NCBI GenBank assembly: GCA_030698625.1
Contig: JAUYMS010000041.1
Coordinates: 11,314 to 75,313, forward strand
From: Candidatus Omnitrophota bacterium
Lineage (GTDB): Bacteria > Omnitrophota > Omnitrophia > Omnitrophales > Aquincolibacteriaceae
Reading direction: 5' to 3'
Length of the DNA stretch: 64,000 nucleotides
Shown: piece after piece, positions 1-64,000 of the stretch
Layout of the letters: the number at the start of each line of letters is the position of its first letter
How positions within the stretch are numbered: position 1 is the first letter of the stretch
Program-made: the position numbers and the translations under genes
The notes under the pieces: generated by a model
Database searches by the model: none
Told to the model about the DNA's origin: nothing
The model's input: the letters and a program-made list of their open reading frames with translations, nothing else

Positions 1-760
1 CGCCCTTTTTGGTTCCATCCGGATCAAACAACACATAGCCCTTTGCGTCTTTAATCACGGCTAAGAGTTGCTCTAAGAATTTTTCATTCCCAATTTTCAA
101 TGTTTCGGTAATAAATCCCAGCCGTTTCGCCGCGGCTTTGGTCTTAAACTTTTTCGTGTATTGAGCAAGTTTTGTCCAATCAATTTCTTTTTGTTTCACC
201 CAAATCCCGCGAACCGCGTCGATTAATCCGCCGCAAATATCGGGGCGGTCGAGGCCGTCTAAAATAGTCCGCTCAAGATCACTCACCCGGACTTGTTCCT
301 GCTTCGTGGCCCAATGCGTGGTACGGCCCCAGAAATGTTCTTTCTTGGAATAGATAAAGTGGTACTTAATGTCTGTCAATTTTTTACCCGCCACACGCTG
401 AGGAATAGTGATGTAAACATCCATAATGGAATGCGAAGTCATTCCATGCAGGCGCATCGCGCTGTAGTGAGAAATAAAATAAGGATGCGGAGCTGCTATT
501 TCGCGGGCAATGATCGGCCAGTTTTTTAACTGAGTATTTTCCTGACCTGTTTTAAGAATTAAATAAACGCCCGCTTTTAATCTTGCAATGAGACCTCTCT
601 TCACAAGCTCACTGAGAAAATCGCCCGTTGCGTAGGCATCTTTGCCGTAAAGGCGACGGAAAGCGTCTAATGAAAAAGTAGTCTTTCCGTTCTTTTGAAG
701 CTGATTCAGCAAATGAGCGCTTTTAGGGCCCAGGGTCTTTGTAGGATATGGGGTTTTCAT
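1..760 (-). CDS. Partial CDS (C-terminus beyond window start). Winged-helix AbiEi-like (type IV TA/abortive-infection antitoxin family) protein.
   Basis: Manual reverse translation from ATG at 758-760 gives an open frame to position 1 with no stop. It is absent from the ORF track only because it runs off the edge. The N-terminus reads MKTPYPTKTLGPKSAHLLNQLQKNGKTTFSLDAFRRLYGKDAYATGDFLSELVKRGLIARLKAGVYLI (wHTH with the R-G-x-Y-x-I/L signature). Further on, VSDLERTILDGLDRP resembles the ERTLLDL motif of AbiEi-family proteins. Confidence 0.45.
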   Translation of the reverse strand, partial: MKTPYPTKTLGPKSAHLLNQLQKNGKTTFSLDAFRRLYGKDAYATGDFLSELVKRGLIARLKAGVYLILKTGQENTQLKNWPIIAREIAAPHPYFISHYSAMRLHGMTSHSIMDVYITIPQRVAGKKLTDIKYHFIYSKKEHFWGRTTHWATKQEQVRVSDLERTILDGLDRPDICGGLIDAVRGIWVKQKEIDWTKLAQYTKKFKTKAAAKRLGFITETLKIGNEKFLEQLLAVIKDAKGYVLFDPDGTKKG

Positions 761-889
761 GAGCTATATAATATGTATGGAATTAAGGATATCAACCTTA
801 ATTTTAGACACACAATATAGTGTTATCTATATCTTATTTGATTACAATAAGTTATATCGTCTTTAAAACCGCGCCAATCCCACAACGGC

Positions 890-2980
890 TTAGATCTCGC
901 TCACTGTGATGGCTGATGTGGTGAGGTTGAGCTCGAAGCGCTTTCCGTTGACCAGGGTGAAGGTCGCAAAATTACCTGCGAGACTTCCGCTGCCCGGCAA
1001 AAAGGCATAGCCGGCCGCGGCTTCTCCCGCCGGCACACGGATTTGCACCGAGCGCATCCAGTCCGCGTAGACGTCGCCCAACTTGATGACCGTAACATCC
1101 AGATAACTCACATTGGGTACGGGATCGTGATTGTGAAGGTCCGTCGTAACAATGAAGTCATTGTTGAGAAACGTCCGGCGGAAAACAGGCACCGCAGGAA
1201 TTTCCTGCCGCCTGTTCACAAGGCGGGCACGAAAAGCGCCGGTTGCGCGTTCGCGCAGGATTAAATCCTCGTTCTCGACTTCAAGCGACCACTTCTGGTC
1301 AGGCGTGACCACGATTTGAGGCGCATCAAAACGGTGCACTTCAAGCCGGCCCGCCAAATACTTCCCCTCCACGATGAAGTAAAGCGCGCGCACCCGGGTG
1401 AGGTCCACGCCGTAAGCCTGGAAGGGCGTTTTCGTGATCGCCCAGGGCTGGGGGGCATCGCTTTTAATCCCGGAAAAAATCACCGAACCCTTCTTATTGT
1501 CAGCGTCGACAATCTCAAACTTTATGCGGTCAACATCCCCGACAAAGTTAAAACCAAGGTAGGGCAGCGCAGTCAGATCAGCCGGTTGATCATAACGCCA
1601 ACCGGTTCCGGCCCAACCTTGTGCAGCGGTATTAAATTGAAAACGAATACCCAGATCGATCTGCTGAGTGTTCGCAACAATACCCGACGGTGAGACCGTG
1701 GTTGGGTACGGATCACCCGGCAGTTCCTGAATGCCTGCCGCGAGGTTCGGCTCGATCGCGGTGGGAATGCGGTTGATCTCGATCGTGCCGGTCTCATGGA
1801 CTCCTTCCACGATAAAATAAATCATGCGTACGCGGGCAAGATTAACGCCCGAGGCAGCCAGGTCCGCAGTCGAAATCACCCATTCGTCCCGCCGTTCAGC
1901 CGTAATGCTGTGCAGGTAGACCACCGCCTTACGGTTTTGGTCGTCGATGACCTCAACCTTGACCCGGTCCGGGTCTCCGCTCAGACTGAAGATCAAGCTT
2001 TCATAGCCGCTCAGATTCGCGGTTTCAATGGGCCCGGTGCCGAAGTCATCGTAGTTAAATCCTCCGCCGACCCAACCGGGCGCACCGGTATCGTAGGTCA
2101 TACGAATCCCGCGGCCCGTATCTTCAATTGAAGCCGACGCCCCATTCGGGATAACGGTGTTGTTCCGAGGCCTGCCGGGCAAGCGTGTGATATGCTCCTC
2201 GGATTGATAAATATCCGCATAGCCTGATCCGCGCGGGTACTGGTTCACCGTGACGTTTCCTGTTTGATTCTGACCTTCAACAATGAAGTAAATCACCCGT
2301 ACCCGCGACATATTTACGTTCTGAAACGCGGATCGCGGAACGGTCCACACCCGCTCAGTATCCGAACGAATACCCGTCAGATAAACGAAGGACTTCTGAT
2401 CGTTTTCGTCGACGATTTCCATTTTGAGCTGATTAATCGTACCCTGCAGCCCGAACGTGAATTCGGACAGGCGGGTCAGGTCCCCTGTTTCGATCGCACC
2501 GGTCCGGAAGTCGTCGTAGGTGAATCCTGTGCCGGCCCAACCGGGGGCCCCCGTCTCAAAGTGAAAATAGACGCCGCGGTCCTGAGAGCCACCCGTGGCC
2601 TGTGCACCGCCCGGGGTAATGAAAGTCTCCTTCGGATACCGCGAAATACCCACGGGTAAGGCGCGAATTTCGGATGTCGTACGCGATGAGGGGCCGTAAT
2701 TCGCGGGAGCGGCCTTTGCCGCCTGCGGCGTTTCGGCTGCAGACAAGGCGGCAGCGCCTAAAAACTCCGCCATCGGCTCAGCCTTAAGCGATTTCTGTGC
2801 AGATTCCACAACAGCGCCGGCCGCATCGGCATCAACGGGAACGGTAGCGACCGCGCCCCGGGGCTCTAAAATCACGGTTGAGTCGGCAGCGAATGCCGTC
2901 ATCACCGGTGTAAAGATCATGCTCATCGCAGTGACTACCGCGATGACCTCGTTTGCCGGATTGTGTTTTATCGTTTTCAT
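890..2980 (-). CDS. Secreted protein (signal peptide, Ala-rich linker) with three tandem ~115-aa repeat modules (repeat protein A). Function unknown, possibly carbohydrate-binding beta-sandwich-like.
   Basis: 696-aa ORF. The N-terminal signal is MKTIKHNPANEVIAVVTAMSMIFTPVMTAFA. It has three internal repeats sharing G-x-R-x-x-Y/F-x-T-G-A-x-G-W-x-G-x-G-F-x-Y-D-D-F ... K-x-E-I/V-V/I-D ... V-Y-L ... R-V-R-x-I-Y-F-I-V-E-G-x-x-x-T-G. An AAGGAG SD lies about 9 nt upstream of the ATG. A LacI-type operator lies about 58 bp upstream. Confidence 0.8.
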   Translation of the reverse strand: MKTIKHNPANEVIAVVTAMSMIFTPVMTAFAADSTVILEPRGAVATVPVDADAAGAVVESAQKSLKAEPMAEFLGAAALSAAETPQAAKAAPANYGPSSRTTSEIRALPVGISRYPKETFITPGGAQATGGSQDRGVYFHFETGAPGWAGTGFTYDDFRTGAIETGDLTRLSEFTFGLQGTINQLKMEIVDENDQKSFVYLTGIRSDTERVWTVPRSAFQNVNMSRVRVIYFIVEGQNQTGNVTVNQYPRGSGYADIYQSEEHITRLPGRPRNNTVIPNGASASIEDTGRGIRMTYDTGAPGWVGGGFNYDDFGTGPIETANLSGYESLIFSLSGDPDRVKVEVIDDQNRKAVVYLHSITAERRDEWVISTADLAASGVNLARVRMIYFIVEGVHETGTIEINRIPTAIEPNLAAGIQELPGDPYPTTVSPSGIVANTQQIDLGIRFQFNTAAQGWAGTGWRYDQPADLTALPYLGFNFVGDVDRIKFEIVDADNKKGSVIFSGIKSDAPQPWAITKTPFQAYGVDLTRVRALYFIVEGKYLAGRLEVHRFDAPQIVVTPDQKWSLEVENEDLILRERATGAFRARLVNRRQEIPAVPVFRRTFLNNDFIVTTDLHNHDPVPNVSYLDVTVIKLGDVYADWMRSVQIRVPAGEAAAGYAFLPGSGSLAGNFATFTLVNGKRFELNLTTSAITVSEI

Positions 2981-3038
2981 TTTTCTTTATCTCCTTGTTA
3001 TTTTTTCCCCTTGCTTCCTTCTGCCTCTGTGCCTTTAA

Positions 3039-3052
3039 TGTAAGCGCTTACA
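3039..3052. promoter_or_regulatory. Perfect 14-bp palindrome TGTAAGCGCTTACA (LacI-family operator type) in the promoter region of repeat-protein gene A, between the LacI-1 stop and the gene A start.
   Basis: Read directly: tgtaagcgcttaca is self-complementary. It matches the LacI/GalR-family consensus TGnAAnCGnTTnCA (cre/PurR-like). Confidence 0.6.
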
Positions 3053-3070
3053 CTTAAGGGCCAAAAAAAT

Positions 3071-4114
3071 TTACGCCCGGCTCACGGTCTTGCGCTCAAC
3101 GAATTCGGCAGGCAGAAGCGTTTGATTTCCGTAAAAGCCGCGGGCTGCCTTCTTACCCAGGTGACCGATCATAATCTCGGCACCCCGCTTGGCCACGTCG
3201 TAAAGCGGCATCCTCACGGTCGTAAGCGGCGGGCTCATCGTCGCAGCCGCTTTCTCATCGTCAAAGCCGACAACCGAGACGTCGCTCGGGCACTTACGGC
3301 CCGCTTTGCTTAAGTGCTGAATGGCGCCTCGCGCCATGGCATCGTTCAGGCAAAACATCGCCGAAAAATCCTTTCTCTTTTTTAAAAGTTGAGCGGCGGC
3401 CTCTTCGGCCTTCTCTTCGCGAAAATCGCCGCAGACGATCATGTCCTGATCCAAGCCGATCCCCTTTTTCTTTAGGTAACCGCGAAAGCCTTCAAGACGC
3501 AGACGGCTGTCGACCGAGCATGCGGCCCCGGTCATCACCGCTATTTTGCGGTGGCCTTGCCCGTAGAGGTATTCGGCGGCCAGTTTTCCGCCCGCCGCCT
3601 GATCGCCGCTTACGAAGTGGGCATGCACATTCTTTTCGGGATCCCCCAGAATAACGCAAGGCACACTCAGGTTACGAAATGCGGACTTATCCGAAAAGAA
3701 GGCGTGCCAATGCGTGACAATCAAGCCGTCGATTCCCTCGGCAGCTTTGAAATCGTATTTATTCCAATGGGTCTCGCCGCATTTGAGCATCAACACCTTG
3801 AAGCGGTAGGGCGTATTGAGGAGGGCATCGGAAACGCCGCAGAGTATTTGCGCATAATAATCGTTTAGGAAAACGCCTTCTCCGTGCGGCACCAAGACCC
3901 CCAATGTCCGGTACACCGCCTGAGTCAGCCCTTTAGCGGCGAGGTTCGGCGCGTACTGATGCCTGGCGATTATCGCATCCACCCGCTTGAGGGTATCCGG
4001 CGATACCTTGGAGCGCGTTTCGGGGTTCATGGCGCGCGAGACGGTCGCTATCGAGACCTTGGCCTTTTTTGCTATTTCATAAATGGTTAATTTCATTTTC
4101 CATCCTTTTTCCAT
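3071..4114 (-). CDS. LacI-family transcriptional regulator (paralog 1).
   Basis: The N-terminal HTH reads MKLTIYEIAKKAKVSIATVSRAMN, followed by a periplasmic-binding-protein-like sugar-binding domain. The true start is more likely M7 (about 4096) than 4114, because the operator sits 5 bp from the 4114 ATG. Confidence 0.9.
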   Translation of the reverse strand: MEKGWKMKLTIYEIAKKAKVSIATVSRAMNPETRSKVSPDTLKRVDAIIARHQYAPNLAAKGLTQAVYRTLGVLVPHGEGVFLNDYYAQILCGVSDALLNTPYRFKVLMLKCGETHWNKYDFKAAEGIDGLIVTHWHAFFSDKSAFRNLSVPCVILGDPEKNVHAHFVSGDQAAGGKLAAEYLYGQGHRKIAVMTGAACSVDSRLRLEGFRGYLKKKGIGLDQDMIVCGDFREEKAEEAAAQLLKKRKDFSAMFCLNDAMARGAIQHLSKAGRKCPSDVSVVGFDDEKAAATMSPPLTTVRMPLYDVAKRGAEIMIGHLGKKAARGFYGNQTLLPAEFVERKTVSRA

Positions 4115-4119
4115 ACTTC

Positions 4120-4135
4120 ATGTAAGCGCTTACAT
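4120..4135. promoter_or_regulatory. Perfect 16-bp palindrome ATGTAAGCGCTTACAT immediately upstream of LacI-1 (putative autoregulatory operator).
   Basis: Read directly. It has the same core as the 3039-3052 site. Confidence 0.6.
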
Positions 4136-4203
4136 CCTAACACCCCTCCCCCGCTCTGTCAAGCAGTGCGGGATAATATTAGGCGGGGGGCGGAACATAA
4201 AAT

Positions 4204-4270
4204 TTGACATTTCATGATATTAGGTTAGGATATGATCTGATACAGATTAAGTCTTAATAGGATATCATCT
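4204..4270 (+). promoter_or_regulatory. Divergent promoter region between LacI-1 and the cupredoxin/FTR1 pair. It contains TTGACA (4204-4209) and a 13-bp direct repeat TAGGATAT[G/C]ATCT (4227-4239 and 4258-4270).
   Basis: Read directly. An AAGGAGAA SD precedes the ATG at 4295. Assigning the -10 element is ambiguous. Confidence 0.3.
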
Positions 4271-4294
4271 TTAAAACCCCAAGGAGAAACACCC

Positions 4295-4639
4295 ATGCAC
4301 AAGCGAGTCATCCGGTTGAGCCTTATGTCCTTATGCGTTATCGGCGTGTTTTCAAGCGCCGCACTCGCAAAAGAACTTAAAACCTTTGAGATCAAAATCA
4401 AGGATCATCGCTTTGTTCCGTCTGAAATCGTTGTTCCCGCGGGTGAAAAAATTAAGCTCATCATTGAAAATCAGGATGATACCCCCGAAGAATTTGAGAG
4501 CGACTCATTGCGGCGCGAAAAAATTATCCCTGCCCATACTAAAGCACAGGTGTTTATTCCCGCGCTTAAGCCCGGCGAGTATAGCTTTGTCGGGGAGTTC
4601 CATGAAGAAACCGCACAAGGAAAATTAGTCGCCGTATAA
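4295..4639 (+). CDS. Small periplasmic cupredoxin-like protein (FtrB-like or EfeO-N-terminal-like partner of an FTR1 permease).
   Basis: 114 aa with signal peptide MHKRVIRLSLMSLCVIGVFSSAALA. It has a beta-rich mature domain and a strong SD. It lies immediately upstream of the FTR1 gene. Confidence 0.55.
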   Translation: MHKRVIRLSLMSLCVIGVFSSAALAKELKTFEIKIKDHRFVPSEIVVPAGEKIKLIIENQDDTPEEFESDSLRREKIIPAHTKAQVFIPALKPGEYSFVGEFHEETAQGKLVAV

Positions 4640-4660
4640 CAGGAGTACTTAAGGTTTTTT

Positions 4661-5554
4661 ATGCTGTCTATTTCTATTATTGTTTTTCGGGAAGTTCTGG
4701 AGATCGCCATGATCCTCGGTGTGGTGATGGCCGTCACCCGGGGATTGGTGGGGCGCAGGCGTTGGACTGCGGCCGGTATTTTAGGCGGTCTTTTGGGTTC
4801 TGCCGTCGTCGCCTATTTTACCGGAGCGATTTCAAATACGCTGGATGGAATGGGGCAGGAAGTTTTTAATGCCTTGGTTTTGATTCTGGCGACGGGACTG
4901 ATCGGTTGGACTGTGGTATGGATGAAAAGCCATAGCGCGGCTCTCGTGCGGCAAATAAAAGATGTCGGTAAATCAGTTGCCGCGGGGGAAGTCCCCCTCC
5001 ATATGTTGTCCGTTGTCGTGGGGCTCGCGATGCTTCGCGAAGGCTCAGAGATTGTCCTTTTTATTTACGGAGCGATTGCCTCCGGGACACCCTTTTTGAG
5101 TGTGCTTGCCGGGTTTACCTTTGGACTGATTTCCGGGAGTGCGGTCGGGGCGGCACTGTATTTCGGTTTATTAACCATCTCTCCCAAACATTTCTTTTCA
5201 GTAACAAGTTTTCTTCTTATATTTTTAGCTGCGGGAATGTTATTGCAGGCCGTGGGATTGTTAACGGCAGTCGGGTGGCTCCCTGAGGGAATTTCTCCTC
5301 TCTGGGACACTTCCGCAATCCTTAGCGAGAAACACGTCCTCGGTCAACTCGCGAATGCCTTGTTTGGGTATACCGCCCGGCCCTCTGCCGCTCAGGCCTT
5401 TGCCTATTTTGCAACAGTTGCAGGGCTCCTATTCTTAAATCACCTCTATTCACAACCCGGTAAGGGAAAAAACCATGTTCGCAGCAAGCGTAAGTCAAAT
5501 GAACAGACTCATCTTCTAGGGCTCGTTATTTACGGACGCTCTTCAAACACGTGA
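4661..5554 (+). CDS. High-affinity iron permease, FTR1/EfeU family.
   Basis: Polytopic membrane protein with two RExxE motifs (REVLE near the N-terminus and REGSE in the middle). Confidence 0.85.
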   Translation: MLSISIIVFREVLEIAMILGVVMAVTRGLVGRRRWTAAGILGGLLGSAVVAYFTGAISNTLDGMGQEVFNALVLILATGLIGWTVVWMKSHSAALVRQIKDVGKSVAAGEVPLHMLSVVVGLAMLREGSEIVLFIYGAIASGTPFLSVLAGFTFGLISGSAVGAALYFGLLTISPKHFFSVTSFLLIFLAAGMLLQAVGLLTAVGWLPEGISPLWDTSAILSEKHVLGQLANALFGYTARPSAAQAFAYFATVAGLLFLNHLYSQPGKGKNHVRSKRKSNEQTHLLGLVIYGRSSNT

Positions 5555-5633
5555 AATATGAGGTGGGTTATTTGTTCGGCTTATCCCGCGGCGCGCCGGA
5601 TGGTCTTTTGAAATGGATTGTTGAGGTTGAATT

Positions 5634-6056
5634 TTAAGACTTTTTCTTAGGACCCGGGAGGTTGCCGCCGGGCCCGCCTTCGCCAGAGGCCTTACGCGCT
5701 TGCATCGCAGCTTTCATCGCGGCCTTTCGCTCATCGGCCGAGCTTTTCATTTTGCCTTTACGTATCAGCGACTCCTCCGGCATCGCAGCCTCCGGCGCAA
5801 CCTTATCCTTCATCCGGGCCGCTTTCTTTTCCGCGTGCTGCCTTTCTCTTTCAGCTTTCCTTTGGGTCAAGATCCGGTCTCGCTCCCCTTTATCCTTGCC
5901 TGCCGTCTTCGCCCAATCGCTCATTTTATCGAGGGTGTTTTCCTGATGCACCTCATCATCAGCAAAGGCCGTAGCAACCGGTAGAACCGAAAAGACCATA
6001 AAACCAATCAAAAGAACCGACAGAAACTTCTTCATATTCATCTCCCTCTCTTTCAT
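5634..6056 (-). CDS. Secreted Lys/Glu/Arg/Ala-rich low-complexity protein, function unknown.
   Basis: Signal peptide MKKFLSVLLIGFMVFSVLPVATAFA, followed by a highly charged KE-rich sequence. Confidence 0.5.
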   Translation of the reverse strand: MKEREMNMKKFLSVLLIGFMVFSVLPVATAFADDEVHQENTLDKMSDWAKTAGKDKGERDRILTQRKAERERQHAEKKAARMKDKVAPEAAMPEESLIRKGKMKSSADERKAAMKAAMQARKASGEGGPGGNLPGPKKKS

Positions 6057-6074
6057 TTGTGTTACGTTTTCACC

Positions 6075-6491
6075 CTAAGACTCTTCAGGCCCGACAGTGC
6101 GGCGGAGAGTTTTTTTCTGGCCCTGTTTCTTTTTGGCGTCGAGCATTTTGTCCTTCGCTCGCTTGGAGCGCTTGCGCTTTTGCCGTTTGATTTTGGCAAT
6201 TCGGTGTGCTTCTGCGCTTTCGCGGCCGCGGATGCGGGCATCCAGCTTCTTCAGAAGGATACTGCGCGCTAAAAAGCGGTTCATCGCCTGCGAGCGTTCT
6301 TGCTGGCACCGCACGCTGAGCCCCGTAGGAATATGCTTGAGCACCACACAAGTGGAAACTTTGTTTACGTTCTGTCCGCCCGGCCCGCCGGACCGCACGA
6401 AGGTTTCCCGGAGGTCGGCTTCGCGAATGCCAAGCCGCTTCATGGCCCCGGCCAGTGCGTCATTCTTCTTTTCGGTGACCGGAAATCGCAT
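6075..6491 (-). CDS. arfB: Alternative ribosome-rescue factor ArfB (peptidyl-tRNA hydrolase, YaeJ family).
   Basis: 138 aa. The GGQ motif appears in GGPGGQNVNKVSTCV. It has a basic C-terminal tail typical of ArfB. Confidence 0.85.
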   Translation of the reverse strand: MRFPVTEKKNDALAGAMKRLGIREADLRETFVRSGGPGGQNVNKVSTCVVLKHIPTGLSVRCQQERSQAMNRFLARSILLKKLDARIRGRESAEAHRIAKIKRQKRKRSKRAKDKMLDAKKKQGQKKTLRRTVGPEES

Positions 6492-6494
6492 GGG

Positions 6495-6707
6495 CTAGGT
6501 GGTCACGATCACTTGCCCGTCAAACTCAATTCGCTGACCCGGGCGCACTTTAAAGGCCTTACGGGTTTCGATGACCCCGTTCACCTTCACCTGCGAACCG
6601 GCAATGACCTGCTTGGCAAACCCGCCGCTCTCACAAAGCCCCATTAATTTGAGGAGCTTGAAGAGTTCGATGTACTCGGTTTTTAGCGAAAATTCAATTT
6701 GCGGCAT
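6495..6707 (-). CDS. S4-domain RNA-binding protein (YbcJ-like).
   Basis: 70 aa. It resembles E. coli YbcJ (LLKL.G...SGG.AK..I..G.V.V.G..ETRK). Its stop lies 4 nt from the arfB start. Confidence 0.8.
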   Translation of the reverse strand: MPQIEFSLKTEYIELFKLLKLMGLCESGGFAKQVIAGSQVKVNGVIETRKAFKVRPGQRIEFDGQVIVTT

Positions 6708-6713
6708 GGTGAA

Positions 6714-8105
6714 TTATGGCTTCACGACAAACACCACATCTCCTTCGCCGTCGAGGCGGCCGAACTGGGGCGTCTGAAGATTGTTGGAGGCACGCGACAC
6801 TTGCGGTTTGAGAAAGGCCCCAAGCTCGGAGGCTGTTACCACGTTGTCATTGTCGCGGTCGGCTTCTCCGTCGAGGCCCCTCAGCAGATATTCGGTGAAG
6901 ACACCGTGGCCCTCACGCTCCATCACTTGTTCTCCTTTACCACCGGCGGTGATCATTTGGATCGACCGCATGCCGGTTATTTTCTGAATGTACCCGTTAA
7001 TGCCGGGATCGATTCCCGCCGCACGGGTAAAGCCAAGCCCTGAATAACAGGCATCCATCATATAGAGCATGTGCTTCGCCGGAATGCGGCGGGAAAGCGC
7101 TCTGATTTGGTCCATTGAGATCGCTGTCGTGAAATAATTGGTGATGTCGCCGTCTACGGGAATAATGTATCCCTGCTCTTTGCCGTCAGTCAGGGTTTCT
7201 GTCTGTCCGTGCCCTGCGAAGAAAAGCACAACCCTATCTTCGGCCCCGACTTTCTTAGGCAGCTCGCTTGCTAGCAATGTCAGAATCCTTGTGCGTGTGG
7301 CGTCTTTATCCAGGACTTCAATGACCTCGTCAAAACCGATTGCCTCAAGTTTTTGCTTCACGGCCCGCGCATCATTGACCGCATATTCCAGAGACGGCCA
7401 GAGATCATAGTTGTTGATACCGATTACGACGGCCCAGCTTTTTTGGTAATAATCTCCGGTTTCGAGTTCGCTCGCTTCAGGCGGCCCGAGTTCACCCCTT
7501 ACCGGAGCGGAAATCACGCGACGCTCGGCAAAGGCAATGAGGGGCGAAGAATGGTCGAGATTGTCCGCGAACTTGGAGAAAGTTTCCTGCAAGACCTTGC
7601 GGAAGCCATAGCTCCAGGGCGACGCCGTGGCCTTGCCGCCGCCTTCGATCGTATCGAGGATTTTCTGATCACGGTTCATCAACGTGCCCGTGAGGTCCAC
7701 CGTGGTTGTATTGAAACTTCGTTGACCCAGGGTGCAAAGCAGATCCACGGACATAACTAGATCGGCTTCGCCTTGTAGAGCTGCCTCAATACTCTCAAAT
7801 TGAACCACACTTTTAAAACGCTTCTCAAGGATTTCCTGCAAACCCACCGTGACCAGATCCGCACCAATGTCGCTGGTCGCGAGCGGATAGGCCACCTTCG
7901 CCAATCTCTTATTCTCTTCAATGTAGTCGAACGCCCTTTTGGCATTCTCTGTGTGCACGATGCCGAGTTTTAGTTTTCCGAGAGGCCCGCTTTGACCCCC
8001 GGCCGACCTCAGGGCAGAGACGGGATCCAAATAGCTGGGCGTTGAAACGCAACCCGACATCCATAAGAGTACGGCACCGGTGAGCCAGAAGTTTCTTGAG
8101 ATCAT
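6714..8105 (-). CDS. Lipoprotein with a C-terminal peptidase C14 (caspase/orthocaspase) domain.
   Basis: Start reassigned to the ATG at 8103-8105 (MISRNFWLTGAVLLWMSGC, lipobox Cys; GGAG SD 10 nt upstream). The caspase fold shows the His-Gly (FFAGHGQ) and Asp-Ala-Cys (MMDACYSG) catalytic dyad context. A C-terminal DGEADRDNDNVVTASEL motif is typical of bacterial caspase homologs. Confidence 0.8.
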   Translation of the reverse strand: MISRNFWLTGAVLLWMSGCVSTPSYLDPVSALRSAGGQSGPLGKLKLGIVHTENAKRAFDYIEENKRLAKVAYPLATSDIGADLVTVGLQEILEKRFKSVVQFESIEAALQGEADLVMSVDLLCTLGQRSFNTTTVDLTGTLMNRDQKILDTIEGGGKATASPWSYGFRKVLQETFSKFADNLDHSSPLIAFAERRVISAPVRGELGPPEASELETGDYYQKSWAVVIGINNYDLWPSLEYAVNDARAVKQKLEAIGFDEVIEVLDKDATRTRILTLLASELPKKVGAEDRVVLFFAGHGQTETLTDGKEQGYIIPVDGDITNYFTTAISMDQIRALSRRIPAKHMLYMMDACYSGLGFTRAAGIDPGINGYIQKITGMRSIQMITAGGKGEQVMEREGHGVFTEYLLRGLDGEADRDNDNVVTASELGAFLKPQVSRASNNLQTPQFGRLDGEGDVVFVVKP

Positions 8106-8176
8106 TCCCTGTTCTCCATGATATCTGTTTCGGCCATTCAGGCTGAAATCCCAAGGGAAGGATACGCGCAGGAACG

Positions 8177-9400
8177 CTAGGGGGCAAGGGCGGACCAAAG
8201 CTCCTGAAGCTTGGCGTAGGCCGGGCGAAGCCGGGTCTTGAAGTTCGTGCCTTCTTTTTCTATCGCAGCCAGCCCGAACCACTCTTCGACATCATCCGGA
8301 CTCTGTTCTAAGGAATCTTCTTTCCCGAATTTCCACCACGCATCTAGATATTCGTGCACGACCATTCCGGCAATGGGCGACGACGCCGTCGTGATGTCGC
8401 GCCAACTCTGCTCAAGACCTGTCGCTTGCTCTTCCGGCGTGTTGCCGCCGTATCCGTAATCGGGCGATCCGTAATGCTCGGCACCCGGCGCAACGCTTAA
8501 GCCTGTTTCCGTGACCAGCAGGAGTTTGTTCGGGTGCTTGCGTTTAAGCTGCTCGAGCCAACCCTGGAAGAGGGTCCCGGTAGCCGACCCTTCATCCGCC
8601 TGCGCATATTCTAAAACGGCGTAACTGTATGCATTGAAGCTTCTGAAATCGAGAAACGTTGTGTCCAGCAAATCGTAAGTCCGGGCTTCGTTGGCGTAGG
8701 AGACAAGATGCGTATGTCCGTAGCGTTCTGTCTGGTAGGTCTTAAGGTAATCCGCTATTTCAGCGATGAAGCTCTCGGTCGCCGTCGAACCTTTCGGTGC
8801 GCTGATATACTTCCCGTCATAGCCGCTGATTTCGGGATGGAGATCATCGGTCGATTCCACACTCGCCCGGCTCAGTTCACTGCCGACGATAAAGCCAAGG
8901 ATGGGCGGGGGTTCTTCTTCGGAGTAAACCGAATAGATGCGGCTTAACGTGAGACGAATCGCATGCTGACAGCGGCGTTTATAGGAAACATTCTGTAAGT
9001 CCTTCTGACTTGGGTCAAACCAGATCGTCTGAATGAAGGCCAGGTCCCCGGCATCCTTCAAGGCCTCATAGACAAAAACGGGAACTTCCCAGAGGCGAAT
9101 CGTGTTGGCGCCCGCCCCTTTGATGTCGTCGATATCCCGGCGAATCCGCGCCTTCAAGGGCTCCGGCAGATCCGTTTTCCGGACAAGCTCCCAAGGGACT
9201 TCGCCCGGATAAACGGGGACATAGACAATGCCTTTGACGAGGAACTTTTCGCCTTCTTGGAAAAAGTAATCGTCACCCAATTCGAATTCGGCGGCCGAAA
9301 CGGGCGCAACGAACGACCCCAAACAAAGACAGAAAGCCGCAACCCATTTCACCCATCCCCTTCCAAAGATATTTGAGCACCGTCTTTTATTCATGCGCAT
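8177..9400 (-). CDS. Secreted GH5-like (clan GH-A, TIM-barrel) glycoside hydrolase.
   Basis: Signal peptide present. GANTIRLW is the typical N-terminal GH5 strand. An NEA/NEP-like acid/base motif appears in VSYANEART. A nucleophile-like motif appears in LLLVTETGLS. Confidence 0.55.
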   Translation of the reverse strand: MRMNKRRCSNIFGRGWVKWVAAFCLCLGSFVAPVSAAEFELGDDYFFQEGEKFLVKGIVYVPVYPGEVPWELVRKTDLPEPLKARIRRDIDDIKGAGANTIRLWEVPVFVYEALKDAGDLAFIQTIWFDPSQKDLQNVSYKRRCQHAIRLTLSRIYSVYSEEEPPPILGFIVGSELSRASVESTDDLHPEISGYDGKYISAPKGSTATESFIAEIADYLKTYQTERYGHTHLVSYANEARTYDLLDTTFLDFRSFNAYSYAVLEYAQADEGSATGTLFQGWLEQLKRKHPNKLLLVTETGLSVAPGAEHYGSPDYGYGGNTPEEQATGLEQSWRDITTASSPIAGMVVHEYLDAWWKFGKEDSLEQSPDDVEEWFGLAAIEKEGTNFKTRLRPAYAKLQELWSALAP

Positions 9401-9446
9401 ATAAAAATAACGGGCAGTAACCGACGCGTTTCATCGGCTACTGCCC
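9401..9446 (-). terminator. Rho-independent terminator downstream of repeat-protein gene B.
   Basis: The hairpin stem is GGGCAGTA (9412-9419) pairing with TACTGCCC (9439-9446), with an inner CCGA/TCGG. On the minus strand it is followed by GTTATTTTTATAT. It directly abuts the start codon of the GH5-like gene. Confidence 0.5.
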
Positions 9447-9512
9447 TAGATAGCGGTGCCCTCTCTGCGTCTGAAAGGGAGATAGTTATCAAAGTCACCG
9501 CCTCCGTTAATG

Positions 9513-11804
9513 TTAGCCAATCTGTCGCACTTCCAGAGTCGACAAGTTCACTTCGTAGATCATGGTGACGCCGTCGACCACGGCTTCGATAATCGCAATG
9601 CCCGGCAGCCATTGAATTAATCGGAGCGTGAGCCCCGTCGTGAAATGCGGGATTTCAACTTTGACCGACGGGTCGTCGAGACTTTGCACAACGATGGTTA
9701 TGTCCTTGGGATTGCCGGCATAGCCGCCGTCGGGCGAAACATCGTAAACATCACTGAACGCGTCGCGAAACCCGACGCCTTTACTCATGTTCACGAGTTC
9801 CGTTTCTTCGCCTGTCAGAATATTCACCACCGCAAGCCGCTGCTGATACCACCCCGAAAAGCCCGAGTAGGTATAGGAGTCGATAAACCAATAATCCGGA
9901 TTACTGGCGGAGGGAACAAACACTCCGGTTAAAGGAGATTCGAGTCCGAAAATATGCGTCTCGAGATGTCCGGGAACATCATAGACCGCATACTTGCCGT
10001 CGAGGATCACGTCGTGATTCTGAGTGCCGTCGGTAAACGTGATGATTTGGCTTTCTCCGGTCCGAAAATCCATTACTTCTAAAATGCCGTCCCTGCGGAA
10101 TCCGAAACGGGGATCTGAGGGGGCCGGCGCCCACCCTGAAAAATCGACAGGGACATGGGTAAACTCCATCGCCCCCGTCTGCTGCGGCCCTTCTACGATC
10201 ACGAAGATCATGCGAAGGCGCGTGAGATCGATCCCCTGTAAATACGAAGCGGGAATGCGATACATTAATTCTTGGTCAGGCCGGATGCCCTCGACGTAAA
10301 CCGCACGCTTATTGTCAAAGGCATCGACAAACTCCAATTTTACGGTGGCGGCATCACCTTTGAGACCGAATACAAATTCGGGATATCCGCCGGCATCAAA
10401 TGACTCAACCACGGCAGTCGCAAAATCATCAAAGGTCAATCCGCTCCCGGCCCAGGTCGCGTTATTGGTTTGATAATCCATATGCAATCCCCTAGCCGTA
10501 GCCGTTGACGTAACCGTGGCCTCGACAGGCGCGATCACCATCGCGGATGCGGGGGGCAGCTGCGTGTGGTCTGAAAGCAATCCGTCGTCGACCGGAACCA
10601 CCCCGGGAATAATACCCTTGGAAGGCGTTTGATAGAGGATGTCGAGAGTTCCCGTCTCATAGGCCCCTTCGAGAATGAAATACATGATCCGAATTCTCGT
10701 GAGATCAATGCCTGAGAAAGCCGCTGTCGGGATATTCCAAAACTGAGTCGTATCGGACTCGATTCCGGATAGATAAATTACGGCTCTTTGGTTCCATTCA
10801 TCGATGACTTCGAGTTTCACTTGTGCCGCGTCACCGCGAAGACCGATGATCAATTCCGGATAGTAGCGCATATCCACGGTTTCGGTCTGAGCGGTCGAGA
10901 AATCATCGAAGGTCAGTCCCCCGCCTGACCAGCCGTCGGCCCCGTTTGCGTAGTTAAGGCGCACTCCCCGTGAAGTCGTCTCGATAGCCGTTTGAGAATC
11001 CGGAGGCGCGACCACCGTCTGCTGCGGCAAATAGGTACCGTTGGTGCTCCAGGTCTCGGGAAGTCGCGTGACCTGATTCACGGTTAGATCAGCGTCCGGA
11101 TTGACCGATCCTGCCTCAACCGGCTGAATGTTCATTTCCAGTTTCCCGGTTTGATACTGACCTTCCACGATAAAATACAGAAGCCGCGTGTTGCTCAGAT
11201 CCACCCCTTGAAACCGGCTGGTATCGATGACCCACACCTGCTCCTGCTGCGAAAGAATTCCCGTTAAATGAACGGAACTTTTATTGTTATTCACGTCCAC
11301 AATTTCAAACTTGAGGGTCGAGACATCGCCCTTAAGCCCGATGATAAGCTGTGATGTTGCGGACAAATCCATGGATCCGGCCGAATCGAACGAAAACCCG
11401 CCTCCGGCCCAACCCGCCCATGATGTGTCATAGTTCATGACAGCGCCGCGTCCCGTCGGCGAAATCGAAGCCATCCAAGACTGAGCCGAGACCGTTACGG
11501 GATCGGGATCCGGAACCGGCAAAGGCTCAATATCGGTGACATCCTTATCTTGTGAAGGACTTATGGGCCCCTCCGCCGATGCCGCAGAAAGCGGCCCGTC
11601 GGGAACGGTTGAATCCGAAACGACCGCCACGGCCTCTTCGGCAGATGCCTTGTCTTCGGCTGCCGCAAGGCTCATCACAGGTGTGAATTGCCCCATTGCG
11701 TTTTGACCGATGGTCTGTTCGGCATAACCGATAGGCGAAACGCTTGTGACCATAAAGAAAATAACTGTTGTTAAAGCGAGTTTCGAAAGTGGATTGTTTT
11801 TCAT
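9513..11804 (-). CDS. Secreted protein with three tandem ~115-aa repeat modules (repeat protein B, paralog of 890..2980) plus a distinct ~200-aa C-terminal domain.
   Basis: 763 aa with signal peptide. It has the same module signature (GW.G.G..FDDF ... K.E.VD ... R.R..YFIVEG..TG) three times. It lies 40 bp downstream of LacI paralog 2. Confidence 0.8.
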   Translation of the reverse strand: MKNNPLSKLALTTVIFFMVTSVSPIGYAEQTIGQNAMGQFTPVMSLAAAEDKASAEEAVAVVSDSTVPDGPLSAASAEGPISPSQDKDVTDIEPLPVPDPDPVTVSAQSWMASISPTGRGAVMNYDTSWAGWAGGGFSFDSAGSMDLSATSQLIIGLKGDVSTLKFEIVDVNNNKSSVHLTGILSQQEQVWVIDTSRFQGVDLSNTRLLYFIVEGQYQTGKLEMNIQPVEAGSVNPDADLTVNQVTRLPETWSTNGTYLPQQTVVAPPDSQTAIETTSRGVRLNYANGADGWSGGGLTFDDFSTAQTETVDMRYYPELIIGLRGDAAQVKLEVIDEWNQRAVIYLSGIESDTTQFWNIPTAAFSGIDLTRIRIMYFILEGAYETGTLDILYQTPSKGIIPGVVPVDDGLLSDHTQLPPASAMVIAPVEATVTSTATARGLHMDYQTNNATWAGSGLTFDDFATAVVESFDAGGYPEFVFGLKGDAATVKLEFVDAFDNKRAVYVEGIRPDQELMYRIPASYLQGIDLTRLRMIFVIVEGPQQTGAMEFTHVPVDFSGWAPAPSDPRFGFRRDGILEVMDFRTGESQIITFTDGTQNHDVILDGKYAVYDVPGHLETHIFGLESPLTGVFVPSASNPDYWFIDSYTYSGFSGWYQQRLAVVNILTGEETELVNMSKGVGFRDAFSDVYDVSPDGGYAGNPKDITIVVQSLDDPSVKVEIPHFTTGLTLRLIQWLPGIAIIEAVVDGVTMIYEVNLSTLEVRQIG

Positions 11805-11844
11805 ATTGTTGTCCTGTTAAATTTATTTTATTGTCCTGCGAACG

Positions 11845-12876
11845 CTAAACTTCTCGGACTGATCCCCGCTCAACAATCGAAACCGGGGAATAACAAGGTT
11901 TGCAAAACCCCGCATCCTTTTTGTGTCTTATCTGTTCGATAAGATCCGTGGCCGCTTTTTTGGCCAAATCATAAACAGGCGCCTGCACGGTCGTAAGCGG
12001 CGGGGAGGAGTGCTCCGTGCGCATATCGTCGTCATAACCCATGACGGAAAGTCTCCCCGGACAGTCAACGCCGCGTTCGCGAAGCCGCCTAAGAATACCC
12101 AGCGCTTGAATATCGTTCATACAAAATACGGCCGTAAACTCCGGCTTACGGGCCAGCAGGTCGTCGGTAATCTCGTAAGCCCGCTGCTCGTCAAAGTCGA
12201 CCTTAAAAATCGAATCGTCATCGACCGTAATTCCCTTTTCTTCCAGGTAAGTTTTAAATCCCCTGAACCGCTCGCGGATGTCGGGCGAATACGGTATGCC
12301 GTAAAGGGTGGCGATACGGCGGTGCCCATGATCGTACAGGTATTTCGCGGCCATTCGCCCCCCGCTGAAATGATCGCCGGCTACAAACCGGGCTTTTATG
12401 TCCTCTTCTACGTTATTGATGATGACGCTCGGGATTGTGAACCGGTTAAACACTTGGCCGCCGGAAAATATGGTTCGCCAATAAGTAAGGATCACTCCGT
12501 CGACACCTTCCCCGTCTTTGATGTTGTAGTGATCCCATCTCGGTTTCTCGGGTTTCATGAGAATCATTTTTAAGCGAAACTCCGTATCCAGAAGAGCGTC
12601 GGCAACGCCCGATATGATTTGGGAGTAGTATTCGGAAAGAAGAATTCCCGTATGATGCGGGAACACGACCCCGATCGCCTGATAGGCGGTCTTTCTAAGA
12701 TTTTGCGCAGCAAGATTCGGGGTGTAGTGGCACTTCTTGACGAGGGCATCGATTTTTTTTAGGGTTTGAGGGGCCACCTTATGCCTTGTTTCGGGATTCA
12801 GGACTCGCGAGATCGTCGCGATTGATACCCCAGCCTTGGCCGCCAATTCACGTATGTCGTTTTTTGTCTTTTCCAT
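11845..12876 (-). CDS. LacI-family transcriptional regulator (paralog 2).
   Basis: The HTH reads IRELAAKAGVSIATISRVLN, followed by a sugar-binding domain. It is clearly paralogous to 3071..4114. Confidence 0.9.
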   Translation of the reverse strand: MEKTKNDIRELAAKAGVSIATISRVLNPETRHKVAPQTLKKIDALVKKCHYTPNLAAQNLRKTAYQAIGVVFPHHTGILLSEYYSQIISGVADALLDTEFRLKMILMKPEKPRWDHYNIKDGEGVDGVILTYWRTIFSGGQVFNRFTIPSVIINNVEEDIKARFVAGDHFSGGRMAAKYLYDHGHRRIATLYGIPYSPDIRERFRGFKTYLEEKGITVDDDSIFKVDFDEQRAYEITDDLLARKPEFTAVFCMNDIQALGILRRLRERGVDCPGRLSVMGYDDDMRTEHSSPPLTTVQAPVYDLAKKAATDLIEQIRHKKDAGFCKPCYSPVSIVERGSVREV

Positions 12877-12888
12877 ATCCGTTCTCTT

Positions 12889-12904
12889 ATGTAAACGTTT
12901 ACAT
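12889..12904. promoter_or_regulatory. Perfect 16-bp palindrome ATGTAAACGTTTACAT, 12 bp upstream of the LacI-2 start (putative operator).
   Basis: Read directly. It has the same arms as the LacI-1 operators but the central core is AACGTT instead of AGCGCT. Confidence 0.6.
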
Positions 12905-13056
12905 CATAGTACCGCATAATGTCCCGTTCGTCAATGATCAGGTGTAAAAACGTCCGAGAATAATCGTTCACTATCTATAGGTTTAAGAGTTAAGCTATGA
13001 ATCGCGGCGGGCCGTATATCTTCACCTGTCCTAACAGAGACAGTTAACCCGTAGAC

Positions 13057-14400
13057 TTAGGAGTAGGGTTTCTTCATGAAAGACAGGATGTTCCATTCCC
13101 GGTTTCGGCCGATGAGCGGACGAATGCCCAGGACACTAAAAAACAAGTCGGCGTTCGATGCCGGGCGGACCCCCTTACGGACTTCCTGGAAATGACCGGA
13201 GAGGAAAAAATGCGCGGCGAACCTGAGAGAACCCGACAATAAGAACAGGGTCAGAAGCGGAAACCCGAAAATAGGCGGGAGCCTTTCGGCCAGAAAACCT
13301 CCCAAGGCTGCTCCCAAAAAAACAGCAGACCCGTTGATGAAGTTAAAATACCCCAGACAGCGGACTCGTTTCGCCGGAGTGACCGCATCAAAAATATAAT
13401 TAGCGGCGCTCAGAGTGAACCCTCCCCACACAAATCCCGAAAACGATTCGACCCCGATCAAATAAAAAGGGTTTTTTGAGACCAGCCATAAAAAGGGAAT
13501 CACGGGGATGAGTACGCTGACGGTTTTCAACACCCTTGCGTTACCCACATGATCAGCGTGACTGCCCCATATCGGAAAGCTGATGAAGCCGGTAATCACC
13601 GCGGACATATGCACGCTCATATAAGTTAAGTAGCTGAACTGCAGGTCTTTGAGCATATAGACACTGAAATAAGGCGAGGCAAGCTGGGTTGCGAACGTGA
13701 TGGATGCGACATATAAGACATAGCGAACATAATTACTGCGGCGGAAACCGCGAATGAACTGCAGGAACGTGAAATGGGATCCGGGTTTGTCCTCCATGGG
13801 ACGATCGGCCATTTGTTGAAAAAGATAGCAGGAAAAAAAACGGCAACCGGCAATGCCGATAAAGAGAACAAAAAAACCAAGGGCCAGAAAATATTTTTCA
13901 GCATAATACAGTAGAATGCCGGCAAAGCATAGGCCTCCCACGCCCGCAATGCCTGCCACCTGGGCCCGCCACCCGAGATAACGGCCTCTTTGGGTCGGCT
14001 GCAAATACTCGCTAACCAGGCTGCCCCAAGCCGTGCCGATTAAATTCGCAAGGATCCTGAAAATTGAGGTCATCACGATCAGCGCGAGGATCCTGCCCGG
14101 AAACGGAATTAAAGCCAGGGACGCCACCGGGATCAAGAACGCGGCCTGGATTTTTGAGCCCTCGACCAAACACCGCAACCGGCTCCCCATCTTTTTGACG
14201 ACTTGTACCGCAATCAACTGAGATAAAGACCCCAGAAGGTGCGGAATCGCCACAAGAAATCCGATTTCCACCGGCGTCGCCCCTAAAAACAAGGCAAAGG
14301 GCACCAAATAATAGTCCAGCACCACCAACATGATGTTGGCCGGAATGCCTTCTCTCCAGGATGCTTCCAAACTTTTTCTTATCGAATCAGATATTTGCAT
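13057..14400 (-). CDS. MFS transporter.
   Basis: About 12 TM segments. Start reassigned to the ATG at 14398-14400 (MQISDSIRK). Confidence 0.75.
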   Translation of the reverse strand: MQISDSIRKSLEASWREGIPANIMLVVLDYYLVPFALFLGATPVEIGFLVAIPHLLGSLSQLIAVQVVKKMGSRLRCLVEGSKIQAAFLIPVASLALIPFPGRILALIVMTSIFRILANLIGTAWGSLVSEYLQPTQRGRYLGWRAQVAGIAGVGGLCFAGILLYYAEKYFLALGFFVLFIGIAGCRFFSCYLFQQMADRPMEDKPGSHFTFLQFIRGFRRSNYVRYVLYVASITFATQLASPYFSVYMLKDLQFSYLTYMSVHMSAVITGFISFPIWGSHADHVGNARVLKTVSVLIPVIPFLWLVSKNPFYLIGVESFSGFVWGGFTLSAANYIFDAVTPAKRVRCLGYFNFINGSAVFLGAALGGFLAERLPPIFGFPLLTLFLLSGSLRFAAHFFLSGHFQEVRKGVRPASNADLFFSVLGIRPLIGRNREWNILSFMKKPYS

Positions 14401-14423
14401 TATCCCTCTATATAGAATCCGGA

Positions 14424-16100
14424 CTACGCAGACGACGGGCGGTTGGAGATAAGTATTTTTCCGTATTCGTCTTTGACGATGTGGTAGGTATCGACGCCGG
14501 TGCGCTGGCGCATGACTTGCAGTCTTTCTTTTTCCAGCAGACAATACACTTGTTTCTCTTTCCGGTTAAACATCGCGCCAAACACGTGTGCCGGCAGAAA
14601 CCATTCGCTTGATTCCCCCTGGTGGTCTTCGTCGATGCTCCCCTGGTCTAAGGTGCCTCTGTCCCCGCCGACCGTGACGATTCTTCGTTTAAGATAAAAC
14701 GGGAGATCAGAAAAACGGTCGGGGGAAGCAAAGACGGCCACCACGGTCTCCGGTGTTAATTGCGGCGCTATCTCCGAAGCAAAGGCGTAGGTGCTCTCGA
14801 GCGGACTCAGCTTGACCATGCCGGTAAAAATAACGAGAAGCACGGTGTAGATCATGCCGGACAGGCTCAAGATCGTCATGTCTTTACGTTTTTTGCGAAG
14901 CGCCCACAGACATAGCACCCCTCCCGCCGCCACCGCAAGGCTCCCCGTAAAAATGGTTGTCTTCAACATCACCATCTCCGGTTCACGCACCGCATAAACC
15001 GCAATGTTTAAACCGAAAAACCCCAACACACACACGACGCCGATAAACCCCATAGCGTAATGCAGCCATTTGCGCTCATTTTCGTGAAGGCGATCGGCTT
15101 TCCATGCCGCAAGAAGACCGGCGACCAGAATCGCCACAGGCACGCAGATCGGAACAATGTAGTACGGCAGTTTCCCCCTCGGAATACTGAAAAAAATAAA
15201 AATGACCGTGATCCAGCTCACGAGATATTTCGTTTTATCCCGCTCAATTTCTTCCCCCTTTAACCCCTGCAGCACGGCCGACGGCACAAGTAGTGCCCAC
15301 GGAAAGGTCACGACAACCGCGACGTAAGAGAAAAACCAGAACGGCCGGCTTCTCCCGAAACCGCCTGAGGCAAATCGCTCGAAGTGATGTTTCAAGATAA
15401 ATACGTCGAGAAACTCGGGTTCTACCCAGGACACGGCAACCACCCACGGGGCCACGACGAACAGCAGAATCACAATGCCCCAACCCAGGGAAACCCGCTT
15501 TATTTCCTCCAACCGCCCCGTCCAAACAAGAAAGACAAAGAAGATTAGCCCGGGTAAGACGACGCCGATCAACCCCTTGGTTAAAACGGTCAACCCCATA
15601 AAAAAATAGGCCCAGAGATAATTCGCCCGGCGCTGATCAAAATAGCCGCTCATCAGAAACAGAATTGAGGTGCTGAGCAGGAGAATCATCTGCATATCAA
15701 TCACCGCAAATCTGCCGACGAGGACATAGCCGATTGAGGTTAAGAGAAGCAGCGAGGCCAGCCTGGCCGTGGTATCAGAAAACAGGCGGCGCGTGAAAAT
15801 GTAGGTGACCAGAATGCCTAACAGGGCGGACAATATGGAAGGCAGCCGCAGAACAAGATCGGCTTCGCCGAGCAACCCGACAAACAGAGATGCCGCATAC
15901 GGCGCCAGAATCGGTTTTTCCAGATACTCCACGTAATTAAAATGCGGGACAATGAAATTCCTGCTCTCGAACATTTCCCTCGCTATTTCAGCGTAACGGC
16001 CTTCGTCAGAGGACCAAAGAGGTATAAGGTCCGCAACGAAGAAAAAAAGGAAAAAGCAGGCAAACACAAACCCCACGACGGGGAGTACTCTTTTTATCAT
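14424..16100 (-). CDS. ArnT/PMT-like membrane glycosyltransferase (GT39/GT83 family).
   Basis: Polytopic membrane protein with an N-terminal WSSDEGRYAEIAREM motif. This is the DE/RYAEIAREM signature of 4-amino-arabinose and mannosyl transferases. Confidence 0.75.
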   Translation of the reverse strand: MIKRVLPVVGFVFACFFLFFFVADLIPLWSSDEGRYAEIAREMFESRNFIVPHFNYVEYLEKPILAPYAASLFVGLLGEADLVLRLPSILSALLGILVTYIFTRRLFSDTTARLASLLLLTSIGYVLVGRFAVIDMQMILLLSTSILFLMSGYFDQRRANYLWAYFFMGLTVLTKGLIGVVLPGLIFFVFLVWTGRLEEIKRVSLGWGIVILLFVVAPWVVAVSWVEPEFLDVFILKHHFERFASGGFGRSRPFWFFSYVAVVVTFPWALLVPSAVLQGLKGEEIERDKTKYLVSWITVIFIFFSIPRGKLPYYIVPICVPVAILVAGLLAAWKADRLHENERKWLHYAMGFIGVVCVLGFFGLNIAVYAVREPEMVMLKTTIFTGSLAVAAGGVLCLWALRKKRKDMTILSLSGMIYTVLLVIFTGMVKLSPLESTYAFASEIAPQLTPETVVAVFASPDRFSDLPFYLKRRIVTVGGDRGTLDQGSIDEDHQGESSEWFLPAHVFGAMFNRKEKQVYCLLEKERLQVMRQRTGVDTYHIVKDEYGKILISNRPSSA

Positions 16101-16819
16101 GCCGGGTCCTTTTCATAATGATAGATGAACGACGCAGAACACAGGCCCACCCAGACGGCCAAAAACACGTCTGAGGGCCAGTGTTTGTTGGCATAAACCC
16201 TCGCAAAGGCCGTGCACAAAGGTAAGAGGATGAGAAACCAGCGGGAGAAGTGTGCGTTTACCTTGAAGAGAAAAAAAGCGATCGCGGCGACAATCGCGAC
16301 ATCGCCCGAAGTGAAGCTTTGATAGACCCGGGCATCCTTCAAGACGCCGTCGAAATTAAAAAAAGACAGGTGTCCGAAATCCCCGTAAGGTCTTGCGCGC
16401 AGAAACAGGAACTTCAGGGCAAAACTCAGTGCCGCCGCTAAAACGGCTGAGAGACACGCGCCGAAGGCCGCATTTGAGAGCGCCTTTCGGCGCGCCAGAA
16501 GGCCTGCGCAGTATAAGAAGGCCAAAAACATCCACGGGTGAATGTTCCGGCCGAGCATTCCGCCAAAGGACCCTAGAAAAGCAGCGACAGGGTGCTGCCA
16601 GGACCTAGCCGCGCTCATTAAGGCAGGGTCCAAAAGCATGATGCAAGCCAAGAGAGGAACAACCGGAATCAGAATGCCCCTTAGGTAAAATTTCCGCCCC
16701 ACGGCGCCTGCATAGGCCGCTATCCTGCGAAAATAGCCCGCGCGCCACTGCCCGATAAGGACCGCGGCAATAATGATGATGGTAATAATTTTGGGCAATG
16801 CCCCGATAAATCGCGTCAT
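16097..16819 (-). CDS. PAP2-family membrane phosphatase.
   Basis: PAP2 motifs KFLFLRARP, SFTSGD and ARVYANKHWPSD. It overlaps the ArnT-like gene by 4 nt. Confidence 0.7.
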   Translation of the reverse strand: MTRFIGALPKIITIIIIAAVLIGQWRAGYFRRIAAYAGAVGRKFYLRGILIPVVPLLACIMLLDPALMSAARSWQHPVAAFLGSFGGMLGRNIHPWMFLAFLYCAGLLARRKALSNAAFGACLSAVLAAALSFALKFLFLRARPYGDFGHLSFFNFDGVLKDARVYQSFTSGDVAIVAAIAFFLFKVNAHFSRWFLILLPLCTAFARVYANKHWPSDVFLAVWVGLCSASFIYHYEKDPA

Positions 16820-17526
16820 AAGGCAAAACTCAGCAGCCGGTTAATTTTCTTTTCGTGCTTCATTCTAAAAAATTCAAACTCCGGGGTGAGTTGGTATACG
16901 CCCCTGGAAACACCCTTAAACCAACCCAAATGGTTATTATACAAAATAGACACCGTGTTTTCGATATCGAGTTTTGTTTTGAGCTCTTGAGTAGAGGAGG
17001 CGCCGTGTTCGAATAAATACATCGCAACACGTATCGCCTTTTCCTTATAAACCGTGAAGAGGGGCTCTTTCGTGCTCCCCCCCTGATTGAGATCGATGCT
17101 CCGGCCCTTAAATTCTTTGACCGCCAAATTTTTCTTGGTGTAATTTTTCCGCTTTTTAAATTCCGAAGGCTCAAACTCGACAACGACTTGTTTTTTTGTC
17201 TGCTCATCCAAAGTGATAAGACCGCAATGGAGCCGTTTTAAAAGACCGCACATCCGCTTATAAGATTTCGGCCACCGCCCGCCCTTTTTCAAGGGGACAT
17301 AGGCATACACCTGCTCGGTCATCTTGAGACGCTCGATGAGTTGGTAAACAAGCTGGAGATTAAATGCGAGCTTCATCTCAACAATAAGAAGCTCCCCGCC
17401 CTTTTGGGCCATCACATCCACGCCCTCCACCTCGGAATGGACGAGATACCCCTCGTTTTCTAAATATTTCTTAAGGGGCTTGTACATCTCGACTTCTTTC
17501 ATCGGCGGGTTCCTATTTTTGCTCAT
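16816..17526 (-). CDS. Hypothetical protein with an N-terminal PD-(D/E)xK-like motif and a C-terminal winged-helix-like region.
   Basis: EVEGVDVMAQKGGELLIVEMK reads as D...E.K. The C-terminus KAIRVAMYLFEHGASSTQELKTKL...SRGVYQLT resembles a wHTH. The true start is probably an internal Met (MKEVEM or MYKPLKKY). Confidence 0.5.
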   Translation of the reverse strand: MSKNRNPPMKEVEMYKPLKKYLENEGYLVHSEVEGVDVMAQKGGELLIVEMKLAFNLQLVYQLIERLKMTEQVYAYVPLKKGGRWPKSYKRMCGLLKRLHCGLITLDEQTKKQVVVEFEPSEFKKRKNYTKKNLAVKEFKGRSIDLNQGGSTKEPLFTVYKEKAIRVAMYLFEHGASSTQELKTKLDIENTVSILYNNHLGWFKGVSRGVYQLTPEFEFFRMKHEKKINRLLSFAL

Positions 17527-17806
17527 ACTCGCAAAGATAGGCGGTATCCTGCATCACCTTCGCTTTAAACTTTGAGTTTGCAGGGACATCAAACGAGGCG
17601 CCTTCACCAAACTCTTCCCACTCCCCTTCTTCCGCGAAATACACCGACAACTCCCCGGAGACAACCGTCATTGTCTCTTTTGTCGTCGTATTGAATTCAT
17701 ATTCTCCCGGCATCATCACACCGACGGTCCGTTTTCCTTTATTCGAATTAACAACCAAAGATTTTACGTTACCGTCAAAATACTCATTCACTTCAACCAT
17801 CTTCAT
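17513..17806 (-). CDS. ppnP: Pyrimidine/purine nucleoside phosphorylase PpnP (YaiE, DUF1255 cupin).
   Basis: 97 aa. It aligns to E. coli YaiE at NEYFDGNVKS...GVMMPGEYEF...YLCEY. Confidence 0.85.
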   Translation of the reverse strand: MKMVEVNEYFDGNVKSLVVNSNKGKRTVGVMMPGEYEFNTTTKETMTVVSGELSVYFAEEGEWEEFGEGASFDVPANSKFKAKVMQDTAYLCEYEQK

Positions 17807-18318
17807 TCTCCTTTTTTATCATTATTGGTTAGTGGTGTCAGTGCCTTTTTCCATAAAGACACTTTCTCGGCGAGCTTGGTCGTATGCGCCCGGCTTGAGG
17901 AGGGCACATAGGCATAATCGGTTGCCCCGCGATTCCGGAAATTCCGGAGAAACTGCTCTTCCGTCTTTTTGCCGTTCAAAAGGATCTTCGTGACACGCGG
18001 GTTCCTCTTGAGGAAGCGGCCGATGTCATTAACAACGGAATCCTTAATCGCTGCATCCAGCGAACCGACCCGCTCACACGACTTGAAGACATCCCATAAA
18101 GCAATTTTATGCTTTCCTAGGAATGCCTTCTTTGCCGCATAATCTTCCGGCATCGGGCCGCCGAAGACCGCGGAGAGAATCCTCCAAAAATCGTTCTGAG
18201 GATTGCCGTAGTACTCCCTGCGAGCCAGCGACATCTTACCCGGCATAGACCCAAGAATCAGAGTCCGTGCCCCGTTCTCGTTCAGCGGTGAAAATGATTT
18301 TAGCCGTTTTTTATTCAT
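17803..18318 (-). CDS. UDG-superfamily DNA glycosylase, family-6-like (DNA-deoxyinosine/hypoxanthine glycosylase-like).
   Basis: LILGSMPGKMSLARREYYGNPQNDFWRIL matches the UDG motif (GxxPG ... FW). It is closest to the family 6 pattern. Confidence 0.65.
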   Translation of the reverse strand: MNKKRLKSFSPLNENGARTLILGSMPGKMSLARREYYGNPQNDFWRILSAVFGGPMPEDYAAKKAFLGKHKIALWDVFKSCERVGSLDAAIKDSVVNDIGRFLKRNPRVTKILLNGKKTEEQFLRNFRNRGATDYAYVPSSSRAHTTKLAEKVSLWKKALTPLTNNDKKGE

Positions 18319-18472
18319 TTTAGATGCGGGTCCCCCTTAGCTCCCGACAACTGCGCCTATTATAGGGCCCGCCGGCCTGCAATCAAGACCCCCCTGGGCT
18401 TGGGGGGCTCGCGTTAGGCTCTTGCGTGGGGGGCCGGAAATCTGATAAACTTTGGGATTACCCTGCTTAAAT

Positions 18473-18550
<78 letters not shown>

Positions 18551-18566
18551 GAACTCATGATAAAAT

Positions 18567-18610
18567 AAGGCCTTGTGAGTAAGAATACTCACAAGGCCTT
18601 TTCTTTTTTT
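18567..18610 (+). terminator. Rho-independent terminator after tRNA-Pro.
   Basis: Perfect 14-bp stem AAGGCCTTGTGAGT / ACTCACAAGGCCTT with a 6-nt loop, followed by TTCTTTTTTT. Confidence 0.75.
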
Positions 18611-18835
18611 GGCCATACCGAGATGATTTGCCTAGATTCTGCCTGAATTTTTCCCGTCACAGATGCGATGCATCCTCTTTTCCCAATATGCCGAGTTAGT
18701 CAAAACCTGAAGCAAATGAAGACATTTTTTGAATCGGTTCCGGTTCTCCCCGGGACGGGGATTGAGGAATGAGTTGTACTGAAAGGTACCGCCTATTGGG
18801 GAAGTCCAGATCGGTGATAGTTGTGACGGCGCAAG

Positions 18836-19195
18836 TTACGCCGGCGGTTCAAGGAGTTTCATTACAGCTTGCTCAAGGGCGGGAAGTTTTGAAGTAACGA
18901 CATCCCACAAAATGTCGAGGTCTACACCGAAATATTCATGGATCAAAATATCGCGCAAGCTGCCGATCTTCACCCATTCGATATGCGGTTGTTTGCTGCG
19001 CGTTTCATCAGGCAGCTTCTTGACCGCTTCACCCAGAATCTCCAGGTTCCTTACAACGGCATCTGCGGTGCGCATGTCATTTTTAAACTTCGATAGGTCG
19101 TAGCCTTCCGTGTATTGCCGAATGCGTTCTATTGCCTGGAGAATATCTTCGAGATAGACGATTGCATCACGGGGCATCGATGAGATCGCCCTCAA
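18836..19195 (-). CDS. hepT: HepT-like HEPN toxin (DUF86), type VII TA system.
   Basis: Rx4HxY motif in SLRDILIHEY. It overlaps the upstream MNT gene by about 29 nt. Confidence 0.8.
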   Translation of the reverse strand: MRAISSMPRDAIVYLEDILQAIERIRQYTEGYDLSKFKNDMRTADAVVRNLEILGEAVKKLPDETRSKQPHIEWVKIGSLRDILIHEYFGVDLDILWDVVTSKLPALEQAVMKLLEPPA

Positions 19196-19454
19196 TGTTT
19201 TTTCGGATTCTCGGTTTGAGGGTGTCGAGGAGTACCAGGTCTACCCGGCATTCAAACAAGCTCTCCAAATCGTGCTTTAAACCCATATAGGCGTCAAAAG
19301 TCTTCGTCTCGAAGGCTACAATAAAATCGAGATCACTTTGATGCGTCATTGCTTGACGGGCGCCTGAGCCGAATAACTGCAGTTTCCGGACACCATATTT
19401 TTTTAATATAGCGCGGTTCTGATGAATTTTGCGGATAATCTCTTGTCGATCCAC
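19167..19454 (-). CDS. mntA: MNT-like minimal nucleotidyltransferase antitoxin.
   Basis: 95 aa. LFGSGARQAMTHQSDLDFIV is the GS...D.D nucleotidyltransferase motif. Confidence 0.8.
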   Translation of the reverse strand: MDRQEIIRKIHQNRAILKKYGVRKLQLFGSGARQAMTHQSDLDFIVAFETKTFDAYMGLKHDLESLFECRVDLVLLDTLKPRIRKNIEGDLIDAP

Positions 19455-19602
19455 GTCTCATATCTCCTAATCATGCACATTCTACGGCACTTAAACGGGC
19501 TACCCTAAGGGCTTATTATACCCTACCCCAGCTATATCTTGAAGCGCTACTGCGCGTAAAGACTCGTTGCCTATAACATGAGGTATGGAGCGCGCCCGGC
19601 GA

Positions 19603-20448
19603 TTAAGCAGAAGCGCTGACCTTCTCGTGAGCCAGGCGGTCTTGAATGACCTTGCCGACGAAGGTAATGGTGGGGTTTCCGTTGCGGTTCGTGCCGTACC
19701 GGACGTTCGAGGTATCGAGGATGATTGAAAGGCCGGGATACAACCTGAGAAGTTCGGCAACGGGGTCGGGTGCTTTGCGAATAAGATCCGCCTTGGGTCC
19801 GTAGTTGATAAGGGCACCGACCAGCACCAGAAGATTCAGAATCAGGTCCGCGGTTATGGGATCCAACTCAGAGACTTCCAGCGCCACGTCCAGCTACCAG
19901 ATGTTGGAACTCACCGGCACGTCCGCATTTCCGAGCAGGCTCACGGCCGCATCTCTGGACGCGATCCTGCTTGCTGTCGAAACGCGTTTCGTATGGGTAT
20001 TCACGCCGGCACGCAGGATCGGGGGCACTTCGTCGGCCACGTACGTGATGCGGCTCAGGATATTTGCATAGGTGTTGAGAGTCTCGGCGAGCCGGGCCGG
20101 CGGAACGTTGATGGGGAGATTCTTGACATTCCCGTTCTCGTCGAGTACCACGGCAATCGAGGCGCCCGAAAGGATAAGGCTTTCGGCCGGCGTCTGGGCC
20201 AGATCACTTGCAAGACGCTTGAGGACCGGTAGTATCAACTGCACATTGTCATAGATTGTCGCCAATTCTTTAGTTAATGTCCGGCGCTCTGTGAGTTCCG
20301 CTGCGAGGCGATCCGCCAGAATTGTCATCGAGCGCACGAGCGTGTCGTTCAGGGTCTCCAGTCCCACGTCTTTCGCCAGCCGGCCTGCTGCGGAGGCAAA
20401 TTCATCACGCGGCACCTCCGGCAGAAGTTCCTGAAGTGCCTGCGGCAC
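19603..20448 (-). pseudogene. Unknown protein (~281 aa) interrupted by a single in-frame TAG (plus-strand cta at 19894-19896). Possible pseudogene or read-through.
   Basis: ORFs 19894..20448 and 19603..19887 are in the same frame, separated only by TAG plus two sense codons. The downstream part is called from a GTG. An R-x5-H string (RAGVNTH) is present but does not match the canonical HEPN Rx4-6H. Confidence 0.4.
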
Positions 20449-20454
20449 TTTTGC

Positions 20455-21360
20455 CTATGCCGACTCACGCAAGATGACTTCCGGCTTGAATTTGATTTGA
20501 GCGGCGCGGCGAAGCTTGCCCGAAATAATGCCGAGAAGGATCTCGACTGCCTTCTTGCCCATGGCCGCGGTAGGTTGCCGAACAGAGGTGAGCGTCGGGC
20601 TCATGACTTCGTTTACCGGCGAGTCGTCAAAACCGGCCACCGCGATCTCGGCAGGTACGTGGATCTTATGCCTTCGAAGAATGCGGATAGCTCCGTGGGC
20701 AATATCGTCGTTGGCGCAGAGGATGACTTCGGGCCGGGCCGCGGCAGTAATGAGGCTTTTCATAATGTCATGGGGCAGGCGCTCGCTGAAATGACTGCTT
20801 TCATAGGTAAAAGCCGGGTCATAAGTCAACTTGAGCCGCCGGAGTCCGTGCTTAAAAGCCTCATAGCGTGCCTTGGCGTCCCGTGAACCCGACTCGGGGC
20901 CTCGAATCATGCCGAATCGGCGGTACCCCTTGCGGCGCAGTTTTTCGAGCAGAGTGAAAATGGCCGTCTCGTTCTCGCAATATAATATGCTGTTGCGAAT
21001 CGTCTTATCGTGATCGTTAACTAGGACAGCCGGCAGGAGTTTAGCTTTCATCATTTCGGAGACAATCCGCGGCAGATGGCGCCAAATAAAAAAGATAATG
21101 CCGTCCACGCGATGGCGCTCGAGAAGGCTCTTGAAAGTGATTTGCTTCTGCTCCCGGTCGCGGACAGGAAGCCATTTCAGATCCCAGCCTGAATGAGGCC
21201 GAAGGCCTTCGAGGACACCGGCGATCAACTCTTCAAAATAGGGACTCCGTGCCGCTTCGGCACGAAACGGAAGCACAATACCGATCGTCCGAATAGGTGC
21301 CCCGCTTTTGTCACCCCTCATAGGACGCCGCCAATCTGAAATTTTCGCCGCATTTGCCAT
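20455..21360 (-). CDS. LacI-type periplasmic-binding-fold (sugar-binding domain) protein that lacks the N-terminal HTH domain.
   Basis: 301 aa. It aligns to the ligand-binding/dimerisation domain of the two LacI paralogs (for example AVAGFDDSPV...MSPTLTSVRQP versus VVGFDDEKAAATMSPPLTTVRMP). The N-terminus MANAAKISDWRRPMRGDK has no HTH. No HTH is encoded upstream in any frame. Confidence 0.7.
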   Translation of the reverse strand: MANAAKISDWRRPMRGDKSGAPIRTIGIVLPFRAEAARSPYFEELIAGVLEGLRPHSGWDLKWLPVRDREQKQITFKSLLERHRVDGIIFFIWRHLPRIVSEMMKAKLLPAVLVNDHDKTIRNSILYCENETAIFTLLEKLRRKGYRRFGMIRGPESGSRDAKARYEAFKHGLRRLKLTYDPAFTYESSHFSERLPHDIMKSLITAAARPEVILCANDDIAHGAIRILRRHKIHVPAEIAVAGFDDSPVNEVMSPTLTSVRQPTAAMGKKAVEILLGIISGKLRRAAQIKFKPEVILRESA

Positions 21361-21447
21361 TTTACATTTTCATACTCCGATTTTATATAGAAATCACCCG
21401 ATCTTTTTTGCTATCCGCATTACCGTCCATCCCTTAAAATAGGGCCT

Positions 21448-22077
21448 ATGCCCCATAGATCTAAAACAGGTGTTTTGCTTCTATTATGCCTGGGTGTGGC
21501 CGTAGCGGCCCTCTCGCCTGCCGCGAACTACGAATATGAGCGGTTTTCCTATAAGGACGCGCGCGATACCAAGATGAGGGGGTTTTCTCAAATTCAGCGG
21601 GCTTATGTGAATGAGGCCTCAAAGATATTCAGCGACCTGCAGGTCTGGTTTCGTCTGCCGAACGGCGTTTTAGGAGAAGACGGCCGGATGAGGTTTGAGG
21701 CCACTTTGGAACTCAACTTAGAGATGGAAACGAAGGGCATTAAGCACAGTTACCTTTTTTTTGTTGATGATTTGTTTCTTGATGCGGAGGGTAAGGAGAT
21801 TCCCCTGCTGGCGAAGAGCGCCGGGTTCACCGATGAAAAGGGGCACATCAAGAGTATCGACGGCTATCGCATGACGGCAAAGTATGCGCGATTTGAAATT
21901 GTTACCGGCCTCTCCGCGCCCCTGCCGAGAACCCTGCAGCTGCAATATCGTTTCTTTGTCCGCAAAGGCGAACAGCCCGACCAGCAGATCTACGGAAGTA
22001 TTCCCCTGGAGCTCCATAAGCATCGGCAGAGATCTCTCTCGAATTTGTTCTCCATTTTTAATCCGAAAAAAAATTAA
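21448..22077 (+). CDS. Secreted hypothetical protein.
   Basis: Signal peptide MPHRSKTGVLLLLCLGVAVAALSPAANYE. No recognisable domain. Confidence 0.5.
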   Translation: MPHRSKTGVLLLLCLGVAVAALSPAANYEYERFSYKDARDTKMRGFSQIQRAYVNEASKIFSDLQVWFRLPNGVLGEDGRMRFEATLELNLEMETKGIKHSYLFFVDDLFLDAEGKEIPLLAKSAGFTDEKGHIKSIDGYRMTAKYARFEIVTGLSAPLPRTLQLQYRFFVRKGEQPDQQIYGSIPLELHKHRQRSLSNLFSIFNPKKN

Positions 22078-23189
22078 TCGCGGTGGGTTTGGATCTGTGA
22101 GGCCCTGAGCCCGAAGCGTTCGCGCAGGCCGCGCGTTGCATTCAATAGGGGCAGGAGCCACGCGGGAGCCGGCGATAAGTACAGGCGTTTCACGTGCTCG
22201 CGAACGACGCAGGTGACTACAGTCTTCAGCATGAAGGCGAACGAAAGCCGCCTCTTTTCTTTTTCGACGGCAACTTCCTTTTCGCCCGGCAATAGCGGCA
22301 GGTCGTGCTTGGCGAGCCCCCAATCGGGCCCATTCGGGTGGAAGCTAGCCGATTTGTCGCCGAAGATATCGTAGTTTTTTTTGCGGGCCGTACGGGCCGT
22401 CAAGGAAGGCTTCACGTGTTCCAGATGGTAGAAATCGACACCGGTAATGCCGCTTAGATTGACCAGCGGGTATTTCTCTTCGAGCCGATAACCCAGGTCT
22501 GTTTCCATCCACCCCCAATAGATAAAGCGTTCGTCATAGCCCCCGCATTCCGCCCACAGATCGCGGTGCAGTACCATGATTCCGGTCGGCGCATTAAACC
22601 AGGGATTGTAATTGAACTCCTCAACGGGCAGTTGTCCTTTAAAGCAGTTGAGGAAGGTCACGACGTCGGTGAAGGCGCCACAGCGCACGGCAAATTCATA
22701 GGGCATCATTCGGCGCAGGGCAAAAAGAAAACAGGCTTCAGGGTTTACTCCGAACGGCGTGTTGCCGTCGACAAAATCGAAAAACCGCTTTAGGAAAGCG
22801 CGTCCGACCAGGGTGTCTTGGTCGATGCGGCCGATGTAATCCCCGCTCGCCCTTCTTACGACAGCGTTCAGGGCCAAGACCTCGGGAAACGGGCTGTCTT
22901 TCTGCACGCTCGCTGCCAGTTCCGGTGAGACCTCGAGGAACCGCACCATACGCCTGGCCGCGCTGCCGAGCTCCGCTTCTTTGCGGAGCGGAACCTCACT
23001 GGCCCAATCGGAGACAATCACGTCGACCCTGCCCTCCAGGCCCAAAGCCTCTACATTCCGGGCTAGATAGTTCAGAGCTGTCTGTAGACGCCAGCGCGGC
23101 TTACCCATATACCGGTCATTCCGGGAGCACAGGATAAAAGTGAGGGTTTTCGGGCTTTCTGAGCGGGACATCGGGCAATTATAGCACAC
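22074..23189 (-). CDS. Hypothetical protein, possibly a GT-A-fold glycosyltransferase-like enzyme.
   Basis: DVIVSDW and RIDQDT read as DxD-like. This is weak recognition only. The start is probably the internal Met MSRSESPK. Confidence 0.35.
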   Translation of the reverse strand: MCYNCPMSRSESPKTLTFILCSRNDRYMGKPRWRLQTALNYLARNVEALGLEGRVDVIVSDWASEVPLRKEAELGSAARRMVRFLEVSPELAASVQKDSPFPEVLALNAVVRRASGDYIGRIDQDTLVGRAFLKRFFDFVDGNTPFGVNPEACFLFALRRMMPYEFAVRCGAFTDVVTFLNCFKGQLPVEEFNYNPWFNAPTGIMVLHRDLWAECGGYDERFIYWGWMETDLGYRLEEKYPLVNLSGITGVDFYHLEHVKPSLTARTARKKNYDIFGDKSASFHPNGPDWGLAKHDLPLLPGEKEVAVEKEKRRLSFAFMLKTVVTCVVREHVKRLYLSPAPAWLLPLLNATRGLRERFGLRASQIQTHRD

Positions 23190-23359
23190 GGGCGACCGCG
23201 GGAACGTCCGATAATATTCTATGATTATAATTGATAAAACTTTGCCTCCCCCCTTGCGCTAGGGTAGGCCACCGGGTAGTCTTCTTTTAAGCACTTAATT
23301 AGTTTTGAAACGAAAGGGCAACCCCGTCGTGAGGCGGGCGCGCAAAGTTAGAGGTCCCT

Positions 23360-24121
23360 TTGGGACGGCTCAACTACCGAAATCAAATGAAAGATAATCT
23401 GCTCCACGGTTCTTGCGTTTTTAGTGCTACGGCTGCCCTCGTCCTTCTTGTTATCCCCTTTGCTGTCTTAGCTGAATCCGGTATTTCTGAATTGGACCAT
23501 ACATTCCAAGAAGAGCAATTACTTGCGTCTAATACGATTGCGGCCCCGCTGGTCACAGCCGGCCGCATGGCGGAGCCCGCGATCGCCATCGAGGGAATGT
23601 CTCTTTTAGCGAAACCGCTTACGACCGGTCACCAAGGAGCGCTCGATTATCAGGGCATTGCCGAACACGGCGTAAGGATTCAATTCCGTCAAATCAAGGA
23701 ACCCGTTGCTTTCTTCTGGGTTTTTGATGAACCCGTGGACCTGAGCGATCGTTGGGTTCGTGTTTATTATGCGGGCCCCATCGTACCGAACCGCCTACAG
23801 CTCAAGCTCGACCACGCCGAAGTCCGGCTCGACGGCGCCTTTGACATTTATCTCGAAAACTCGACTTGGACCCAAACAGTTTTCTTCAAGCTTCCGCGCA
23901 AGAAGACTTTCGAAGCCATCGATTCGCTGCGCCTCGTAGCGAACCCGGGGCTTCTTAAGAACAGCAGCGCGGATTTTTGGATTTTAGAAGTAGAAGTACT
24001 CCCCGAGGGTAACGATCCTTTGGGGGGAGTGTCGGATCTGTCCAGATTCGAATGGTATGACCGGCCATTCCGGCCGGACAACCACATAGGCATTAACTCA
24101 ACGCATTACAAAGCAACATGA
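23360..24121 (+). CDS. Secreted hypothetical protein.
   Basis: Signal-peptide-like N-terminus, probably starting at MKDNLLHGSCVFSATAALVLLVIPFAVLA. No recognisable domain. Confidence 0.5.
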   Translation: MGRLNYRNQMKDNLLHGSCVFSATAALVLLVIPFAVLAESGISELDHTFQEEQLLASNTIAAPLVTAGRMAEPAIAIEGMSLLAKPLTTGHQGALDYQGIAEHGVRIQFRQIKEPVAFFWVFDEPVDLSDRWVRVYYAGPIVPNRLQLKLDHAEVRLDGAFDIYLENSTWTQTVFFKLPRKKTFEAIDSLRLVANPGLLKNSSADFWILEVEVLPEGNDPLGGVSDLSRFEWYDRPFRPDNHIGINSTHYKAT

Positions 24122-24287
24122 CACTGCGCATTACCCAACCAGCCAAGGCATTATCCCGCCTTGTTTTACAACGTGGAGGAAGTACTATGATCAACTTTAA
24201 TTGGATTATCAATTTAGCGACTATCTCCAACACCCCGCAACCAAAGCCCCGCACGAAGAGAAGGTCTTAACGGTTTTCATACGGTAA

Positions 24288-24337
24288 ATAAAAAACGGGC
24301 AAGGCTGCGTTAGGTAACGCGGCTTTGCCCGTTTTTT
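24288..24337. terminator. Bidirectional Rho-independent terminator between convergent genes.
   Basis: A-tract, then the imperfect long hairpin CGGGCAAGGCTGCG...CGCGGCTTTGCCCG, then TTTTTT. Confidence 0.55.
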
Positions 24338-24355
24338 CATCCGCGAAATACGTTC

Positions 24356-24628
24356 TTAATTCACAGACTTTTTCAGATCAGAACCTGCGGAAAAAGCAGG
24401 AACTTTGCGAGCCTTGATCTGGATGGTTTCGCCGGTCTTCGGATTACGGCCCGTACGAGCCTTTCTCTTCTTAACCGAGAAGCTACCAAAACCCACCAAA
24501 GACACCTTATTACCCTTTTTTAGCGATACCTTAATCGCGTCAAAAGTGACATTCAGAGATTCCCACGCTTTCGCTTTGGAAACCTTGGTTCTCTTGGCAA
24601 TTTCGTTTGCAAGGTCAGCTTTATTCAT
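24356..24628 (-). CDS. hup: HU/IHF-family DNA-binding protein.
   Basis: 90 aa with a typical HU sequence (GFGSF...R.GRNP.TGE.I.I). Confidence 0.9.
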   Translation of the reverse strand: MNKADLANEIAKRTKVSKAKAWESLNVTFDAIKVSLKKGNKVSLVGFGSFSVKKRKARTGRNPKTGETIQIKARKVPAFSAGSDLKKSVN

Positions 24629-24666
24629 TTAAATCACCCCCTCTCCTTCTGCTAGATTTAACACCA

Positions 24667-25668
24667 CTAATACTGCTTCCACTCTTCGTGCGCGTCGCGG
24701 GCCAGCAAATCCCCTACGGCCGAGCGCGCATCCTTGTCCTCGAAAAGAAGTTTATAGACTTCTCCCATGACCGGCAGGTCCACTCCCAAGCGCGTGGCGA
24801 GTTCATGCACGCTGGCAGCGGTATCTACACCTTCGGCCACCATTTCCATACTCGCCAGGATATCTTTAATTTTCTTGCCTTCGCCGAGCTCGCGTCCCAC
24901 GCGCAGGTTTCGGCCGTGCTTCGAAAAACAGGTTGTGACCAAATCGCCCATTCCCGAAAGGCCGAAAAAAGTATTCGGGTTCGCTCCCATACGAATCCCC
25001 AATCGCGCCATTTCCAGTAAGCCGCGCGAAAGAAGACCGGCCTTGGTGTTGTCGCCGAACTTCAAGCCGTCGCAAACGCCCGCGGCAATTGCGATCACGT
25101 TCTTTAAGGCCCCGCCCAGTTCCACGCCGACAATATCGGTTTGCACGTAAATACGAAAATACGGGTTGAGCAATGCCTGCTGCACTTTTGCCGCAACACC
25201 GCGGTCGCTCGAAGCCGCTACGATCAAGGTCGGCATGTTGCGTGCGACTTCTTCGGCGTGCGACGGTCCGGAAATTACGACGAGATTAATCTTCTCGCCC
25301 AACACGCTCAAGATAATCTCCGAAGGCCTGAGGCAGGTCTTCTTCTCAATCCCTTTGGCAACACTGACGAAGATCTTCTTGCTGTAGTCGAGATCCTTAA
25401 TCTTGTGGAGGACATTGCGCAGGTACTGCGTGGGAATGGCTAAGATAACGATTTCACCGAACTCGATGGCGCTCGTGATGTTTGTTTCGATCTGAATTTT
25501 TTCGGGCAGCTCGACGCCGGGCAGGAATTTAACGTTCTCGCGCTTTTCGCGCAGAACTTTGGCATACTCGGGGAACGCCGACCAGAGGACGACGTCATTT
25601 TTATTTCTGTCAGAAACAACGGCTAATGCGGTTCCCCAACCGCCGTCACCAAGTACCGCTATCTTCAT
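24667..25668 (-). CDS. gpsA: NAD(P)H-dependent glycerol-3-phosphate dehydrogenase.
   Basis: MKIAVLGDGGWGTALA Rossmann motif plus the GpsA C-terminal domain. Confidence 0.9.
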   Translation of the reverse strand: MKIAVLGDGGWGTALAVVSDRNKNDVVLWSAFPEYAKVLREKRENVKFLPGVELPEKIQIETNITSAIEFGEIVILAIPTQYLRNVLHKIKDLDYSKKIFVSVAKGIEKKTCLRPSEIILSVLGEKINLVVISGPSHAEEVARNMPTLIVAASSDRGVAAKVQQALLNPYFRIYVQTDIVGVELGGALKNVIAIAAGVCDGLKFGDNTKAGLLSRGLLEMARLGIRMGANPNTFFGLSGMGDLVTTCFSKHGRNLRVGRELGEGKKIKDILASMEMVAEGVDTAASVHELATRLGVDLPVMGEVYKLLFEDKDARSAVGDLLARDAHEEWKQY

Positions 25669-25784
25669 CTTGGACTCACCTTTGAGCTTAAATAAGATTA
25701 ACGGAATATGCTGAAACCCTTGCAGGACAAGGCTCCTACGAGGGATTCTTTATAACACGGAATGTGGGGCGGGTCAAAACAAAA

Positions 25785-26222
25785 TTAGGCGAGCAGAACA
25801 AAAGTTTTTACGTTTTCCCGGACTCTCGGAGGCACTGAAATCGGCCGCATTGAGTCGTTGACAAAAACGTGGACTGTGAATCCGGTCGCGATCAATTTTG
25901 CTTCGTCACCCTTCGGGAAAACACGGTACTCAAATCGCATCGAACTGCGTCTCAGGAGACTGACACTGGTTCGCACCACGAGAAGGTCGTCATAAGTCGA
26001 TGATGAGTGGTACTTTGCCTGAGCTTCGACAACCGGCAGGTAGATTCCCTCTTTTTCACAGTCTGTATAGGGTAACCCCAAGGCACGGAAATACTCGGTA
26101 CGGGCGGCCTCGAACCAAAGAAAATAGTTCGCGTAATAGCTTACTGCCATCTTGTCGGTGTCTGAGTAGCGCACGCGGTATTCGTAATCGAAGTAATTCA
26201 TAGGAGGTTGTTCACAATTCAC
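25785..26222 (-). CDS. YbgC/4HBT-family acyl-CoA thioesterase.
   Basis: Hotdog-fold motif YRVRYSDTD...YANYF. Confidence 0.7.
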   Translation of the reverse strand: MNCEQPPMNYFDYEYRVRYSDTDKMAVSYYANYFLWFEAARTEYFRALGLPYTDCEKEGIYLPVVEAQAKYHSSSTYDDLLVVRTSVSLLRRSSMRFEYRVFPKGDEAKLIATGFTVHVFVNDSMRPISVPPRVRENVKTFVLLA

Positions 26223-26267
26223 AAGAAAGCGGTGACTTTACGTCAATTTTTAAGGTCGCAGAAGGCC

Positions 26268-27398
26268 TCAGAGAGACTCCTTGAGGCGGGCAAAAAAGGG
26301 TTTCTTTTTGTTCGCTGCGGATTCGCTGCGAAGTTTCGCATACTCTTTAAGCAATTTTCGTTCCTCTTCGCTGATCTTGGACGGAACTTCAATCTCCACG
26401 CGCGCATACTCGTCGCCCCGAACATTCGGGTTCCCGAGCTGGGGTAACCCCTCGCCCTTCACCTTGATGATCTTTCCGGAGGGCGTACCCCCCTCGATCT
26501 TGATCTTGGTCTCTCCGGTAAGCGTGGGCACGGTCACTTCTCCGCCTAAAACAGCTGCGGTGTAGGGCACCAGGACTTCGCAATAGAGGTCGTTTTCCCG
26601 CCTTTGAAAACCCTTATGATCTTCGATTTCTATGCGCACATAAAGGTCGCCGCGCGGTCCGCCGCCCGTGCCGGCTTCCCCCTCGCCGACTACCTTCAGA
26701 CGGGAATGGTCATGAATACCGGCGGGCACTTTTACGCTGAGCTTTCGCGTCTGGCGTACCTGCCCCTGCCCTTCGCAAACGTGACATTGTTTTTCAATGC
26801 GCTCCCCCGCACCCTGACATTTGGGGCAAGTGCGGCGAAGTGTAAAGAATCCTTGAGATACCCTTATCTCACCGTGACCACCGCAATCTTTGCACGGGGT
26901 TTTTTTTGAACCCGGCGCTGCACCGCTGCCTTTACAATCCGAACAGGTTTCGCGGCGCGGAATCTCCAATTTCACTTCACGGCCGTCCAAGACATCTTCG
27001 AGTGTGATCGGGCAGAGCATTTCGAGATGGGAACCCCGTCTCGGACGGCTGCCACCCCCACGACCGCGTCCACCTCCGCTTCCGCCAAAGAAGTCTTCGA
27101 AGAGATCGCCGAAGATGTCGCCGAAACCGCTGAAGTTGTCGGCAAAATCTTCAAAGCCTTGAAAGCCGCGGCCCCCTAGAGAATGTCCAAACTGGTCATA
27201 CTGCGCCCGCTTCTCGGCATCGCTTAAAACAGCGTAAGCTTCGGCCGCTTCTTTGAAGTTCTCTTCGGCATGCGGATCATCCGGATTATGGTCCGGGTGG
27301 TATTTCAGGGCAACTTTACGGTAGGATTTCTTGATTTCGTCAGGGGTGGCGCTGCGGGCAACACCGAGCACCTCATAATAATCGCGTTTGTTTGCCAT
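26268..27398 (-). CDS. dnaJ: Chaperone DnaJ.
   Basis: J-domain with HPD, a G/F region, and four CxxCxGxG zinc-finger repeats. Confidence 0.95.
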
Positions 27399-27406
27399 GG
27401 GGAGTT

Positions 27407-27979
27407 TTACTTTTTCTTGGGAGCGACTCTAACGCGCACCTTCGCGGCACGCAGAAGGCGGTCGTGAATCATGTAGCCGGGCTCGATTTCGTCGACGATC
27501 GTATCTTCCTTGCCTTCTTCTTCGACGTAACCGACGGCCTCGTGCAGATGAGGGTCAAAGGCGGCGTCCTTGGTTTCGAGCCGCTTGAGCCCCTGAATCT
27601 TAAGAATGTCGGCAAGTTGTTTGTAGACCATTTCTACGCCTGAGACAAGCGCTTCCTGCCCCGGAGACTCTTTGGCGTGCTGAAGGGCTCGCTCAAAGTT
27701 GGCTAACACGTTCAGCAACGACCGAAGTAAACTTTCCTGTCCGAATTTTAGGAAATCTTCCCGGTCACGGGCGAGCCTCTTTTTGGCGTTTTCGAAATCA
27801 GCGGCAGAGCGAAGGAATTTATCCTTGTGTTCTTCCAGCTCTTTGATAGCGCTCAAAAGCTCTTCATACTCTTTGTGTTCGAGCACGACTTCTTTTGGTG
27901 TGTCCGAAACTTCTTGCGGCTTGTCGGTGACTTCTTCAGGCTTGTCCGCATCTTCTTTGACTTCGTCTTTTGGGGTCAC
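27407..27979 (-). CDS. grpE: Nucleotide exchange factor GrpE.
   Basis: Typical GrpE coiled-coil and C-terminal beta domain. Confidence 0.9.
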
Positions 27980-28752
27980 GAGCGGTCTCCCAAAAAACCG
28001 GCATCAAGAACTTCCCCGACAATCTCGGCCATGCGCGCAGCCAGCGGAACCATCCGCGAATATCGCAGCCTGCGGGGGCCTACGATCGCAAGGGTGCCTA
28101 TTGTTGTGTCGTCGACTCCGTAAGGTGTGCAAATCACGGAGCATTCGCGCAGCGCGTCGTGATCGTTCTCTTCACCGATGAAAACAGACACTGTCCCGTG
28201 GGTCCCATCTTTGCCCTGCAGCCAGGACATAAGCTCCTGACGGCTTTCGATGGCACTCAGCAAATTCCGCAGCTTATCGAGGTCACGGAATTCGGGCTTA
28301 TCCAGCATGGTCACAGACCCCTGAACGTAAAGACGCAGTCTGTTACCCTGGTCCGGAAACACCACCATACCGATCTCCCGGGCCAATGCCGAAAGTGTGC
28401 GGGAAGCCTCTTCGGCTACCCTTTCAGGCTCCTCCATCTGCTCGGAAGCCTTCTCGAGATCCGCGCGAACCCGCTCAAAAAAGTCGACAGGAAAGTCATC
28501 CTCTTGCATCGTATGATCAACATAATAGCGGTATCCAAGATCGGTCGGGACCCTGCCCGAAGAGGTATGGGGGTGCATGAGGTACCCGTCTTCCTCGAGC
28601 AGGCCCATCTCGTGGCGAATGGTCGCGCTAGAGCAGGACACACGGTACCTCTCCGCCATAAATCGCGAGCCCACCGGTTGGGCTGTCTCAATATGGGTCT
28701 CTACGACATTGCTTAGGATGGCTTGCTGCCTAGAGGTCAGAGAGTGAGTCAT
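27976..28752 (-). CDS. hrcA: Heat-inducible repressor HrcA.
   Basis: N-terminal wHTH (QPVGSRFMAERY...SSATIRHEMGLLEEDGYL) plus the HrcA C-terminal domain. Confidence 0.9.
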   Translation of the reverse strand: MTHSLTSRQQAILSNVVETHIETAQPVGSRFMAERYRVSCSSATIRHEMGLLEEDGYLMHPHTSSGRVPTDLGYRYYVDHTMQEDDFPVDFFERVRADLEKASEQMEEPERVAEEASRTLSALAREIGMVVFPDQGNRLRLYVQGSVTMLDKPEFRDLDKLRNLLSAIESRQELMSWLQGKDGTHGTVSVFIGEENDHDALRECSVICTPYGVDDTTIGTLAIVGPRRLRYSRMVPLAARMAEIVGEVLDAGFLGDRS

Positions 28753-28762
28753 AAGAAGACGT

Positions 28763-28792
28763 ATGATACCAAAAAAGGCGGGTTAACTCAAC
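28763..28792 (-). promoter_or_regulatory. Candidate sigma70-like promoter for hrcA.
   Basis: On the minus strand: TTGAGT, 18-nt spacer, TATCAT, ending about 10 nt before the ATG. No CIRCE inverted repeat was found here. Confidence 0.3.
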
Positions 28793-28816
28793 CACCAGGG
28801 ATAGAACGGGGTAAAA

Positions 28817-30184
28817 CTATATTCTGGAGGTATTTAGCAGCGCCTGGGCATCGATCTTATTCTGGCGGAAGAGTTCCAGGTCGTCACGCCCGAAGATCCG
28901 CTGTTCGGTCTCCTGGGGCAGGGTCAGGCTGAGATAGTCATAATCACCGAAATGATAGCTCCTGAGAACATCGACAAACTCGCGGTAAATCAGGCTCAGG
29001 AGGTAAATCATGTCCTCATGGAAGAGCAGGGATTCACGGCTGTAGTTGTTGAAATCACGAAGTGCGACCGATTTGAAATCCAGTGAGAAACTCGGAGCTT
29101 TGTCCTCGATACCCTCATATTCCAGGGCCAGTCTCACCTCGCGGAAGGTATGCTGAATGCGCTCATCGACGGCCACGAGCGTTTGAATGCGCCGCGTAAG
29201 CTGTTGGGCCAGAAAAACCCCGACCTGGATATCCTCGGCTTTGAATTCCTCATCCCAGGATTCGAAGCTCTTTTCCATCTGGATTTCACGCGGGAAAGGT
29301 ATCTTCTTGAAATTCCCCCATTCGTCAAAAAACTGGAAGGGAATGATGCGGCTGATCATCGGCCTTTCCTTGTTGAAAGATACCATAGCCAGATACTGGG
29401 CTTGGGCGGGATCCTCGATGAGGTCAGCGCCTTCAAGCGTGGGCCGGGCCTTAACATGAACGATCACTTCCGACTGCTGCAGCTGCGTGCTGCGCATGTC
29501 TAAGACTTCCCACTGAACTTTTGCCGGTGATCCTTCACCGGCCTGAACCGTATTAAAAAACACGCCTTCAAGTGCGGCCTCAGTCACGGCCGGGTCGAAA
29601 TATTTGACCCGAATATCCTTAAGCGTGGACTGGTTCAGATCCGCAAATAACTGCCGAATGGGCTTGTGCCAAACAACGGCGCGGTTCTGTTTCATTTCGT
29701 AAATGACGCGCTTACGATATTCGTCGCGCGAGATATCCCAAATCCTCACCCGCTTCACATCATCCACATAGCCTTTAAGCACCAACTGCAGGCCGGTCCG
29801 TTCCACATCGGTCGCCTGCAGAATATAAAATTTGATATCGCGGTCGGTACTGAGCAATACACGCGAAATGGTAAAGAGCACATCCTCGACTTTGTCCATA
29901 GCCTCCGGCGAAGGCTCAAAGAGCGTCTCAAGATTTCGCACTTTCCCGGCAACTAGAGACTCTTTGAAGTCGGCGGCAAACAGCTTCTCGAGCGGAAGAT
30001 AGACACCGATCGTATGGCCGACAATTTTGACGTCAACGTTGTCGACATGGTACTCATCGCGGCAGATCTTTAGGATGGATTCTTTGAGTTGGTCACCCGG
30101 GTAGGACTTGCTGGAACAACCTGCCGCCGCTACCGCCACGATAAGCAGCAACAAAGCCGGTTTGAGGGGCGCGGTGATTCTCAT
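28817..30184 (-). CDS. Hypothetical lipoprotein.
   Basis: Signal peptide ending in the lipobox AAAGC. Confidence 0.6.
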   Translation of the reverse strand: MRITAPLKPALLLLIVAVAAAGCSSKSYPGDQLKESILKICRDEYHVDNVDVKIVGHTIGVYLPLEKLFAADFKESLVAGKVRNLETLFEPSPEAMDKVEDVLFTISRVLLSTDRDIKFYILQATDVERTGLQLVLKGYVDDVKRVRIWDISRDEYRKRVIYEMKQNRAVVWHKPIRQLFADLNQSTLKDIRVKYFDPAVTEAALEGVFFNTVQAGEGSPAKVQWEVLDMRSTQLQQSEVIVHVKARPTLEGADLIEDPAQAQYLAMVSFNKERPMISRIIPFQFFDEWGNFKKIPFPREIQMEKSFESWDEEFKAEDIQVGVFLAQQLTRRIQTLVAVDERIQHTFREVRLALEYEGIEDKAPSFSLDFKSVALRDFNNYSRESLLFHEDMIYLLSLIYREFVDVLRSYHFGDYDYLSLTLPQETEQRIFGRDDLELFRQNKIDAQALLNTSRI

Positions 30185-31866
30185 CAGTTTTGTTCGGGAG
30201 TCGCCGGCGGTGAACCGGCTTCTTCCTTTTTCTCCTCGGCGGAAGTTCCGAACTTACGAGGGTTGGCCTTGCCGTATTCGGCGAAGATAGCCTCGATTTG
30301 ATCGTAATCAAGCTCCTGCTGGGTCAACAGTTCATGCGCAAAGCGTTCAAAAATGGCGTTGTCGTCCTTGAGGAGTGCATCAACTTCCTTAACGCAAGTA
30401 TCGATAACGTCACGCGTGTCATTATTGAGTTGATTGATCATCTCGTTAGAAAGTTGCTCCTTCGGAATAACGGTATAGTCCCCCACAAGACCGCTGGCGC
30501 CCATACCGCATTGCCACACCATATAATGAGCAAGTCCCATCGCCTTCTTGAAATCGGAGGATACGCCGCTGGTTGAGGTCTTATACTTGGCCTTTTCACC
30601 GCAATAGCCCGCAACGCATACTTTGATATCTGCCAAGAGGGATTCGCGGTCGTAACTGTGCCACTCTTCGACCGGAGTCGGATGCACAACACCTAAACTT
30701 GACTTTCTCGGGATGATGGATGCCTTAAAAACGTCATTGCGAGGATGCAATAAAAAAGTCGCCAGCAGATGACCGGTTTCGTGATAGGCGGTCATTTCTC
30801 TTTCGCGAACGTTCATCGTAATGCGGTTCTTCGTACCGAGATCGATACGCTCGATCGCTTCTGAGAGCTCCTTGCTCGTCACGACGCCCATACCTCGGCG
30901 CGTAGCAATCAGGGCTGATTCCTTAATGATATTTTCGATATCGGCCGGCGTCTTATCGACGGCTTTTCGCGCCAAGCGTTTCACATCGACAGAGCCGTCA
31001 TGTTTCACCTTCTTCAGATAAAATTCAAAGATGGCCTCGCGATTTTCGAGTCCCGGTTTGGTGATATAAATTTTTCGGTCAAAACGGCCGGGTCGTAGAA
31101 GCGCGGGATCGAGTAAGTCTTCATTAGCGTTCGTTGCGCCGATCATAATGACATTTGCTGCTTTGCCGGTCAAACCGTCCATCTCAACCAGGAGCTGATT
31201 CTGAGTGGTATTGGACTCACCGCTGCCGAACTGATTAAACGTGCGGCGGCTTCCCAAGGCATCCAACTCGTCGATGAAAATCACACAACCGCCGAAACCG
31301 TCAGCCATCGCGCGCGCCTTCTTGAAGAGGCTGCGCACACGGCTGGCACCGACACCGACGAAAACCTCGTTGAACTCACTGGCCGCCATCGACAGAAAGG
31401 GAAGCCTTGCCTCGGTCGCAATCGCCTTGGCCAAATAGGTCTTACCGCAGCCCGGGGGACCAAGCATGAGAATTCCGCGAATAATCTTACCGCCGATTTG
31501 CTTTATACGGGTATGGTCTTTAATCAGGTCTACGACTTCCTTCGACTCCATTTTGGCATCATCCAAACCGATCACATCATCAAAATTGACATTCACGTCT
31601 TTGGCATTGATGTTCTTCTTGTCCATCTTTGAAAAACCGCCGCGCAAGACCATCATGTACATGTAGACGAAAACCACGCTGTTTACGAGAACCAGGAGGA
31701 TGGAAATCGGCATCTGAGCGAGGGTAATATTGCGGTAGTAGCTCTCAAGCGACATCATCCCGTAGACGGAAAGCACGATGAGGATCAAGACACCCATGAT
31801 GATTAGAATCTTGACCCTGTGATTCAGAAAATGCATTCTCACCAACCGATAATTAATCATGTCCAT
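30184..31866 (-). CDS. FtsH-like AAA+ zinc metalloprotease (divergent paralog with a very short periplasmic loop).
   Basis: Two N-terminal TM helices. Walker A GPPGCGKT, Walker B IFIDELDAL and zinc motif HETGH. Confidence 0.8.
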   Translation of the reverse strand: MDMINYRLVRMHFLNHRVKILIIMGVLILIVLSVYGMMSLESYYRNITLAQMPISILLVLVNSVVFVYMYMMVLRGGFSKMDKKNINAKDVNVNFDDVIGLDDAKMESKEVVDLIKDHTRIKQIGGKIIRGILMLGPPGCGKTYLAKAIATEARLPFLSMAASEFNEVFVGVGASRVRSLFKKARAMADGFGGCVIFIDELDALGSRRTFNQFGSGESNTTQNQLLVEMDGLTGKAANVIMIGATNANEDLLDPALLRPGRFDRKIYITKPGLENREAIFEFYLKKVKHDGSVDVKRLARKAVDKTPADIENIIKESALIATRRGMGVVTSKELSEAIERIDLGTKNRITMNVREREMTAYHETGHLLATFLLHPRNDVFKASIIPRKSSLGVVHPTPVEEWHSYDRESLLADIKVCVAGYCGEKAKYKTSTSGVSSDFKKAMGLAHYMVWQCGMGASGLVGDYTVIPKEQLSNEMINQLNNDTRDVIDTCVKEVDALLKDDNAIFERFAHELLTQQELDYDQIEAIFAEYGKANPRKFGTSAEEKKEEAGSPPATPEQN

Positions 31867-32026
31867 CTCCTATCTTATTATGACACAACGATTTAAGCGC
31901 CCTTCGCAAGGACACCAACTCTATAATACCATAACTTATGGTAAAAACACCTGTCAACTCGGCAGATTCACCTCTTACCTTACGGCCTCAAGTCCTTTAT
32001 TCTTAAAGACATAATTGCCGTTCAGT

Positions 32027-32515
32027 TTACCACGAATCCAACGAATCCTGCTTAAATTCGGAGTCCGCCTGCCCTTTATCGGCCGAGGAATCGTCCCAAT
32101 CCTCTCCCCACCAGCTGGCGTCAAATGCCTCTTCCTGCACCTCCCCAAACTCTTGAGGAAGGAGATCTTCGACCTCCGGCAACATCACCCCGTCATCATC
32201 CAGCCTTTTGTACTTACTGTCCATCGGCGGATCCACGAAGAAATTGATCTTTGAATAGATCACGTAAGACGGCGACGGAGGCCCTTTGACACCGTCTTTT
32301 AGCTCTTCCATCTTCTTCTTATAGGATATGGGATTGGTTTGAGTTTTGAGAATCGGGTCGTCGTCTTTCCGGACGGTTGCGAGGTTAGTTAACATTACCA
32401 CGATAAGTAATCCCTGTACTAGCCAAAAACCAGCGTGTTTTATGTCGTTAGTGATTGCTATAAAAACCGGAGTATTTTTCACCATATAAAAAAGAGATAA
32501 AATCCATCCCCACAA
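32027..32515 (-). CDS. Hypothetical membrane-anchored protein with an acidic C-terminus.
   Basis: An ORF with TM segments. No recognisable domain. Confidence 0.45.
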   Translation of the reverse strand: MWGWILSLFYMVKNTPVFIAITNDIKHAGFWLVQGLLIVVMLTNLATVRKDDDPILKTQTNPISYKKKMEELKDGVKGPPSPSYVIYSKINFFVDPPMDSKYKRLDDDGVMLPEVEDLLPQEFGEVQEEAFDASWWGEDWDDSSADKGQADSEFKQDSLDSW

Positions 32516-32539
32516 GATTACATGCTCTATCAGGAAATA

Positions 32540-35344
32540 TCAAATATATGTCGCTTTTGGGGCCCCAGCTCGTCTTTTGTATTCCTTTAAATATTGACCA
32601 GTAAAAGAGTTGGGGCAATTCTCCAAACCGGCCAACGGCCCTGAGTAAACCAAATGCCCGCCGCCGTCGCCCCCTTCCGGCCCCAGATCGATCACGAAAT
32701 CCGCCGATCGGATCACTTCCATATTGTGTTCGATAATTAAAAGCGAGTGTCCCCGTTCGAGAAGCTCGTCGAGAGCCTGCATGAGATACTGAATGTCATG
32801 ATAATGCAGGCCGGATGTCGGCTCATCGAAAAGGTAAAGGATGTGATTAGCTGTCTGCTGTGTCATCTCAAAGGCAATCTTGAGTCTTTGTGCTTCACCT
32901 CCGGATAATGTCGTTGCCGATTGCCCAAGCCTTAGATAACCGAGCCCCACTTTTTGTAATATCTCGAGCCTCTCGATAAGCAAGCGCTCACGGGAAAAGA
33001 AAGCAGCGGCTTCATCGATGGTCATCGCCAAGACATCATCGATATTCTTTCCTTCGTATTTAATCTCTAAGACCTCCGGACGAAAACGCTTTCCTTCGCA
33101 TTCCTCACAGCGCACGAAGACATCCGCCAGAAAATGCATCTCGACTTTGATCTGCCCTTCTCCTTTGCACCGCGCACAGCGGCCCCCATCGACATTAAAG
33201 GAAAAGTGACTTGCAGTAAAACCCTCACGCTGCGACTCGCAGGTCCGGCCGAAAAGTTTTCTGATTTCATCGAAAGCTTTCATGTAGGTAACGGGATTTG
33301 AACGCGGCGTACGGCCGATCGGAGATTGATCAATCAGGCCTATCTGGTCGACGTTTTCAAAGCCGTCTACAGAATCGACTTTGCCGAGATCCTGCACCGG
33401 CTTTCCCTGAAATCTTAAGAAGTGATGATAAAGCACATCGTAGAGCAGTGTGCTTTTGCCGGAACCCGAAACGCCCGTCAGAACGACCATTTCCTGCAAA
33501 GGAATTTCCACATTGAGGTCTTTGAGGTTGTGTTCCCTTGCGCCCCGAATACGAATGGATCCCCCTAGGGTCTTCGGCTGCTTCCGCTTGCTGCGGCTAA
33601 CCGCGAGTTCTCCCGACAGGTACCGGCCCGTCAGAGACCCCTCTATATTCGCCAGCTTTTCAATGGGGCCCTGGAACAGCACTCTCCCGCCGTTCTCTCC
33701 GCCTGCCGGGCCCATATCCAGGACTTCGTCGGCAGCTTCGATCATAGTGCGATCATGCTCCACGACCACAACGGTATTCCCTAAATCGCGCAATTGTTTA
33801 AGTTGGCGAATCAGCAACCCATTGTCGCGTTCGTGCAGTCCGATACTCGGCTCATCCAATACGTACAGGGTATCCACGAGCGCCGACCCGAGAGAAGTTG
33901 CCAGATGAATTCTCTGCAGCTCTCCGCCCGAAAGCGTTCTCGATAGGCGCGCAAGGCTCAAATACCCCAAACCGATGCGGTCCAGAAACTCGATTCGTTT
34001 CTTGATCTCCAAATAAACCGGCTCCACCCTTTCGCGCTCCGGGCCCTTCAGCGCCGTCTCGACCTTCTGAAAGTATTCCTTCCATCTTGCCACCGTCATG
34101 GTCATAAGATCGGCAATATTGGTGCCTGCCACGCGAACACAGAGAGCTTCGGGCTTCAGGCGTGACTCGTGACATTCCGGGCACGGTTCGTAGCCGCGAT
34201 ATTTCGAAAGAAAAATGCGTACGTGCATCTTATAAGTCTTTGTGCCGAGATAGTCGAAGTAGTCCTTAACGCTGAAGTAGCCTTCTGTTTTAGGTGCACC
34301 GCGAAGAATGGATTCGCGATGCGCCGCACTTAAAGTGCGCCAGGAATCAGTAACGGAGATTTTCTTCTTTTTACAAAACGCCAGGAGCTGTTCAAAGTGC
34401 CACGCCGCGCTTGGCTTGGTCCACGGCTCTATGACCCCTTCGATAATGGATTTCCCTTCGTCGGGGATAATCAAATTCCAGTCGAGCGTGATCGTTCGCC
34501 CAAATCCCTGGCAAAGACCACATGCCCCCAGCGGGCTATTAAAGGAAAAGAGATTCGGCACGGGTTCCCGGAAAGCCTTCCCGCAATCCGAACACCTCAG
34601 GCCTTCGGAATACTGGAGAAGTTTGTCGGGAGTCTTCACCTGAATGGTCCCCTGCCCATAACGAAAGGCAAGCTCCAGGGAATCGACTAAGCGCTTCTTT
34701 TTGGCGGAATCTACTTTGAGACGGTCAGCGCAAACCGCTAGGCGGTCTGAGAGTGATTTCTGATGCTTAAGCACGCCTTCAGCATCAACCACTTTTCCCC
34801 GCACGAAGTATTCGACAAAGCCCTGCTTATCAAGCTCGGGAAGGAATTCTTTCAGGTACCGATTTCCTTTTTTTGCCAAGGGAAGTTCAAAGAGGATAAC
34901 AACTTCATGGCCCCTTTGAGAGCTGAGCAATTGATTGGCAATTGACGCGGGGTTGTGGGCAGTGACTTCGGACCCGCAATCGGGGCAATAGATCCGACCG
35001 GCGCGCGCAAAGAAGAGACGCAGGTAGTCGTTGATCTCGGTCTGTGTCCCCACCGTGGATCGGGCATTCGTAATGGAATTTTTTGACTGAATGGCAATAG
35101 CAGGCGGGATCCCGCTGACGCCCTCGATATCGGGCTTTTCCATGCGCTCAAGAAATTGACGAGCATAAGATGACAGCGATTCCACATAACGTCGCTGCCC
35201 TTCGGCATAAAGGGTATCAAAGGCAAGAGACGACTTTCCCGAACCAGAAACACCCGTGATTACATAAAGCTTACGGTGCGGAAGGATTAGGTCGAATCCC
35301 TTAAGATTGTGGGTTCTGACACCCCGGAGGAAAATGGCGTCCAT
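32540..35344 (-). CDS. uvrA: Excinuclease ABC subunit A.
   Basis: 934 aa. Two ABC ATPase modules with zinc-finger insertions (GVSGSGKSSLAFDTLYAEGQRRYVESLS). Confidence 0.95.
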   Translation of the reverse strand: MDAIFLRGVRTHNLKGFDLILPHRKLYVITGVSGSGKSSLAFDTLYAEGQRRYVESLSSYARQFLERMEKPDIEGVSGIPPAIAIQSKNSITNARSTVGTQTEINDYLRLFFARAGRIYCPDCGSEVTAHNPASIANQLLSSQRGHEVVILFELPLAKKGNRYLKEFLPELDKQGFVEYFVRGKVVDAEGVLKHQKSLSDRLAVCADRLKVDSAKKKRLVDSLELAFRYGQGTIQVKTPDKLLQYSEGLRCSDCGKAFREPVPNLFSFNSPLGACGLCQGFGRTITLDWNLIIPDEGKSIIEGVIEPWTKPSAAWHFEQLLAFCKKKKISVTDSWRTLSAAHRESILRGAPKTEGYFSVKDYFDYLGTKTYKMHVRIFLSKYRGYEPCPECHESRLKPEALCVRVAGTNIADLMTMTVARWKEYFQKVETALKGPERERVEPVYLEIKKRIEFLDRIGLGYLSLARLSRTLSGGELQRIHLATSLGSALVDTLYVLDEPSIGLHERDNGLLIRQLKQLRDLGNTVVVVEHDRTMIEAADEVLDMGPAGGENGGRVLFQGPIEKLANIEGSLTGRYLSGELAVSRSKRKQPKTLGGSIRIRGAREHNLKDLNVEIPLQEMVVLTGVSGSGKSTLLYDVLYHHFLRFQGKPVQDLGKVDSVDGFENVDQIGLIDQSPIGRTPRSNPVTYMKAFDEIRKLFGRTCESQREGFTASHFSFNVDGGRCARCKGEGQIKVEMHFLADVFVRCEECEGKRFRPEVLEIKYEGKNIDDVLAMTIDEAAAFFSRERLLIERLEILQKVGLGYLRLGQSATTLSGGEAQRLKIAFEMTQQTANHILYLFDEPTSGLHYHDIQYLMQALDELLERGHSLLIIEHNMEVIRSADFVIDLGPEGGDGGGHLVYSGPLAGLENCPNSFTGQYLKEYKRRAGAPKATYI

Positions 35345-35362
35345 CGTTCAAGGCGAAACCCG

Positions 35363-35767
35363 CTATAGTTCGCGGCTCACGTGAAAATTGATGGCTTCGA
35401 GCAACTTGCCGCCGCCTAGGACATGCTGAGATTGGGGCGCAAGCGTTACGACGGTAAATTTACTGGTATCCCGCGTCACCAGCACCGTAACGGAGCGTTG
35501 GTCGGCATCATCATAGGCACGGAACTGCGTGTTGTATACACGAAGAATCCCTTGGGTCTTTTCAGTCGACTCGAGTTCCCATCCATCCACCCCTTCGAGG
35601 GCCTCCATGGTCCTTAAGTAGGTCAGGTCATAGGGTAGCTCGTAGCGGAGTGCTTCAGCATTTGCCGGCAGAACCTTGCTCTGAACCTCGTTTCGGAGAG
35701 TCTGACAACCGGTGGCGGAGATGGACAGCATAAGTATTAATATGAATCCGGATCGAAGTTGCATCAA
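35363..35767 (-). CDS. Hypothetical lipoprotein.
   Basis: Signal peptide with the lipobox SATGC. Confidence 0.55.
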   Translation of the reverse strand: MMQLRSGFILILMLSISATGCQTLRNEVQSKVLPANAEALRYELPYDLTYLRTMEALEGVDGWELESTEKTQGILRVYNTQFRAYDDADQRSVTVLVTRDTSKFTVVTLAPQSQHVLGGGKLLEAINFHVSREL

Positions 35768-35786
35768 GGGGGTTTCCTCCCGATTT

Positions 35787-38700
35787 TTAGAATTTACCCG
35801 TCAATCTCACAAACGGGCCGTGACTGTCAAAGTCAGTCTTCACACTTAGATCATCGTCAAAATCCGTGAAATTATAACCTAGTCCGACGCGAACGTAATC
35901 ATAAAACTCTCGGTCCACCTCGAGCAGGGTGCCGTGCTTTAGAGTACCGGCGGCCTCACTTTGCATGAGAATTCGGTATTCCAAGGCGATATCCCACTTC
36001 CGGGTCACGTGGACATTAAAGCGATTCACCCAAAGAAGCGTATCAATGACAATCTCATCGGTCACCGAGCTTGAAAAAATACCCTTCTTATAGGCCAGTT
36101 TTTCGACCAAACCCACGTATTTATGAAGGTCATAAGCCAAATCAACCGAAAGAATATGCGAACGCTCGTCAGTCGGCAACCCGGTAAACAGCCCCGTCGA
36201 GAACTGGATGTCATTGGCAATATTGTCCATATAGCTGTACTTGGTAAGCAAATTCAACTTGTCGTTGTCTACGGGGCGGTAAGCAAGCCCGACATTCATC
36301 TCGGTAAACGCCGCGCCGGTCTCATCCGGCTCAAGGAATCGTGACTTCCCGTAGTCCCAGTTGGCAAGGAAACTCAGGCTGTCAGAAATCTTATACTCGG
36401 CGCGATTGCGAATCACCCACTGCGAAAGCCGCGGGCTGTCCTGGTCACGACGATATTCCAGTGAAGCCCGAGCCCGAAATTTATCGGTGTCAGCATATTC
36501 AACGGCGCCGGCGATAGTATTAAAGGTGTTAGTACGCGTCAGTCCGGCATTGGCCTCCGCATCAAGCGCACGCGTCGTGCTGTTATCCAGATGCCGCCGT
36601 TCGAACTTCCATTCCACATTCCAACGATCTCCGATCTTGGTGTCGAGGCCGATGATGTCGCCATAGCCGTCAACACCGTCGTAGGTGGAGTGTTCGCGCT
36701 CGGAGTAAAAACGTGAGCGCTTGCTGATCGGAAAACTGCTGCCGACTGCGGTCGACAGACTCTTATGACCGATACCCCGGTCAAACATACGGATGTTGGC
36801 ATAACTGCGCACCCCTTCCGCGCGAATCTGCTCGAAACCGAAATAAGTAGAATCTCCGAGATTGCCGATCATTTGCTCAAGATACGCATAGAGGTCGTTG
36901 ACCATTTCATAACGCACACCGGCGCCGAGCTGGTGATTCGGTTTTCCGTCGAGGGTCGCCTGAAAACGCACATAGGGCAGGATGCGCTCGTTAAACTGGT
37001 ATCCGAGTTTACCGGCAACAACATTGCCCATGGGAGACTCCGAAAGCAAGCTTGGCGCAAGGGCCTCTTCGGCGGGCAGGTCGGTATAACGCCGCAGGTA
37101 CTCGGCTTCGGCAATCCATTTGGCATCACGGTAGTGAATCTGTGCCGTATGGGTCCTGAGATCTTTATAGGGCGCCACGATTCCGAGCGTCTCGGGCGTA
37201 CGCAACTGTGTGATGAGTTGGCTCTTATCCAAGCGGTAACGGACGGAGAGCTTCTCGTTAACTTTAAAACGCGCATCCAACCCGTACTTTTTGAAACCCT
37301 CCTGGGAACGAATCCGGTCGGTAGAAAATCCCGGATTCACGGCCTGGATGAAACCCGAAAGCTCCAATTGCTCGATGGGTTTAGATTCGGCCTTAATGAG
37401 CCAGGCATCCTCACGCTCATCCTGCCCCTTCAGCGGCGACAGTTCGGCGAAGCTGAGGCCGCCGTTATAAGAGACGGCCGTTTCCACCTGCTTGAGCCGT
37501 GTCTCGGCATACTCTGCCGTTACCTTGGTGTTGCGGCCGAGCTTGAGCGTGGCATCAAGGCCGCGCATATCGTAATCTACATTCTGGCGTTTCTCCTCAA
37601 CAAACGTACCGCCCAATTTTAAATGATCGCCAATGTGCGTATACCCCCGCAGACCGTGGTTATGATTTTCATGAACATTTAAACCCGCCTCGAACTCATA
37701 GTCGACCACCAGAAAGACCGGGCTCCCGTCAAGCAAATCGCCCGTCACCAGTGTATCGGAAGCGGCCACCGATGAGAGCGGCCGCGAAAGCATAATGCGC
37801 CCTTCGTCATAATCAATTTCGTAGTCGATCCCTTCCATTAAATCGTGACTATCTACGGAAATATTGCTGATCTTGTCGTGAATCTCCACACGGACTTTTT
37901 CGCTACCTTCGACGACACTTCGGTTTCGCAGGTAATAAAGAGAGCCGCCCGTGGCCGCGAATTCATTGTGATCTCCGCGCGTTGACGACTTATTCCAGAA
38001 AAGATCCATGGCGCGGTTCGGATCGCCGTAAACGGTGCTCCCCAGCGTCTCATAATGGGCCTTGAGGCCGGATAAAGTGCGGTTGTATGTGGCGAGCTCC
38101 GTGTCGGTGAAGTTTGTTTCAAAACTGCCCCATTTGACGTAGGAGCGATCCATTTCGATGAGGAGAAAAAGTTGTTGACGCGTACCCAGCCCTTCGTAAT
38201 CGCGTTCAGAATTATCTCCGTAGACCGGATAGTAGTCATCGGGATCCAGGTTCCGGAAAAATGCCGAACTGGCGCCGTCGGAATCGTAGCGCGACTTGAT
38301 CAGGAATTTCCCCTTCAATTTTCCTTTCAAATAGTAGGATAGGCGCCCTTCCTCATAGAAGCCCTGCTTGAACTCATCGTCGTGAACGGCCTTCTTGATA
38401 TTATCGCCGCCGAAGTTCACGCCCAGTTCTTCTTCGCCCAACCCCACCATGAAAAACATACTGTCCTTGACCGTAACTGTTTCGCGGTAGGTCGTTGTCT
38501 CACCGTCGGGCGTCGTGGCCCCCACGACGATCTCCTTGTCACCGGGACTCACATAGAATTCGATCTGGAAAAGGCCGCTCGAAGGGTCAACATCGACATG
38601 CTGCGTATTTATCGTTACGGAATTTTCGGGCAGTGTCTTACCGCGCACACGAACCGTGGGTTTCGCAACCAGCGGAATGGACTGTTTGCCGTCCTGAAAC

Positions 38701-40394
38701 AGATTAAAATCACCGATCGCGGGAATCTTGATATCGGCATTCGGCAATATGGCCTCGGCCTTCGAAACTACCCGGAAAAACTTGAGTGCGGTCCAGTCCT
38801 CGCGCCCTTCCTTGTCCTTGACTTTGAACTGATATGAATAGATTCCGGGTTTGATGAGAAATCCGTCTTCGGTCTGTCCCGACCACGTCACTTCGGCCGG
38901 AGGCGCTGAGAGCCCAAAGCCCGTCCACACTTCGCCACCCACCTCATCTCGCACCTCGAGATACCACGTCTTAACAAAATCCGCATAATTCATCCTAAAG
39001 CGGAAAATCGGCTCCTTTTCCAAAACGCCCAATCCGCCTTTCAGCATCTCGGGCTCCATCGTCACATCAAGCGCCGGCCGAGAAGTATCAATTCCCTGCG
39101 TCACGCTCACATTCAGGTCGTCTTGAAACTCTTTCGGAATATGCGAGGGGGGCAACAAGACGGCAAAGTTAGCTTTGCTCATAATGCCGGGCGTTGTTCG
39201 CACCAGATAAGATTCTTCTGAAATGAATTTGGTTCCGGGCGTCAGGGAATGACCGTCGATCTTGACGATATGCCGCCCGACTTTCACTGCCGGAATAAAA
39301 TATCGCCCAAACTCATCAGTCGTGATAGCAATTCCCTCTTCGGTAAACAGACGGACCCAAGGCACACCCATCTCTCCGTCGTTCTGTACGCCGTCTTGAT
39401 TGGCGTCATGAAATACCTTACCGATGATCGTGCCCTGTTCAAAGACAGGGTCCGGCCGTATGAGCAGTTGCACCTTGGCCCTTTCTGAGACCTCACTGCC
39501 GCTCAATACATTAATAAGAATGTCATAGAGCTTCCCGGTCGTGACGGCTGAAGTTACGAGCAACTGAAAGCTCGTGTTGACGGTCTCAAGGGGACCGAGA
39601 TTGCCCACGGAAATAAAAACCGACCCTTCTTCAAACGGGACCCGCCGATCATTGACGCGCACCGACTGCGGCAAGAGATCGAAGCCAACCGGAAAATCAG
39701 CGAAGAGCTGGGTGCCCGGCAGCGCGCTGTCGGAGACATTGGTGAACTGCGCAAAAATCGTTACCGCGTCCCCGGGCTTAACCGCATTGTTCGAAGCCGA
39801 AACCACGAGTTTTGCGGGATTGATGTCACCGGTCACGTCATCAAAGAGTACGTTGCCGTTCGCACCCAGGATGCGAAGGGTAAAGACAATACGCTCCGTG
39901 CCTTCGGGCGCCGTCCCCGAAGCCGTAAACCGTTGGAATCCCGCGCCGGGCGGCGCATTCGTGCTATCGATAAAAGGAGAGACCACATCCGAAATCAGGA
40001 CATCCGAATTACTTGCTTCATTGACCCTTTTGAACTCGATGCGCAACTGCGCACCCTGCCCCGCTCCGTTGGCAACGTTGGACTCAACTAACGCACTGAA
40101 GGTGACAAAATCACGCGGATTGACCGGCTCTGAGGTCTGGAAGGTAAACTGCGCCGTCGTCGCCAGAAGGAGCGCAAAGGCACCCTCCGGGGGCTGCGAA
40201 AACCCGGCCGGAAACGTCCCGTCACCTGGAGTCACGCGCACGGCACCGTTTGTGATGTCCCAGTTTCCGGCGGTTCCATTGCCGATTTCCTGTTCGAAAC
40301 TCGTATTTCCGATAATGTTGGCATACGCGGGAGCGGCACCCATCAGCGACACCAACACGCTCCATAAAATAGTGTGAAGTAATTTTGTTCTCAT
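35787..40394 (-). CDS. Giant (1535 aa) outer-membrane protein with an N-terminal Ig-like/SdrD-B-like region and a large C-terminal beta-barrel-like domain.
   Basis: Signal peptide. An SdrD-B-type motif reads GKVFHDANQDGVQNDGEMGVPWVRL...TTDEFGRYFI. The aromatic/Gly-rich C-terminal half ends in ...FVRLTGKF (a C-terminal Phe typical of outer-membrane proteins). Confidence 0.7.
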   Translation of the reverse strand: MRTKLLHTILWSVLVSLMGAAPAYANIIGNTSFEQEIGNGTAGNWDITNGAVRVTPGDGTFPAGFSQPPEGAFALLLATTAQFTFQTSEPVNPRDFVTFSALVESNVANGAGQGAQLRIEFKRVNEASNSDVLISDVVSPFIDSTNAPPGAGFQRFTASGTAPEGTERIVFTLRILGANGNVLFDDVTGDINPAKLVVSASNNAVKPGDAVTIFAQFTNVSDSALPGTQLFADFPVGFDLLPQSVRVNDRRVPFEEGSVFISVGNLGPLETVNTSFQLLVTSAVTTGKLYDILINVLSGSEVSERAKVQLLIRPDPVFEQGTIIGKVFHDANQDGVQNDGEMGVPWVRLFTEEGIAITTDEFGRYFIPAVKVGRHIVKIDGHSLTPGTKFISEESYLVRTTPGIMSKANFAVLLPPSHIPKEFQDDLNVSVTQGIDTSRPALDVTMEPEMLKGGLGVLEKEPIFRFRMNYADFVKTWYLEVRDEVGGEVWTGFGLSAPPAEVTWSGQTEDGFLIKPGIYSYQFKVKDKEGREDWTALKFFRVVSKAEAILPNADIKIPAIGDFNLFQDGKQSIPLVAKPTVRVRGKTLPENSVTINTQHVDVDPSSGLFQIEFYVSPGDKEIVVGATTPDGETTTYRETVTVKDSMFFMVGLGEEELGVNFGGDNIKKAVHDDEFKQGFYEEGRLSYYLKGKLKGKFLIKSRYDSDGASSAFFRNLDPDDYYPVYGDNSERDYEGLGTRQQLFLLIEMDRSYVKWGSFETNFTDTELATYNRTLSGLKAHYETLGSTVYGDPNRAMDLFWNKSSTRGDHNEFAATGGSLYYLRNRSVVEGSEKVRVEIHDKISNISVDSHDLMEGIDYEIDYDEGRIMLSRPLSSVAASDTLVTGDLLDGSPVFLVVDYEFEAGLNVHENHNHGLRGYTHIGDHLKLGGTFVEEKRQNVDYDMRGLDATLKLGRNTKVTAEYAETRLKQVETAVSYNGGLSFAELSPLKGQDEREDAWLIKAESKPIEQLELSGFIQAVNPGFSTDRIRSQEGFKKYGLDARFKVNEKLSVRYRLDKSQLITQLRTPETLGIVAPYKDLRTHTAQIHYRDAKWIAEAEYLRRYTDLPAEEALAPSLLSESPMGNVVAGKLGYQFNERILPYVRFQATLDGKPNHQLGAGVRYEMVNDLYAYLEQMIGNLGDSTYFGFEQIRAEGVRSYANIRMFDRGIGHKSLSTAVGSSFPISKRSRFYSEREHSTYDGVDGYGDIIGLDTKIGDRWNVEWKFERRHLDNSTTRALDAEANAGLTRTNTFNTIAGAVEYADTDKFRARASLEYRRDQDSPRLSQWVIRNRAEYKISDSLSFLANWDYGKSRFLEPDETGAAFTEMNVGLAYRPVDNDKLNLLTKYSYMDNIANDIQFSTGLFTGLPTDERSHILSVDLAYDLHKYVGLVEKLAYKKGIFSSSVTDEIVIDTLLWVNRFNVHVTRKWDIALEYRILMQSEAAGTLKHGTLLEVDREFYDYVRVGLGYNFTDFDDDLSVKTDFDSHGPFVRLTGKF

Positions 40395-42452
40395 TTAGAA
40401 ACGTCTCTGTGAAAAACTCATGCCGAATCTCAAGTCCCAATTTGTTGCGAAAGGCGCTTCCCCGTCCTGTTTCGCATTCTGCACGCCTCCGACACCGACA
40501 TACTCGACAAAAAGCTTTGTCTTCGACAGCCACTCATTTTCCTTGAAACGGTAACTCATGAAGGGCATCCACCGCACCCCGGCGCCCAGGAAATAACGGT
40601 TCTGAAAGGGGAAGGAAAATTCCGAATTGTTGACATGCTCCGCATGCAGATAAGGCATCAAAACGAGTTCGTCATTAAACGGGTTAGGCGGAAGCGGAAT
40701 ACCGGGGAGTTTAAACCCCAGAATCACGGAAGAATTCCAGATGAAGGCGTCAAAATTATTCAGGCTGGAGAAGTTCGTCATCTCAAAGCGATAATCCCCG
40801 AAGTACTCGCCCCACACATACCGCCGGACAAACTCAGGAACGCTGTCGGGGCTCTTTTCGGAGACCGGCGGCAAATCGACGCCCCACTCATAGAATATTT
40901 GGACGCCCGCACGAAGATCGTAATCGCGGCTGCCAATGATTTCGCCTTTGAGGTTTTTACGATTAAAGTACTGCACATACGCGCGATAGTTTTTCACCCA
41001 CTCAAGAAGCGGCAGACCCCACGGACGGAAGTTATAGAAGAATGTATTGTATTGGAACGGGCGCCACTCGAGCCCGGCGCTCAGATCCAGGTGCGATGCG
41101 GCATCGACACCGTTGGACTCTAAAGCCGCTGTCGCTTCCACGAAAGGATCGACCGTACTCAACGGGAACCGAATCCCTTTAAACACCAACCGATTTGTCC
41201 AGAAACCTACCTGGTCGGCAAAGTTTTCCGCATCCAAATTGGTTTGTCTCCAGGTTGTTTCACCGAAAGACTGCCAGACCAGGGGCTCGCCCGACGGGAT
41301 CCCGTAGAAAGGCCCGTAGAGCTTATTGCCGATATCCAATTGGTCGATGTATTTGAGGAAAAGCTGCTCTTCCTTTTCAAACTGAGCTTGTGTCTTTTGG
41401 GGCGGTAGGTCGGCTTCGATCTGAATTCGGATATAGTTCTGCGCCTCTTCCACCATTTTCTTGAAATCGCCGCCGCTCGCCTCAACAACTGCCTTGATCA
41501 TGATGATCTCACCGCGCGCTTTGTCTTCCGATAGATACCCGCGGTGCCCCACATAATAGAGATAGTGTTCTGTGCCGTCGGCGCCAGCTAACTTTAAACG
41601 CCGGATTTCGGCCCCTTCAAACGTGCCCGACTCCATGACTTCATCAAACCATTTTCGGATCTCGCGAACATCCTTCGCATTAGGAAGCGGCCGGGTCCTG
41701 AGTACATTTTCGCCGAAATCAGTGACAATAGAATATCGCGAGCCGGACCCAAGCTCGGTTTCGGGAACCAGAACAAAGCCGGAAAGTTCCGTGGTTTGAT
41801 AAGCGAGCTTCTGATCAGGGCCCATAAAAAAATGCTCCGCAAAAAGATTCTTTGGACCCTCGGCCTTAGCGGGTGCTTTCCGCTTTGCCGAACTGATGGG
41901 AATCGCCATGCGCTCTCTCGACTCTTCTTGTGGTTGCTCGACCTGGGGCACCGCAAGCTGTGAGTAAGTCGGCTCCATCTTCATCGGAAGCGGTTCGGGT
42001 TCCACCGGGGCTACTTTCAATGTAGGCGTCGGTACCGGTGTGGGAAAGGGCGTTGGAATCGGTGTAGGAAAAGGCGTAGGCATCGGCGTCGGAAATGGGG
42101 TTGGGAAGGGTGTGGGCATCGGCGTCGGGTCCGGTGTCGCGCGATAGGACGGCTCGACTTTCGACGACGTGTCTTCAGCTGCGATGTCCTCGCCAGAAGT
42201 CAGCCAGTTTTCCGACTCATCCCAAGACGGCTGGGTTGAAGGAGCCGGCGTCGGCGATGATTGCGTCTCAGTCTCAACCCACCCCTTAAGATCGCTCCAT
42301 TCATCGTCCCAAGGATCGTCAGCCTCATCGATACCCGCATCCCGAGCTTTGTCGGGGTCATACCCCTCATCCCCGAAGACTGCCGGTGATGCAAAAACTG
42401 TCACAAAAATCAAGCCAATGATAAGACAACGGTAGCTACAGAGTTTGGTCAT
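40395..42452 (-). CDS. Outer-membrane protein with a (PTPF/M/I/V)n linker and a C-terminal beta-barrel-like domain.
   Basis: Signal peptide, then an acidic region, then PTPMPTPFPTPFPTPMPTPFPTPIPTPFPTPVPTPT. The C-terminus ends in ...MSFSQRRF. Its stop abuts the start of 35787..40394. Confidence 0.65.
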   Translation of the reverse strand: MTKLCSYRCLIIGLIFVTVFASPAVFGDEGYDPDKARDAGIDEADDPWDDEWSDLKGWVETETQSSPTPAPSTQPSWDESENWLTSGEDIAAEDTSSKVEPSYRATPDPTPMPTPFPTPFPTPMPTPFPTPIPTPFPTPVPTPTLKVAPVEPEPLPMKMEPTYSQLAVPQVEQPQEESRERMAIPISSAKRKAPAKAEGPKNLFAEHFFMGPDQKLAYQTTELSGFVLVPETELGSGSRYSIVTDFGENVLRTRPLPNAKDVREIRKWFDEVMESGTFEGAEIRRLKLAGADGTEHYLYYVGHRGYLSEDKARGEIIMIKAVVEASGGDFKKMVEEAQNYIRIQIEADLPPQKTQAQFEKEEQLFLKYIDQLDIGNKLYGPFYGIPSGEPLVWQSFGETTWRQTNLDAENFADQVGFWTNRLVFKGIRFPLSTVDPFVEATAALESNGVDAASHLDLSAGLEWRPFQYNTFFYNFRPWGLPLLEWVKNYRAYVQYFNRKNLKGEIIGSRDYDLRAGVQIFYEWGVDLPPVSEKSPDSVPEFVRRYVWGEYFGDYRFEMTNFSSLNNFDAFIWNSSVILGFKLPGIPLPPNPFNDELVLMPYLHAEHVNNSEFSFPFQNRYFLGAGVRWMPFMSYRFKENEWLSKTKLFVEYVGVGGVQNAKQDGEAPFATNWDLRFGMSFSQRRF
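42023..42140. repeat. Tandem 12-nt coding repeat (the plus-strand read GGTGTGGGAAAGGGCGTTGGAATCGGTGTAGGAAAAGGCGTAGGCATCGGCGTCGG...) encoding the PTPx linker.
   Basis: Read directly. It consists of imperfect 12-nt units. Confidence 0.6.
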
Positions 42453-43252
42453 GCCATCCCGAGTACTTGCCGCATGTCGTAGAGACCGTGCCGCCTCTTC
42501 GCCACAAACCGCGCGGCGCGAAGCGCCCCCTGAGCAAAGGCCTCGCGTGAACTTGCGCGATGAGTTAGTTCCAGCCTTTCCCCGTCTCCGAGATAGAAAA
42601 CAGTATGATCCCCGACTACATCTCCGCCCCTAAAAGCCAAAACTCCGATCTTCCCCCGGCTACGTGCCCCCGTTTCGCCCCGGCGTCCGTAAACGGTGTC
42701 ACGCGAAGGGTTCCTCTTGCGCGCCTTGGCAACAATCTCCAGGAGTTTCATGGCGGTACCGCTCGGCGCGTCTTTCTTCATGCGATGGTGTGTTTCAGCT
42801 ATTTCAATATCATAATCCTCTGTCAGCACCCCGGCGGTTACCTCACTGAGCCAGAACAAAATGTTAACCCCAATGCTCATATTCGGGGCTTGCACGATAG
42901 GAATCTTCTTTGACGCCGTCTTTAACGACTTAAGCGCAGCCGCCTTTAGACCTGTCGTGCCCAAGACATAACCCGTCTTATTCTTTACGCAGGCCTTGAG
43001 ATTCGCGTTCAGGGCACTCGGATGGCTAAAGTCGATGAGAACGTCGGCAGATTGTAAAGCCACAGAGGGGCTTGTCGTTAAACGCACTCCGACCGGATCG
43101 CAACCTAGAAGGGTGCCGATATCTTGGCCTAGGCTCGGGCAGGCGGCCATCTCGAGCGCACCGGTAATCTTAAAAGCGCGATCCTTGGCAGCCAAGCCAA
43201 GAATAGTTTGGCCCATGCGGCCCGCCGCACCCGCCATGGCAATTCGAATCAT
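42449..43252 (-). CDS. dapB: 4-hydroxy-tetrahydrodipicolinate reductase.
   Basis: MIRIAMAGAAGRMGQ Rossmann motif plus the DapB C-terminal domain. Confidence 0.9.
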   Translation of the reverse strand: MIRIAMAGAAGRMGQTILGLAAKDRAFKITGALEMAACPSLGQDIGTLLGCDPVGVRLTTSPSVALQSADVLIDFSHPSALNANLKACVKNKTGYVLGTTGLKAAALKSLKTASKKIPIVQAPNMSIGVNILFWLSEVTAGVLTEDYDIEIAETHHRMKKDAPSGTAMKLLEIVAKARKRNPSRDTVYGRRGETGARSRGKIGVLAFRGGDVVGDHTVFYLGDGERLELTHRASSREAFAQGALRAARFVAKRRHGLYDMRQVLGMA

Positions 43253-44133
43253 TGAATAACTCCCAAGGTCTTAAGAACTTTTCTGAGCTTCTGTTGGTTA
43301 GCTTTGGTCATCGCGCAAAGCGGCAATCTGAGTTCGGGCTTGATCTTGCGCATCATTCCCAATGCCGTCTTCACCGGAATCGGATTCGATTCGACAAAAA
43401 GCACTTTGGCCAACTCATACATCTCCTGATGAAGCGCGCGCGCACCCACCATGTCACCTTTCAAAGCCCGGTGCACCATCGCCCGAACCTTGATGGGTAC
43501 AATATTCGCCGTTACAGAAATCACTCCGCGGGCCCCGATGGCCATCATCGGGAAAGTCAGGCCGTCATCCCCGGAAAGAACCGTAATATCGCAAAGAGAC
43601 AGGATCTCGTCGACCTGCCCCAGATCGCCGCTTGCCTCTTTAACGGCGACCACGGTATCGATCTTGGCCAACCGTGCAACCGTATGAGGAGACAGAGATA
43701 CCCCCGTCCGGCCCGGTACATTATATAGAACCATTGGTATATCGACTTTTGAGGCTAAATATTGATAATGGCGGTAGAGCCCCTCTTGGGTAGGCTTGTT
43801 GTAGTAAGGGGTTACGACAAGGACGCCGTCGGCTTTGGCTCGCCTGGCATACCGGACCAGTCCCAGCGCCTCTTCGGTGTTGTTCGACCCCGCGCCACAG
43901 ATGACCGGCGCTCGGCCGTCGACATACTCGACCACGATCGACATCAGCCGCCTATGCTCGTCATGCGACATCGTCGCCGACTCCCCGGTGGTACCGCAGG
44001 GAATCAGAACATCGGTACCGCTTCGAAGATGAAAATCCAGCAATCCCCGCAAGGCCTTCCGGTCAATCTTACCGTTTCTGAAAGGAGTGACCAGCGCTAC
44101 CATGGAACCTTCGAATTGCCGTGCTTTTGCCAT
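43249..44133 (-). CDS. dapA: 4-hydroxy-tetrahydrodipicolinate synthase.
   Basis: Start reassigned to MAKARQFEGSMVALVTPF (ATG at 44131-44133). It contains the GTTGE motif. Confidence 0.9.
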   Translation of the reverse strand: MAKARQFEGSMVALVTPFRNGKIDRKALRGLLDFHLRSGTDVLIPCGTTGESATMSHDEHRRLMSIVVEYVDGRAPVICGAGSNNTEEALGLVRYARRAKADGVLVVTPYYNKPTQEGLYRHYQYLASKVDIPMVLYNVPGRTGVSLSPHTVARLAKIDTVVAVKEASGDLGQVDEILSLCDITVLSGDDGLTFPMMAIGARGVISVTANIVPIKVRAMVHRALKGDMVGARALHQEMYELAKVLFVESNPIPVKTALGMMRKIKPELRLPLCAMTKANQQKLRKVLKTLGVIQ

Positions 44134-44162
44134 GACTACCCTCTCGACATTACCCGCACTAT

Positions 44163-44981
44163 TTATGAAATGGTTCCTTCGTAGACAAACTGCGCTTCGC
44201 CTTCTAAATAAACGTCCCACACCCGGGTGCCTGTGACTTGAAAATCTATCTTGAGAATCTCTCCTCCGCTGGTCTTAACATTCACCGGAGGCTTTGTGTA
44301 ACCCATGAGTGTGCTTACAATGGCTGATGCCGTAGAGCCGGTACCGCAAGCCAACGTTTCACCTTCGACGCCTCGCTCATAGGTGCGAACGAGAATATCC
44401 TTTTCCCCTTTAATTTCCACGAAATTCACATTGGTTCCCTTGGGCTTAAAGGCTTGGTCGTGGCGAACCGCGCGGCCGAGGGCAGCGACGTCTATTTTCG
44501 AGATTCCCTCCACAAAGATCACCGTATGCGGGACTCCCGTATTAATAAATGAGTAATGCAGGCGATTGCCCAGGACAGAGATCTCCCGGCGTTCGCGATA
44601 ATCTTTGGTTCTTGCGAGCTGCACGCGGATCTTGGCGCCGTTGATTTCAGCGCGTATCACGCCCGACTGGGATTCAAAACGAAATTTGGAGGCAGCCCCA
44701 TGCTTCTCAACCGCGTATCTGGCAATGCAGCGGAATCCGTTGCCGCAAGCCTCAGCTTCGGAGCCGTCGGAGTTAATGATACGCATCTTAAAATCGGCTC
44801 GCGAGGACTTTTCATAAAGGAGCAGGCCGTCGGCACCGACCCCCGAATGACGTGGGCAGACCCGTTTTGCAAAGGAAACCGGATCGCGCAAAATCTGCTC
44901 GCGGTTATCAATGACAATGAAGTCATTGCCTGAAGCCACCATTTTGTAGAAAGGTATGGTCGTAGTCATATTTAAACTCAT
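44163..44981 (-). CDS. dapF: Diaminopimelate epimerase.
   Basis: FYKMVASGNDFIVID plus the C-terminal GNGxRC motif. Confidence 0.9.
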   Translation of the reverse strand: MSLNMTTTIPFYKMVASGNDFIVIDNREQILRDPVSFAKRVCPRHSGVGADGLLLYEKSSRADFKMRIINSDGSEAEACGNGFRCIARYAVEKHGAASKFRFESQSGVIRAEINGAKIRVQLARTKDYRERREISVLGNRLHYSFINTGVPHTVIFVEGISKIDVAALGRAVRHDQAFKPKGTNVNFVEIKGEKDILVRTYERGVEGETLACGTGSTASAIVSTLMGYTKPPVNVKTSGGEILKIDFQVTGTRVWDVYLEGEAQFVYEGTIS

Positions 44982-45046
44982 AAAAAATCCTTTAATTTTA
45001 ACAAATCTCTCATTTTTTAGCCATGTCTATCTAAAGCAGCCTTTAG

Positions 45047-45217
45047 TCACTTTCTCTTCCTTTCCTTCTGCCATCCTCCAATAATTAACATCATGCCCAC
45101 CATGAAGAAACTCAAGAAACCGAAGAGGCCCAATGTGACGTTCGTCTGTGATCCTGCGAAAAATGCAAACATGATGAAAAGAAGACCCGGAAGAAGGTAT
45201 TTTAAGAAGTAACTCAT
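45047..45217 (-). CDS. Small (about 56 aa) two-TM membrane protein, translationally coupled (ATGA) to the upstream MFS gene.
   Basis: MSYFLKYLLPGLLFIMFAFFAGSQTNVTLGLFGFLSFFMVGMMLIIGGWQKERKRK. Its ATG at 45215-45217 overlaps the MFS stop TGA at 45214-45216. Confidence 0.4.
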   Translation of the reverse strand: MSYFLKYLLPGLLFIMFAFFAGSQTNVTLGLFGFLSFFMVGMMLIIGGWQKERKRK

Positions 45218-46449
45218 GGCACCGCGGGCTCGGGTTTTGATGCGCACCCCACCCACCCTAGAAACATGCCGAGTAAAGTCAATAAGGCCATCCCATATAA
45301 GATGGCTAACGGATCGACCGCAGAATCGAGTAAGACGCCGACGATCGGCGGCGAAACAGCTGTAGCCAATACAATCACCGATGAGGAAATGCCTCGTATG
45401 GTTCCCAGTGTCTCTGTGCCGTACAGTTCTGCCCACAATGCGCCGGAGATGGTCATCCCCAAACCCATGGTCATACCTGCACACGCAAGATAAGCAAAGG
45501 ACCAAGTCACAGTGCGTCCGAATATTAGAAAGAACAACCCCGCCAAGAACGGAATGAGCATGAACGGATAAAGGCACCGGGCACCTACGCGGTCAATAAG
45601 AGGCCCTACCGCGAGGGAGCATAGGCCGCGGCACACCCCGAAAAACGCAAAGGCCATCGCTACGATACGCATATCCCAAGCCTTCCACGCCATAAGGCTG
45701 GCCTGATGAAAAAAGAGCGCCGTTAAAAAAGCCGGCGTTACGAGTTGGGAACCGAGAATAAGATAAAAACGCGTATCATTCCTGATTTGCTTCAAGGTCC
45801 AGCCACGCCCCGGCTGACCCATCGCGGGCTTCCCCGCGATGCCGGAAAACTGAAATTCTTCCTGGGCCTTCAGATGAGGTTCGCTACGCACCAGCAGAAA
45901 CGACCAAGGGACATAAGCCACGAGTGTGATACCGGCTAAAAGCAGCCAGCCCGACCGCCAACCGTTTGTAAAAATCCAGGCGGAGACAATCGCCGGCAGC
46001 AGTGCCTCGCCCAAGGGATAGCCCAGATTCGACAGGCCTAGTGCCTTGCCGCGTATAGCTCCGAATGCCCGCGCCATCGTCGTCGAAGAAACCATGGTAA
46101 GCGTGCCCTGACCAAGATTGCGGATGAGAAGGAACCCTAGAAAAACCGTAAGGATCCCCTGTGTACGGCTTAAGAGGACGCAGCCGGCAACAAGAAGAAG
46201 GCCGGCGCACAAAGCGAACCACGCCAGACGAGTACGATCCAGTAAGCGCCCCCACAGGGGCAAGATAAGAGCAGAGACAAGTGTGGCAGCAGAGTAAACG
46301 CCGGCGATGGTGCTCTGCGACCATCCGAACTCCTTCCGCATTTCCGGAATGAAGAGCGCCACTAGAAAGGTTTGTCCCGGACTGCTAAAGAACGCGGCGA
46401 GCAACCCGAAGAAGAGCAATCCCGGATATCTCCGAAGGATCCGTATCAA
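45214..46449 (-). CDS. MFS transporter.
   Basis: 411 aa with 12 predicted TM segments. Confidence 0.8.
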   Translation of the reverse strand: MIRILRRYPGLLFFGLLAAFFSSPGQTFLVALFIPEMRKEFGWSQSTIAGVYSAATLVSALILPLWGRLLDRTRLAWFALCAGLLLVAGCVLLSRTQGILTVFLGFLLIRNLGQGTLTMVSSTTMARAFGAIRGKALGLSNLGYPLGEALLPAIVSAWIFTNGWRSGWLLLAGITLVAYVPWSFLLVRSEPHLKAQEEFQFSGIAGKPAMGQPGRGWTLKQIRNDTRFYLILGSQLVTPAFLTALFFHQASLMAWKAWDMRIVAMAFAFFGVCRGLCSLAVGPLIDRVGARCLYPFMLIPFLAGLFFLIFGRTVTWSFAYLACAGMTMGLGMTISGALWAELYGTETLGTIRGISSSVIVLATAVSPPIVGVLLDSAVDPLAILYGMALLTLLGMFLGWVGCASKPEPAVP

Positions 46450-46904
46450 CGCGGCATTCTGCTCAAGCGTTGCTGAGCTGCATCAATCAGCACAATGCAA
46501 ACGCTGATCGCCTTTGTGCTGTTCTCAATGTCAGCCGAAGACGCAAAATCAGGGGCGATGCTTTTCCAGATCCTATTGGCATTCTCAAACATTTTCCCGG
46601 CCTCGGTCAACTGAATCAATGCAGCCTGTAATTGCTTACGTGTGGCATCTTGATCGGAGATAATTTTAGCGCTGAGATCGGCAATATGGCCGGCCTGCCG
46701 GGCGTCCGTTTCGGCTTCATTGGCCAAATCGAGATATTTCTGAAAGTTGAATGCCTTCTCAGCCGGAAATGTCTTGCCTTGCGCCGTCGCCGGTATGCTT
46801 TGAGAGACTTCTTCGGAAGACGGTTCCGCGGCGTCAAACCCCTGGCAATAAGCTGTCGGGATCCCAAGCAGAAGCAGAATGGCAATGCCAACGATGATCT
46901 GCAT
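46446..46904 (-). CDS. Secreted hypothetical protein.
   Basis: Signal peptide MQIIVGIAILLLLGIPTAYCQG. Confidence 0.45.
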   Translation of the reverse strand: MQIIVGIAILLLLGIPTAYCQGFDAAEPSSEEVSQSIPATAQGKTFPAEKAFNFQKYLDLANEAETDARQAGHIADLSAKIISDQDATRKQLQAALIQLTEAGKMFENANRIWKSIAPDFASSADIENSTKAISVCIVLIDAAQQRLSRMPR

Positions 46905-46906
46905 AG

Positions 46907-48202
46907 TTATGCGATAAACGCGGGGATCGTCTCGCCTTCCACAAGCTGTTGAAGAGATTCACGCTTGCGGACCACTTCGAAATGGCTTCCTCTGACAAGG
47001 ACTTCCGCGGCCCGCGGCCGCGAATTATAATTGGAAGCCATCACAAACCCGTAAGCCCCGGCCGACATGAGGGCGATATAATCATCCGGATGCAGTTCCT
47101 GCATATGCCTGTCCTTTGCAAGGACGTCTCCGCTTTCACAAATGGGGCCGACGACATCATAGACCTCTTTAGGAGCTCGCGTGTTGCGTTTAAGCGGCAG
47201 CACCCCATGATAGGCACCGTAAAGACTCGGTCGAATAAGATCGTTCATCGCGACATTTACGATCGCGAAATTCTTAACTTGCGTCTGTTTGACATATAAG
47301 ACCTGCCCGACAAGGATTCCGCTGTTGGCGGCAATAAAACGTCCCGGCTCAAAAACCAACTTGAACTTACGGCCCTTAAATAGCGGTAAAATACGCCGCG
47401 CAAACTGCGCTGCCGTCTGCGGGTTCTCACTATCATATATCACACCCAACCCCCCGCCGACATTCAGATACTTGATGACCGTTCCCTGCTTCGCGAGCTT
47501 GTCGATAAAACGCAAGGTCTTGCGAAAGGCTTCGACAAAAGGACTTCCGGTCACAATCTGCGAACCAATGTGCACGTGAATCGCACAAAGCGAAAGATTC
47601 TTATAGCGGGACTTATCGGCAAAAATCCGCGTTGCCGTCTGGATATCGAGACCGAATTTGCTTTCGGCTTTTCCGGTAGCGATATGATCATGCGTCTGAG
47701 GATCAACGCCCGGGTTGATCCTCAGAGACACGTTGACCTTCGCTTTGAGCCGCCCCGCGGCGCGTTCGATCAATTCGAGTTCCGGAACGGATTCGACATT
47801 AAATAAAAGAATGCCGTAGCGAATGGCATCTTCGATTTCTTCGAAGGATTTCCCGACACCCGCAAAAACAATCTTTTCAGGAGGACATCCGACGCGACGC
47901 GCCCGGTACAGCTCTCCGCCCGAAACAATATCAAGACCTGCCCCCTTGTCGACCAAGGTCTTCAAAATAGCAAGATTTGAATTTGCTTTCATGGAGTAGC
48001 AGATGAGAGGTCTTACGGTCGCGAAGGCGCGCTGCAGCTTCCTCAGATGCTCCACGAAAGTCTTATAGCTGTAGATATAAAGAGGGGTCCCGACCTTTTT
48101 GACAATATCGCGAACGAGCACCTTTTCGCAGTACAGTTCATTTCCCCGATACGAAAAATCGTGCATCATCATCGCGACCCCCGGCTCAGGCTTCTTTCCC
48201 AC
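46907..48202 (-). CDS. lysA: Diaminopimelate decarboxylase.
   Basis: Fold-III PLP decarboxylase (alanine-racemase-like) with C-terminal LysA-like motifs. The true start is probably MMMHDFSY. Confidence 0.85.
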   Translation of the reverse strand: MGKKPEPGVAMMMHDFSYRGNELYCEKVLVRDIVKKVGTPLYIYSYKTFVEHLRKLQRAFATVRPLICYSMKANSNLAILKTLVDKGAGLDIVSGGELYRARRVGCPPEKIVFAGVGKSFEEIEDAIRYGILLFNVESVPELELIERAAGRLKAKVNVSLRINPGVDPQTHDHIATGKAESKFGLDIQTATRIFADKSRYKNLSLCAIHVHIGSQIVTGSPFVEAFRKTLRFIDKLAKQGTVIKYLNVGGGLGVIYDSENPQTAAQFARRILPLFKGRKFKLVFEPGRFIAANSGILVGQVLYVKQTQVKNFAIVNVAMNDLIRPSLYGAYHGVLPLKRNTRAPKEVYDVVGPICESGDVLAKDRHMQELHPDDYIALMSAGAYGFVMASNYNSRPRAAEVLVRGSHFEVVRKRESLQQLVEGETIPAFIA

Positions 48203-49575
48203 TTCAAAATTTGCGAGCGAACTCTTTTCGGCTGCGTGCTTCCGATGGTTTTTTTTGCCGCCACCGATGTACGCGGTTGAAAGAGATCGTAAATATCGGA
48301 GTCAAAAACCTTTCCGTACCGCTTCCATTCGGGCAGGCTGAATTCGCGCATCGGCTTTTGCTCTTCGGCGCTGGCACGGACAATTCTACCGACGAGTTCG
48401 TGCGCCTCGGCAAACGGTACCGATTTGCGAACCAAATACTCGAGAATATCAGTAGCAAAAAGGACGTCGTCCTCGACCGAGGTTTCCATAGCCTTCCGAT
48501 TCCACTGAACCGACGCCAGGGTAAGCGCCAGAAGTTTGAGCGTGATACGGGTTTTCATAATGGCATCAAATACAGCCGGCTTGTCTTCCTGAAGGTCACG
48601 GTTGTATCCGAGAGGAAGCCCCTTCTGCATGGTCAGAAGTGCTTGTAGATGACCGAAGATAACACCGCTTCTGCCGCGAATAAGCTCAAAGATATCGGGG
48701 TTTTTCTTCTGCGGCATCAGACTCGAACCTGTAGCAAATTCATCGTCCAAATCGACAAACCCAAAGAACTCGCTGTTCCAGAGGATAAAGTCTTCAGAAA
48801 GCCGCGACAGATGTGTCCAAAGAATGGCCAGACCGCTCAGGAACTCGGTCAAAAACCCCCGATCGCTGACTGCGGCCAGACTATTTGTCGACACTTTCGA
48901 AAAGCCCAATTGACGCGCAAGATAGTCCTGATCAAGCTTCAGCGAAGAACCCGCCAGCGCGGCCGATCCCAAACTCAGGACATCGACCCGCTTCAGGCAA
49001 TCCACAAGACGCGCCCGATCCTCCTCGAACATTTCTACATAGGCCAGAAGGTGATGCGCCAAGAGCACCGGCTGCGCCTTTCTCATATGCGTCATACCCG
49101 CAATAATCGCCCCCGAAGACTTCTTTGCCGCCGCGATAAGACCGCGCTGGGCCTCTCGGATCAGTCCCTCAAGCTCGGGGATCTGCCCTTTTAGATAAAG
49201 TCGGGTCGAGGTCACAACGAGGTCATTGCGGCTGCGCCCGGTGTGAATCTTTTTGCCGACTTCACCCACCTTCTTCTCAAGTTGATCCTGAATAAGCGAG
49301 TGAATGTCTTCATACTTGCGAAGAAATTTAGACGGCACCGATTTGTGCGGATCTGCGGCGCAAAGCACCTTGCCCAGAGACTTTAATCCTCTGAGAAGGC
49401 GATTCATCTCGGGCCGCGTAATAAGCCGGACGCGAGCAAGCATCCTGACCCACGCATCATTGACTTTCAACTCCGCCTCCACCAACTTAAAATCAACGGA
49501 GAGGGAATAACTGAAGCACTTCAGGAGCGGATGCATTTCCTTTTTGAATCTTCCCCCCCACAACTTCTTAGACAT
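48169..49575 (-). CDS. argH: Argininosuccinate lyase.
   Basis: MSKKLWGGRF plus the fumarate-lyase signature GSSLMPQKKNPD. Confidence 0.95.
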   Translation of the reverse strand: MSKKLWGGRFKKEMHPLLKCFSYSLSVDFKLVEAELKVNDAWVRMLARVRLITRPEMNRLLRGLKSLGKVLCAADPHKSVPSKFLRKYEDIHSLIQDQLEKKVGEVGKKIHTGRSRNDLVVTSTRLYLKGQIPELEGLIREAQRGLIAAAKKSSGAIIAGMTHMRKAQPVLLAHHLLAYVEMFEEDRARLVDCLKRVDVLSLGSAALAGSSLKLDQDYLARQLGFSKVSTNSLAAVSDRGFLTEFLSGLAILWTHLSRLSEDFILWNSEFFGFVDLDDEFATGSSLMPQKKNPDIFELIRGRSGVIFGHLQALLTMQKGLPLGYNRDLQEDKPAVFDAIMKTRITLKLLALTLASVQWNRKAMETSVEDDVLFATDILEYLVRKSVPFAEAHELVGRIVRASAEEQKPMREFSLPEWKRYGKVFDSDIYDLFQPRTSVAAKKTIGSTQPKRVRSQILKWERSLSRGSR

Positions 49576-49603
49576 AAAAACCTCCGGCTATTGTGTCACG
49601 TTT

Positions 49604-50791
49604 CTAACGTCTTTTAGCCATTCCTTCGTACGGTAGGCCCCAGACCTTCATGAAGCCTTCTGCGGCCTTATGGTCGAACTGATCGTCAGCGGAATACGTT
49701 GCGAGCTTTTCCGAATAGAGCGAGTAAGAGGACTCTCTCCCCACGCAGGTCGCATGTCCCCGGTCGAGTTTGATTCGAATCCGGCCGGTAACGCGCCGCT
49801 GATTCGACTTGAAAAATTGATCCAACGCCTGCTTCAGGGGTGAAAACCAAAGCCCGAAGTAAACGAGTTGGGCATATTTCTCCGATACCACTCGCTTGTA
49901 ATGGATAAACTCTCGATCCATAACCATGGATTCGAGTTCGCTATGCGCCTGAAGCAGAACTTCGGCAGCGGGTGCCTCGTAAATCTCTCGGCTCTTAATG
50001 CCGACAAGCCGGTTTTCGATCATGTCGAACCGCCCGACACCGTAAATGCCGGCAATCCGATTGAGGGACTCGATCATGTCCACCAAGGATTTGTGAACAC
50101 CGTTAAGCTTGACGGGCACCCCGCGCGAAAACTCGATCGTGATGTATCTCGGCTTTTTCGGCGTCTTCGCCGGAGACCGGGTCATGACATAGGCGTCTTC
50201 GGGCGGCTCCGTCCAGGGATTTTCCAAAATGCCTGCCTCGATGGCAATTCCCCATATGTTCTTGTCAATAGAGTACGGGCTCGCCTTTGTGGCATCCACC
50301 GGGATTTTATGCTTTCTCGCATAATCGATCTCCTCTTCGCGCGAGCTGAATTCCCACACGCGAAGCGGGGCGATAATCTTAAGTTTCGGGTTTAGCGTAC
50401 GGATACCAACTTCGATGCGCACCTGGTCGTTACCCTTGCCGGTACAACCGTGCGCCACATAATCCGCCTTTTCCTTTTCAGCAATCCGTGCCAGATGTTT
50501 GGCGATCAGCGGCCGGCCGATAGCCGTTGCCAACGGGTATTTGCCTTCATAGCGGGCATGCGCCCAAAGCGACGGCAGAATAAAGTCCCGAGCAAACTCC
50601 GTTTTGAGATTCTCAACATAGGTCTTGCTGGCGCCGGCCTGACGCGCCCTACGGCGCAGTTTCTCCGGGTCCTTCACTTCACCGATAAAAGCCGAGAAGC
50701 AAATGACTTCGAGGCGGTATTTTTCCTTCAGCCATTTGACCGCGCATGACGTATCCAATCCACCCGAGTAAGCAAGCACTACCTTTTTCAT
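49604..50791 (-). CDS. argG: Argininosuccinate synthase.
   Basis: Start reassigned to MKKVVLAYSGGLDTS (ATG at 50789-50791). Confidence 0.95.
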   Translation of the reverse strand: MKKVVLAYSGGLDTSCAVKWLKEKYRLEVICFSAFIGEVKDPEKLRRRARQAGASKTYVENLKTEFARDFILPSLWAHARYEGKYPLATAIGRPLIAKHLARIAEKEKADYVAHGCTGKGNDQVRIEVGIRTLNPKLKIIAPLRVWEFSSREEEIDYARKHKIPVDATKASPYSIDKNIWGIAIEAGILENPWTEPPEDAYVMTRSPAKTPKKPRYITIEFSRGVPVKLNGVHKSLVDMIESLNRIAGIYGVGRFDMIENRLVGIKSREIYEAPAAEVLLQAHSELESMVMDREFIHYKRVVSEKYAQLVYFGLWFSPLKQALDQFFKSNQRRVTGRIRIKLDRGHATCVGRESSYSLYSEKLATYSADDQFDHKAAEGFMKVWGLPYEGMAKRR

Positions 50792-50798
50792 AATCACC

Positions 50799-51716
50799 TC
50801 AACTGCAAAGATGCAGTAATATTGCCTTCTGTATGTGTAATCTGTTTTCAGCCTGTTCAAAAACAATCGACTTTTTCGATTCTATCACGCCGTCGGTTAT
50901 TTCCTCACCGCGGTGAGCCGGAAGGCAATGCATCACGAAGGGCTGCCTCCGGCATCGTGCGAGCAGTTTCGGATTAATCTGATAGGTCTCAAACGCCTTA
51001 CTTTTCTTGGCGCTGTCTTTTTCCTGCCCCATGCTCACCCACACGTCCGTATAAACAAAATCAGCATCGCGCACGGCATCTTTAGGATCTTCAAAAGCCT
51101 CAATCCGGGCGCCCGTTCGCTTTGCAACTTGCTTGGCGTCACGACAAATTGAGGCGGGCGGGCTGTGCTTTTTCGGCGTCGCATAGTTAAGCGGCATACC
51201 GAGCTTGGCGGCAAGCAGTATCAGTGAATTTAACACGTTGTTGCCATCGCCGATAAACGTGAGCACGGGCTTTCTCTTGGTCGAACGAAACTTAGATAAC
51301 ATGGTGAAATAGTCCCCCAAAGCCTGGCAGGGGTGCTCCCAATCGCTGAGGCCGTTAATGATCGGCTTAGAGAAGTATTGCCGAAACTCAACGATTGTCT
51401 TATGTGAAAACGTTCTGAGCACGACGCCTGCAAGGTACCGTTCCAAAACCCGGGCGACATCCTTGATTTCTTCCCGGGCTCCGAGTTTAATATCCTGCGG
51501 GCCAAGATAAATCGTTCCGGCTCCCATAGAAAACAACCCCGCATCGAACGAAACCCAAGTCCGCGTAGAGGGTTTTTCGAAAATGAGCCCGAACATTTTT
51601 CCGCGAAGCGACCCCTCAAGCTGTTCCGGATGTTTCTTCCCTTGCTCGGCCAGAGCGAATATGTCCTCGATGCTTTTCACACTCAAATCATTGATCGACA
51701 GCAAACTCTTTGACAT
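50799..51716 (-). CDS. argF: Ornithine carbamoyltransferase.
   Basis: STRTW and HCLP motifs. Confidence 0.9.
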   Translation of the reverse strand: MSKSLLSINDLSVKSIEDIFALAEQGKKHPEQLEGSLRGKMFGLIFEKPSTRTWVSFDAGLFSMGAGTIYLGPQDIKLGAREEIKDVARVLERYLAGVVLRTFSHKTIVEFRQYFSKPIINGLSDWEHPCQALGDYFTMLSKFRSTKRKPVLTFIGDGNNVLNSLILLAAKLGMPLNYATPKKHSPPASICRDAKQVAKRTGARIEAFEDPKDAVRDADFVYTDVWVSMGQEKDSAKKSKAFETYQINPKLLARCRRQPFVMHCLPAHRGEEITDGVIESKKSIVFEQAENRLHIQKAILLHLCS

Positions 51717-51718
51717 GA

Positions 51719-52903
51719 TTACGGCACCTCAGCAAGAACATCTCTAAGAATCGCCATCGCTTGACTGATAAGCTTCTTTGTCACATTAATAGCGGGCATA
51801 ATTCTCAGCACCTTATCCTGCGTGCAATTAATCAGCAGCCCGTTCTGCCGTGCTTTATCCACGATTGCGACTCCCGAGACACTCAACTCGATACCCCGCA
51901 TTAACGCAAGGCCCCTAATCTCTTTGATAAATGAGAACTCCCCCTTGAGCTTCTCCAAAGAAGCCGCAAGATAATCGCCCATTTCCTGCGCATTTCTTAA
52001 TAGGCCCTTTGATTTGATCACGTCAAAAACGGCTAGGGCAGCTGCGGTCACCAGCGGATTCCCTCCGTAGGTCGCCGCATGGGTTCCCGGCGTAAAGACC
52101 TCGGGCAATTTCCTATGCGCCACAAGAGCTCCGATCGGCACACCGCCGCCGAGAGATTTCGCCAGTGTCATGAGATCGGGTTCAATCCCGTAGTGTTGAA
52201 ATCCGAACATCTTTCCCGTGCGGCCCATGCCCGTTTGCACTTCATCAAGTATGAGGAGCAGGTTTTTCTCGTCGCAGAGCTTACGGAGCCCGCGCATAAA
52301 TTCCTGCGTTGCGACATGCACTCCCCCTTCACCCTGAACCGGCTCCAAAAAAACAGCGACCGTCTTGTCATTGATCAGGCTCTTCACCGAATCAAGATTA
52401 TTGAATTCGGCATACACAAAACCCCCGGGTAAAGGCGCAAAACCATGCTTCACTTTGTCCTGGCCAGTGGCCGTAATGGCCGCCAAGGTTCGTCCGTGAA
52501 ACGAGTTTTTCATCGAAATGATTTCATAGCGACCGCTTACGCTGCCAAACTTGCGCGCAAATTTCACGGCAGCTTCCGTGGCCTCGGCTCCGCTCGAGCA
52601 AAAAAAAGCACGCCCGTCAAAGGAGGCTTCCACCAGGGTACGCGCTAATTGGGCCTGCTTCAAATTGAAATAGTTATTCGGGACATGCAGTATCTTTCGC
52701 GATTGCTCTTTAATCGCATTGACGACGGCCGGGGGGCAATGGCCGAGGCCGGAAACCGCCCAACCGGGAAAGAAATCGAGGTACTCGCGATTTTCGATAT
52801 CCCATACGCGCGACCCCTTCCCCTTGACCAAACAGAGGGGTGCCTGTGTGTAGGTGGGTAAAACGAACTTAGAATAGAGATTTTGAACGTCAGCTGTTTT
52901 CAT
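51719..52903 (-). CDS. argD: Acetylornithine aminotransferase.
   Basis: Class-III PLP aminotransferase motifs (LILDEVQTGMGRTGK). Confidence 0.9.
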   Translation of the reverse strand: MKTADVQNLYSKFVLPTYTQAPLCLVKGKGSRVWDIENREYLDFFPGWAVSGLGHCPPAVVNAIKEQSRKILHVPNNYFNLKQAQLARTLVEASFDGRAFFCSSGAEATEAAVKFARKFGSVSGRYEIISMKNSFHGRTLAAITATGQDKVKHGFAPLPGGFVYAEFNNLDSVKSLINDKTVAVFLEPVQGEGGVHVATQEFMRGLRKLCDEKNLLLILDEVQTGMGRTGKMFGFQHYGIEPDLMTLAKSLGGGVPIGALVAHRKLPEVFTPGTHAATYGGNPLVTAAALAVFDVIKSKGLLRNAQEMGDYLAASLEKLKGEFSFIKEIRGLALMRGIELSVSGVAIVDKARQNGLLINCTQDKVLRIMPAINVTKKLISQAMAILRDVLAEVP

Positions 52904-52917
52904 GGAGCGAAAGCCTT

Positions 52918-53781
52918 CTAGACGATGATTTCGGTGCCGATTCCTCGGTCGGTGAAAACTTCCAGCAAAAGAGCATGTTCGATGCGGCCGTCAATGATGT
53001 GCGCCTTGCGCACGCCGCCTTCGAGAGCCGTAATGCAAGACTTCACTTTAGGGATCATGCCCCCTTGAATCACCTTTTTCTTTATCAGTTCCTCAGCTTC
53101 GTCGGCATGAAGGGACGAGATGAGGGAATCCTCGTCATCGGCTTGACGCAGAATGCCTTGCACGTTAGTAAGAACCATTAGTTTCTGAACACCCATGGCC
53201 ACGGCGATCTTTGCGGCAGCATCATCAGCATTGACGTTGTATGTCTCGCCCTCATCGCCGCGGCCGACCGGATAGATCACGGGGATAATATTGCGGTCCG
53301 TCAGTTCTTTCAGCGGGAGAATATTCACGGACGTGACATCGCCGACATAACCGACATCACCGTGGTCCGTATGCTTGACAACATTTAAAATTCCGGCATC
53401 ATGCCCTGAAAGACCTCTCGCTTGCGCTCCGAACCGATTTAGATCGTCAACGATACTTTTATTAATGTCGGCCAGCGTATCAACAACCGTGTCCATGGTC
53501 TCCTTGTCGGTAACCCTTAGGCCATGCACAAAGTTACTTTTGACACCCCTCTTCTTCAAGTTTTCCGTAATTGCCGGCCCCCCGCCGTGAATAAGGATCG
53601 GCTTAATGCCCACATAGTTCATGAACACCAAGTCATGCAGAACGTTGTTACGAATGCTCTCGTAGGTCATGGCGGCACCGCCGTACTTAATGAGAACTTC
53701 CTTGCCGCGGAATTTCTTGATGTACGGTAAGGCCTCGATGAGGATGCTGGCTTTGTCGACGTATTCTTGCATAAGCTTCAC
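52918..53781 (-). CDS. argB: Acetylglutamate kinase.
   Basis: Amino-acid kinase fold (IKYGGAAM...VLIHGGGP). Confidence 0.9.
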   Translation of the reverse strand: MKLMQEYVDKASILIEALPYIKKFRGKEVLIKYGGAAMTYESIRNNVLHDLVFMNYVGIKPILIHGGGPAITENLKKRGVKSNFVHGLRVTDKETMDTVVDTLADINKSIVDDLNRFGAQARGLSGHDAGILNVVKHTDHGDVGYVGDVTSVNILPLKELTDRNIIPVIYPVGRGDEGETYNVNADDAAAKIAVAMGVQKLMVLTNVQGILRQADDEDSLISSLHADEAEELIKKKVIQGGMIPKVKSCITALEGGVRKAHIIDGRIEHALLLEVFTDRGIGTEIIV

Positions 53782-55004
53782 GAGTAGGCCGAATTGATCA
53801 AAACGTATTTGGTCGTCAGGTCAGACGTAATAAACTCGGCTCGCCCCCTTCCTTTACCGATGGCAACATCGATCGCGTATTCTCTGCGCCGGAGAACCTT
53901 TCTCGCCTTCGGGAGCTTTGATGCGCGGAGTATTCCGCCCGCCACAGTCGTCACATTGCCAAAAGATATATTTAGATGGTTCGGATTAAACTGCACGCCG
54001 CTTGCACCGACGGCTGCTGCGATTCTTCCCCAATTGGGGTCTGCACCCGCAAGCATAGTTTTAAAGAGCATCGAATTCGCAATATACCGGGCGGCCTTCT
54101 CCGCCTGAGTCGGGTTTTTGGCACCCCGCACTCGCAGCGTACAAACGTGAGAGACCCCTTCGCCGTCGCGCACCATCTCGTAAGCCATAATCCGACAGAC
54201 TTCCTCTAGTGCATCCCGGAATAACCGGTAGTCTCGATCCACTTTATGAATCGTCTGATTCATGGCCAAGCCGTTGGCCAGCACAAAAACCATATCGTTT
54301 GTGCTCATGTCATTGTCGATCGCAATCTGATTGAACGTGTCGTCGGTCGCGTGCCGTATCGCCCGCCTCAGCATCGGTTTTGCAATAGAGCAGTCGGTGG
54401 TGATAAATGCCAACATCGTCGCCATGTTCGGGTGCACCATCCCCGAGCCTTTCGCTACGGCCCCGATCGTTACCTTCTGATCACCGATATAGAACGACAG
54501 CGCCATCTCTTTGATCCTCTTGTCCGTGGTCAACAAACCCCTCGCTGCAGCGTGACCGCCCTTTTCCTCCTCAGACAGCCGCCGCACCATGCGCTTAATT
54601 CCCCTTTTAAACCGTGTGATGGGAAACCGCACGCCGATCAGACCAGTTTGGGCAATGAGGATTTCCTCCCGCTCAATTTTCAGCAGCTGCGCCGCAGTAG
54701 CCACGGCCTCATCAACGGCTTCTCTGCCTTGAGACCCGTTGATGCAGTTGGCATTGCCGCTGGAGCAAAGAATGGCATGATGCCGCGCTTCGCGAACGGC
54801 ACGCATGGAATAGAGTACCGGCCATGCCTTCAGACGATTTGTCGTAAAGGTTCCCGCCGCTACGCAGGGGGTGGGCGAATAGATGAGAGCGGAATCGTAC
54901 TTTTTCCTGTTGCGCTTGATGCCGCAATGCACGCCGCTTGCAAAAAATCCCTTCGGGCTCGTGACCGTGCCTCCCCGCTTCTTCTCCCAAAATGGCTTTA
55001 CCAT
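53778..55004 (-). CDS. argJ: Bifunctional glutamate N-acetyltransferase/amino-acid acetyltransferase (ornithine acetyltransferase).
   Basis: ArgJ family, with the ATML autoproteolysis site in MATMLAFITTD. Confidence 0.9.
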   Translation of the reverse strand: MVKPFWEKKRGGTVTSPKGFFASGVHCGIKRNRKKYDSALIYSPTPCVAAGTFTTNRLKAWPVLYSMRAVREARHHAILCSSGNANCINGSQGREAVDEAVATAAQLLKIEREEILIAQTGLIGVRFPITRFKRGIKRMVRRLSEEEKGGHAAARGLLTTDKRIKEMALSFYIGDQKVTIGAVAKGSGMVHPNMATMLAFITTDCSIAKPMLRRAIRHATDDTFNQIAIDNDMSTNDMVFVLANGLAMNQTIHKVDRDYRLFRDALEEVCRIMAYEMVRDGEGVSHVCTLRVRGAKNPTQAEKAARYIANSMLFKTMLAGADPNWGRIAAAVGASGVQFNPNHLNISFGNVTTVAGGILRASKLPKARKVLRRREYAIDVAIGKGRGRAEFITSDLTTKYVLINSAYS

Positions 55005-56026
55005 GTTCTTAAACCCTCGTCTTCCTCGAACCCCATTCGAATGTTCATGTTTTGCACTGCCTGCCCCGAGGCCCCCTTGATAAGATTATCGATTGCCGTT
55101 ATGACAATAACCCGGCCGGCTCGGAGATCCACGTTATAACCGATATCGCAGAAGTTCGTGCCCCTGACATCGGCCAGGGCCGGAAACACGTTTTCGCCCC
55201 GCACCCGCACGAACGGCTCCGCAGCATAGGCCTCTTTATACGCCTCCTTGATGACATTTGCCCGGACCTTCTTCTTCAGATCGAGGTAGATCGTGCTCAG
55301 AATCCCTCTTTGCACGGGCAACAGATGCGGCACGAAATTCACCCTCACCCCGTTGCCGGCAACATCCGAGAGAACCTGTTCGATCTCAGGAGTATGTTGA
55401 TGCCTATTCACACGATAAGCGTAAAAATTTTCATTGACCTCACAGAACTGTGTTGCCGTAGTCGGTTTCCTTCCCGCGCCACTCACACCCGATTTCGAAT
55501 CGATAATGATCGACTCCCGCTCAATCAGATCCTTGCCGAGAAGCGGCGCAATCCCGAGAATGGCACCCGTCGGGTAGCAGCCCGGATTCGCAATGAGATC
55601 CGCCTTCTGGATATGTTTTCGGTTTAATTCCGGCAGGCCATAAACGGCTTCTTTGAGCAAATGGACGGCTCGGTGTTTCTTCTGATACCATTTTTCATAA
55701 ACATTCGGACTCTTGATACGAAAATCCGCCGAAAGATCGATGACCGTCTTACCGGCTCTGCGCAAACGAGCCGCGGTAGACATAGCCTCCGTATGGGGCA
55801 GACAGAGAAATGCAACATCCACGTTCCTTTTAATGCGGTCGAATGAAAAGGGCCGCACCTGCAACCCAATGTCCTCCGGGAGTCCGGGCACGAGCGTACG
55901 AACGGAAAAGGGCTGAGTCTTGCGAGTCGTCAGTTCCGTGAGATTTACGCCCGAATGCCGCAGAAGTATTTTAATTAATTCAATTCCCGTATAGCCGGTA
56001 GCACCGACTACGCCGCAACGTATCAT
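54998..56026 (-). CDS. argC: N-acetyl-gamma-glutamyl-phosphate reductase.
   Basis: VGATGYTG Rossmann motif with the catalytic Cys in GCYPTG. Confidence 0.9.
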   Translation of the reverse strand: MIRCGVVGATGYTGIELIKILLRHSGVNLTELTTRKTQPFSVRTLVPGLPEDIGLQVRPFSFDRIKRNVDVAFLCLPHTEAMSTAARLRRAGKTVIDLSADFRIKSPNVYEKWYQKKHRAVHLLKEAVYGLPELNRKHIQKADLIANPGCYPTGAILGIAPLLGKDLIERESIIIDSKSGVSGAGRKPTTATQFCEVNENFYAYRVNRHQHTPEIEQVLSDVAGNGVRVNFVPHLLPVQRGILSTIYLDLKKKVRANVIKEAYKEAYAAEPFVRVRGENVFPALADVRGTNFCDIGYNVDLRAGRVIVITAIDNLIKGASGQAVQNMNIRMGFEEDEGLRTW

Positions 56027-56166
56027 TTTTCTTGAAACTCCCTAGGTTCCAGTTCCAGCTGTGGAGATTCGGTGATTATAAAAAATGCGCCTATCCATTG
56101 TCAATTTAATAAGTTACGCTGTTTTTTTATTGACTTTTTACCCACAAGAATCTACCCTGAGGGTCC

Positions 56167-56901
56167 ATGGCCCCAAAAAACACACCGTCTATCGCCATAA
56201 ATGCCAAGAAAGCCCTTAAGATCCGCTTCAACAAGAACGCCCTTCTGGAGGCCGCTCTCACCCACCCTTCATACCGTAACGAAAACCGCTGCCCGAAACT
56301 TGATAATTTCGACCGCATGGAGTTCTTCGGTGATGCCGTTCTCAACTACATCATCTGCCGGAAACTCTACACGCTCTTTCCGGACGCGGACGAAGGGCAG
56401 CTAAGCCGTCTCCGTTCCACGCTTGTCTCCAGAAGAATTCTCTCGCGCATCGCAAAAGATCTGGGCCTAGCCAATGTGATGCTGCTCGGTAAAAGTCTCA
56501 GACGCCAATCCGCCAGCGTAAAGTCCAAAGTCCTTGCCGACACGTTCGAAGCGGTCATTGCCGCTGTCTACCTCGACCAGGGTTTAGCGCGCGTCCAAAA
56601 GTTTATCTTAGACCATTTTACGGGCTACTTCGATGCCAAGCGCCTGCTCAGACTCGACCCCAATCCAAAAAGTCTTCTCCAGGAAATATGCCAAAAACAC
56701 TGGCAGAAGCTTCCTCAATACGCCCGCAGCCAGGGCACTCGCGGCATTAAAACTGAGATTCGAGTTCGACCGGGAGTTAACATTCTTGCCTGGGGAAGGA
56801 CTCGTCGTGCTTCGGAAGAAAAGGCGGCACGGCTTTTAATCCGAAAAATTCGTCAGAGATTTTCGCGGCCTTTGAAGAAAAGCTCTTCCGGCAAGAAGTG
56901 A
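56167..56901 (+). CDS. rnc: Ribonuclease III.
   Basis: RNase III signature ERMEFFGDAV plus a dsRBD. Confidence 0.9.
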   Translation: MAPKNTPSIAINAKKALKIRFNKNALLEAALTHPSYRNENRCPKLDNFDRMEFFGDAVLNYIICRKLYTLFPDADEGQLSRLRSTLVSRRILSRIAKDLGLANVMLLGKSLRRQSASVKSKVLADTFEAVIAAVYLDQGLARVQKFILDHFTGYFDAKRLLRLDPNPKSLLQEICQKHWQKLPQYARSQGTRGIKTEIRVRPGVNILAWGRTRRASEEKAARLLIRKIRQRFSRPLKKSSSGKK

Positions 56902-59369
56902 CCAAAGCTTTGGCGCGAACGTTCCGCCAATAGCGTTTTCATAAGACCCGGTACGATAGCGGGGTCGACTTTCAAGTCCGGATTTCCAAGCGGTCCGGAT
57001 AATAGTAACGGGATGGGGCCAAAAGCTTCCGCCTCGGAAGCCTTCCAATTCATTGCGGCGTCTTCAAAAATCTGCTTCGCCAATGATGATTCCAGATAGA
57101 CGCGCAATCCAAAATTGAGCATCCCATCCAAGGTCAACTCACCCTCGGCCTGAGCCCAGGCATCGTCAGAAACAAGGACAAGCTCCTCAGTCAACACCTT
57201 GCCGCCCTTGAGAAAGAATCGGGCCGTAACGTCGTGAAACGGGGTCGTCCCTGAAGAGTAGGTTGTAGCGCTGCGCAATTCCGGGACATTGCCAATGGCA
57301 TCCAAAACATCAAAGGTGTAAAATTCACCGTTCGTGAGCGTGAAGGCGCCCTCTCCGAGAAGATGCTCTCTCCACTCAACGGGTCTGGTCCCCTGTCCGG
57401 TAAACGACATATCTAAGAAGAAATTTCCGTCAAGAACGCGCTTGGGTGCATCGCGTCGCCCGAGAAATCTCGCAAAGCTCAATCGGTTGATCGTCGAATG
57501 GGCCCAATAAATCGGGATCTCAGATGTCAAATCGAGCTCCCCTTGGACATCCACGTCACCATCATACGCATTAAACTTCAGCTCAGAAATCTTCCAGATG
57601 CGATCTTCGTATTCCAAAGCAAGTTCAAGATTTTGACACTGCGTCCCCTCCGGAAAACCATCCAGAAGAAATGTCTCTAACTCGCGACTTTCCAAAAAGC
57701 CTGCCCGTCCCCACCAGCCGTGAACAACATTTTTGGCAGCCTTGAGCACACGCACCGGTTCTAGTGATGGAGATTTTAGAGTTAATTTTGCCTTGCGGTC
57801 CCCTGCAATGCCGTAGACCGCTAAATCGAGCGCGATCGGCGCGCCGCCGATTTCAAACCGCGTGTCATTTAGTTCCAAGACAACGGAGCCAAAATCCAAG
57901 GCCATATTGACGTCCCGCACCCCCTCGCCATCCTGAGTGAGCACGTCAACGTTCTCTAGAGTCACATTCATCATCGTTTTTGTCTCATTGAGATTCGCCA
58001 ACTTTCCCTCGAAGTTTGCAAGAACCTTGCCCTTGCCCCTCACTTGATAATCTGCGATGGGAGGAACAAGTGCCTGCCAACCCGCCAGAGAGAACTTGTT
58101 CGTAATAATATTGAGCTGTCCCATACCGGTTTTCATATCAAAGTTCTTCAGCGAGCCTTTCATCGTAACTTCCTTAAGGCGAACGGAAAAATCACCTGTG
58201 AGGACACTGCCCTCTTTAAGGATCGTCTCAAACGAAACGTTTAACGGGAAATCTTTCGGCTTTGAAAAATACCGGGAGTACGTCAACAGCGTCGGAGACA
58301 AATCCCAATGCGCATGCATGGACAAGTGCCCGGGCGTTCCCTCAAGCGTCATTTCCAACTGACTCTGCCCCGAAAAACCGATGTTATAAGGAATGACCCG
58401 CTGGAGACCGATCCAGTACTTAGGGATCATCTCAAGAGCGACGTTGGACGCCGTCACCGTCAACGCCTGTATTTCTCGGGTCCCTAAATGGATATTACCG
58501 TAAGCTTCGAACAGACCGAGCTGTGAGGTTACACTGGCTGATTCTATCAACAAGCTTTCGGCCTTTGGATCCCAAGTCAGCTGCGCCGCTCCCTCAAAGT
58601 CAATCGGCTGAGAGAGCAGGGATTTTTCTCCCCGCCGCAATCCATAGATCCATTGCTTCGCGTCCACCTCAACGGTACCCTTTGTTTCGGTTTCACGGGA
58701 TATCTTACGAAACCCAAAATCAGCCGACACGGTTCCCTCTAAAACTTCCATGTAAGCGCTCATGGGTTTTCTCGAAAAAACAAAAGCTGCCGGTAAATCA
58801 TTAACGGCAGCCTGAAAATCGAACGCAATCTCCGTCCAATCCCATTTCGAGGATTGACCGACGCTTAAAAAACCGCGCAAACTAAAACTTCCGGGAACGT
58901 CCGCCAGATCCCCCTTGACCTGAACCTTCATCCTTGGCCCGAACCGGAGGGGTTCCACAGTAACGCTCAAATTCCTTACGATAATATCCTCGTTGTCTGC
59001 CGGATCACTCGGCCTCAGACGAAGTTCGCCGCCGCGCACAGAAACTCCCGCAACTCCGCCGTGATCGCCCCACGCCGACCGTAGCGAAAAAACCACCGCC
59101 GCCTCCGGAGCTGTCAGCTCGGCGCCTTTAATACCAGGCAGCTTAAGCATCGGCAGATTCAGCTTGATGTCCTTGATAACCGCCAGAGGCTTCGGGGAGC
59201 GGGAAATATGCCACTCCCCCACCTGCATTGAACCACGAGTGATCTTCTCAATGGCTTGGAATATATGCCCCTCAACCACATCGGGCTTGATGAAGAGCGG
59301 GAACAGTAAATAAAGAGCTGCTGCGAGGACGAAGACTGCAGTTGTTATAGAAATAATGAGGCGTTTCAT
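56853..59369 (-). CDS. AsmA-like large membrane-anchored protein (outer-membrane assembly/lipid transport family).
   Basis: An N-terminal TM anchor, then a long beta-rich periplasmic region. Family assignment is tentative. Confidence 0.5.
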   Translation of the reverse strand: MKRLIISITTAVFVLAAALYLLFPLFIKPDVVEGHIFQAIEKITRGSMQVGEWHISRSPKPLAVIKDIKLNLPMLKLPGIKGAELTAPEAAVVFSLRSAWGDHGGVAGVSVRGGELRLRPSDPADNEDIIVRNLSVTVEPLRFGPRMKVQVKGDLADVPGSFSLRGFLSVGQSSKWDWTEIAFDFQAAVNDLPAAFVFSRKPMSAYMEVLEGTVSADFGFRKISRETETKGTVEVDAKQWIYGLRRGEKSLLSQPIDFEGAAQLTWDPKAESLLIESASVTSQLGLFEAYGNIHLGTREIQALTVTASNVALEMIPKYWIGLQRVIPYNIGFSGQSQLEMTLEGTPGHLSMHAHWDLSPTLLTYSRYFSKPKDFPLNVSFETILKEGSVLTGDFSVRLKEVTMKGSLKNFDMKTGMGQLNIITNKFSLAGWQALVPPIADYQVRGKGKVLANFEGKLANLNETKTMMNVTLENVDVLTQDGEGVRDVNMALDFGSVVLELNDTRFEIGGAPIALDLAVYGIAGDRKAKLTLKSPSLEPVRVLKAAKNVVHGWWGRAGFLESRELETFLLDGFPEGTQCQNLELALEYEDRIWKISELKFNAYDGDVDVQGELDLTSEIPIYWAHSTINRLSFARFLGRRDAPKRVLDGNFFLDMSFTGQGTRPVEWREHLLGEGAFTLTNGEFYTFDVLDAIGNVPELRSATTYSSGTTPFHDVTARFFLKGGKVLTEELVLVSDDAWAQAEGELTLDGMLNFGLRVYLESSLAKQIFEDAAMNWKASEAEAFGPIPLLLSGPLGNPDLKVDPAIVPGLMKTLLAERSRQSFGHFLPEELFFKGRENL

Positions 59370-59545
59370 TAAGTTAATGAGTCTAGCATTTTCGCTAAAG
59401 GTTGTCTAACGAAGAGCTTCTTAGTAGGAACCCGACGAGGTCGATCCGAGAGGAGAGTAGTTGTAATCCTCGAGAAAACCCTGGCAACCCGCAGCGAGAA
59501 CGGCGAGCACGACAACCAGGAAAACACCAGCAATTGTTTTTTTCA

Positions 59546-59938
59546 TTAACGCTTGGTGTATTGAAAGCGCTTGCGCGCGCCTTTTTGTCCGTACTTCTTA
59601 CGCTCTTTGCTACGGGGATCGCGAGTCAACAATCCATTGCGGCGTAGAATCGACCGCAAGGTGTCATTGTACTTCAGGAGAGCACGCGCAATACCTAGGC
59701 TCACAGCACCTGCCTGGCCCGCTTTACCGCCGCCATTGACGAGAGCACGCACGCCGAACTGTCCCTCAACCTGGGCTGCCTTCATGGCCCGCTCAACGAG
59801 CTCCTTGAGGTTACTGCGTTGAAGATATTCCATCACACCTTGACCATTGATATTAAAGCCCTTCTGGCCCTGAGAAATCCAAACGCGAGCAATCGCTTGC
59901 TTGCGGCGTCCGGTCGCGTAGAATCTATTTTCTGCCAT
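59546..59938 (-). CDS. rpsI: 30S ribosomal protein S9.
   Basis: 130 aa ending in ...KYGQKGARKRFQYTKR. Confidence 0.95.
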   Translation of the reverse strand: MAENRFYATGRRKQAIARVWISQGQKGFNINGQGVMEYLQRSNLKELVERAMKAAQVEGQFGVRALVNGGGKAGQAGAVSLGIARALLKYNDTLRSILRRNGLLTRDPRSKERKKYGQKGARKRFQYTKR

Positions 59939-59943
59939 AATCG

Positions 59944-60372
59944 CTATACCTCTAGGAGTTCGGGTTTTTGCGCCTTTTGACCGTGTTCGGCCCCGGCATA
60001 AACACGAAGACGGGTCAACATCTTCCGCCCTAATTTATTCTTGGGAAGCATTCGAGAAACCGCCCGCAAAATGATTTCTTCAGGCTTACGCTCTTGCAAC
60101 CACTCAAAATTATAAGTTCTAAGACCACCCGGGTAGCCGGTATAGTGCTTGTATATCTTCTGGTCCCGCTTCCGGCCCGTAACATGAATTTTGGATGCAT
60201 TGACCACGACCACCGCATCCCCTGACCATTGATCCTTGCAAAATACCGCCTTATCCTTGCCAATAAGGACCCTGGCAACTCGCGTGGCCAGACGCCCAAG
60301 CGTTTTGGCAGAGGCGTCTACCAAATAGGTTTTTCTCGCAAAGTCTTTCTCTACAGGTAAATAGGTCTTCAT
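59944..60372 (-). CDS. rplM: 50S ribosomal protein L13.
   Basis: 142 aa with typical L13 sequence. Confidence 0.95.
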   Translation of the reverse strand: MKTYLPVEKDFARKTYLVDASAKTLGRLATRVARVLIGKDKAVFCKDQWSGDAVVVVNASKIHVTGRKRDQKIYKHYTGYPGGLRTYNFEWLQERKPEEIILRAVSRMLPKNKLGRKMLTRLRVYAGAEHGQKAQKPELLEV

Positions 60373-60440
60373 AGGTTCCTTCCAAAAAGAGTCCGAATTG
60401 TACCAAATCAGGACACCAGTGTCAATTACGAGCTTTGTGC

Positions 60441-61187
60441 CTAATATTTGACCTTCACCAGCGCCAAGCCCTCGGCAGGGCTCCCCGCCGGTGCCTTTCG
60501 ACGGTCTTTAGACCTTAATAGAGCCCGAATATCCCCGGGATTCAGCTTCCCCCTGCCCACCGCGACCAGGGCCCCAACAAGATTCCGCACCATTTGGTAC
60601 AGAAAGCCGTCGGCTTCAAAACGCAGGCGAACGAGCTCGCCCACTCGGCGAATCTCCAGGCGCTTCAAGGTGCGCACTGTCGATTTCGGTTCGGAGCCTT
60701 TACCCCGGGCGTTTCCAAAGGACCGAAAATCATGCCGCCCCACCAACAACCTCGCCGCGCGCCGCATTGCCACAAGGTTTAATGGCTGCGGCACATGGTA
60801 GCTTCGATATTTTCTGAGCGGCGATCTAACGGGTTCATTCCAAATGCTGTATTCATAAATCTTGGAAACGGCACTGTACCGAGCGTGAAAATCGGGGGCG
60901 ACCTCGTCGACCGCCGTCACCGCGATCTCGGCCGGCAGTATTCCGTTAAGCGCCCGTTGCATCTCGGCAAGTTCCCGCAGGGATTGGGTCTTGAAATTAA
61001 CCACCTGTCCGTGCGCGTGAACGCCTGTGTCCGTGCGCCCGCTTGCAGCTGCGATTTTTGTCTTGCGATTCAGAAGCTTGGAAAGGGCTTTCTCGAGCGA
61101 TTCCTGAATGCTGATATGATGCGGTTGCTTTTGAAAACCATAAAAAGAGGCGCCGTCGTATTCTAGAGTGAGCTTGATGTTTCGCAT
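60441..61187 (-). CDS. truA: tRNA pseudouridine(38-40) synthase.
   Basis: Catalytic Asp in GRTDTGVHA. Confidence 0.9.
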   Translation of the reverse strand: MRNIKLTLEYDGASFYGFQKQPHHISIQESLEKALSKLLNRKTKIAAASGRTDTGVHAHGQVVNFKTQSLRELAEMQRALNGILPAEIAVTAVDEVAPDFHARYSAVSKIYEYSIWNEPVRSPLRKYRSYHVPQPLNLVAMRRAARLLVGRHDFRSFGNARGKGSEPKSTVRTLKRLEIRRVGELVRLRFEADGFLYQMVRNLVGALVAVGRGKLNPGDIRALLRSKDRRKAPAGSPAEGLALVKVKY

Positions 61188-61193
61188 AGACCG

Positions 61194-62198
61194 CTAGGCC
61201 GGGAACAGAACCTCTGCAATCTGTACCGCGTTCAGAGCCGCTCCTTTGCGTAATTGATCTCCGCTCACAAAGAGCGCCAACCCGTGTTCAATGCTTGGGT
61301 CAATACGAATACGTCCTGCCAGAACATCGTCTTTACCGGATGCATCGAGAGGCATGGGGAAATAATTCCGCTCCGGTTCATCCACCAAACTCACGCCGGG
61401 GGCCTGGCTGAGGGCCTCACGCGCGGCAGCAACACTGACGTCATGTTCAAACTCAACAAAGAGTGCTTCGGAATGGGCTCGAAATACGGGCACGCGCACC
61501 GTCGTCGCCACAACTCGAATGCTCTGGTCGTGAAAAATCTTACGCGTCTCATTCATCATCTTGGTCTCTTCCTCGCAAAATCCCTCTTTGCCAATCGCAC
61601 TATTGTGCGAGAAAAGGTTGAAGGCAATCTGATGCGGAAACACTTCCACGGTTGGCTTTTTTCCGTCTAGCACCTGCTTGGACTGGGCCTGAAGCTCCTG
61701 CATGGCCCTTGCCCCGGCACCGCTGGCAGATTGGTAGGTCGCTACCACGATCCGCCGGATCCTGGCCAAACGATGCAGGGGAAATAGGGGCACGAGCATG
61801 ATGATCGTAGAACAGTTCGGATTTGCGATGATGCCTTTGTGTTTATGAATATCTTCAGCGTTAATCTCCGGAATAACCAGCGGCACCTCCGGATCCATGC
61901 GAAATGCGCTCGTATTGTCTACCACGACGGCACCGGCTTTTACCGCATGCGGAGCCAACTCACGGCTCACCGATCCGCCCGCGCTCGACAAGACAAGATC
62001 CATTCCTGCAAACGAATCCGGCTTTGCCTGCTCAACCTTGTAATCCTTATTACGGAAGCGTATTTTTTTACCGGCCGACCGGGTCGAACCCAACACCTTG
62101 AGTTCGGAGACGGGGAAATTGCGTTCGGCAAGGATACTCAAAAGCTCCTGACCGACAGCACCGGATGCACCCAATATAGCGACTTTAACCTGTTTCAT
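61194..62198 (-). CDS. asd: Aspartate-semialdehyde dehydrogenase.
   Basis: VAILGASGAVG plus the active-site NPNCSTI. Confidence 0.9.
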   Translation of the reverse strand: MKQVKVAILGASGAVGQELLSILAERNFPVSELKVLGSTRSAGKKIRFRNKDYKVEQAKPDSFAGMDLVLSSAGGSVSRELAPHAVKAGAVVVDNTSAFRMDPEVPLVIPEINAEDIHKHKGIIANPNCSTIIMLVPLFPLHRLARIRRIVVATYQSASGAGARAMQELQAQSKQVLDGKKPTVEVFPHQIAFNLFSHNSAIGKEGFCEEETKMMNETRKIFHDQSIRVVATTVRVPVFRAHSEALFVEFEHDVSVAAAREALSQAPGVSLVDEPERNYFPMPLDASGKDDVLAGRIRIDPSIEHGLALFVSGDQLRKGAALNAVQIAEVLFPA

Positions 62199-62200
62199 GA

Positions 62201-63274
62201 TTATGCAATACGCTCCACGATCAGGTCTCCCATTTCGGAACAGCCGACCTGCCGCATACCCTCCTGGTAAATATCCGCCGAGCGAAAACCATCACCCAAT
62301 GTCTTCTCCACGGCGTTTTCAACACTCTGACTTAATTCTAAAAGATTAAAACTGTGCTCCATCATCATGGCAACGGAAAGAATCGAAGCTAAGGGATTCG
62401 CAATATCCTTGCCGGCTATGTCGGGAGCAGATCCGTGCACGGGTTCATACAGCGCGCAGTGATCCCCAACGGAAGCAGAAGCCAGCATGCCTATAGATCC
62501 CGTGAGCATAGCAGCTTCGTCGCTCAGGATATCTCCAAACATATTATTGGTGAGGATAACATCAAACTGCTTGGGCTCGCGAATCAGCTGCATCGCGCAG
62601 TCATCGACGTAACGGTGATCCAACGTCACGTCCGGGTACCGCTTATGGACCTCTTCGACAACTTTGCGCCAAAGCTGGCTCGACTCCAGGACATTCGCCT
62701 TGTCGACAGATGTGAGGCGGCGCTTTCTGCGGCGGGCACACTCAAAAGCTTTTTCTGCAATACGCTCGATCTCAGGGGTTGTGTAAACCTCTGTATTAAT
62801 TCCCTGCTCGCCGCGTCCGTCGGGCAATACGAAGATACCGCGAGGCTCCCCGAAATAAATCCCTCCGGTCAACTCACGGACAATTACGAAATCAATACCG
62901 CTTACGATCTCTTCTTTGAGGGTCGACTTTTTCGCCAGATCACCGAATACACGAACCGGCCGCAGATTCGCGTACGCCCCGAGTTCTCGGCGTAAACTCA
63001 AGAGGCCCTTTTCGGGCCGCTTTGACGATTCCAGGCCGTCCCATTTAGGACCGCCTACCGCACCCAAAAAAACGGCATCGGACTCCTTCGCCTGCTTAAG
63101 GGCCTCGGGGGTTACGGGAACACCGTGCTTGTCGATCGATACGCCGCCTATTAAGGCCTCTTCGATTTCGAATACGAGATGATGCTTCTCGCCCAGCTTG
63201 CGAACGACTTTAATTGCCTGTTCGGCAACCTCGACACCTATTCCATCTCCGCGAAAGACTGTGATTCGATACAT
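62201..63274 (-). CDS. leuB: 3-isopropylmalate dehydrogenase (isocitrate/isopropylmalate dehydrogenase family).
   Basis: Family signature [25 protein letters not shown]. Confidence 0.85.
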
Positions 63275-63284
63275 GCATATATCC

Positions 63285-63989
63285 TTACGACTTTATCCTT
63301 AGTCCCTCTTGCGGACTCGAGGCCGAAGCGTATTCCTTGACCGGAATGCGTCCAGCGGCAAATGCCTTGCTCCCTGAGGAAACAGCTTCCTTCATGGCCG
63401 CAGCCATGAGCACGGGGTCGCGGGCTTGCGCAATCGCCGTATTCATGAGAACACCGTCGGCGCCTAGTTCCATACAGATACTGGCATCCGAAGCCGTCCC
63501 GACGCCTGCGTCGACGATGACAGGGCAGGATACTGCCTCCATGATAAATCTGAGATTCAGCGGGTTTTGTATCCCGCGGCCGGACCCGATCGGTGCCGCG
63601 AGGGGCATCACACAGGCGGCCCCTGCATCTTCGAGCCTTTTAGCCATAATAGGGTCATCGTTGGTGTACGGCATAACCGTAAAACCTTCTTTCACGAGAA
63701 TTTTTGTCGCTTCCAAAAGTCCCAGCGTATCGGGCAGCAATGTCTTCGCGTCTCCGAGCACTTCTAGTTTAACCAAGTCTCCGATACCGGCGGCACGCGC
63801 CAGACGCGCAATACGCAGGGCATCTTCAACGCAATAAGCACCTGCGGTGTTCGGAAGAATCGTGTATTTGTCTCGGTCAATAAAATCCAACAATGTCTTT
63901 TCACGGGGATTGTCCAGATTCACCCGTCCGACCGCAACCGTAATCATGTCCGCACCGGAAGCCTCAAGGGCACGCACCATAATTTCCAT
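63285..63989 (-). CDS. thiG: Thiazole synthase.
   Basis: ThiG TIM-barrel sequence (VMPYTNDDP..., PIGSGRGI). Confidence 0.85.
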
Positions 63990-64000
63990 GGTTTCGTATT

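Follow-up and report, generated by a model that had tools for sequence, protein, structure and literature searches.

Two paralogous LacI-family cassettes from Candidatus Omnitrophota and the apparent covariation of their operator cores with repressor residues

The stretch of DNA analyzed here (hereafter the window) comprises 64 kb from a Candidatus Omnitrophota MAG and harbors two cassettes, each made up of a gene encoding a LacI-family repressor followed by a gene encoding a large repeat protein. All four cassette ORFs lie on the minus strand (Table 1), with gaps of 90 bp between lacI-1 and gene A (2981..3070) and of 40 bp between lacI-2 and gene B (11805..11844). When re-derived from the sequence, the ORFs, the gaps and three perfect palindromes fell exactly where the original prediction had placed them. 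The true start of LacI-1 is probably the ATG at 4096, which is preceded by a AAGGATGG ribosome-binding site and corresponds to the position at which its orthologues begin. Both repressors are recognized by the Pfam models for the LacI helix-turn-helix (PF00356; 51.7 and 41.7 bits, cut-off 27) and for Peripla_BP_3 (PF13377; 103.7 and 113.5 bits, cut-off 26.5), and LacI-2 is a 100% match to an Omnitrophota MAG protein named as a LacI-family regulator. Among NCBIfam equivalogs, the best ones for the two proteins (RbsR, CytR, CcpA and PurR) all scored far below their cut-offs.

Table 1. Coordinates of the cassette genes, putative regulatory sites and protein modules in the window.
Feature	Position	Strand	Description
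LacI-1	3071..4114	-	347 aa; LacI-family repressor (Pfam); residues Y5, I15, A16, R20, L54, T55
Repeat protein A	890..2980	-	696 aa
LacI-2	11845..12876	-	343 aa; LacI-family repressor (Pfam); residues R5, I15, A16, R20, L54, R55
Repeat protein B	9513..11804	-	763 aa; starts 40 bp past lacI-2
Putative operator O1a	4120..4135		ATGTAAGCGCTTACAT, GCGC core; overlaps last -10 bases and covers likely transcription start
Putative operator O1b	3039..3052		TGTAAGCGCTTACA; 18 nt past lacI-1 stop, 58 nt ahead of A start
Putative operator O2	12889..12904		16-mer ATGTAAACGTTTACAT, ACGT core; 2 nt past -10, ends 14 nt before LacI-2 start codon
lacI-1 promoter-like site	4134..4162	-	TTGACA, 17 nt, TAGGAT, TG extension; 10/12 matches (promoter scan)
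lacI-2/B operon promoter-like site	12906..12934	-	TTGACG, 17 nt, TACTAT (promoter scan)
Putative gene A promoter	3037..3064	-	TTGGCC, 16 nt, TACATT; inferred by eye
Terminator-like hairpin	9412..9446	-	15-bp stem, 9 GC pairs, T-rich tail; 67 nt past B stop
A module 1	2231..2641	-	aa 114-250; A2 profile 187.3 bits
A module 2	1754..2179	-	aa 268-409; A2 profile 183.3 bits
A module 3	1322..1720	-	aa 421-553; A2 profile 135.9 bits
B module 1	11115..11510	-	aa 99-230; A2 profile 169.9 bits
B module 2	10620..11027	-	aa 260-395; the modelled module
B module 3	10143..10547	-	aa 420-554; A2 profile 167.0 bits

The two repressors are 44% identical over 339 aa (E=1e-112), and proteins A and B, each with three internal repeats, are 33% identical (E=1e-82). 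Orthologous regulator and target pairs are found in other MAGs, with A-type pairs in loci L001/L002 and L003, and with a LacI-2-like C-terminus preceding B-type targets in L005/L006. These comparisons confirm, at the level of sequence, that the cassettes are true paralogues which appear to have been co-duplicated anciently. No match was returned by megablast of cassette 1 against cassette 2 and their longest common exact word is 19 nt, so the duplication looks old, in line with the original prediction; a recent duplication or gene conversion was ruled out, the cassettes being devoid of DNA-level similarity.

Related loci were identified by scanning contigs with a LacI alignment (A1), a scan of genome contigs with LacI-2 alone having returned no match. 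The clade to which both repressors belong was found almost only in Omnitrophota/PVC MAGs, and its loci follow a common layout, in which a TTGACA promoter and an operator precede lacI, usually followed by a second operator about 18 bp past the stop codon and by one large secreted cargo gene. Across 34 loci (~240 kb), 31 of the 32 exact palindromic sites flank a LacI of this clade. The cargo of the clade includes arrays of CBM11-like modules as well as other orphan proteins, the latter of 600 to more than 1300 aa, and most cargo genes present no recognizable carbohydrate function.

In the window, the pattern TGTAA-N4-TTACA occurs three times versus 0.02 expected, and none of 100 shuffles yielded three or more matches. 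The palindromes were predicted to sit at operator positions, and they do: TGTAAGCGCTTACA, with a GCGC core, is present at 3039-3052 and 4121-4134, and TGTAAACGTTTACA, with an ACGT core, at 12890-12903. Operators of the LacI family are characteristically even palindromes centered on CG and located near the regulated promoter; those of the window, 14-16 bp long and likewise centered on CG, overlap the -10/+1 region of both lacI promoters, an arrangement kept in more than 20 loci. The 14-mer of O1a recurs, identical and in the same place, in ten loci; a second operator lies 16-19 nt past the LacI stop codon, as O1b does, in ten; and the ACGT core of O2 also precedes, in three, genes for LacI-2-like proteins that combine Arg55 with Ile15. 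The architecture of the lacI-1 promoter is kept in orthologues, and a TTGACA-type -35 element is kept across clade loci at the distance from the operator seen for lacI-2. Their abutment on or overlap with sigma-70-like promoters, their conserved positions and their near-exclusive occurrence beside LacI genes therefore support the notion that the palindromes behave as operators. Autoregulation is common in the LacI family, according to Ravcheev et al. (2014, PMC4052901).

The wiring of the two cassettes differs, and the contrast between one and two operators is conserved among orthologous pairs in other MAGs. In cassette 1, the putative promoter of gene A is absent from the promoter scan list because its -35 element is weak; its -10-like hexamer coincides with the right arm of O1b, and in most loci with a downstream operator an A/T-run leads into a TTG that lies 8-9 nt ahead of that operator. 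The T-run past the lacI stop codons was considered as an intrinsic terminator and rejected, with no consistent GC hairpin ahead of it across loci; it is read here as a probable part of a -35 element, or as sequence upstream of one. DNA looping between O1a and O1b, which lie 1,082 bp apart, was also considered and is judged improbable. Both repressors end at about 340 aa, a length that presumably leaves no room for the LacI-type C-terminal tetramerisation helix, and they are thus assumed to be dimers. Cassette 2 has no operator in its 40-bp gap, and the arrangement of a single operator with co-transcription, put forward on inspection of the window, recurs in L005, L006 and L008. The strong terminator-like hairpin past B would close this cassette and part B from the glycosidase-like gene downstream.

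The genes between the cassettes encode cupredoxin/FTR1, caspase and glycosidase-like proteins. Pfam matches agree with the FTR1 and caspase labels given to them in the original prediction. The label "GH5-like" for the glycosidase-like protein (8177..9400) may be roughly right: it has no Pfam or NCBIfam match at threshold, and its residues 247-384 only match PDB 9fz9, a "GH2 catalytic domain-containing protein" (E=8.6e-18), a chain match that makes the protein a candidate glycosidase of clan GH-A type. The proposal that these genes belong to the same sugar-responsive regulon is unsupported, since no operator-like site was found at them with up to 3 mismatches allowed, nor were they found as conserved neighbors in other loci. 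Over the whole 64-kb window, the same relaxed search (≤3 mismatches to either 14-mer) gave no extra match to the ACGT site and three to the GCGC site (46627, 58751 and 59562) versus 1.4 expected; these were dismissed as regulon members, since two fall within ORFs, good palindromes are absent among them and their number is near chance.

The residues through which LacI-family proteins read their operators were compared between the two repressors, with the hinge register checked by alignment to CcpA and LacI chains. In both hinges (NLAAKGLT in LacI-1, NLAAQNLR in LacI-2), AA-51 is Ala and AA-54 is Leu. The arm-reading residues AA-15, AA-16 and AA-20 are identical (I, A and R), as are the operator arms, and differences were found at the core-linked positions AA-55 (T versus R) and AA-5 (Y versus R), as might be predicted for diverged repressor/operator pairs; identity of the two repressors at all base-contacting positions, which would have spoken against the original prediction, was thus not observed. 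The recognition code worked out for LacI-family proteins by Camas et al. (2010, PMC2978694) ties operator position NT-2 to AA-55, AA-15 and AA-5. The same association is seen across the clade: a residue other than Arg at AA-55 together with Tyr at AA-5 goes with a GCGC core in 13/13 loci, LacI-1 among them, and Arg at AA-55 goes with an ACGT or TCGA core in 15/15 loci, including LacI-2. The association between AA-55 and NT-2 (G with non-Arg; A or T with Arg) yields a Fisher P of 2.7e-8, uncorrected for phylogeny, and Tyr at AA-5, present in 13/13 of the non-Arg group versus 2/14 of the Arg group, yields P=6e-6 (Fisher, shared ancestry ignored), while Val or Ile at AA-15 separates TCGA from ACGT cores. 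On a tree of effector domains (neighbor joining, no support values), residue and core states are intermingled, which would imply at least three independent switches. This pattern supports covariation of the operator core with residues of the published recognition code.

Both A and B begin with a signal-peptide-like stretch, identified by eye (...TAFA/ADS in A and ...IGYA/EQT in B, the slash marking the putative cleavage point), and carry three CBM11-like modules. Their C-terminal domains, of 142 aa in A and of 209 aa and all-beta in B, are unrelated to each other. The three internal repeats of each protein and their A2 profile matches bear out the triple-repeat architecture first noticed in the sequence. 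Neither A, B nor their C-terminal domains had any Pfam or NCBIfam match, and an AF2 model of the C-terminal 212 aa of B (3 sequences) was unusable (pLDDT 47). The predicted structure of the module is a beta-jelly-roll of the CBM11/30 type. Weak sequence matches to CBM_11 and CIA30 were also seen: no repeat reached the Pfam CBM_11 gathering threshold (PF03425), and 5 of 49 repeats gave weak CBM_11 matches (best E=0.0016), the window repeat scanned first not being among them. When the repeat alignment was run as a profile against PDB, only a marginal match of CBM32 type emerged (E=0.048). The module spans about 135 aa, has motifs of its own (GWAGGGF-FD, VK-E-VD, YFIVEG) and occurs in 424 cluster representatives of 1.84 billion proteins. 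Its tandem arrays range from 2 to about 22 copies, and it is often repeated many times over in very large proteins, with up to about 22 copies in proteins of 4,000-7,000 aa. CBM family 11 binds beta-1,4 or beta-1,3-1,4 glucans in a cleft of the concave face lined by aromatic residues; the alignment columns in which the module conserves Trp, Phe, Asp, Lys and Glu are compatible with such a cleft and uninformative as to its presence. Neither A nor B has an attached catalytic domain, and both are most likely glycan-binding or surface-recognition proteins, as judged from the modelled fold.

Taken together, we consider it likely that the window contains two local, co-duplicated LacI cassettes in which each repressor acts at its own operator, probably insulated from the other, and whose products bind glycans or surfaces. 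The difference between the cores might instead be neutral, with both repressors binding both cores in one cross-regulated circuit. The identity of the arms and recognition-helix residues, the single differing position per half-site and the mixed cores of some relatives (ACGC in one locus, GCGT in two, ACGA in two), suggestive of tolerance at NT-2, would all fit such a circuit, which is nevertheless improbable, because NT-2 changes in perfect step with AA-55 and AA-5 over 28 loci and did so in several independent switches, and because experiments on PurR established the role of AA-55 in its central-base preference (Glasfeld 1999, as cited in PMC2978694). Far less probable still is that the palindromes are bound by another factor, such as a global CcpA-like regulator, with the LacI genes as bystanders. 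Among PDB chains, those of CcpA are the top matches to the LacI-1 DNA-binding domain (E about 1e-10), and the LacI-1 operator is identical to the idealised cre consensus. A global regulator would, however, be expected at numerous sites of unvarying motif, whereas the sites found here lie almost only beside clade LacI genes, with none elsewhere in the window, and their core changes along with the contact residues of the neighboring LacI.

A third alternative leaves the proposed regulation untouched and concerns its targets, the modules being protein-binding or structural spacers in cell-surface or adhesion proteins that serve contact with hosts or prey, and the effector not a sugar set free from a polymer. 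The failure of the module to reach the CBM_11 threshold, its identity of at most 17% to any CBM, the occurrence of the same fold in CIA30/NDUFAF1, phage turret and tail proteins and a flagellar sheath protein, the long arrays in very large proteins, the discussion of Omnitrophota giant proteins as adhesins (PMC10066038) and the unrelated orphan secreted proteins that make up other cargo of the clade all lend it weight. We regard it as possible, if less likely than glycan binding by the modules, to which the CBM11/30-type fold points.

Under the favored reading of two insulated cassettes, a dimeric LacI-type repressor would bind the 14-16 bp palindrome that lies across -10/+1 of the promoter driving its own gene and, when free of effector, presumably a carbohydrate, would block RNA polymerase, so that each repressor would be autoregulated. 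In cassette 1, O1b, located inside a weak promoter, would gate gene A separately; in cassette 2, B would be co-transcribed with lacI-2 up to the terminator and controlled from the one operator. Both repressors would read the TGTAA/TTACA arms through I15, A16 and R20 and insert Leu54 at the central CG. At the base next to this CG, Tyr5/Thr55 of LacI-1 would read the GCGC core, with its CcpA/cre-like center, and Arg5/Arg55 of LacI-2 the ACGT core, with its PurR-like center. As the repressors differ at the residues reading NT-2, the two pairs are probably insulated from each other, which would amount to avoidance of cross-talk; partial cross-binding is conceivable because the cores differ by one symmetric base pair per half-site.

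In itself, this would be a clean but expected example of a duplicated LacI and its operator changing jointly at recognition-code positions. A modest lead for Omnitrophota biology is a LacI clade that is, so far, almost confined to Omnitrophota/PVC MAGs and in which each regulator is paired with one large secreted orphan protein; no mention of LacI was found in the Omnitrophota literature considered (including PMC10066038). Over ~28 loci the rule is near-binary, resting on Arg or non-Arg at residue 55 with residues 5 and 15 assisting, and it could inform the engineering of orthogonal switches of LacI type. We can only speculate, and think it rather unlikely, that lacI and its two flanking promoter-operator units form a portable driver, used again and again in Omnitrophota to bring single large secreted or surface proteins of very different kinds under effector control. 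In that case GCGC, ACGT and TCGA would be three mutually orthogonal operator classes set by residues 5, 15 and 55, and several driver modules could coexist in one small genome. Were the cargoes the suspected host- or prey-contact proteins, the cassettes would offer a first regulatory handle on that lifestyle, and sugar cues from partner surfaces might switch on the matching binding proteins in these nanobacteria. The CBM11-like module, for which there is no Pfam model, is a second modest lead for Omnitrophota biology.

Several known systems resemble the one described here. As in the LacI recognition code (PMC2978694), the operators of the clade are even palindromes centered on CG, AA-54 is Leu, Arg20 pairs with G at NT-6 and AA-15/AA-16 with the arm bases, and NT-2 covaries with AA-55, AA-15 and AA-5. 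The code differs here in being near-binary within one young clade (non-Arg55/Tyr5 with GCGC, Arg55/Ile15 with ACGT, Arg55/Val15 with TCGA), and in coming from a phylum, Omnitrophota, not mentioned in the consulted passages of those surveys. Co-duplication of a LacI regulator and its target followed by divergence has been described for GntR/IdnR and AglR/ThuR (Ravcheev et al. 2014, PMC4052901), which likewise are local, apparently autoregulated and changed in motif after joint duplication. Unlike those pairs, the cassettes here have a single secreted target with multiple CBM-like modules and no catabolic operon or transporter, and differ from each other in wiring, with two operators versus one and co-transcription.

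LacI-1 resembles CcpA of Firmicutes in its Tyr5, Ala16, Arg20, Leu54 and small residue 55, and its operator TGTAAGCGCTTACA equals the optimal cre palindrome; unlike CcpA, it appears to be local, with sites at its own cassette only, and it is not a CcpA, given 155 bits against the cut-off of 442 of the NCBIfam ccpA model (TIGR01481; 132 bits for LacI-2). The operator of enterobacterial PurR has an A-CG-T center, and PurR has basic residues at AA-55 and AA-5, as does LacI-2, whose operator arms and recognition-helix residues differ from those of PurR. With 151 bits on the NCBIfam PurR model, where the cut-off is 501, LacI-2 is not a PurR. CBM11, CBM30 and CIA30 are grouped in the Pfam galactose-binding-domain clan. 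Compared with CBM family 11 (CtCBM11 of Lic26A-Cel5E, PDB 1v0a/6r3m), the module of A and B is set apart by its identity of 15-17% to CBMs, its own motifs and its arrangement in tandem arrays free of an attached catalytic domain.

The sequence evidence lends good support to the interpretation of the two cassettes, each a LacI repressor gene next to a gene for a repeat protein (lacI-1 with A, lacI-2 with B), as a co-duplicated and presumably autoregulated repressor/target pair in which predicted operators and base-contacting residues would have diverged in step. The four open reading frames lie where the original prediction had placed them, in one orientation, with intergenic gaps of 90 bp (cassette 1) and 40 bp (cassette 2). 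Both LacI-1 and LacI-2 present a LacI HTH and a Peripla_BP_3 effector domain above Pfam thresholds; a Pfam scan of A and B returned no family for either. The proposed protein-level homology is borne out by identities of 44% between LacI-1 and LacI-2 (E=1e-112) and of 33% between A and B, which have three internal repeats. Since no DNA-level similarity is left between the cassettes, the longest word in common being 19 nt, the duplication is old, as had been supposed from the lack of long identical DNA. An 87.9-kb contig of a Candidatus Omnitrophota MAG encodes proteins with 100% identity to A, B and LacI-2. Among the loci of relatives (L001-L038), a LacI-1-like gene immediately precedes close relatives of A in L001/L002, from a groundwater metagenome, and in L003, from a further Omnitrophota MAG, and relatives of B (57-61% identity) are each preceded by a LacI-2-like C-terminus (L005, L006); no LacI neighbour was found at an Elusimicrobia homologue (L004) or at L007. 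The presence of A-type and B-type regulator and target pairs in other loci therefore indicates that regulator and target were co-duplicated before the lineages split, a type of LacI regulon evolution described by Ravcheev et al. 2014 (PMC4052901).

With LacI-2 as query, 40 homologues of at least 41% identity were recovered; those that carry a name all belong to Omnitrophota or to MAGs annotated as uncultured bacterium or Planctomycetia. Scans with the LacI clade alignment added 33 further loci. The stretch immediately following the recognition helix sets all clade members in this alignment apart from CcpA and LacI by two inserted residues and a conserved NPETRxKV(A/S)P motif, which constitute a clade signature. 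Another protein encoded in the window (301 aa) has the LacI-type effector domain (Peripla_BP_3/Peripla_BP_1) but no HTH; tblastn aligned it with LacI-1 and LacI-2 at 25% identity, starting only at residue 66. This HTH-less LacI paralogue could serve as a decoy or form heterodimers, or may just be a binding protein.

Features of the cassettes and their surroundings (window coordinates)
Feature	Position	Strand	Remarks
Gene 3' of A	1..~759	minus	
Promoter-like site of gene 3' of A	795..768		TTGATA-16-TATTAT
Repeat protein A	890..2980	minus	ORF
Putative gene A promoter	3064..3037		TTGGCC-16-TACATT; not listed by consensus promoter scan
Palindrome O1b, GCGC core	3039-3052		exact TGTAA-N4-TTACA match
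LacI-1	3071..4114	minus	ORF
Palindrome O1a, GCGC core	4121-4134		exact TGTAA-N4-TTACA match
lacI-1 promoter-like site	4162..4134		TTGACA-17-TAGGAT; overlaps O1a
Promoter-like site of cupredoxin/FTR1 pair	4204..4231		about 70 bp from O1a
Cupredoxin/FTR1 pair	4295..5554	plus	
Caspase-domain (Peptidase_C14) protein	6714..8282	minus	
Glycosidase-like protein	8177..9400	minus	407 aa, secreted-looking
Terminator-like hairpin	9412-9446		
Repeat protein B	9513..11804	minus	ORF
LacI-2	11845..12876	minus	ORF
Palindrome O2, ACGT core	12890-12903		exact TGTAA-N4-TTACA match
lacI-2 promoter-like site	12934..12906		TTGACG-17-TACTAT; ends 2 nt before O2
HTH-less LacI-type protein	20455..21360	minus	

A pattern search for TGTAA-N4-TTACA over the 64-kb window identified exactly three matches, against 0.02 expected, a number reached in none of 100 shuffles. 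They coincide with the palindromes originally predicted as operators, which have the same arms and differ in their cores. Such palindromes are not abundant at random positions, as 31 of the 32 exact sites found across 34 loci (~240 kb) flank a clade LacI gene. The sole other site (L015, 955-968, ACGT core) precedes a lacI by 3 kb and may be the mark of a displaced target gene; this lacI lacks a nearby operator, and its product has Trp and Arg at DNA-reading positions 5 and 55 (AA-5, AA-55). Nearly every clade lacI presents the same upstream order of a TTGACA-type -35 element, ~17 nt, a -10 element and the palindrome. In at least 10 loci, including cassette 1, the palindrome is repeated 16-19 nt after the lacI stop codon; an A/T-run and TTG precede this copy, and its right arm provides a TACAT-type -10-like hexamer. 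We infer that this arrangement would form a promoter, with the operator embedded in it, for the gene that follows.

Camas et al. 2010 (PMC2978694) showed for the LacI family that Leu at AA-54 is inserted at the central CG, G at operator base NT-6 pairs with Arg at AA-20, NT-5/4 pair with AA-15/16, and NT-2, the base flanking CG, correlates most with AA-55, then with AA-15 and then with AA-5, the role of AA-55 having been demonstrated for PurR. I15, A16, R20 and L54 are common to LacI-1 and LacI-2, and fit the identical arms and central CG of both cassettes. The two repressors differ at AA-55 (Thr in LacI-1, Arg in LacI-2) and at AA-5 (Tyr versus Arg), and are thus not identical in their base-contacting residues, in line with the divergence originally proposed. 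Counted over non-redundant loci, G occupies NT-2 in all 13 loci with a residue other than Arg at AA-55 (T, V, M, S, C, G), 12 of them with a full GCGC core and one with a mixed ACGC, and A or T does so in 15 of 15 loci with Arg (cores ACGT, TCGA or ACGA), an association with a Fisher p of 2.7e-8 by a statistic that ignores phylogeny. Tyr at AA-5 is found in 13/13 of the non-Arg-55 group versus 2/14 of the Arg-55 group (p=6e-6), and among Arg-55 proteins ACGT occurs with Ile15 and TCGA with Val15. The AA-55 and core states are interspersed on a neighbor-joining tree of effector domains only, which carries no bootstrap support: L010, L012 and L022 (T/V/S, GCGC) fall inside the LacI-2-like Arg group, and L033 (G, GCGC) is placed among Arg proteins. 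On this tree, the pattern implies at least three independent coupled residue/core switches. Because of this residue-base match, the best reading of the two cassettes would be as two insulated repressor/operator pairs.

Cassette 1 harbors two predicted operators, at the lacI-1 promoter and before A, and cassette 2 only O2. No operator-like site was identified in the 40-bp gap between lacI-2 and B, even with 3 mismatches, and a gap operator is also absent in L008, the nearest LacI-2 relative with full context, and in the loci of the B orthologues, L005 and L006. The one-operator, predicted co-transcribed layout is therefore conserved. A terminator-like hairpin with a 15-bp stem lies 67 nt after B. 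The gene 3' of A comes with a separate promoter-like site, which suggests that A is monocistronic; the product of that gene, starting MKTPYPTKTLGPKSAHLLNQLQKNGK..., resembles by eye AbiEi-type antitoxin or transcriptional-regulator proteins. A third wiring variant is found in one subclade, with two tandem operators 62-73 bp apart after lacI (L026, 5078 and 5140; L030, 2203 and 2265; L032, 2468 and 2541), the first of them lying behind a promoter-like site with TTGACA that is close to consensus; the N-terminal motif ...MVNLSPAY.P.LIKGLT.H is common to the cargo proteins of these loci.

The suggestion that the genes between the cassettes (FTR1, caspase, GH5-like) belong to the same regulon is not supported, since a mismatch-tolerant search of the window found no operator-like sites at the caspase-domain and glycosidase-like genes and no gene of the interval is kept as a neighbour at other loci; the cupredoxin/FTR1 pair, moreover, has its own promoter-like site. 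The glycosidase-like protein matches PDB 9fz9 (E=8.6e-18; 9fz9/9g4n, 'GH2 catalytic domain-containing protein', E about 1e-17, residues 247-384) and no Pfam or NCBIfam family; a terminator-like hairpin separates its gene from cassette 2. For the caspase-domain protein, the best NCBIfam match ('caspase, EACC1-associated type') is under cut-off, the GTG annotated as start codon overlaps with the upstream gene, and an internal Met is followed by ...LLWMSGC, lipoprotein-signal-like by eye.

A and B have N-termini that by eye look like Sec signal peptides, and their ~135-aa module recurs in 2-5 copies in 29 homologues of variable architecture. Its AF2 model, obtained from a 49-sequence alignment, is confident and all-beta (pLDDT 93, pTM 0.87), and Foldseek matched it to 1v0a, the structure of CtCBM11 (E=2.2e-6, TM about 0.6). 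At the sequence level, matches to Pfam CBM_11 came from just 5 of the 49 repeats (best E=0.0016), and matches to CIA30 from 2. Given a fold match with only a few weak sequence matches, the module shares the CBM11 fold and falls short of CBM11 family membership. Among 1.84 billion cluster representatives, 424 proteins matched the profile of the module (290 of them with E up to 1e-10), and many of these are very large, with up to about 22 copies (among P0070-P0203, P0093 has 4261 aa and 22 matched stretches, P0080 4267 aa and 20, and P0111 7110 aa). This CBM11-like module, for which there is no Pfam model, would deserve to be defined as a domain family of its own. At their C-termini, A and B carry mutually unrelated domains of 142 and 209 aa, respectively, each kept in its own orthologues; the model of the B domain (pLDDT 47) is unusable.

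What follows a clade lacI gene is nearly always a single large ORF on the same strand, its N-terminus resembling a signal peptide. About one third of these cargo ORFs contain the module, clearly in L001, L003, L023, L024, L028 and L031 and weakly in L012, L016 and L022. The others are orphans with few Pfam matches: one Peptidase_M26_N, one amino-acid permease and two B12-binding radical-SAM proteins. The permease or a ~950-aa radical-SAM protein replaces the secreted orphan in L010 (5118-6539), L018 (5342-8200) and L038 (5047-7965), and the targets of the clade are therefore not uniformly carbohydrate-related. Omnitrophota have been described as encoding many large, poorly annotated extracellular proteins with proposed roles in adhesion or polysaccharide degradation (PMC10066038; bioRxiv 10.1101/2023.11.21.568195), and neither account mentions LacI.

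Repression, response to an effector (presumably a carbohydrate), orthogonality and glycan binding are predicted for these cassettes. The kind of feature is already known; new are the phylum, the conserved 'driver' layout of two operators combined with large, variable secreted cargo, the simple three-residue rule for three core classes and the CBM11-like module family, not yet filed. Neither LacI-1 nor LacI-2 qualifies as CcpA or PurR under NCBIfam cut-offs. Among solved structures, CcpA is nearest to the LacI-1 DNA-binding domain, and the LacI-1 operator is identical to the idealised cre palindrome; LacI-2, with basic residues at positions 5 and 55 and an ACGT centre, resembles PurR.

Follow-up and report, generated by a model that had tools for sequence, protein, structure and literature searches.

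A candidate CBM-like module, in three diverged copies, in two predicted secreted proteins paired with LacI-family repressors in an Omnitrophota genome

Omnitrophota are uncultured, often ultra-small bacteria whose surface proteins, nearly all of them unannotated, are believed to serve in attaching to hosts and attacking cell walls. In the 64-kb stretch of Omnitrophota DNA analysed here (the window), two genes, A and B, each encode a large predicted secreted protein carrying the same module three times over. The question raised by this locus is what that module is, and what two such proteins would be used for. The two genes and their parts are the following:

890..2980, minus strand: gene A, ORF of 696 aa, predicted secreted
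2234..2635, minus strand: module A1, aa 116-249 (HMM envelope)
1763..2170, minus strand: module A2, aa 271-406; the copy chosen for modelling, as aa 265-406
1325..1711, minus strand: module A3, aa 424-552 (HMM envelope)
893..1324, minus strand: C-terminal domain of A, aa 553-696, 144 aa
9513..11804, minus strand: gene B, ORF of 763 aa, predicted secreted
11121..11507, minus strand: module B1, aa 100-228 (HMM envelope)
10626..11027, minus strand: module B2, aa 260-393 (HMM envelope)
10149..10553, minus strand: module B3, aa 418-552 (HMM envelope)
9516..10148, minus strand: C-terminal domain of B, 'domain X', aa 553-763, 211 aa

Gene A encodes, in order, a signal peptide, an Ala-rich linker, three modules and the 144-aa C-terminal domain; in gene B, a signal peptide, a linker and three modules are followed by the 211-aa domain, a partial propeller. 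Protein A is identical to the hypothetical protein Q8R76_08715 of an NCBI Candidatus Omnitrophota MAG, and gene B with its neighbours is also found on an independent assembly (L019). Taken together, the evidence set out below leads us to favour, with a probability of about 0.55, the reading that A and B are Sec-exported proteins whose three diverged module copies represent a new, lineage-restricted CBM-like family, encoded in LacI-paired cassettes and devoted to glycan capture.

The threefold repeat that the original prediction had recognised by eye persists under software alignment. Starting from a lone seed (A 264-406), phmmer returns exactly three copies in A and three in B, with independent E-values of 4.5e-26 to 2.8e-38, and BLASTP of A against B gives register-shifted alignments at one- and two-module offsets (E 3e-59, 1e-48 and 6e-26). 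The motif skeleton proposed at that time likewise agrees with the software consensus of the module, RG....Y.TG..GWAGGGF.YD.F.T...E..DLS...L.FGL.G....VK.E.VD....K....L.GI..D.E.VW.........GVDL.R.R.IYFIVEG.N..G.LE.NR.P. The length of about 115 aa first given to the module was too short, as the copies span about 130-137 aa and recur at a period of about 155-160 aa. No further copies were detected when the HMM was run over all six frames of the window; an ORF at 23360..24121 that could be read by eye as a module was rejected, with an hhalign probability of 1.8% and an empty scan at that position.

Since the copies inside one protein share just 29-40% identity, the triplication in A and B is ancient rather than a recent repeat at the DNA level. 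The same module position is 46-71% identical between orthologs (A1 against the first module of its orthologs P0002 and P0003, 52% and 49%; B1 against that of the ortholog P0034, 71%), and this difference from the intra-protein values suggests that each copy is individually maintained. Among 491 module copies, nearly 500, from about 150 (156) representative family proteins, several acidic residues are conserved at ~90%, and the most conserved polar residues are D47, E55, D58, E79, D82 and D116. Judging from strand alternation, these would lie in or beside the beta4-5, beta6-7 and beta8-9 loops, at one end of the sandwich. The acidic residues could merely form a structural Ca2+ site, which counts against the glycan-binding reading.

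With respect to known families, neither A nor B has a Pfam or NCBIfam match, and the original prediction, which could assign the module to no named family, is borne out: searches of Pfam-A and NCBIfam yielded nothing apart from sub-threshold traces. There are no family members in the PDB (best sequence match, E 0.23), and our literature search found no paper describing the module. Judged against Pfam, NCBIfam and PDB sequences, the module is thus most likely new. Its all-beta character, also anticipated, is borne out by modelling: in a high-confidence predicted fold, the module is a beta-jelly-roll of about 135 aa. This predicted structure has the galactose-binding-domain-like beta-sandwich, is superimposable on CtCBM11 and, on the strength of the model, belongs to the CBM11 / CBM30 / CIA30 branch of that superfamily. 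The sequence agrees with a CBM-like fold through faint traces: CBM30 (PF21582) reaches 13.2 bits in B (E 0.089) against a gathering score of 27 bits and E 0.049 in one module, CIA30 (PF08547) appears in just one of 28 modules (E 0.0032) and is therefore not a consistent match, and a PDB sequence search with the module leaves a trace to a CBM32.

The differences from these relatives are nevertheless substantial. CBM11 (PF03425; CtCBM11 of Clostridium thermocellum Lic26A-Cel5E, PDB 1v0a / 6r31) is about 170 aa long against the 135 aa of the module and shares ~14% identity with it. No match to PF03425 was obtained in A, in B or in any of the 28 modules at E<=1, and a CBM_11 match (E 2e-5), counted anywhere along the protein, was seen in one of 35 full-length family proteins. 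CBM11 binds beta-1,4 / beta-1,3-1,4 glucan chains in a concave-face cleft, whereas the conserved residues of the module would sit in the loops that cluster at one sandwich end. CBM30 and the CBM-like domains that open GH50 agarases, xanthanase and further enzymes are also close known systems, with the difference that A and B carry no attached catalytic domain.

The lists of structural matches also hold CIA30, discoidin domains and phage and flagellar sheath proteins. A sandwich of this kind thus serves functions beyond carbohydrates as well, which weighs against a carbohydrate reading. In this regard, the module might be a CIA30-like assembly or chaperone domain unrelated to carbohydrates. We regard this as very improbable, given that CIA30 / NDUFAF1 domains (PF08547) are single-copy, single-domain assembly factors of intracellular or mitochondrial location, whereas the modules are tandem, exported and, in relatives, fused to dockerins and a glycosidase; in addition, CIA30 is outscored by CBM11 and by further accessory domains from carbohydrate-active enzymes. 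On balance, the module is likely to be a glycan binder, and we describe it as a putative one.

The regulatory context of A and B is consistent with glycan capture. Each module gene lies downstream of its own LacI-family repressor gene, and the elements involved are:

3071..4114, minus strand: lacI-A, LacI-family repressor, 347 aa; Pfam LacI HTH and Peripla_BP_1/3/4
3039..3052, unstranded: operator TGTAAGCGCTTACA, perfect 14-bp palindrome between lacI-A and gene A
4121..4134, unstranded: operator TGTAAGCGCTTACA, directly past the -10 element of the lacI-A promoter-like site
4134..4162, minus strand: lacI-A promoter-like site, TTGACA-17-TAGGAT, extended TG
11845..12876, minus strand: lacI-B, LacI-family repressor, 343 aa
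12890..12903, unstranded: operator TGTAAACGTTTACA, directly past the -10 element of the lacI-B promoter-like site
12906..12934, minus strand: lacI-B promoter-like site

The two repressors are 44% identical and lacI-B stops 40 bp upstream of gene B. Both proteins combine PF00356 with PF13377/PF00532/PF13407, the domain composition of the LacI/GalR family, and their PDB relatives are RbsR, CcpA, LacI and PurR, with RbsR and CcpA closest to LacI-A. The predicted operators are three perfect 14-bp sites of the TGTAANCGNTTACA type, abutting promoter-like elements at the promoters presumed to be regulated; within two mismatches, the 64 kb hold three matches against 0.4 expected, all of them at the A and B cassettes. 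Beyond the window, a lacI gene directly upstream of a module gene, with operators likewise placed, is found in three other genomes (L001, L009/L010 and L015). The predicted operators are kept in L001, L009, L010 and L015, and the position between lacI-A and gene A is also filled in L001 and L009. The LacI control proposed earlier is therefore well supported at the sequence level, by palindromes at both lacI promoters and before gene A and by a cassette kept in other genomes.

These findings allow us to propose a model in which each module gene and its repressor form a two-gene cassette. The repressor would sit on the perfect 14-bp palindrome abutting the -10 element of its own promoter and, in cassette A, also on the second, identical palindrome before the module gene, so that the cassette would be repressed as long as the inducing sugar is absent. 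On arrival of the cognate sugar or oligosaccharide, the repressor would leave its operators and the derepressed cell would export a trivalent binding protein, by which the glycan may be captured or adhered to through avidity. Tethering or oligomerisation of the protein could fall to the C-terminal domain, which in B is an open partial beta-propeller. The nature of the inducer, the final location of A and B and the roles of their C-terminal domains are elements of this model that we infer. The arrangement may be likened to Bacteroides SGBP-B, a stand-alone multi-CBM glycan-capture protein; SGBPs, however, are lipoproteins in SusC/D loci under hybrid two-component or ECF control, whereas A and B are found in a minimal LacI-autoregulated two-gene cassette, with no lipobox Cys and no SusC/D, no catalytic domain in A or B and no transporter or hydrolase in either cassette.

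We searched related loci with an alignment of six module sequences, and an exhaustive HMM search retrieved only 420 module carriers among 1.84 billion representative proteins. All those named by organism belong to Omnitrophota, and relatives occur in Elusimicrobia, Planctomycetia and Chlamydiae. Copy number ranges from one to about 20 per protein, and the longest protein reaches 7110 aa. Such dominance of the family by very long multi-copy proteins argues for a structural or adhesive role, namely that the module is a beta-sandwich repeat acting as a spacer or as a protein- or cell-binding unit in host or prey attachment, with no specific glycan, and that A and B are small versions of giant surface proteins. 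In line with this notion, the named members are 'dockerin domain-containing' proteins of Omnitrophota, one family member adjoins a 12,994-aa gene, and FG-GAP, HYR, Big_13 and propeller blades are among the partner domains. In addition, a part in attachment and in the attack on cell walls has been put forward for giant proteins of Omnitrophota (bioRxiv 10.1101/2023.11.21.568195; PMC10066038). On the other side, a dedicated, presumably sugar-responsive LacI-type repressor for each gene would be unusual for a purely structural adhesin, the conservation of several acidic residues across the 491 copies points to a site rather than a spacer, and fusions that place the modules around a glycosidase domain recur in the family. 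We consequently hold this alternative to be a serious but rather unlikely one, and retain glycan capture as the preferred reading.

The same phylum holds another unannotated CBM-like beta repeat, the CBM35-like/dockerin unit that West-Roberts et al. (bioRxiv 10.1101/2023.11.21.568195) report from giant surface proteins. By their description it is about 200 aa long and flanked by dockerin-like helices, against 135 aa for the module. The linkers in giant members of the present family are Pro/Thr-rich (motif WGDFDFTP..NPDATNP) and lack dockerin helices, and identity of the module with the West-Roberts unit is therefore unsupported.

The glycosidase fusions offer a lead on the ligand. Although a Pfam scan of 35 large family proteins returned almost no domains, reading of linker sequences and a PDB search uncovered an (alpha/alpha)6 GH192-like domain with modules on both sides in 25 of the 156 family proteins; in the terms used by CAZy, the module is a discrete module within carbohydrate-active enzymes in these relatives and not in A or B. 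A profile of this domain matches EeSGL1, a characterised GH192 beta-1,2-glucanase (PDB 8xuj), over its full length (E 9.6e-37), and it reaches GH189 at E 9e-7. In EeSGL1 the catalytic base is D149 and the acid E221 (PMC12102758); their counterparts in the alignment are both invariant, namely the D of GDNANL and the E of (D/N)EFR. With full-length homology and the catalytic Asp and Glu intact, the partner domain of these relatives would be assigned to GH192. Other partners, all of extracellular or carbohydrate-related type, are dockerin, glucodextranase B, F5/8 type C and beta-helix domains. A beta-glucan, possibly beta-1,2-glucan, is thus a candidate ligand, but only as a lead: the modules of A and B are nearest to those of propeller-bearing or module-only proteins, and the GH192-bearing and domain-X-bearing proteins do not overlap, which makes the step from enzyme fusions to A and B indirect. 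No paper was found on a beta-1,2-glucan-specific CBM with the fold of the module.

A more speculative extension of this lead, which we hold to be doubtful, would make the module a CBM family nearly confined to Omnitrophota and neighbouring ultra-small lineages and recognising beta-1,2-glucan; on this view, sugar would induce A and B as multivalent sensors or adhesins directed at envelope glycans of a host or prey, and the giant GH192-like fusions would degrade that glycan, in an epibiotic or predatory lifestyle.

The location of A and B bears on these ideas. Sec-type signal peptides are predicted at the start of both proteins, in agreement with the original prediction, and such a peptide alone does not say whether export proceeds beyond the periplasm. 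A and B might accordingly be periplasmic, with envelope or periplasmic glucans that the cell makes itself or imports as their ligands, and could serve for instance to buffer or sense beta-glucan. The two proteins have no recognisable outer-membrane secretion tail besides the signal peptide, and the partner enzyme family acts on beta-1,2-glucans, which Gram-negative bacteria have as periplasmic or cyclic glucans (PMC12102758). Dockerin domains in relatives and a weak T9SS-type C-terminal tail in an Elusimicrobia homolog speak against this, and family members of several thousand residues would hardly be housed in the periplasm; we thus judge this alternative improbable and keep to capture of glycans by exported A and B.

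The C-terminal domains of A and B show no detectable relation to each other (BLASTP E 1.2, hhalign probability 0.4-4.5%). That of A is shared with P0002 (E 1e-34) and a single segment of P0061 (E 4e-9), and with no other family protein. Domain X of B, which bears a DVSPDG motif, comprises about four beta-propeller-like blades; it had been described as unique and absent from A, and while its absence from A holds, it recurs in 28 of the 156 family proteins. These relatives come from a local iterative HMM search among family proteins (iterations 2-4, with drift into the module by iteration 5), a word-indexed homolog search having given zero matches and missed even B itself.

CBMs built as beta-sandwiches are textbook knowledge, as are LacI cassettes, so no new kind of biology is at hand. 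The module is rather a candidate for addition to CAZy and Pfam as a new CBM family, possibly including the first dedicated beta-1,2-glucan binding module, and the minimal LacI-regulated cassette presents it in its simplest form. It would offer a small and tractable entry point, either as a 135-aa domain or as a 700-aa protein with its repressor and a 14-bp operator.

A neighbouring gene at 8177..9400, which the original prediction had called GH5-like and taken as an argument for a glycan-related role, lends little weight to it, as the GH5 family HMM does not match this gene. A terminator-like hairpin separates it from B:

9412..9446, minus strand: terminator-like hairpin with a 15-bp stem and a T-run behind it, at the end of the lacI-B/B unit

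Because of this terminator, the lack of conserved synteny (the gene is absent beside module genes in other genomes) and the wide distribution of its family outside the lineage of the module, we rejected it as part of the A/B system. Its own matches lie elsewhere: it matches PDB 9fz9, an unpublished entry named 'GH2 catalytic domain-containing protein' and mentioned in no paper found in our literature search, at E 9e-18, and GH72 weakly at E 0.036, and some of its homologs are called GH17 by JGI.

Proteins A and B are encoded together with their repressor genes in two copies of a similar arrangement, and the sequence of A is exactly that of NCBI hypothetical protein Q8R76_08715 from a Candidatus Omnitrophota metagenome-assembled genome. 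The features of the two copies in the window are as follows:

890..2980, minus strand: gene A, intact ORF, 696 aa; modules at aa 116-249, 271-406 and 424-552
3039-3052: putative operator between lacI-A and gene A
3071..4114, minus strand: lacI-A, directly upstream of gene A; LacI HTH plus periplasmic-binding-protein fold
4121-4134: putative operator directly after the -10 of a TTGACA-17-TAGGAT promoter-like site upstream of lacI-A
9513..11804, minus strand: gene B, intact ORF, 763 aa; modules at aa 100-228, 260-393 and 418-552
11845..12876, minus strand: lacI-B, directly upstream of gene B; LacI HTH plus periplasmic-binding-protein fold
12890-12903: putative operator directly after the -10 of a TTGACG-17-TACTAT site upstream of lacI-B

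Both proteins begin with a Sec-type signal peptide, read from the sequence as ...VMTAFA/ADS in A and ...PIGYA/EQT in B, each lacking a lipobox cysteine and followed by an Ala/Pro/Ser-rich linker of 70-80 aa. The original prediction described a module of about 115 aa occurring three times in each protein. The repeat withstands software alignment: phmmer seeded with A residues 264-406 alone recovers three copies in A and three in B (independent E-values 4.5e-26 to 2.8e-38), and BLASTP of A against B also returns alignments offset by one and two modules. The length had been set too short, the modules spanning 130-137 aa and recurring every 155-160 aa or so. The motif skeleton reported by eye is reproduced by the software consensus, and a six-frame HMM scan found no extra copy elsewhere in the 64-kb window. 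Since copy-to-copy identity inside one protein is 29-40%, against 46-63% at the same position between A and its orthologs P0002 and P0003 and 62-71% between B and its ortholog P0034, the triplication is older than these orthologs, with each position conserved on its own.

Searches of Pfam-A and NCBIfam gave zero matches for A and, for B, a CBM30 trace alone (E 0.089; 13 bits, below the cut-off of 27), in agreement with the earlier failure to place the module in a named family. When 28 modules were scanned singly, isolated weak matches were obtained (CIA30, E 0.0032; CBM30, E 0.049), and the module profile found no solved structure by sequence, the top match being CBM32 at E 0.23. The AlphaFold2 model of A module 2, built from a 28-sequence alignment, has a pLDDT of 96.9 and a pTM of 0.90, with ten beta-strands and one short helix. 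The CBM-like sandwiches for which a structural search had been proposed were found by Foldseek against the PDB, whose matches comprise the GH50 exo-beta-agarase N-terminal accessory domain, CBM11, CBM30, a mannanase CBM, CBM29, a xanthanase and CIA30 (E 1.7e-6 to 1e-3, TM scores 0.6-0.69), followed by CBM8, GH144, CBM29, CBM44, CBM15, CBM4 and SGBP-B. On account of the model and these matches, the module is predicted to be a beta-jelly-roll of the galactose-binding-domain-like superfamily, nearest in structure to CBM11, CBM30 and CIA30, yet a sequence member of none of them. The module is thus a real, confidently folded and previously unannotated domain family within a well-known structural and functional class.

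The best-supported reading of these proteins, to which we assign a probability of roughly 0.55, makes A and B trivalent glycan-binding proteins, exported and sugar-inducible, that are built from a new CBM-like module family. CIA30 stands among the structural neighbours together with the CBMs listed, and a CIA30-like chaperone role is considered improbable.

With regard to a binding site, conservation was computed on 491 copies of the module drawn from 156 proteins. It is highest at D82 (95%), E79 (89%), G41 (88%), D47 and L92 (82% each) and T51, E55 and D116 (79% each); D/N58 reaches 96%, position 116 is D/N in 94%, and positions 32, 39, 46 and 103 are aromatic in nearly all instances. The secondary structure of the AlphaFold2 model places D47, T51, E55 and D58 in the beta4-beta5 loop, D82 and G85 in the beta6-beta7 turn and D116 in the beta8-beta9 connection. 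Because consecutive strands run antiparallel through the sandwich, these three connections would emerge at one same end, and we infer from this topology that the acidic cluster forms a putative site there. CBM6/32/35-type modules have a loop site at the end of the sandwich, often Ca2+-assisted, and the acidic cluster would be placed as theirs is; CBM11, in contrast, binds in its concave cleft. Alternatively, the cluster could be a mere structural metal site.

LacI control of both genes, as originally proposed, gains support from putative operators at the cassettes. Within two mismatches, TGTAARCGYTTACA occurs exactly three times in the window, each time as a perfect palindrome, where 0.4 occurrences are expected by chance; the operators of the two cassette copies differ in their central bases, and LacI-A and LacI-B share 44% identity. 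Gene B starts 40 bp past lacI-B; as this gap contains no separate operator, a shared transcript of B and its repressor is probable. Relatives show the arrangement as well, with putative operators at these positions:

L001, Omnitrophota MAG locus with P0003: 5255-5268 and 6344-6357
L009, which with L010 represents groundwater contigs carrying P0002: 2452-2465 and 3535-3548
L015, locus carrying P0005: one site, 316-329

Given this recurrence in L001, L009/L010 and L015, lacI and the module gene form a conserved two-gene cassette, predicted to be autoregulated, that is duplicated in this genome. No LacI gene lies beside the more distant members P0004, P0007, P0008 and P0010. A third LacI-family paralog at 20455..21360 (minus strand) has periplasmic-binding-protein domains without the N-terminal HTH, its ORF is not extendable upstream, and it is followed by a 184-aa ORF (19894..20448, minus strand) with no Pfam match; it may be what is left of a third cassette after truncation, or a sensor lacking the HTH.

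The module family is rare: among 1.84 billion representative proteins, an exhaustive HMM search found 420 that carry it at E<=1e-3, a number that falls to 161 at E<=1e-30. Close relatives in species-representative genomes are five Omnitrophota MAG loci, Planctomycetia, Chlamydiae and one unclassified bacterium, and Elusimicrobia likewise carry the module. Proteins among the best 150 and the first homologs carry between 1 and 19 copies when thresholds are strict, the number of matched stretches reaching 23, and the longest has 7110 aa; the giant members with names are all from Omnitrophota, some annotated just as 'dockerin domain-containing'. The giant multi-copy members P0016 and P0026 have conserved inter-module linkers of 30-60 aa with the motif WGDF(D/E)FTP..NPDATNPA(I/V)TKVP. 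P0007, with two modules and a lactonase-type propeller, lies on L016 (JGI 3300042261 contig; 9098..13453 and 1..4493), flanked on one side by a gene of 1951 aa or more and on the other by a called 12,994-aa gene, a position by which the family neighbours true giant genes. Such proteins bring up the main rival, in which the module would serve Omnitrophota surface proteins as a structural or adhesive repeat and would not be a lectin; we regard it as unlikely next to the glycan-binding reading. CBM-like repeats in this phylum have a precedent in CBM35-like/dockerin units, previously without annotation, described in Omnitrophota giant proteins (bioRxiv 10.1101/2023.11.21.568195). Those units measure about 200 aa and have flanking helices, whereas the present module has 135 aa and Pro/Thr-rich linkers.

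Pfam annotation of 35 large family proteins is almost empty, with dockerin in two and sporadic matches to Big_13, glucodextranase domain B, lactonase propeller, F5/8 type C, beta-helix, HYR, FG-GAP and CBM_11. Reading of the inter-module segments of giant proteins revealed a 430-aa insert, which 25 of the 156 proteins contain at E<1e-10 and 20 of these at E<1e-80. Its profile gives a full-length match to PDB 8xuj (E 9.6e-37) and also hits the GH189 transglycosylase domain 8wy1 (E 9e-7). The former is EeSGL1, a biochemically characterised beta-1,2-glucanase and founder of GH192, in which D149 serves as general base and E221 as general acid (Nakajima et al. 2025, PMC12102758). In the alignment, D149 falls on the invariant D of 'GDNANL' and E221 on the invariant E of '(D/N)EFR'. 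The commonest recognisable catalytic partner of the module is thus a beta-1,2-glucanase-like domain, apparently active and with modules on both sides, which reads as classic CBM architecture. A periplasmic glucan-binding role is a further, rather improbable alternative to exported glycan-binding proteins. As a caveat on the enzyme fusion, the nearest relatives of the A and B modules occur in proteins without the GH192-like enzyme, the best enzyme-linked copy ranking 10th to 55th.

The propeller-like C-terminal domain of B (domain X, residues 553-763) had been thought unique to it; it recurs in 26-28 of the 156 family proteins (41-65 instances), often in tandem and at either protein end, for instance at the C-terminus of P0034 and as two N-terminal copies in P0003. 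A residues 553-696, shared among family proteins only with P0002 and a segment of P0061, have no significant similarity to domain X. Because the GH192-like-bearing (25) and domain-X-bearing (28) sets show zero overlap among family proteins P0011-P0155, two architectural classes are suggested, possibly of different roles. With its tidy conserved regulatory cassette and the informative enzyme fusion in relatives, the family merits a Pfam or CAZy entry, albeit without introducing a new principle.

The GH5-like neighbour of the original prediction, ORF 8177..9400 (minus strand), finds no GH5 match in Pfam, where its sole match is GH72 (E 0.036). Among solved structures its best match is 9fz9, labelled 'GH2 catalytic domain-containing protein' (E 9e-18); the only solved relatives are PDB entry 9fz9/9g5g/9g4n, apparently unpublished, a literature search having found no publication on 9fz9. 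The ORF is a member of a widespread family, about 400 aa in length, for which neither Pfam nor NCBIfam has a model; over 300 homologs with about 50% identity come from diverse bacteria, and JGI labels a few of them GH17-type exo-beta-1,3-glucanase. It is probably a clan GH-A-like, TIM-barrel-like glycosidase candidate. Its link to B is proximity alone: a hairpin (15-bp stem plus T-run) lies between the B stop codon and its start, and it has no counterpart beside module genes in other genomes. Directly downstream, 6714..8282 (minus strand) encodes a 522-aa protein with a caspase (Peptidase_C14) domain, a neighbour that recurs on the independent assembly L019.

Elsewhere in the window, ORF 23360..24121 (plus strand; 253 aa, N-terminal hydrophobic segment, no Pfam match) resembles the start of the module by eye (GVRIQF..FFWVFD..EPVDLSD, at about 100-130) and was rejected at an hhalign probability of 1.8%. 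The 1535-aa protein of 35787..40394 (minus strand), with weak SdrD_B, Glucodextran_B and FlgD_ig traces only, and the adjacent 685-aa protein of 40395..42452 (minus strand), with no Pfam match, look like another surface-protein pair, largely unannotated. By eye, two small overlapping ORFs at 18836..19454 (minus strand) resemble a HEPN(DUF86)/nucleotidyltransferase toxin-antitoxin pair, and 1..760 (minus strand), downstream of A, is AbiEi-type antitoxin-like. Finally, 4295..5554 (plus strand), on the opposite strand between the two cassettes, encodes an EfeO/FTR1-type pair for iron uptake, made up of a cupredoxin-like protein and an iron permease of the FTR1 family.

Follow-up and report, generated by a model that had tools for sequence, protein, structure and literature searches.

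Does a caspase-family protein encoded within a run of closely spaced genes work together with its neighbours, or is the adjacency an accident? The question arises in a 64-kb window (the whole stretch of Candidatus Omnitrophota DNA analysed here, 64,000 nucleotides), where a gene for a caspase-type lipoprotein lies between a glycosidase-like gene and two genes encoding an S4 RNA-binding protein and a release-factor-like GGQ protein (Table 1). An initial annotation had read this as a meaningful arrangement of caspase homologue and ribosome rescue, and had alluded to cell death and defence. The existing annotation of the gene is 'caspase family protein', and we find the gene's arrangement ordinary; the novelty is modest and lies at the level of the protein family.

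Table 1. Positions of the caspase-lipoprotein gene, its parts and its neighbours in the window.
Feature	Position	Strand	Basis
Lys/Ala-rich protein, 140 aa	5634..6056	minus	ORF; N-terminal signal-like segment
GGQ-only release-factor-like protein, 138 aa	6075..6491	minus	Pfam RF-1 at 4.5e-26
YbcJ-like S4 RNA-binding protein, 70 aa	6495..6707	minus	Pfam S4_2
Caspase-family lipoprotein gene	6714..8105	minus	463-aa ORF, ATG at 8105
Peptidase C14 (caspase/metacaspase-type) domain	6765..7439	minus	residues 223-447, Pfam PF00656
Catalytic Cys353	codon 7047-7049	minus	DACYSG (MDACYSG) motif
Catalytic His299	codon 7209-7211	minus	AGHGQ (FFAGHGQT) motif
N-terminal lipoprotein domain, residues ~40-199	7509..7988	minus	PelC/LptE/GNA1162-like alpha/beta fold predicted
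Signal peptide and lipobox, residues 1-19 (LWMSG, then C19)	8049..8105	minus	read from sequence
Glycosidase-like gene, predicted secreted product, 407 aa	8177..9400	minus	ORF; predicted clan GH-A-type, related to PDB 9fz9
Terminator-like hairpin	9412..9446	minus	15-bp stem, 9 G-C pairs, T-rich tail; consensus match only

A probable exported caspase-type protease

The 463-aa open reading frame was borne out as a gene. Its product is 100% identical to an NCBI entry named 'caspase family protein' from a Candidatus Omnitrophota MAG, and has 20 full-length homologues at 53-63% identity. Their alignment backs the ATG as the start; a longer ORF from a GTG at 8282 is disfavoured. PF00656 matches with an E-value of 9e-18 (65.2 bits, cutoff 21.4) and is covered from position 2 to 222 of 233, which is the whole domain in Pfam and agrees with the complete caspase-like domain described initially. 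The His/Cys dyad had been called intact, and His299 and Cys353 are indeed invariant across 21 aligned full-length homologues. Asp351 lies two residues before Cys353. The AF2 model, of low confidence in the active-site loops, has a caspase-hemoglobinase fold (3bij, metacaspases, MALT1 and caspases, E 5e-7 to 1e-3), with 3bij (GSU0716), yeast and Candida metacaspases and MALT1 as the top Foldseek matches, and a profile search against the PDB matched Yca1 (4f6o). The catalytic domain is 55-70% identical to that of TPR-linked relatives in Desulfobacterota and Myxococcota, an unusually high conservation. By these sequence features the lipoprotein is probably an active C14-family protease, and the family to which it belongs occurs mostly in Omnitrophota.

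With bacterial metacaspase-like proteins or orthocaspases (MEROPS C14; GSU0716, 3bij; compare yeast Yca1, 4f6o) the protein has in common an above-cutoff caspase-type domain, the dyad in G-H-G and D-x-C-x-S-G contexts, and the trait of variable accessory domains. The Asp two residues before the Cys is also found in Arg/Lys-specific metacaspases. Hydrophobic N-terminal segments, possibly signal peptides, have been noted for many prokaryotic caspase homologues (PMC3501461), and three of four full-length caspase-domain relatives from other phyla carry such a signal-like segment when read by eye. The Omnitrophota protein differs from orthocaspases in being lipid-anchored by a lipobox and fused to an unnamed PelC/LptE-like domain.

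The lipobox signal peptide proposed earlier fits: the N-terminus, MISRNFWLTGAVLLWMSG followed by C19, reads as the pattern [LVI..][ASTG][GAS]-C, and Cys19 is retained in 20 of 21 aligned homologues. The product is thus predicted to be exported and lipid-anchored. The N-terminal part of about 180 residues had been described as lacking a recognisable family, and a Pfam search with residues 20-215 gave no match even at E<=10. Its fold is modelled with good confidence: pLDDT is 84-94 in the model of the whole protein and 87-96 in that of the domain (pTM 0.75). The Foldseek search that had been suggested for this part returned a PelC/LptE-like fold, with PelC 5t11/5t10 first in the PDB (E 1.5e-5, target TM ~0.52), followed by 5tse, 4hrv and LptE 8h1r_B/5iva_B; the likeness is moderate (TM ~0.5, rmsd ~6 A). 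The predicted alpha/beta fold and the lipid anchor recall the outer-membrane lipoproteins PelC, LptE, GNA1162 (DUF799) and CsgG, but at a TM of only ~0.5, and by sequence the domain belongs to none of these families. A flexible linker of ~20 aa joins the ~160-aa domain to the C14 domain. The N-domain family is small: 1.84 billion proteins yielded 183 cluster representatives. Of 100 of these, 41 are C14 fusions, a few are fused to PDZ, trypsin, CHAT or C25 domains and one matches Pfam CsgG; the others stand alone. A lipobox lipoprotein combining a PelC/LptE-like domain with a caspase was not found described in the literature searched.

The neighbouring genes

Upstream of the caspase gene, the 407-aa product had been called GH5-like. 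The family does not hold, as no Pfam or NCBIfam family, GH5 (Cellulase) included, matched at E<=0.01. Its sole solved relatives, found by phmmer against the PDB, are 9fz9, 9g5g and 9g4n (E 8.6e-18), of which 9fz9 and 9g4n bear the name 'glycoside hydrolase family 2 catalytic domain-containing protein'. In the alignment VTETG, the nucleophile motif, falls opposite TTEFG, whose Glu is replaced by Ala in variant 9g4n; SYANEA provides an N-E motif. The product is predicted to be a clan GH-A-type glycosidase-like protein. Further upstream, the terminator-like hairpin stands between the gene for a 763-aa protein and the glycosidase gene, and likely marks a transcript boundary upstream of the gene run.

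Downstream, the 70-aa protein matches S4_2 (PF13275) at 1e-22 (80.2 bits, cutoff 24.6) and, among solved structures, E. coli YbcJ (1p9k, E 2.9e-11). These matches agree with its description as a YbcJ-like S4 protein, but it stays under the NCBIfam cutoffs for the YbcJ equivalog (60.5 against 95 bits) and for YaaA.

The 138-aa protein had been named ArfB. It is a GGQ protein of the RF-1 family, with a GGPGGQ motif and a K/R-rich basic C-terminal tail and without a codon-recognition domain. A YaeJ-type assignment is not supported: NCBIfam ArfB NF006718 scores 52.4 bits against a cutoff of 100, over residues 17-52 only, and ArfB/YaeJ chains in the PDB reach only ~7e-8, over the GGQ loop alone. 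The best PDB match is instead C12orf65 (chain 7a5h_C), with E 1.7e-22 for the single sequence and 5.5e-27 for the family profile over residues 20-120. The alpha-i insert appears to be absent, judged from the gap-free alignment to C12orf65 only. ArfB (YaeJ)/ICT1 and C12orf65 (mtRF-R) all have the GGQ domain and basic tail in common with the 138-aa protein; it differs from the 'class 1' YaeJ/ICT1 proteins in grouping with C12orf65 and with the classical ArfB class, as defined in PMC6514570. Judged by sequence, it is a member of the C12orf65/mtRF-R-like 'classical ArfB' branch and not of the YaeJ type. The 140-aa gene closes the same-strand run 18 bp past the RF-1 gene; its product has only sub-threshold family matches, and the gene was not found near caspase relatives.

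Gene packing, conservation and alternative readings

The glycosidase-like stop lies 71 bp from the caspase ATG and the caspase stop 6 bp from the S4 ATG, both as first reported. A 4-nt overlap had been given for the S4 and RF-1 genes, which are in fact separated by a 3-nt spacer (...ACC TAG ccc ATG...). No terminator-like sites were found on the minus strand between the glycosidase, caspase, S4 and RF-1 genes. The spacings of 6 and 3 nt suggest co-transcription and translational coupling of the caspase, S4 and RF-1 genes; it is plausible that the three are co-transcribed in their own genome, and the caspase may be co-regulated there with the other two. The gaps are as short as had been stated, but they are not unusual. 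The window is 94% coding, 26 of its 50 same-strand junctions measure <=20 bp, and the packing around the caspase gene does not exceed this background.

To assess conservation, the S4, RF-1 and 407-aa proteins of the window served as tblastn queries against the +-6-8 kb around caspase relatives. None of the three was encoded near any of 12 distinct full-length orthologue loci or near about 50 loci of caspase-domain relatives. In all, the S4/RF-1 arrangement was seen at 0 of 66 caspase-side loci, and the glycosidase and 763-aa protein genes were missing from all 66. Neither an S4 nor a caspase gene was present at any of 21 informative RF-1-family loci, including those of relatives 84% and 75% identical. 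Because no relative shares the adjacency of caspase, S4 and RF-1 genes and the genome is tightly packed, the adjacency looks accidental. By this comparison the position of the caspase gene next to the glycosidase-like, S4 and GGQ-factor genes is specific to this genome, and nothing indicates that the four products act together, co-transcribed or not.

It is therefore extremely unlikely that the genes for the caspase lipoprotein, S4 protein and GGQ factor make up a functional operon tying a regulated-death or defence protease to ribosome rescue. The common strand, the two short spacers and the missing terminator-like sites would suit such an operon, and PADLOC and NCBIfam do see a generic caspase domain as in conflict systems. 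However, close gene spacing is normal for this genome, and the protease is predicted to be exported while the S4 protein and GGQ factor act on cytoplasmic ribosomes. The initial annotation had itself named a neighbourhood conserved in no relative as grounds against the link, and this is what was found. PADLOC matches the caspase gene to its generic caspase profile only (positions 2-157 of 453) and gives no match for the neighbours, and NCBIfam caspase_w_EACC1 scores 67 bits, far under its cutoff of 140. A known caspase-effector anti-phage system was rejected, as NTPase or sensor partner genes were not found, and the suggested role in cell death or defence is not supported. A pairing of the S4 protein and GGQ factor alone, with the caspase merely upstream, is also quite improbable. 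They would form a two-gene rescue module, a bacterial counterpart of MTRES1 and mtRF-R acting on split large subunits with peptidyl-tRNA. The C12orf65/mtRF-R affinity of the GGQ factor and the translational coupling suggested by the 3-nt spacer speak for it, and mtRF-R works jointly with the S4-like MTRES1 on split large subunits (PMC8786322). Yet the pairing is missing from 21 of 21 informative relatives, the S4 protein has no detectable similarity to MTRES1 in a PDB search at E<=10 and resembles YbcJ, itself of no known function, and classical ArfB is usually seen as a rescue factor for whole non-stop ribosomes (PMC6514570).

The remaining alternative, which we consider unlikely, groups the caspase with the products of three upstream genes (a LacI regulator, a 763-aa repeat protein and a GH-A glycosidase) in a secreted set that would degrade polymers or attack cell surfaces; the protease would break down extracellular proteins, or the envelope proteins of prey, as a source of nutrients. 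All three upstream products except LacI have a signal-like N-terminal segment (by eye), no terminator-like site intervenes in the 71 bp behind the glycosidase gene, and caspase-domain relatives combine their signal-like segments (three of four, by eye) with TPR, Ig-like and FGE-sulfatase binding modules. Against this, the glycosidase and 763-aa genes accompany the caspase at none of the 66 loci, a strong terminator-like hairpin parts the 763-aa gene from the glycosidase gene, and the lipid anchor and PelC/LptE-like domain favour a tethered over a released enzyme.

Partners that recur in relatives

A different set of genes recurs around the 12 distinct full-length relatives of the caspase lipoprotein. 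A gene for a secreted protein of ~290 aa follows the caspase gene in 8 of the 12, a protein with CHASE2 and Guanylate_cyc domains is encoded nearby in 7, and MipA in 6. The ~290-aa family has no match in Pfam or the PDB and carries an invariant F-G-x-x-R-G motif. Its N-terminus weakly resembles a LapA retention module or FecR: all eight members match NCBIfam retention_LapA, with a best E-value of 8.6e-6 that is under the curated cutoff. None of the three partners is encoded inside the window, and they are also missing near 4 of the 12 relatives.

A similar three-part envelope layout is known from the Burkholderia 'BiofilmReg' operon, described as a FecR protein, a CHASE2 sensor and a lipoprotein (PMC5192318), and is seen in 7-8 of the 12 caspase relatives. 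The caspase lipoprotein differs in carrying a protease domain and in giving no DUF4136 sequence match; the output of BiofilmReg is a histidine kinase, whereas the clusters of the caspase relatives encode a nucleotide cyclase and, in addition, MipA. A metacaspase-CHASE2 fusion has been noted in Trichodesmium (PMC3501461).

By analogy only, the clusters also recall LapG/LapA/LapD, since they jointly encode a periplasmic cysteine protease, a retention-like secreted protein and a cyclic-nucleotide signalling protein of the inner membrane. The Pseudomonas system is a periplasmic proteolysis switch. In it, the protease LapG is transglutaminase-like and cleaves at Ala-Ala, and LapD is a c-di-GMP receptor rather than a CHASE2 cyclase. 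Like LapA, the ~290-aa partner has a retention-module-like N-terminus, here followed by a short conserved motif. The caspase clusters differ in lacking a giant adhesin and in their below-cutoff retention_LapA match.

Discussion

Taken as a whole, the locus is probably best explained as encoding an exported C14 lipoprotease that belongs to an envelope signalling family, next to neighbours specific to this genome. The N-domain would tether the protease to the periplasmic face of the outer membrane and perhaps oligomerise it, a suggestion drawn from its predicted likeness to PelC, LptE and GNA1162, lipoproteins with docking or oligomerising roles at the membrane. The tethered enzyme may cut envelope proteins after Arg or Lys; this we infer from Asp351, a residue that metacaspases share and in whose place animal caspases have Gln. 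The ~290-aa protein, CHASE2 cyclase and MipA follow the caspase gene in most relatives, and for this reason the Omnitrophota family would probably be the proteolytic arm of a module leading from the envelope to cyclic-nucleotide signalling. This role may not apply to the copy in the window, given that the partners are missing there as well as near a third of the relatives (4/12).

A more specific form of the exported-lipoprotease reading is doubtful. A PelC-like, outer-membrane-tethered and possibly ring-forming caspase would cut the retention-module/FecR-like protein at F-G-x-x-R-G and thereby switch the CHASE2 cyclase on or off, and the window copy would be a detached member.

The window itself matters little, as its eye-catching arrangement looks like an accident of gene packing. 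Of moderate value are the GGQ factor, which represents the bacterial branch from which mitochondrial mtRF-R arose, and the unnamed PelC/LptE-like lipoprotein domain family, which preferentially carries predicted periplasmic proteases. The recurrent Omnitrophota cluster of caspase lipoprotein, secreted protein, CHASE2 cyclase and MipA is likewise of moderate value, for the idea of a CHASE2 sensor input that it offers. The switch, if it exists, would be an envelope signalling device not described before, a LapG/LapD analogue built on a caspase, through which the long-orphan CHASE2 sensor domain would gain a proteolytic input.

Caspase-type domain of the lipoprotein

The 463-aa caspase lipoprotein has a counterpart of 100% identity in NCBI, listed as 'caspase family protein' in a Candidatus Omnitrophota MAG, and Pfam finds the whole Peptidase_C14 domain in it (residues 223-447; E 9e-18, 65 bits vs a cutoff of 21). 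Across 21 aligned full-length homologues with 53-63% identity, His299 (FFAGHGQT) and Cys353 (MDACYSG) are invariant, and 20 of the 21 retain the lipobox Cys19, which bears out the initial annotation of a lipoprotein with a complete caspase-type domain and an intact His/Cys dyad. A 522-aa ORF with a GTG start at 8282 was rejected as the gene model, since the overlap with the glycosidase gene would be 106 nt and homologues begin at the ATG at 8105. Asp351 is located two residues ahead of the catalytic Cys353; Asp at this position is the arrangement of Arg/Lys-specific metacaspases, whereas animal caspases have Gln there. In the AlphaFold2 model the N-terminal domain is confident (pLDDT 84-94) and the caspase core has disordered active-site loops. 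Structure comparison matched the model to GSU0716 (3bij), fungal metacaspases and MALT1, and the protein falls within an already known class, the caspase homologues that bacteria export. A role in cell death or defence had also been hinted at, but defence-system membership was rejected: PADLOC and NCBIfam searches matched generic caspase only, without partner genes.

The N-terminal domain defines a small family

Pfam gave nothing for the N-terminal domain at E<=10, in agreement with the earlier statement that it has no recognisable family. For a model of the domain alone (pLDDT 81, pTM 0.75) the best match is the PelC dodecamer (5t11/5t10; E 1.5e-5, target TM ~0.52), followed by an Acinetobacter minor lipoprotein (5tse), GNA1162 (4hrv), LptE (8h1r_B, 5iva_B) and, weakly, CsgG. 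These matches are all outer-membrane lipoproteins, and the modelled similarity is moderate and at fold level only.

Together with proteins P0241-P0388 from the family search, the domain in the window defines a small unnamed family, represented by only 183 cluster representatives in an exhaustive profile search of 1.84 billion proteins. By length the members form two groups, of about 200-270 aa and about 450-510 aa, and those of ~200-270 aa stand alone; the gene of one of these, P0243, is on a 738-bp contig, too short to show neighbours. In a scan of 100 representatives, Peptidase_C14 was present in 41 and PDZ, trypsin, CHAT or C25 domains in a few; one has a CsgG match, and about half have nothing else. 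Given these fusions, the domain appears to be a lipoprotein anchor to which periplasmic proteases are frequently attached.

Gene arrangement in the window

The genes around the caspase lipoprotein, and other features mentioned in the text, are listed in the table. The spacers of 71 bp and 6 bp that had been reported on either side of the caspase gene are exact; the 4-nt overlap between the S4 and RF-1 genes was in error, the sequence ACC TAG ccc ATG giving a 3-nt spacer. Between the 763-aa and glycosidase genes there is a strong terminator-like hairpin with a 15-bp stem and a T-rich tail, which stops 11 nt short of the ATG annotated for the glycosidase gene. Either transcription reads through the hairpin, or translation of this gene truly begins at a Met further downstream. 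No minus-strand terminator-like site was found from the glycosidase gene to the 140-aa gene, and we therefore infer that co-transcription of 9400..5634 is plausible. Tight packing is general in the window, where a simple map of longest ORFs has 60 genes, 53 of them on the minus strand, and is 94% coding. Same-strand pairs make up 50 of 59 adjacent pairs and 26 of the 50 are spaced <=20 bp, so short spacers carry little information here.

Features of the window and of related loci
Feature	Sequence	Position	Strand	Remarks
LacI-family regulator	Window	11845..12876	-	343 aa, ORF
Secreted protein, three internal repeats, no family match	Window	9513..11804	-	763 aa, ORF
Terminator-like hairpin	Window	9446..9412	-	
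Glycosidase-like protein	Window	8177..9400	-	407 aa, ORF
Caspase lipoprotein	Window	6714..8105	-	463 aa, ORF
N-terminal domain	Window	7509-7988	-	
S4 protein	Window	6495..6707	-	70 aa, ORF
RF-1-domain protein	Window	6075..6491	-	138 aa, ORF
Lys/Ala-rich protein	Window	5634..6056	-	140 aa, ORF
Cupredoxin + FTR1 iron permease	Window	4295-5554	+	
tRNA-Pro(GGG)	Window	18473-18550		Only tRNA in window
c-di-GMP-I riboswitch aptamer	Window	23307-23381	+	Rfam RF01051, 52 bits vs gathering score 35
ORF without Pfam match	Window	23387-24121	+	244 aa; starts 5 nt downstream of aptamer
~290-aa partner	L001	7447-8328		
~290-aa partner	L003	7439-8326		
~290-aa partner	L006	7435-8304		
~290-aa partner	L007	2143-3006		
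~290-aa partner	L009, L012, L013, L015			
FTR1	L067	3001-3762		Just upstream of RF-1 homologue

The gene upstream of the caspase gene had been called GH5-like, an assignment that we reject: no Pfam or NCBIfam family fits the 407-aa product, whose solved relatives are PDB 9fz9/9g4n, named 'GH family 2 catalytic domain-containing protein' (E 8.6e-18). The protein has an N-E motif as well as a VTETG, which in the alignment falls on the Glu replaced by Ala in the 9g4n variant. Judged by this relationship, it is probably a glycosidase of the clan GH-A type and not a GH5 enzyme. The 763-aa protein, also without Pfam or NCBIfam matches, has a signal-like N-terminal segment and three ~170-aa repeats (both read by eye) sharing the motifs W[AS]G.G[FL][ST]FD, GL[KR]GD and Y[FI][IV].EG. 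With its gene flanked by those for the LacI regulator and the glycosidase, this may be a repeat protein that binds carbohydrates. At the other end of the run, 18 bp past the end of the RF-1 gene, the 140-aa protein is Lys/Ala/Glu-rich with a signal-like N-terminus; its family matches are sub-threshold only, and no homologue was found near any relative.

The ribosome-rescue neighbours are not conserved

The initial annotation had proposed a meaningful link of the caspase to ribosome-rescue genes. Its observation was largely correct, but the link is refuted from both sides of the neighbourhood survey, by the annotation's own standard that some relative should keep the neighbourhood. From the caspase side, six homologues on long contigs and 58 loci, one genome per species, were collected; 66 loci were compared in all, among them 12 distinct full-length relatives. 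None of the 66 matched the S4, RF-1, 407-aa, 763-aa or 140-aa proteins of the window (tblastn, +-6-8 kb), and a permissive search for S4 (E<=20) gave nothing credible. RF-1 relatives number in the thousands (~137 aa; 65-84% identity in Omnitrophota), and from this side five Omnitrophota loci and 18 full-length metagenome loci were sampled, 21 of which had upstream DNA enough for S4. Neither an S4 nor a caspase gene was present in any of the 21, so by this comparison the S4/RF-1 pairing is not conserved either. In L151, the locus of the closest RF-1 relative (84% identity), the partial ORF that precedes the RF-1 gene was compared as a candidate caspase C-terminus and is unrelated (E 0.61). An FTR1 gene adjoins the RF-1 gene region in the window, in a cupredoxin/FTR1 pair on the opposite strand, and an RF-1 homologue in L067; nothing else on the RF-1 side hinted at local synteny.

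The S4 protein is YbcJ-like (Pfam S4_2 1e-22; PDB 1p9k 2.9e-11), and the RF-1 protein has GGPGGQ and a K/R-rich tail. The nearest solved relative of the latter is human C12orf65/mtRF-R (1.7e-22; 5.5e-27 with a family profile), while YaeJ/ArfB chains reach ~7e-8 at best, over the GGQ loop only. This ranking agrees with a published split of the GGQ family, in which 'classical ArfB' groups with C12orf65 and 'ArfB class 1' with ICT1 (PMC6514570). The earlier name ArfB thus holds for a GGQ release-factor-like protein of the 'classical ArfB' type, and not for a YaeJ-type protein. As mtRF-R and the S4-like MTRES1 jointly act on split large subunits (PMC8786322), a C12orf65/mtRF-R-like gene 3 nt behind a YbcJ-like S4 gene is a formal parallel of that mitochondrial pair. 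As an account of the genes here it appears improbable, given that the pairing is absent from the 21 informative relatives and that the S4 protein has no detectable similarity to MTRES1.

Conserved partners of the caspase lipoprotein

In most relatives the caspase lipoprotein family shows conserved synteny with other genes: a ~290-aa secreted protein in 8 of the 12 full-length relatives (directly downstream in seven, 2.6 kb off in L012), a ~580-aa CHASE2 + Guanylate_cyc protein in 7/12, and MipA in 6/12. L003 has the ~290-aa partner without the CHASE2 cyclase and MipA, and L013 has it without MipA; all three are absent near L004, L005, L010 and L011, and tblastn found no copies within the 64-kb window. 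Pfam at E<=10 gave nothing for four copies of the ~290-aa partner, and its profile matched PDB only spuriously (coronavirus spike, E>0.02). All eight copies have a weak N-terminal match to the LapA retention module (best E 8.6e-6, below cutoff), followed near residues 113-118 by an invariant F-G-x-x-R-G (n=8) that reads FGA[ST]RG in six; FG[AS][ST]RG does not occur in the window.

A literature search joining CHASE2, FecR and caspase found nothing. A Burkholderia operon of a FecR protein, a CHASE2 sensor and a lipoprotein has the same layout as the cluster of the relatives (PMC5192318), and a metacaspase-CHASE2 fusion is described in Trichodesmium (PMC3501461).

Judged from its sequence, the caspase lipoprotein has an export signal, a lipid anchor, a folded N-terminal domain and an intact dyad. 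It would be tethered at the outer membrane on the periplasmic face and its cleavage sites would probably follow basic residues. Within the canonical cluster, the ~290-aa protein may be its target or act jointly with it. Because these partners are not nearby, the role of the window's copy may be detached or different. What is new, modestly, is at the level of the family: an unnamed anchor domain and a link to the CHASE2 cyclase.
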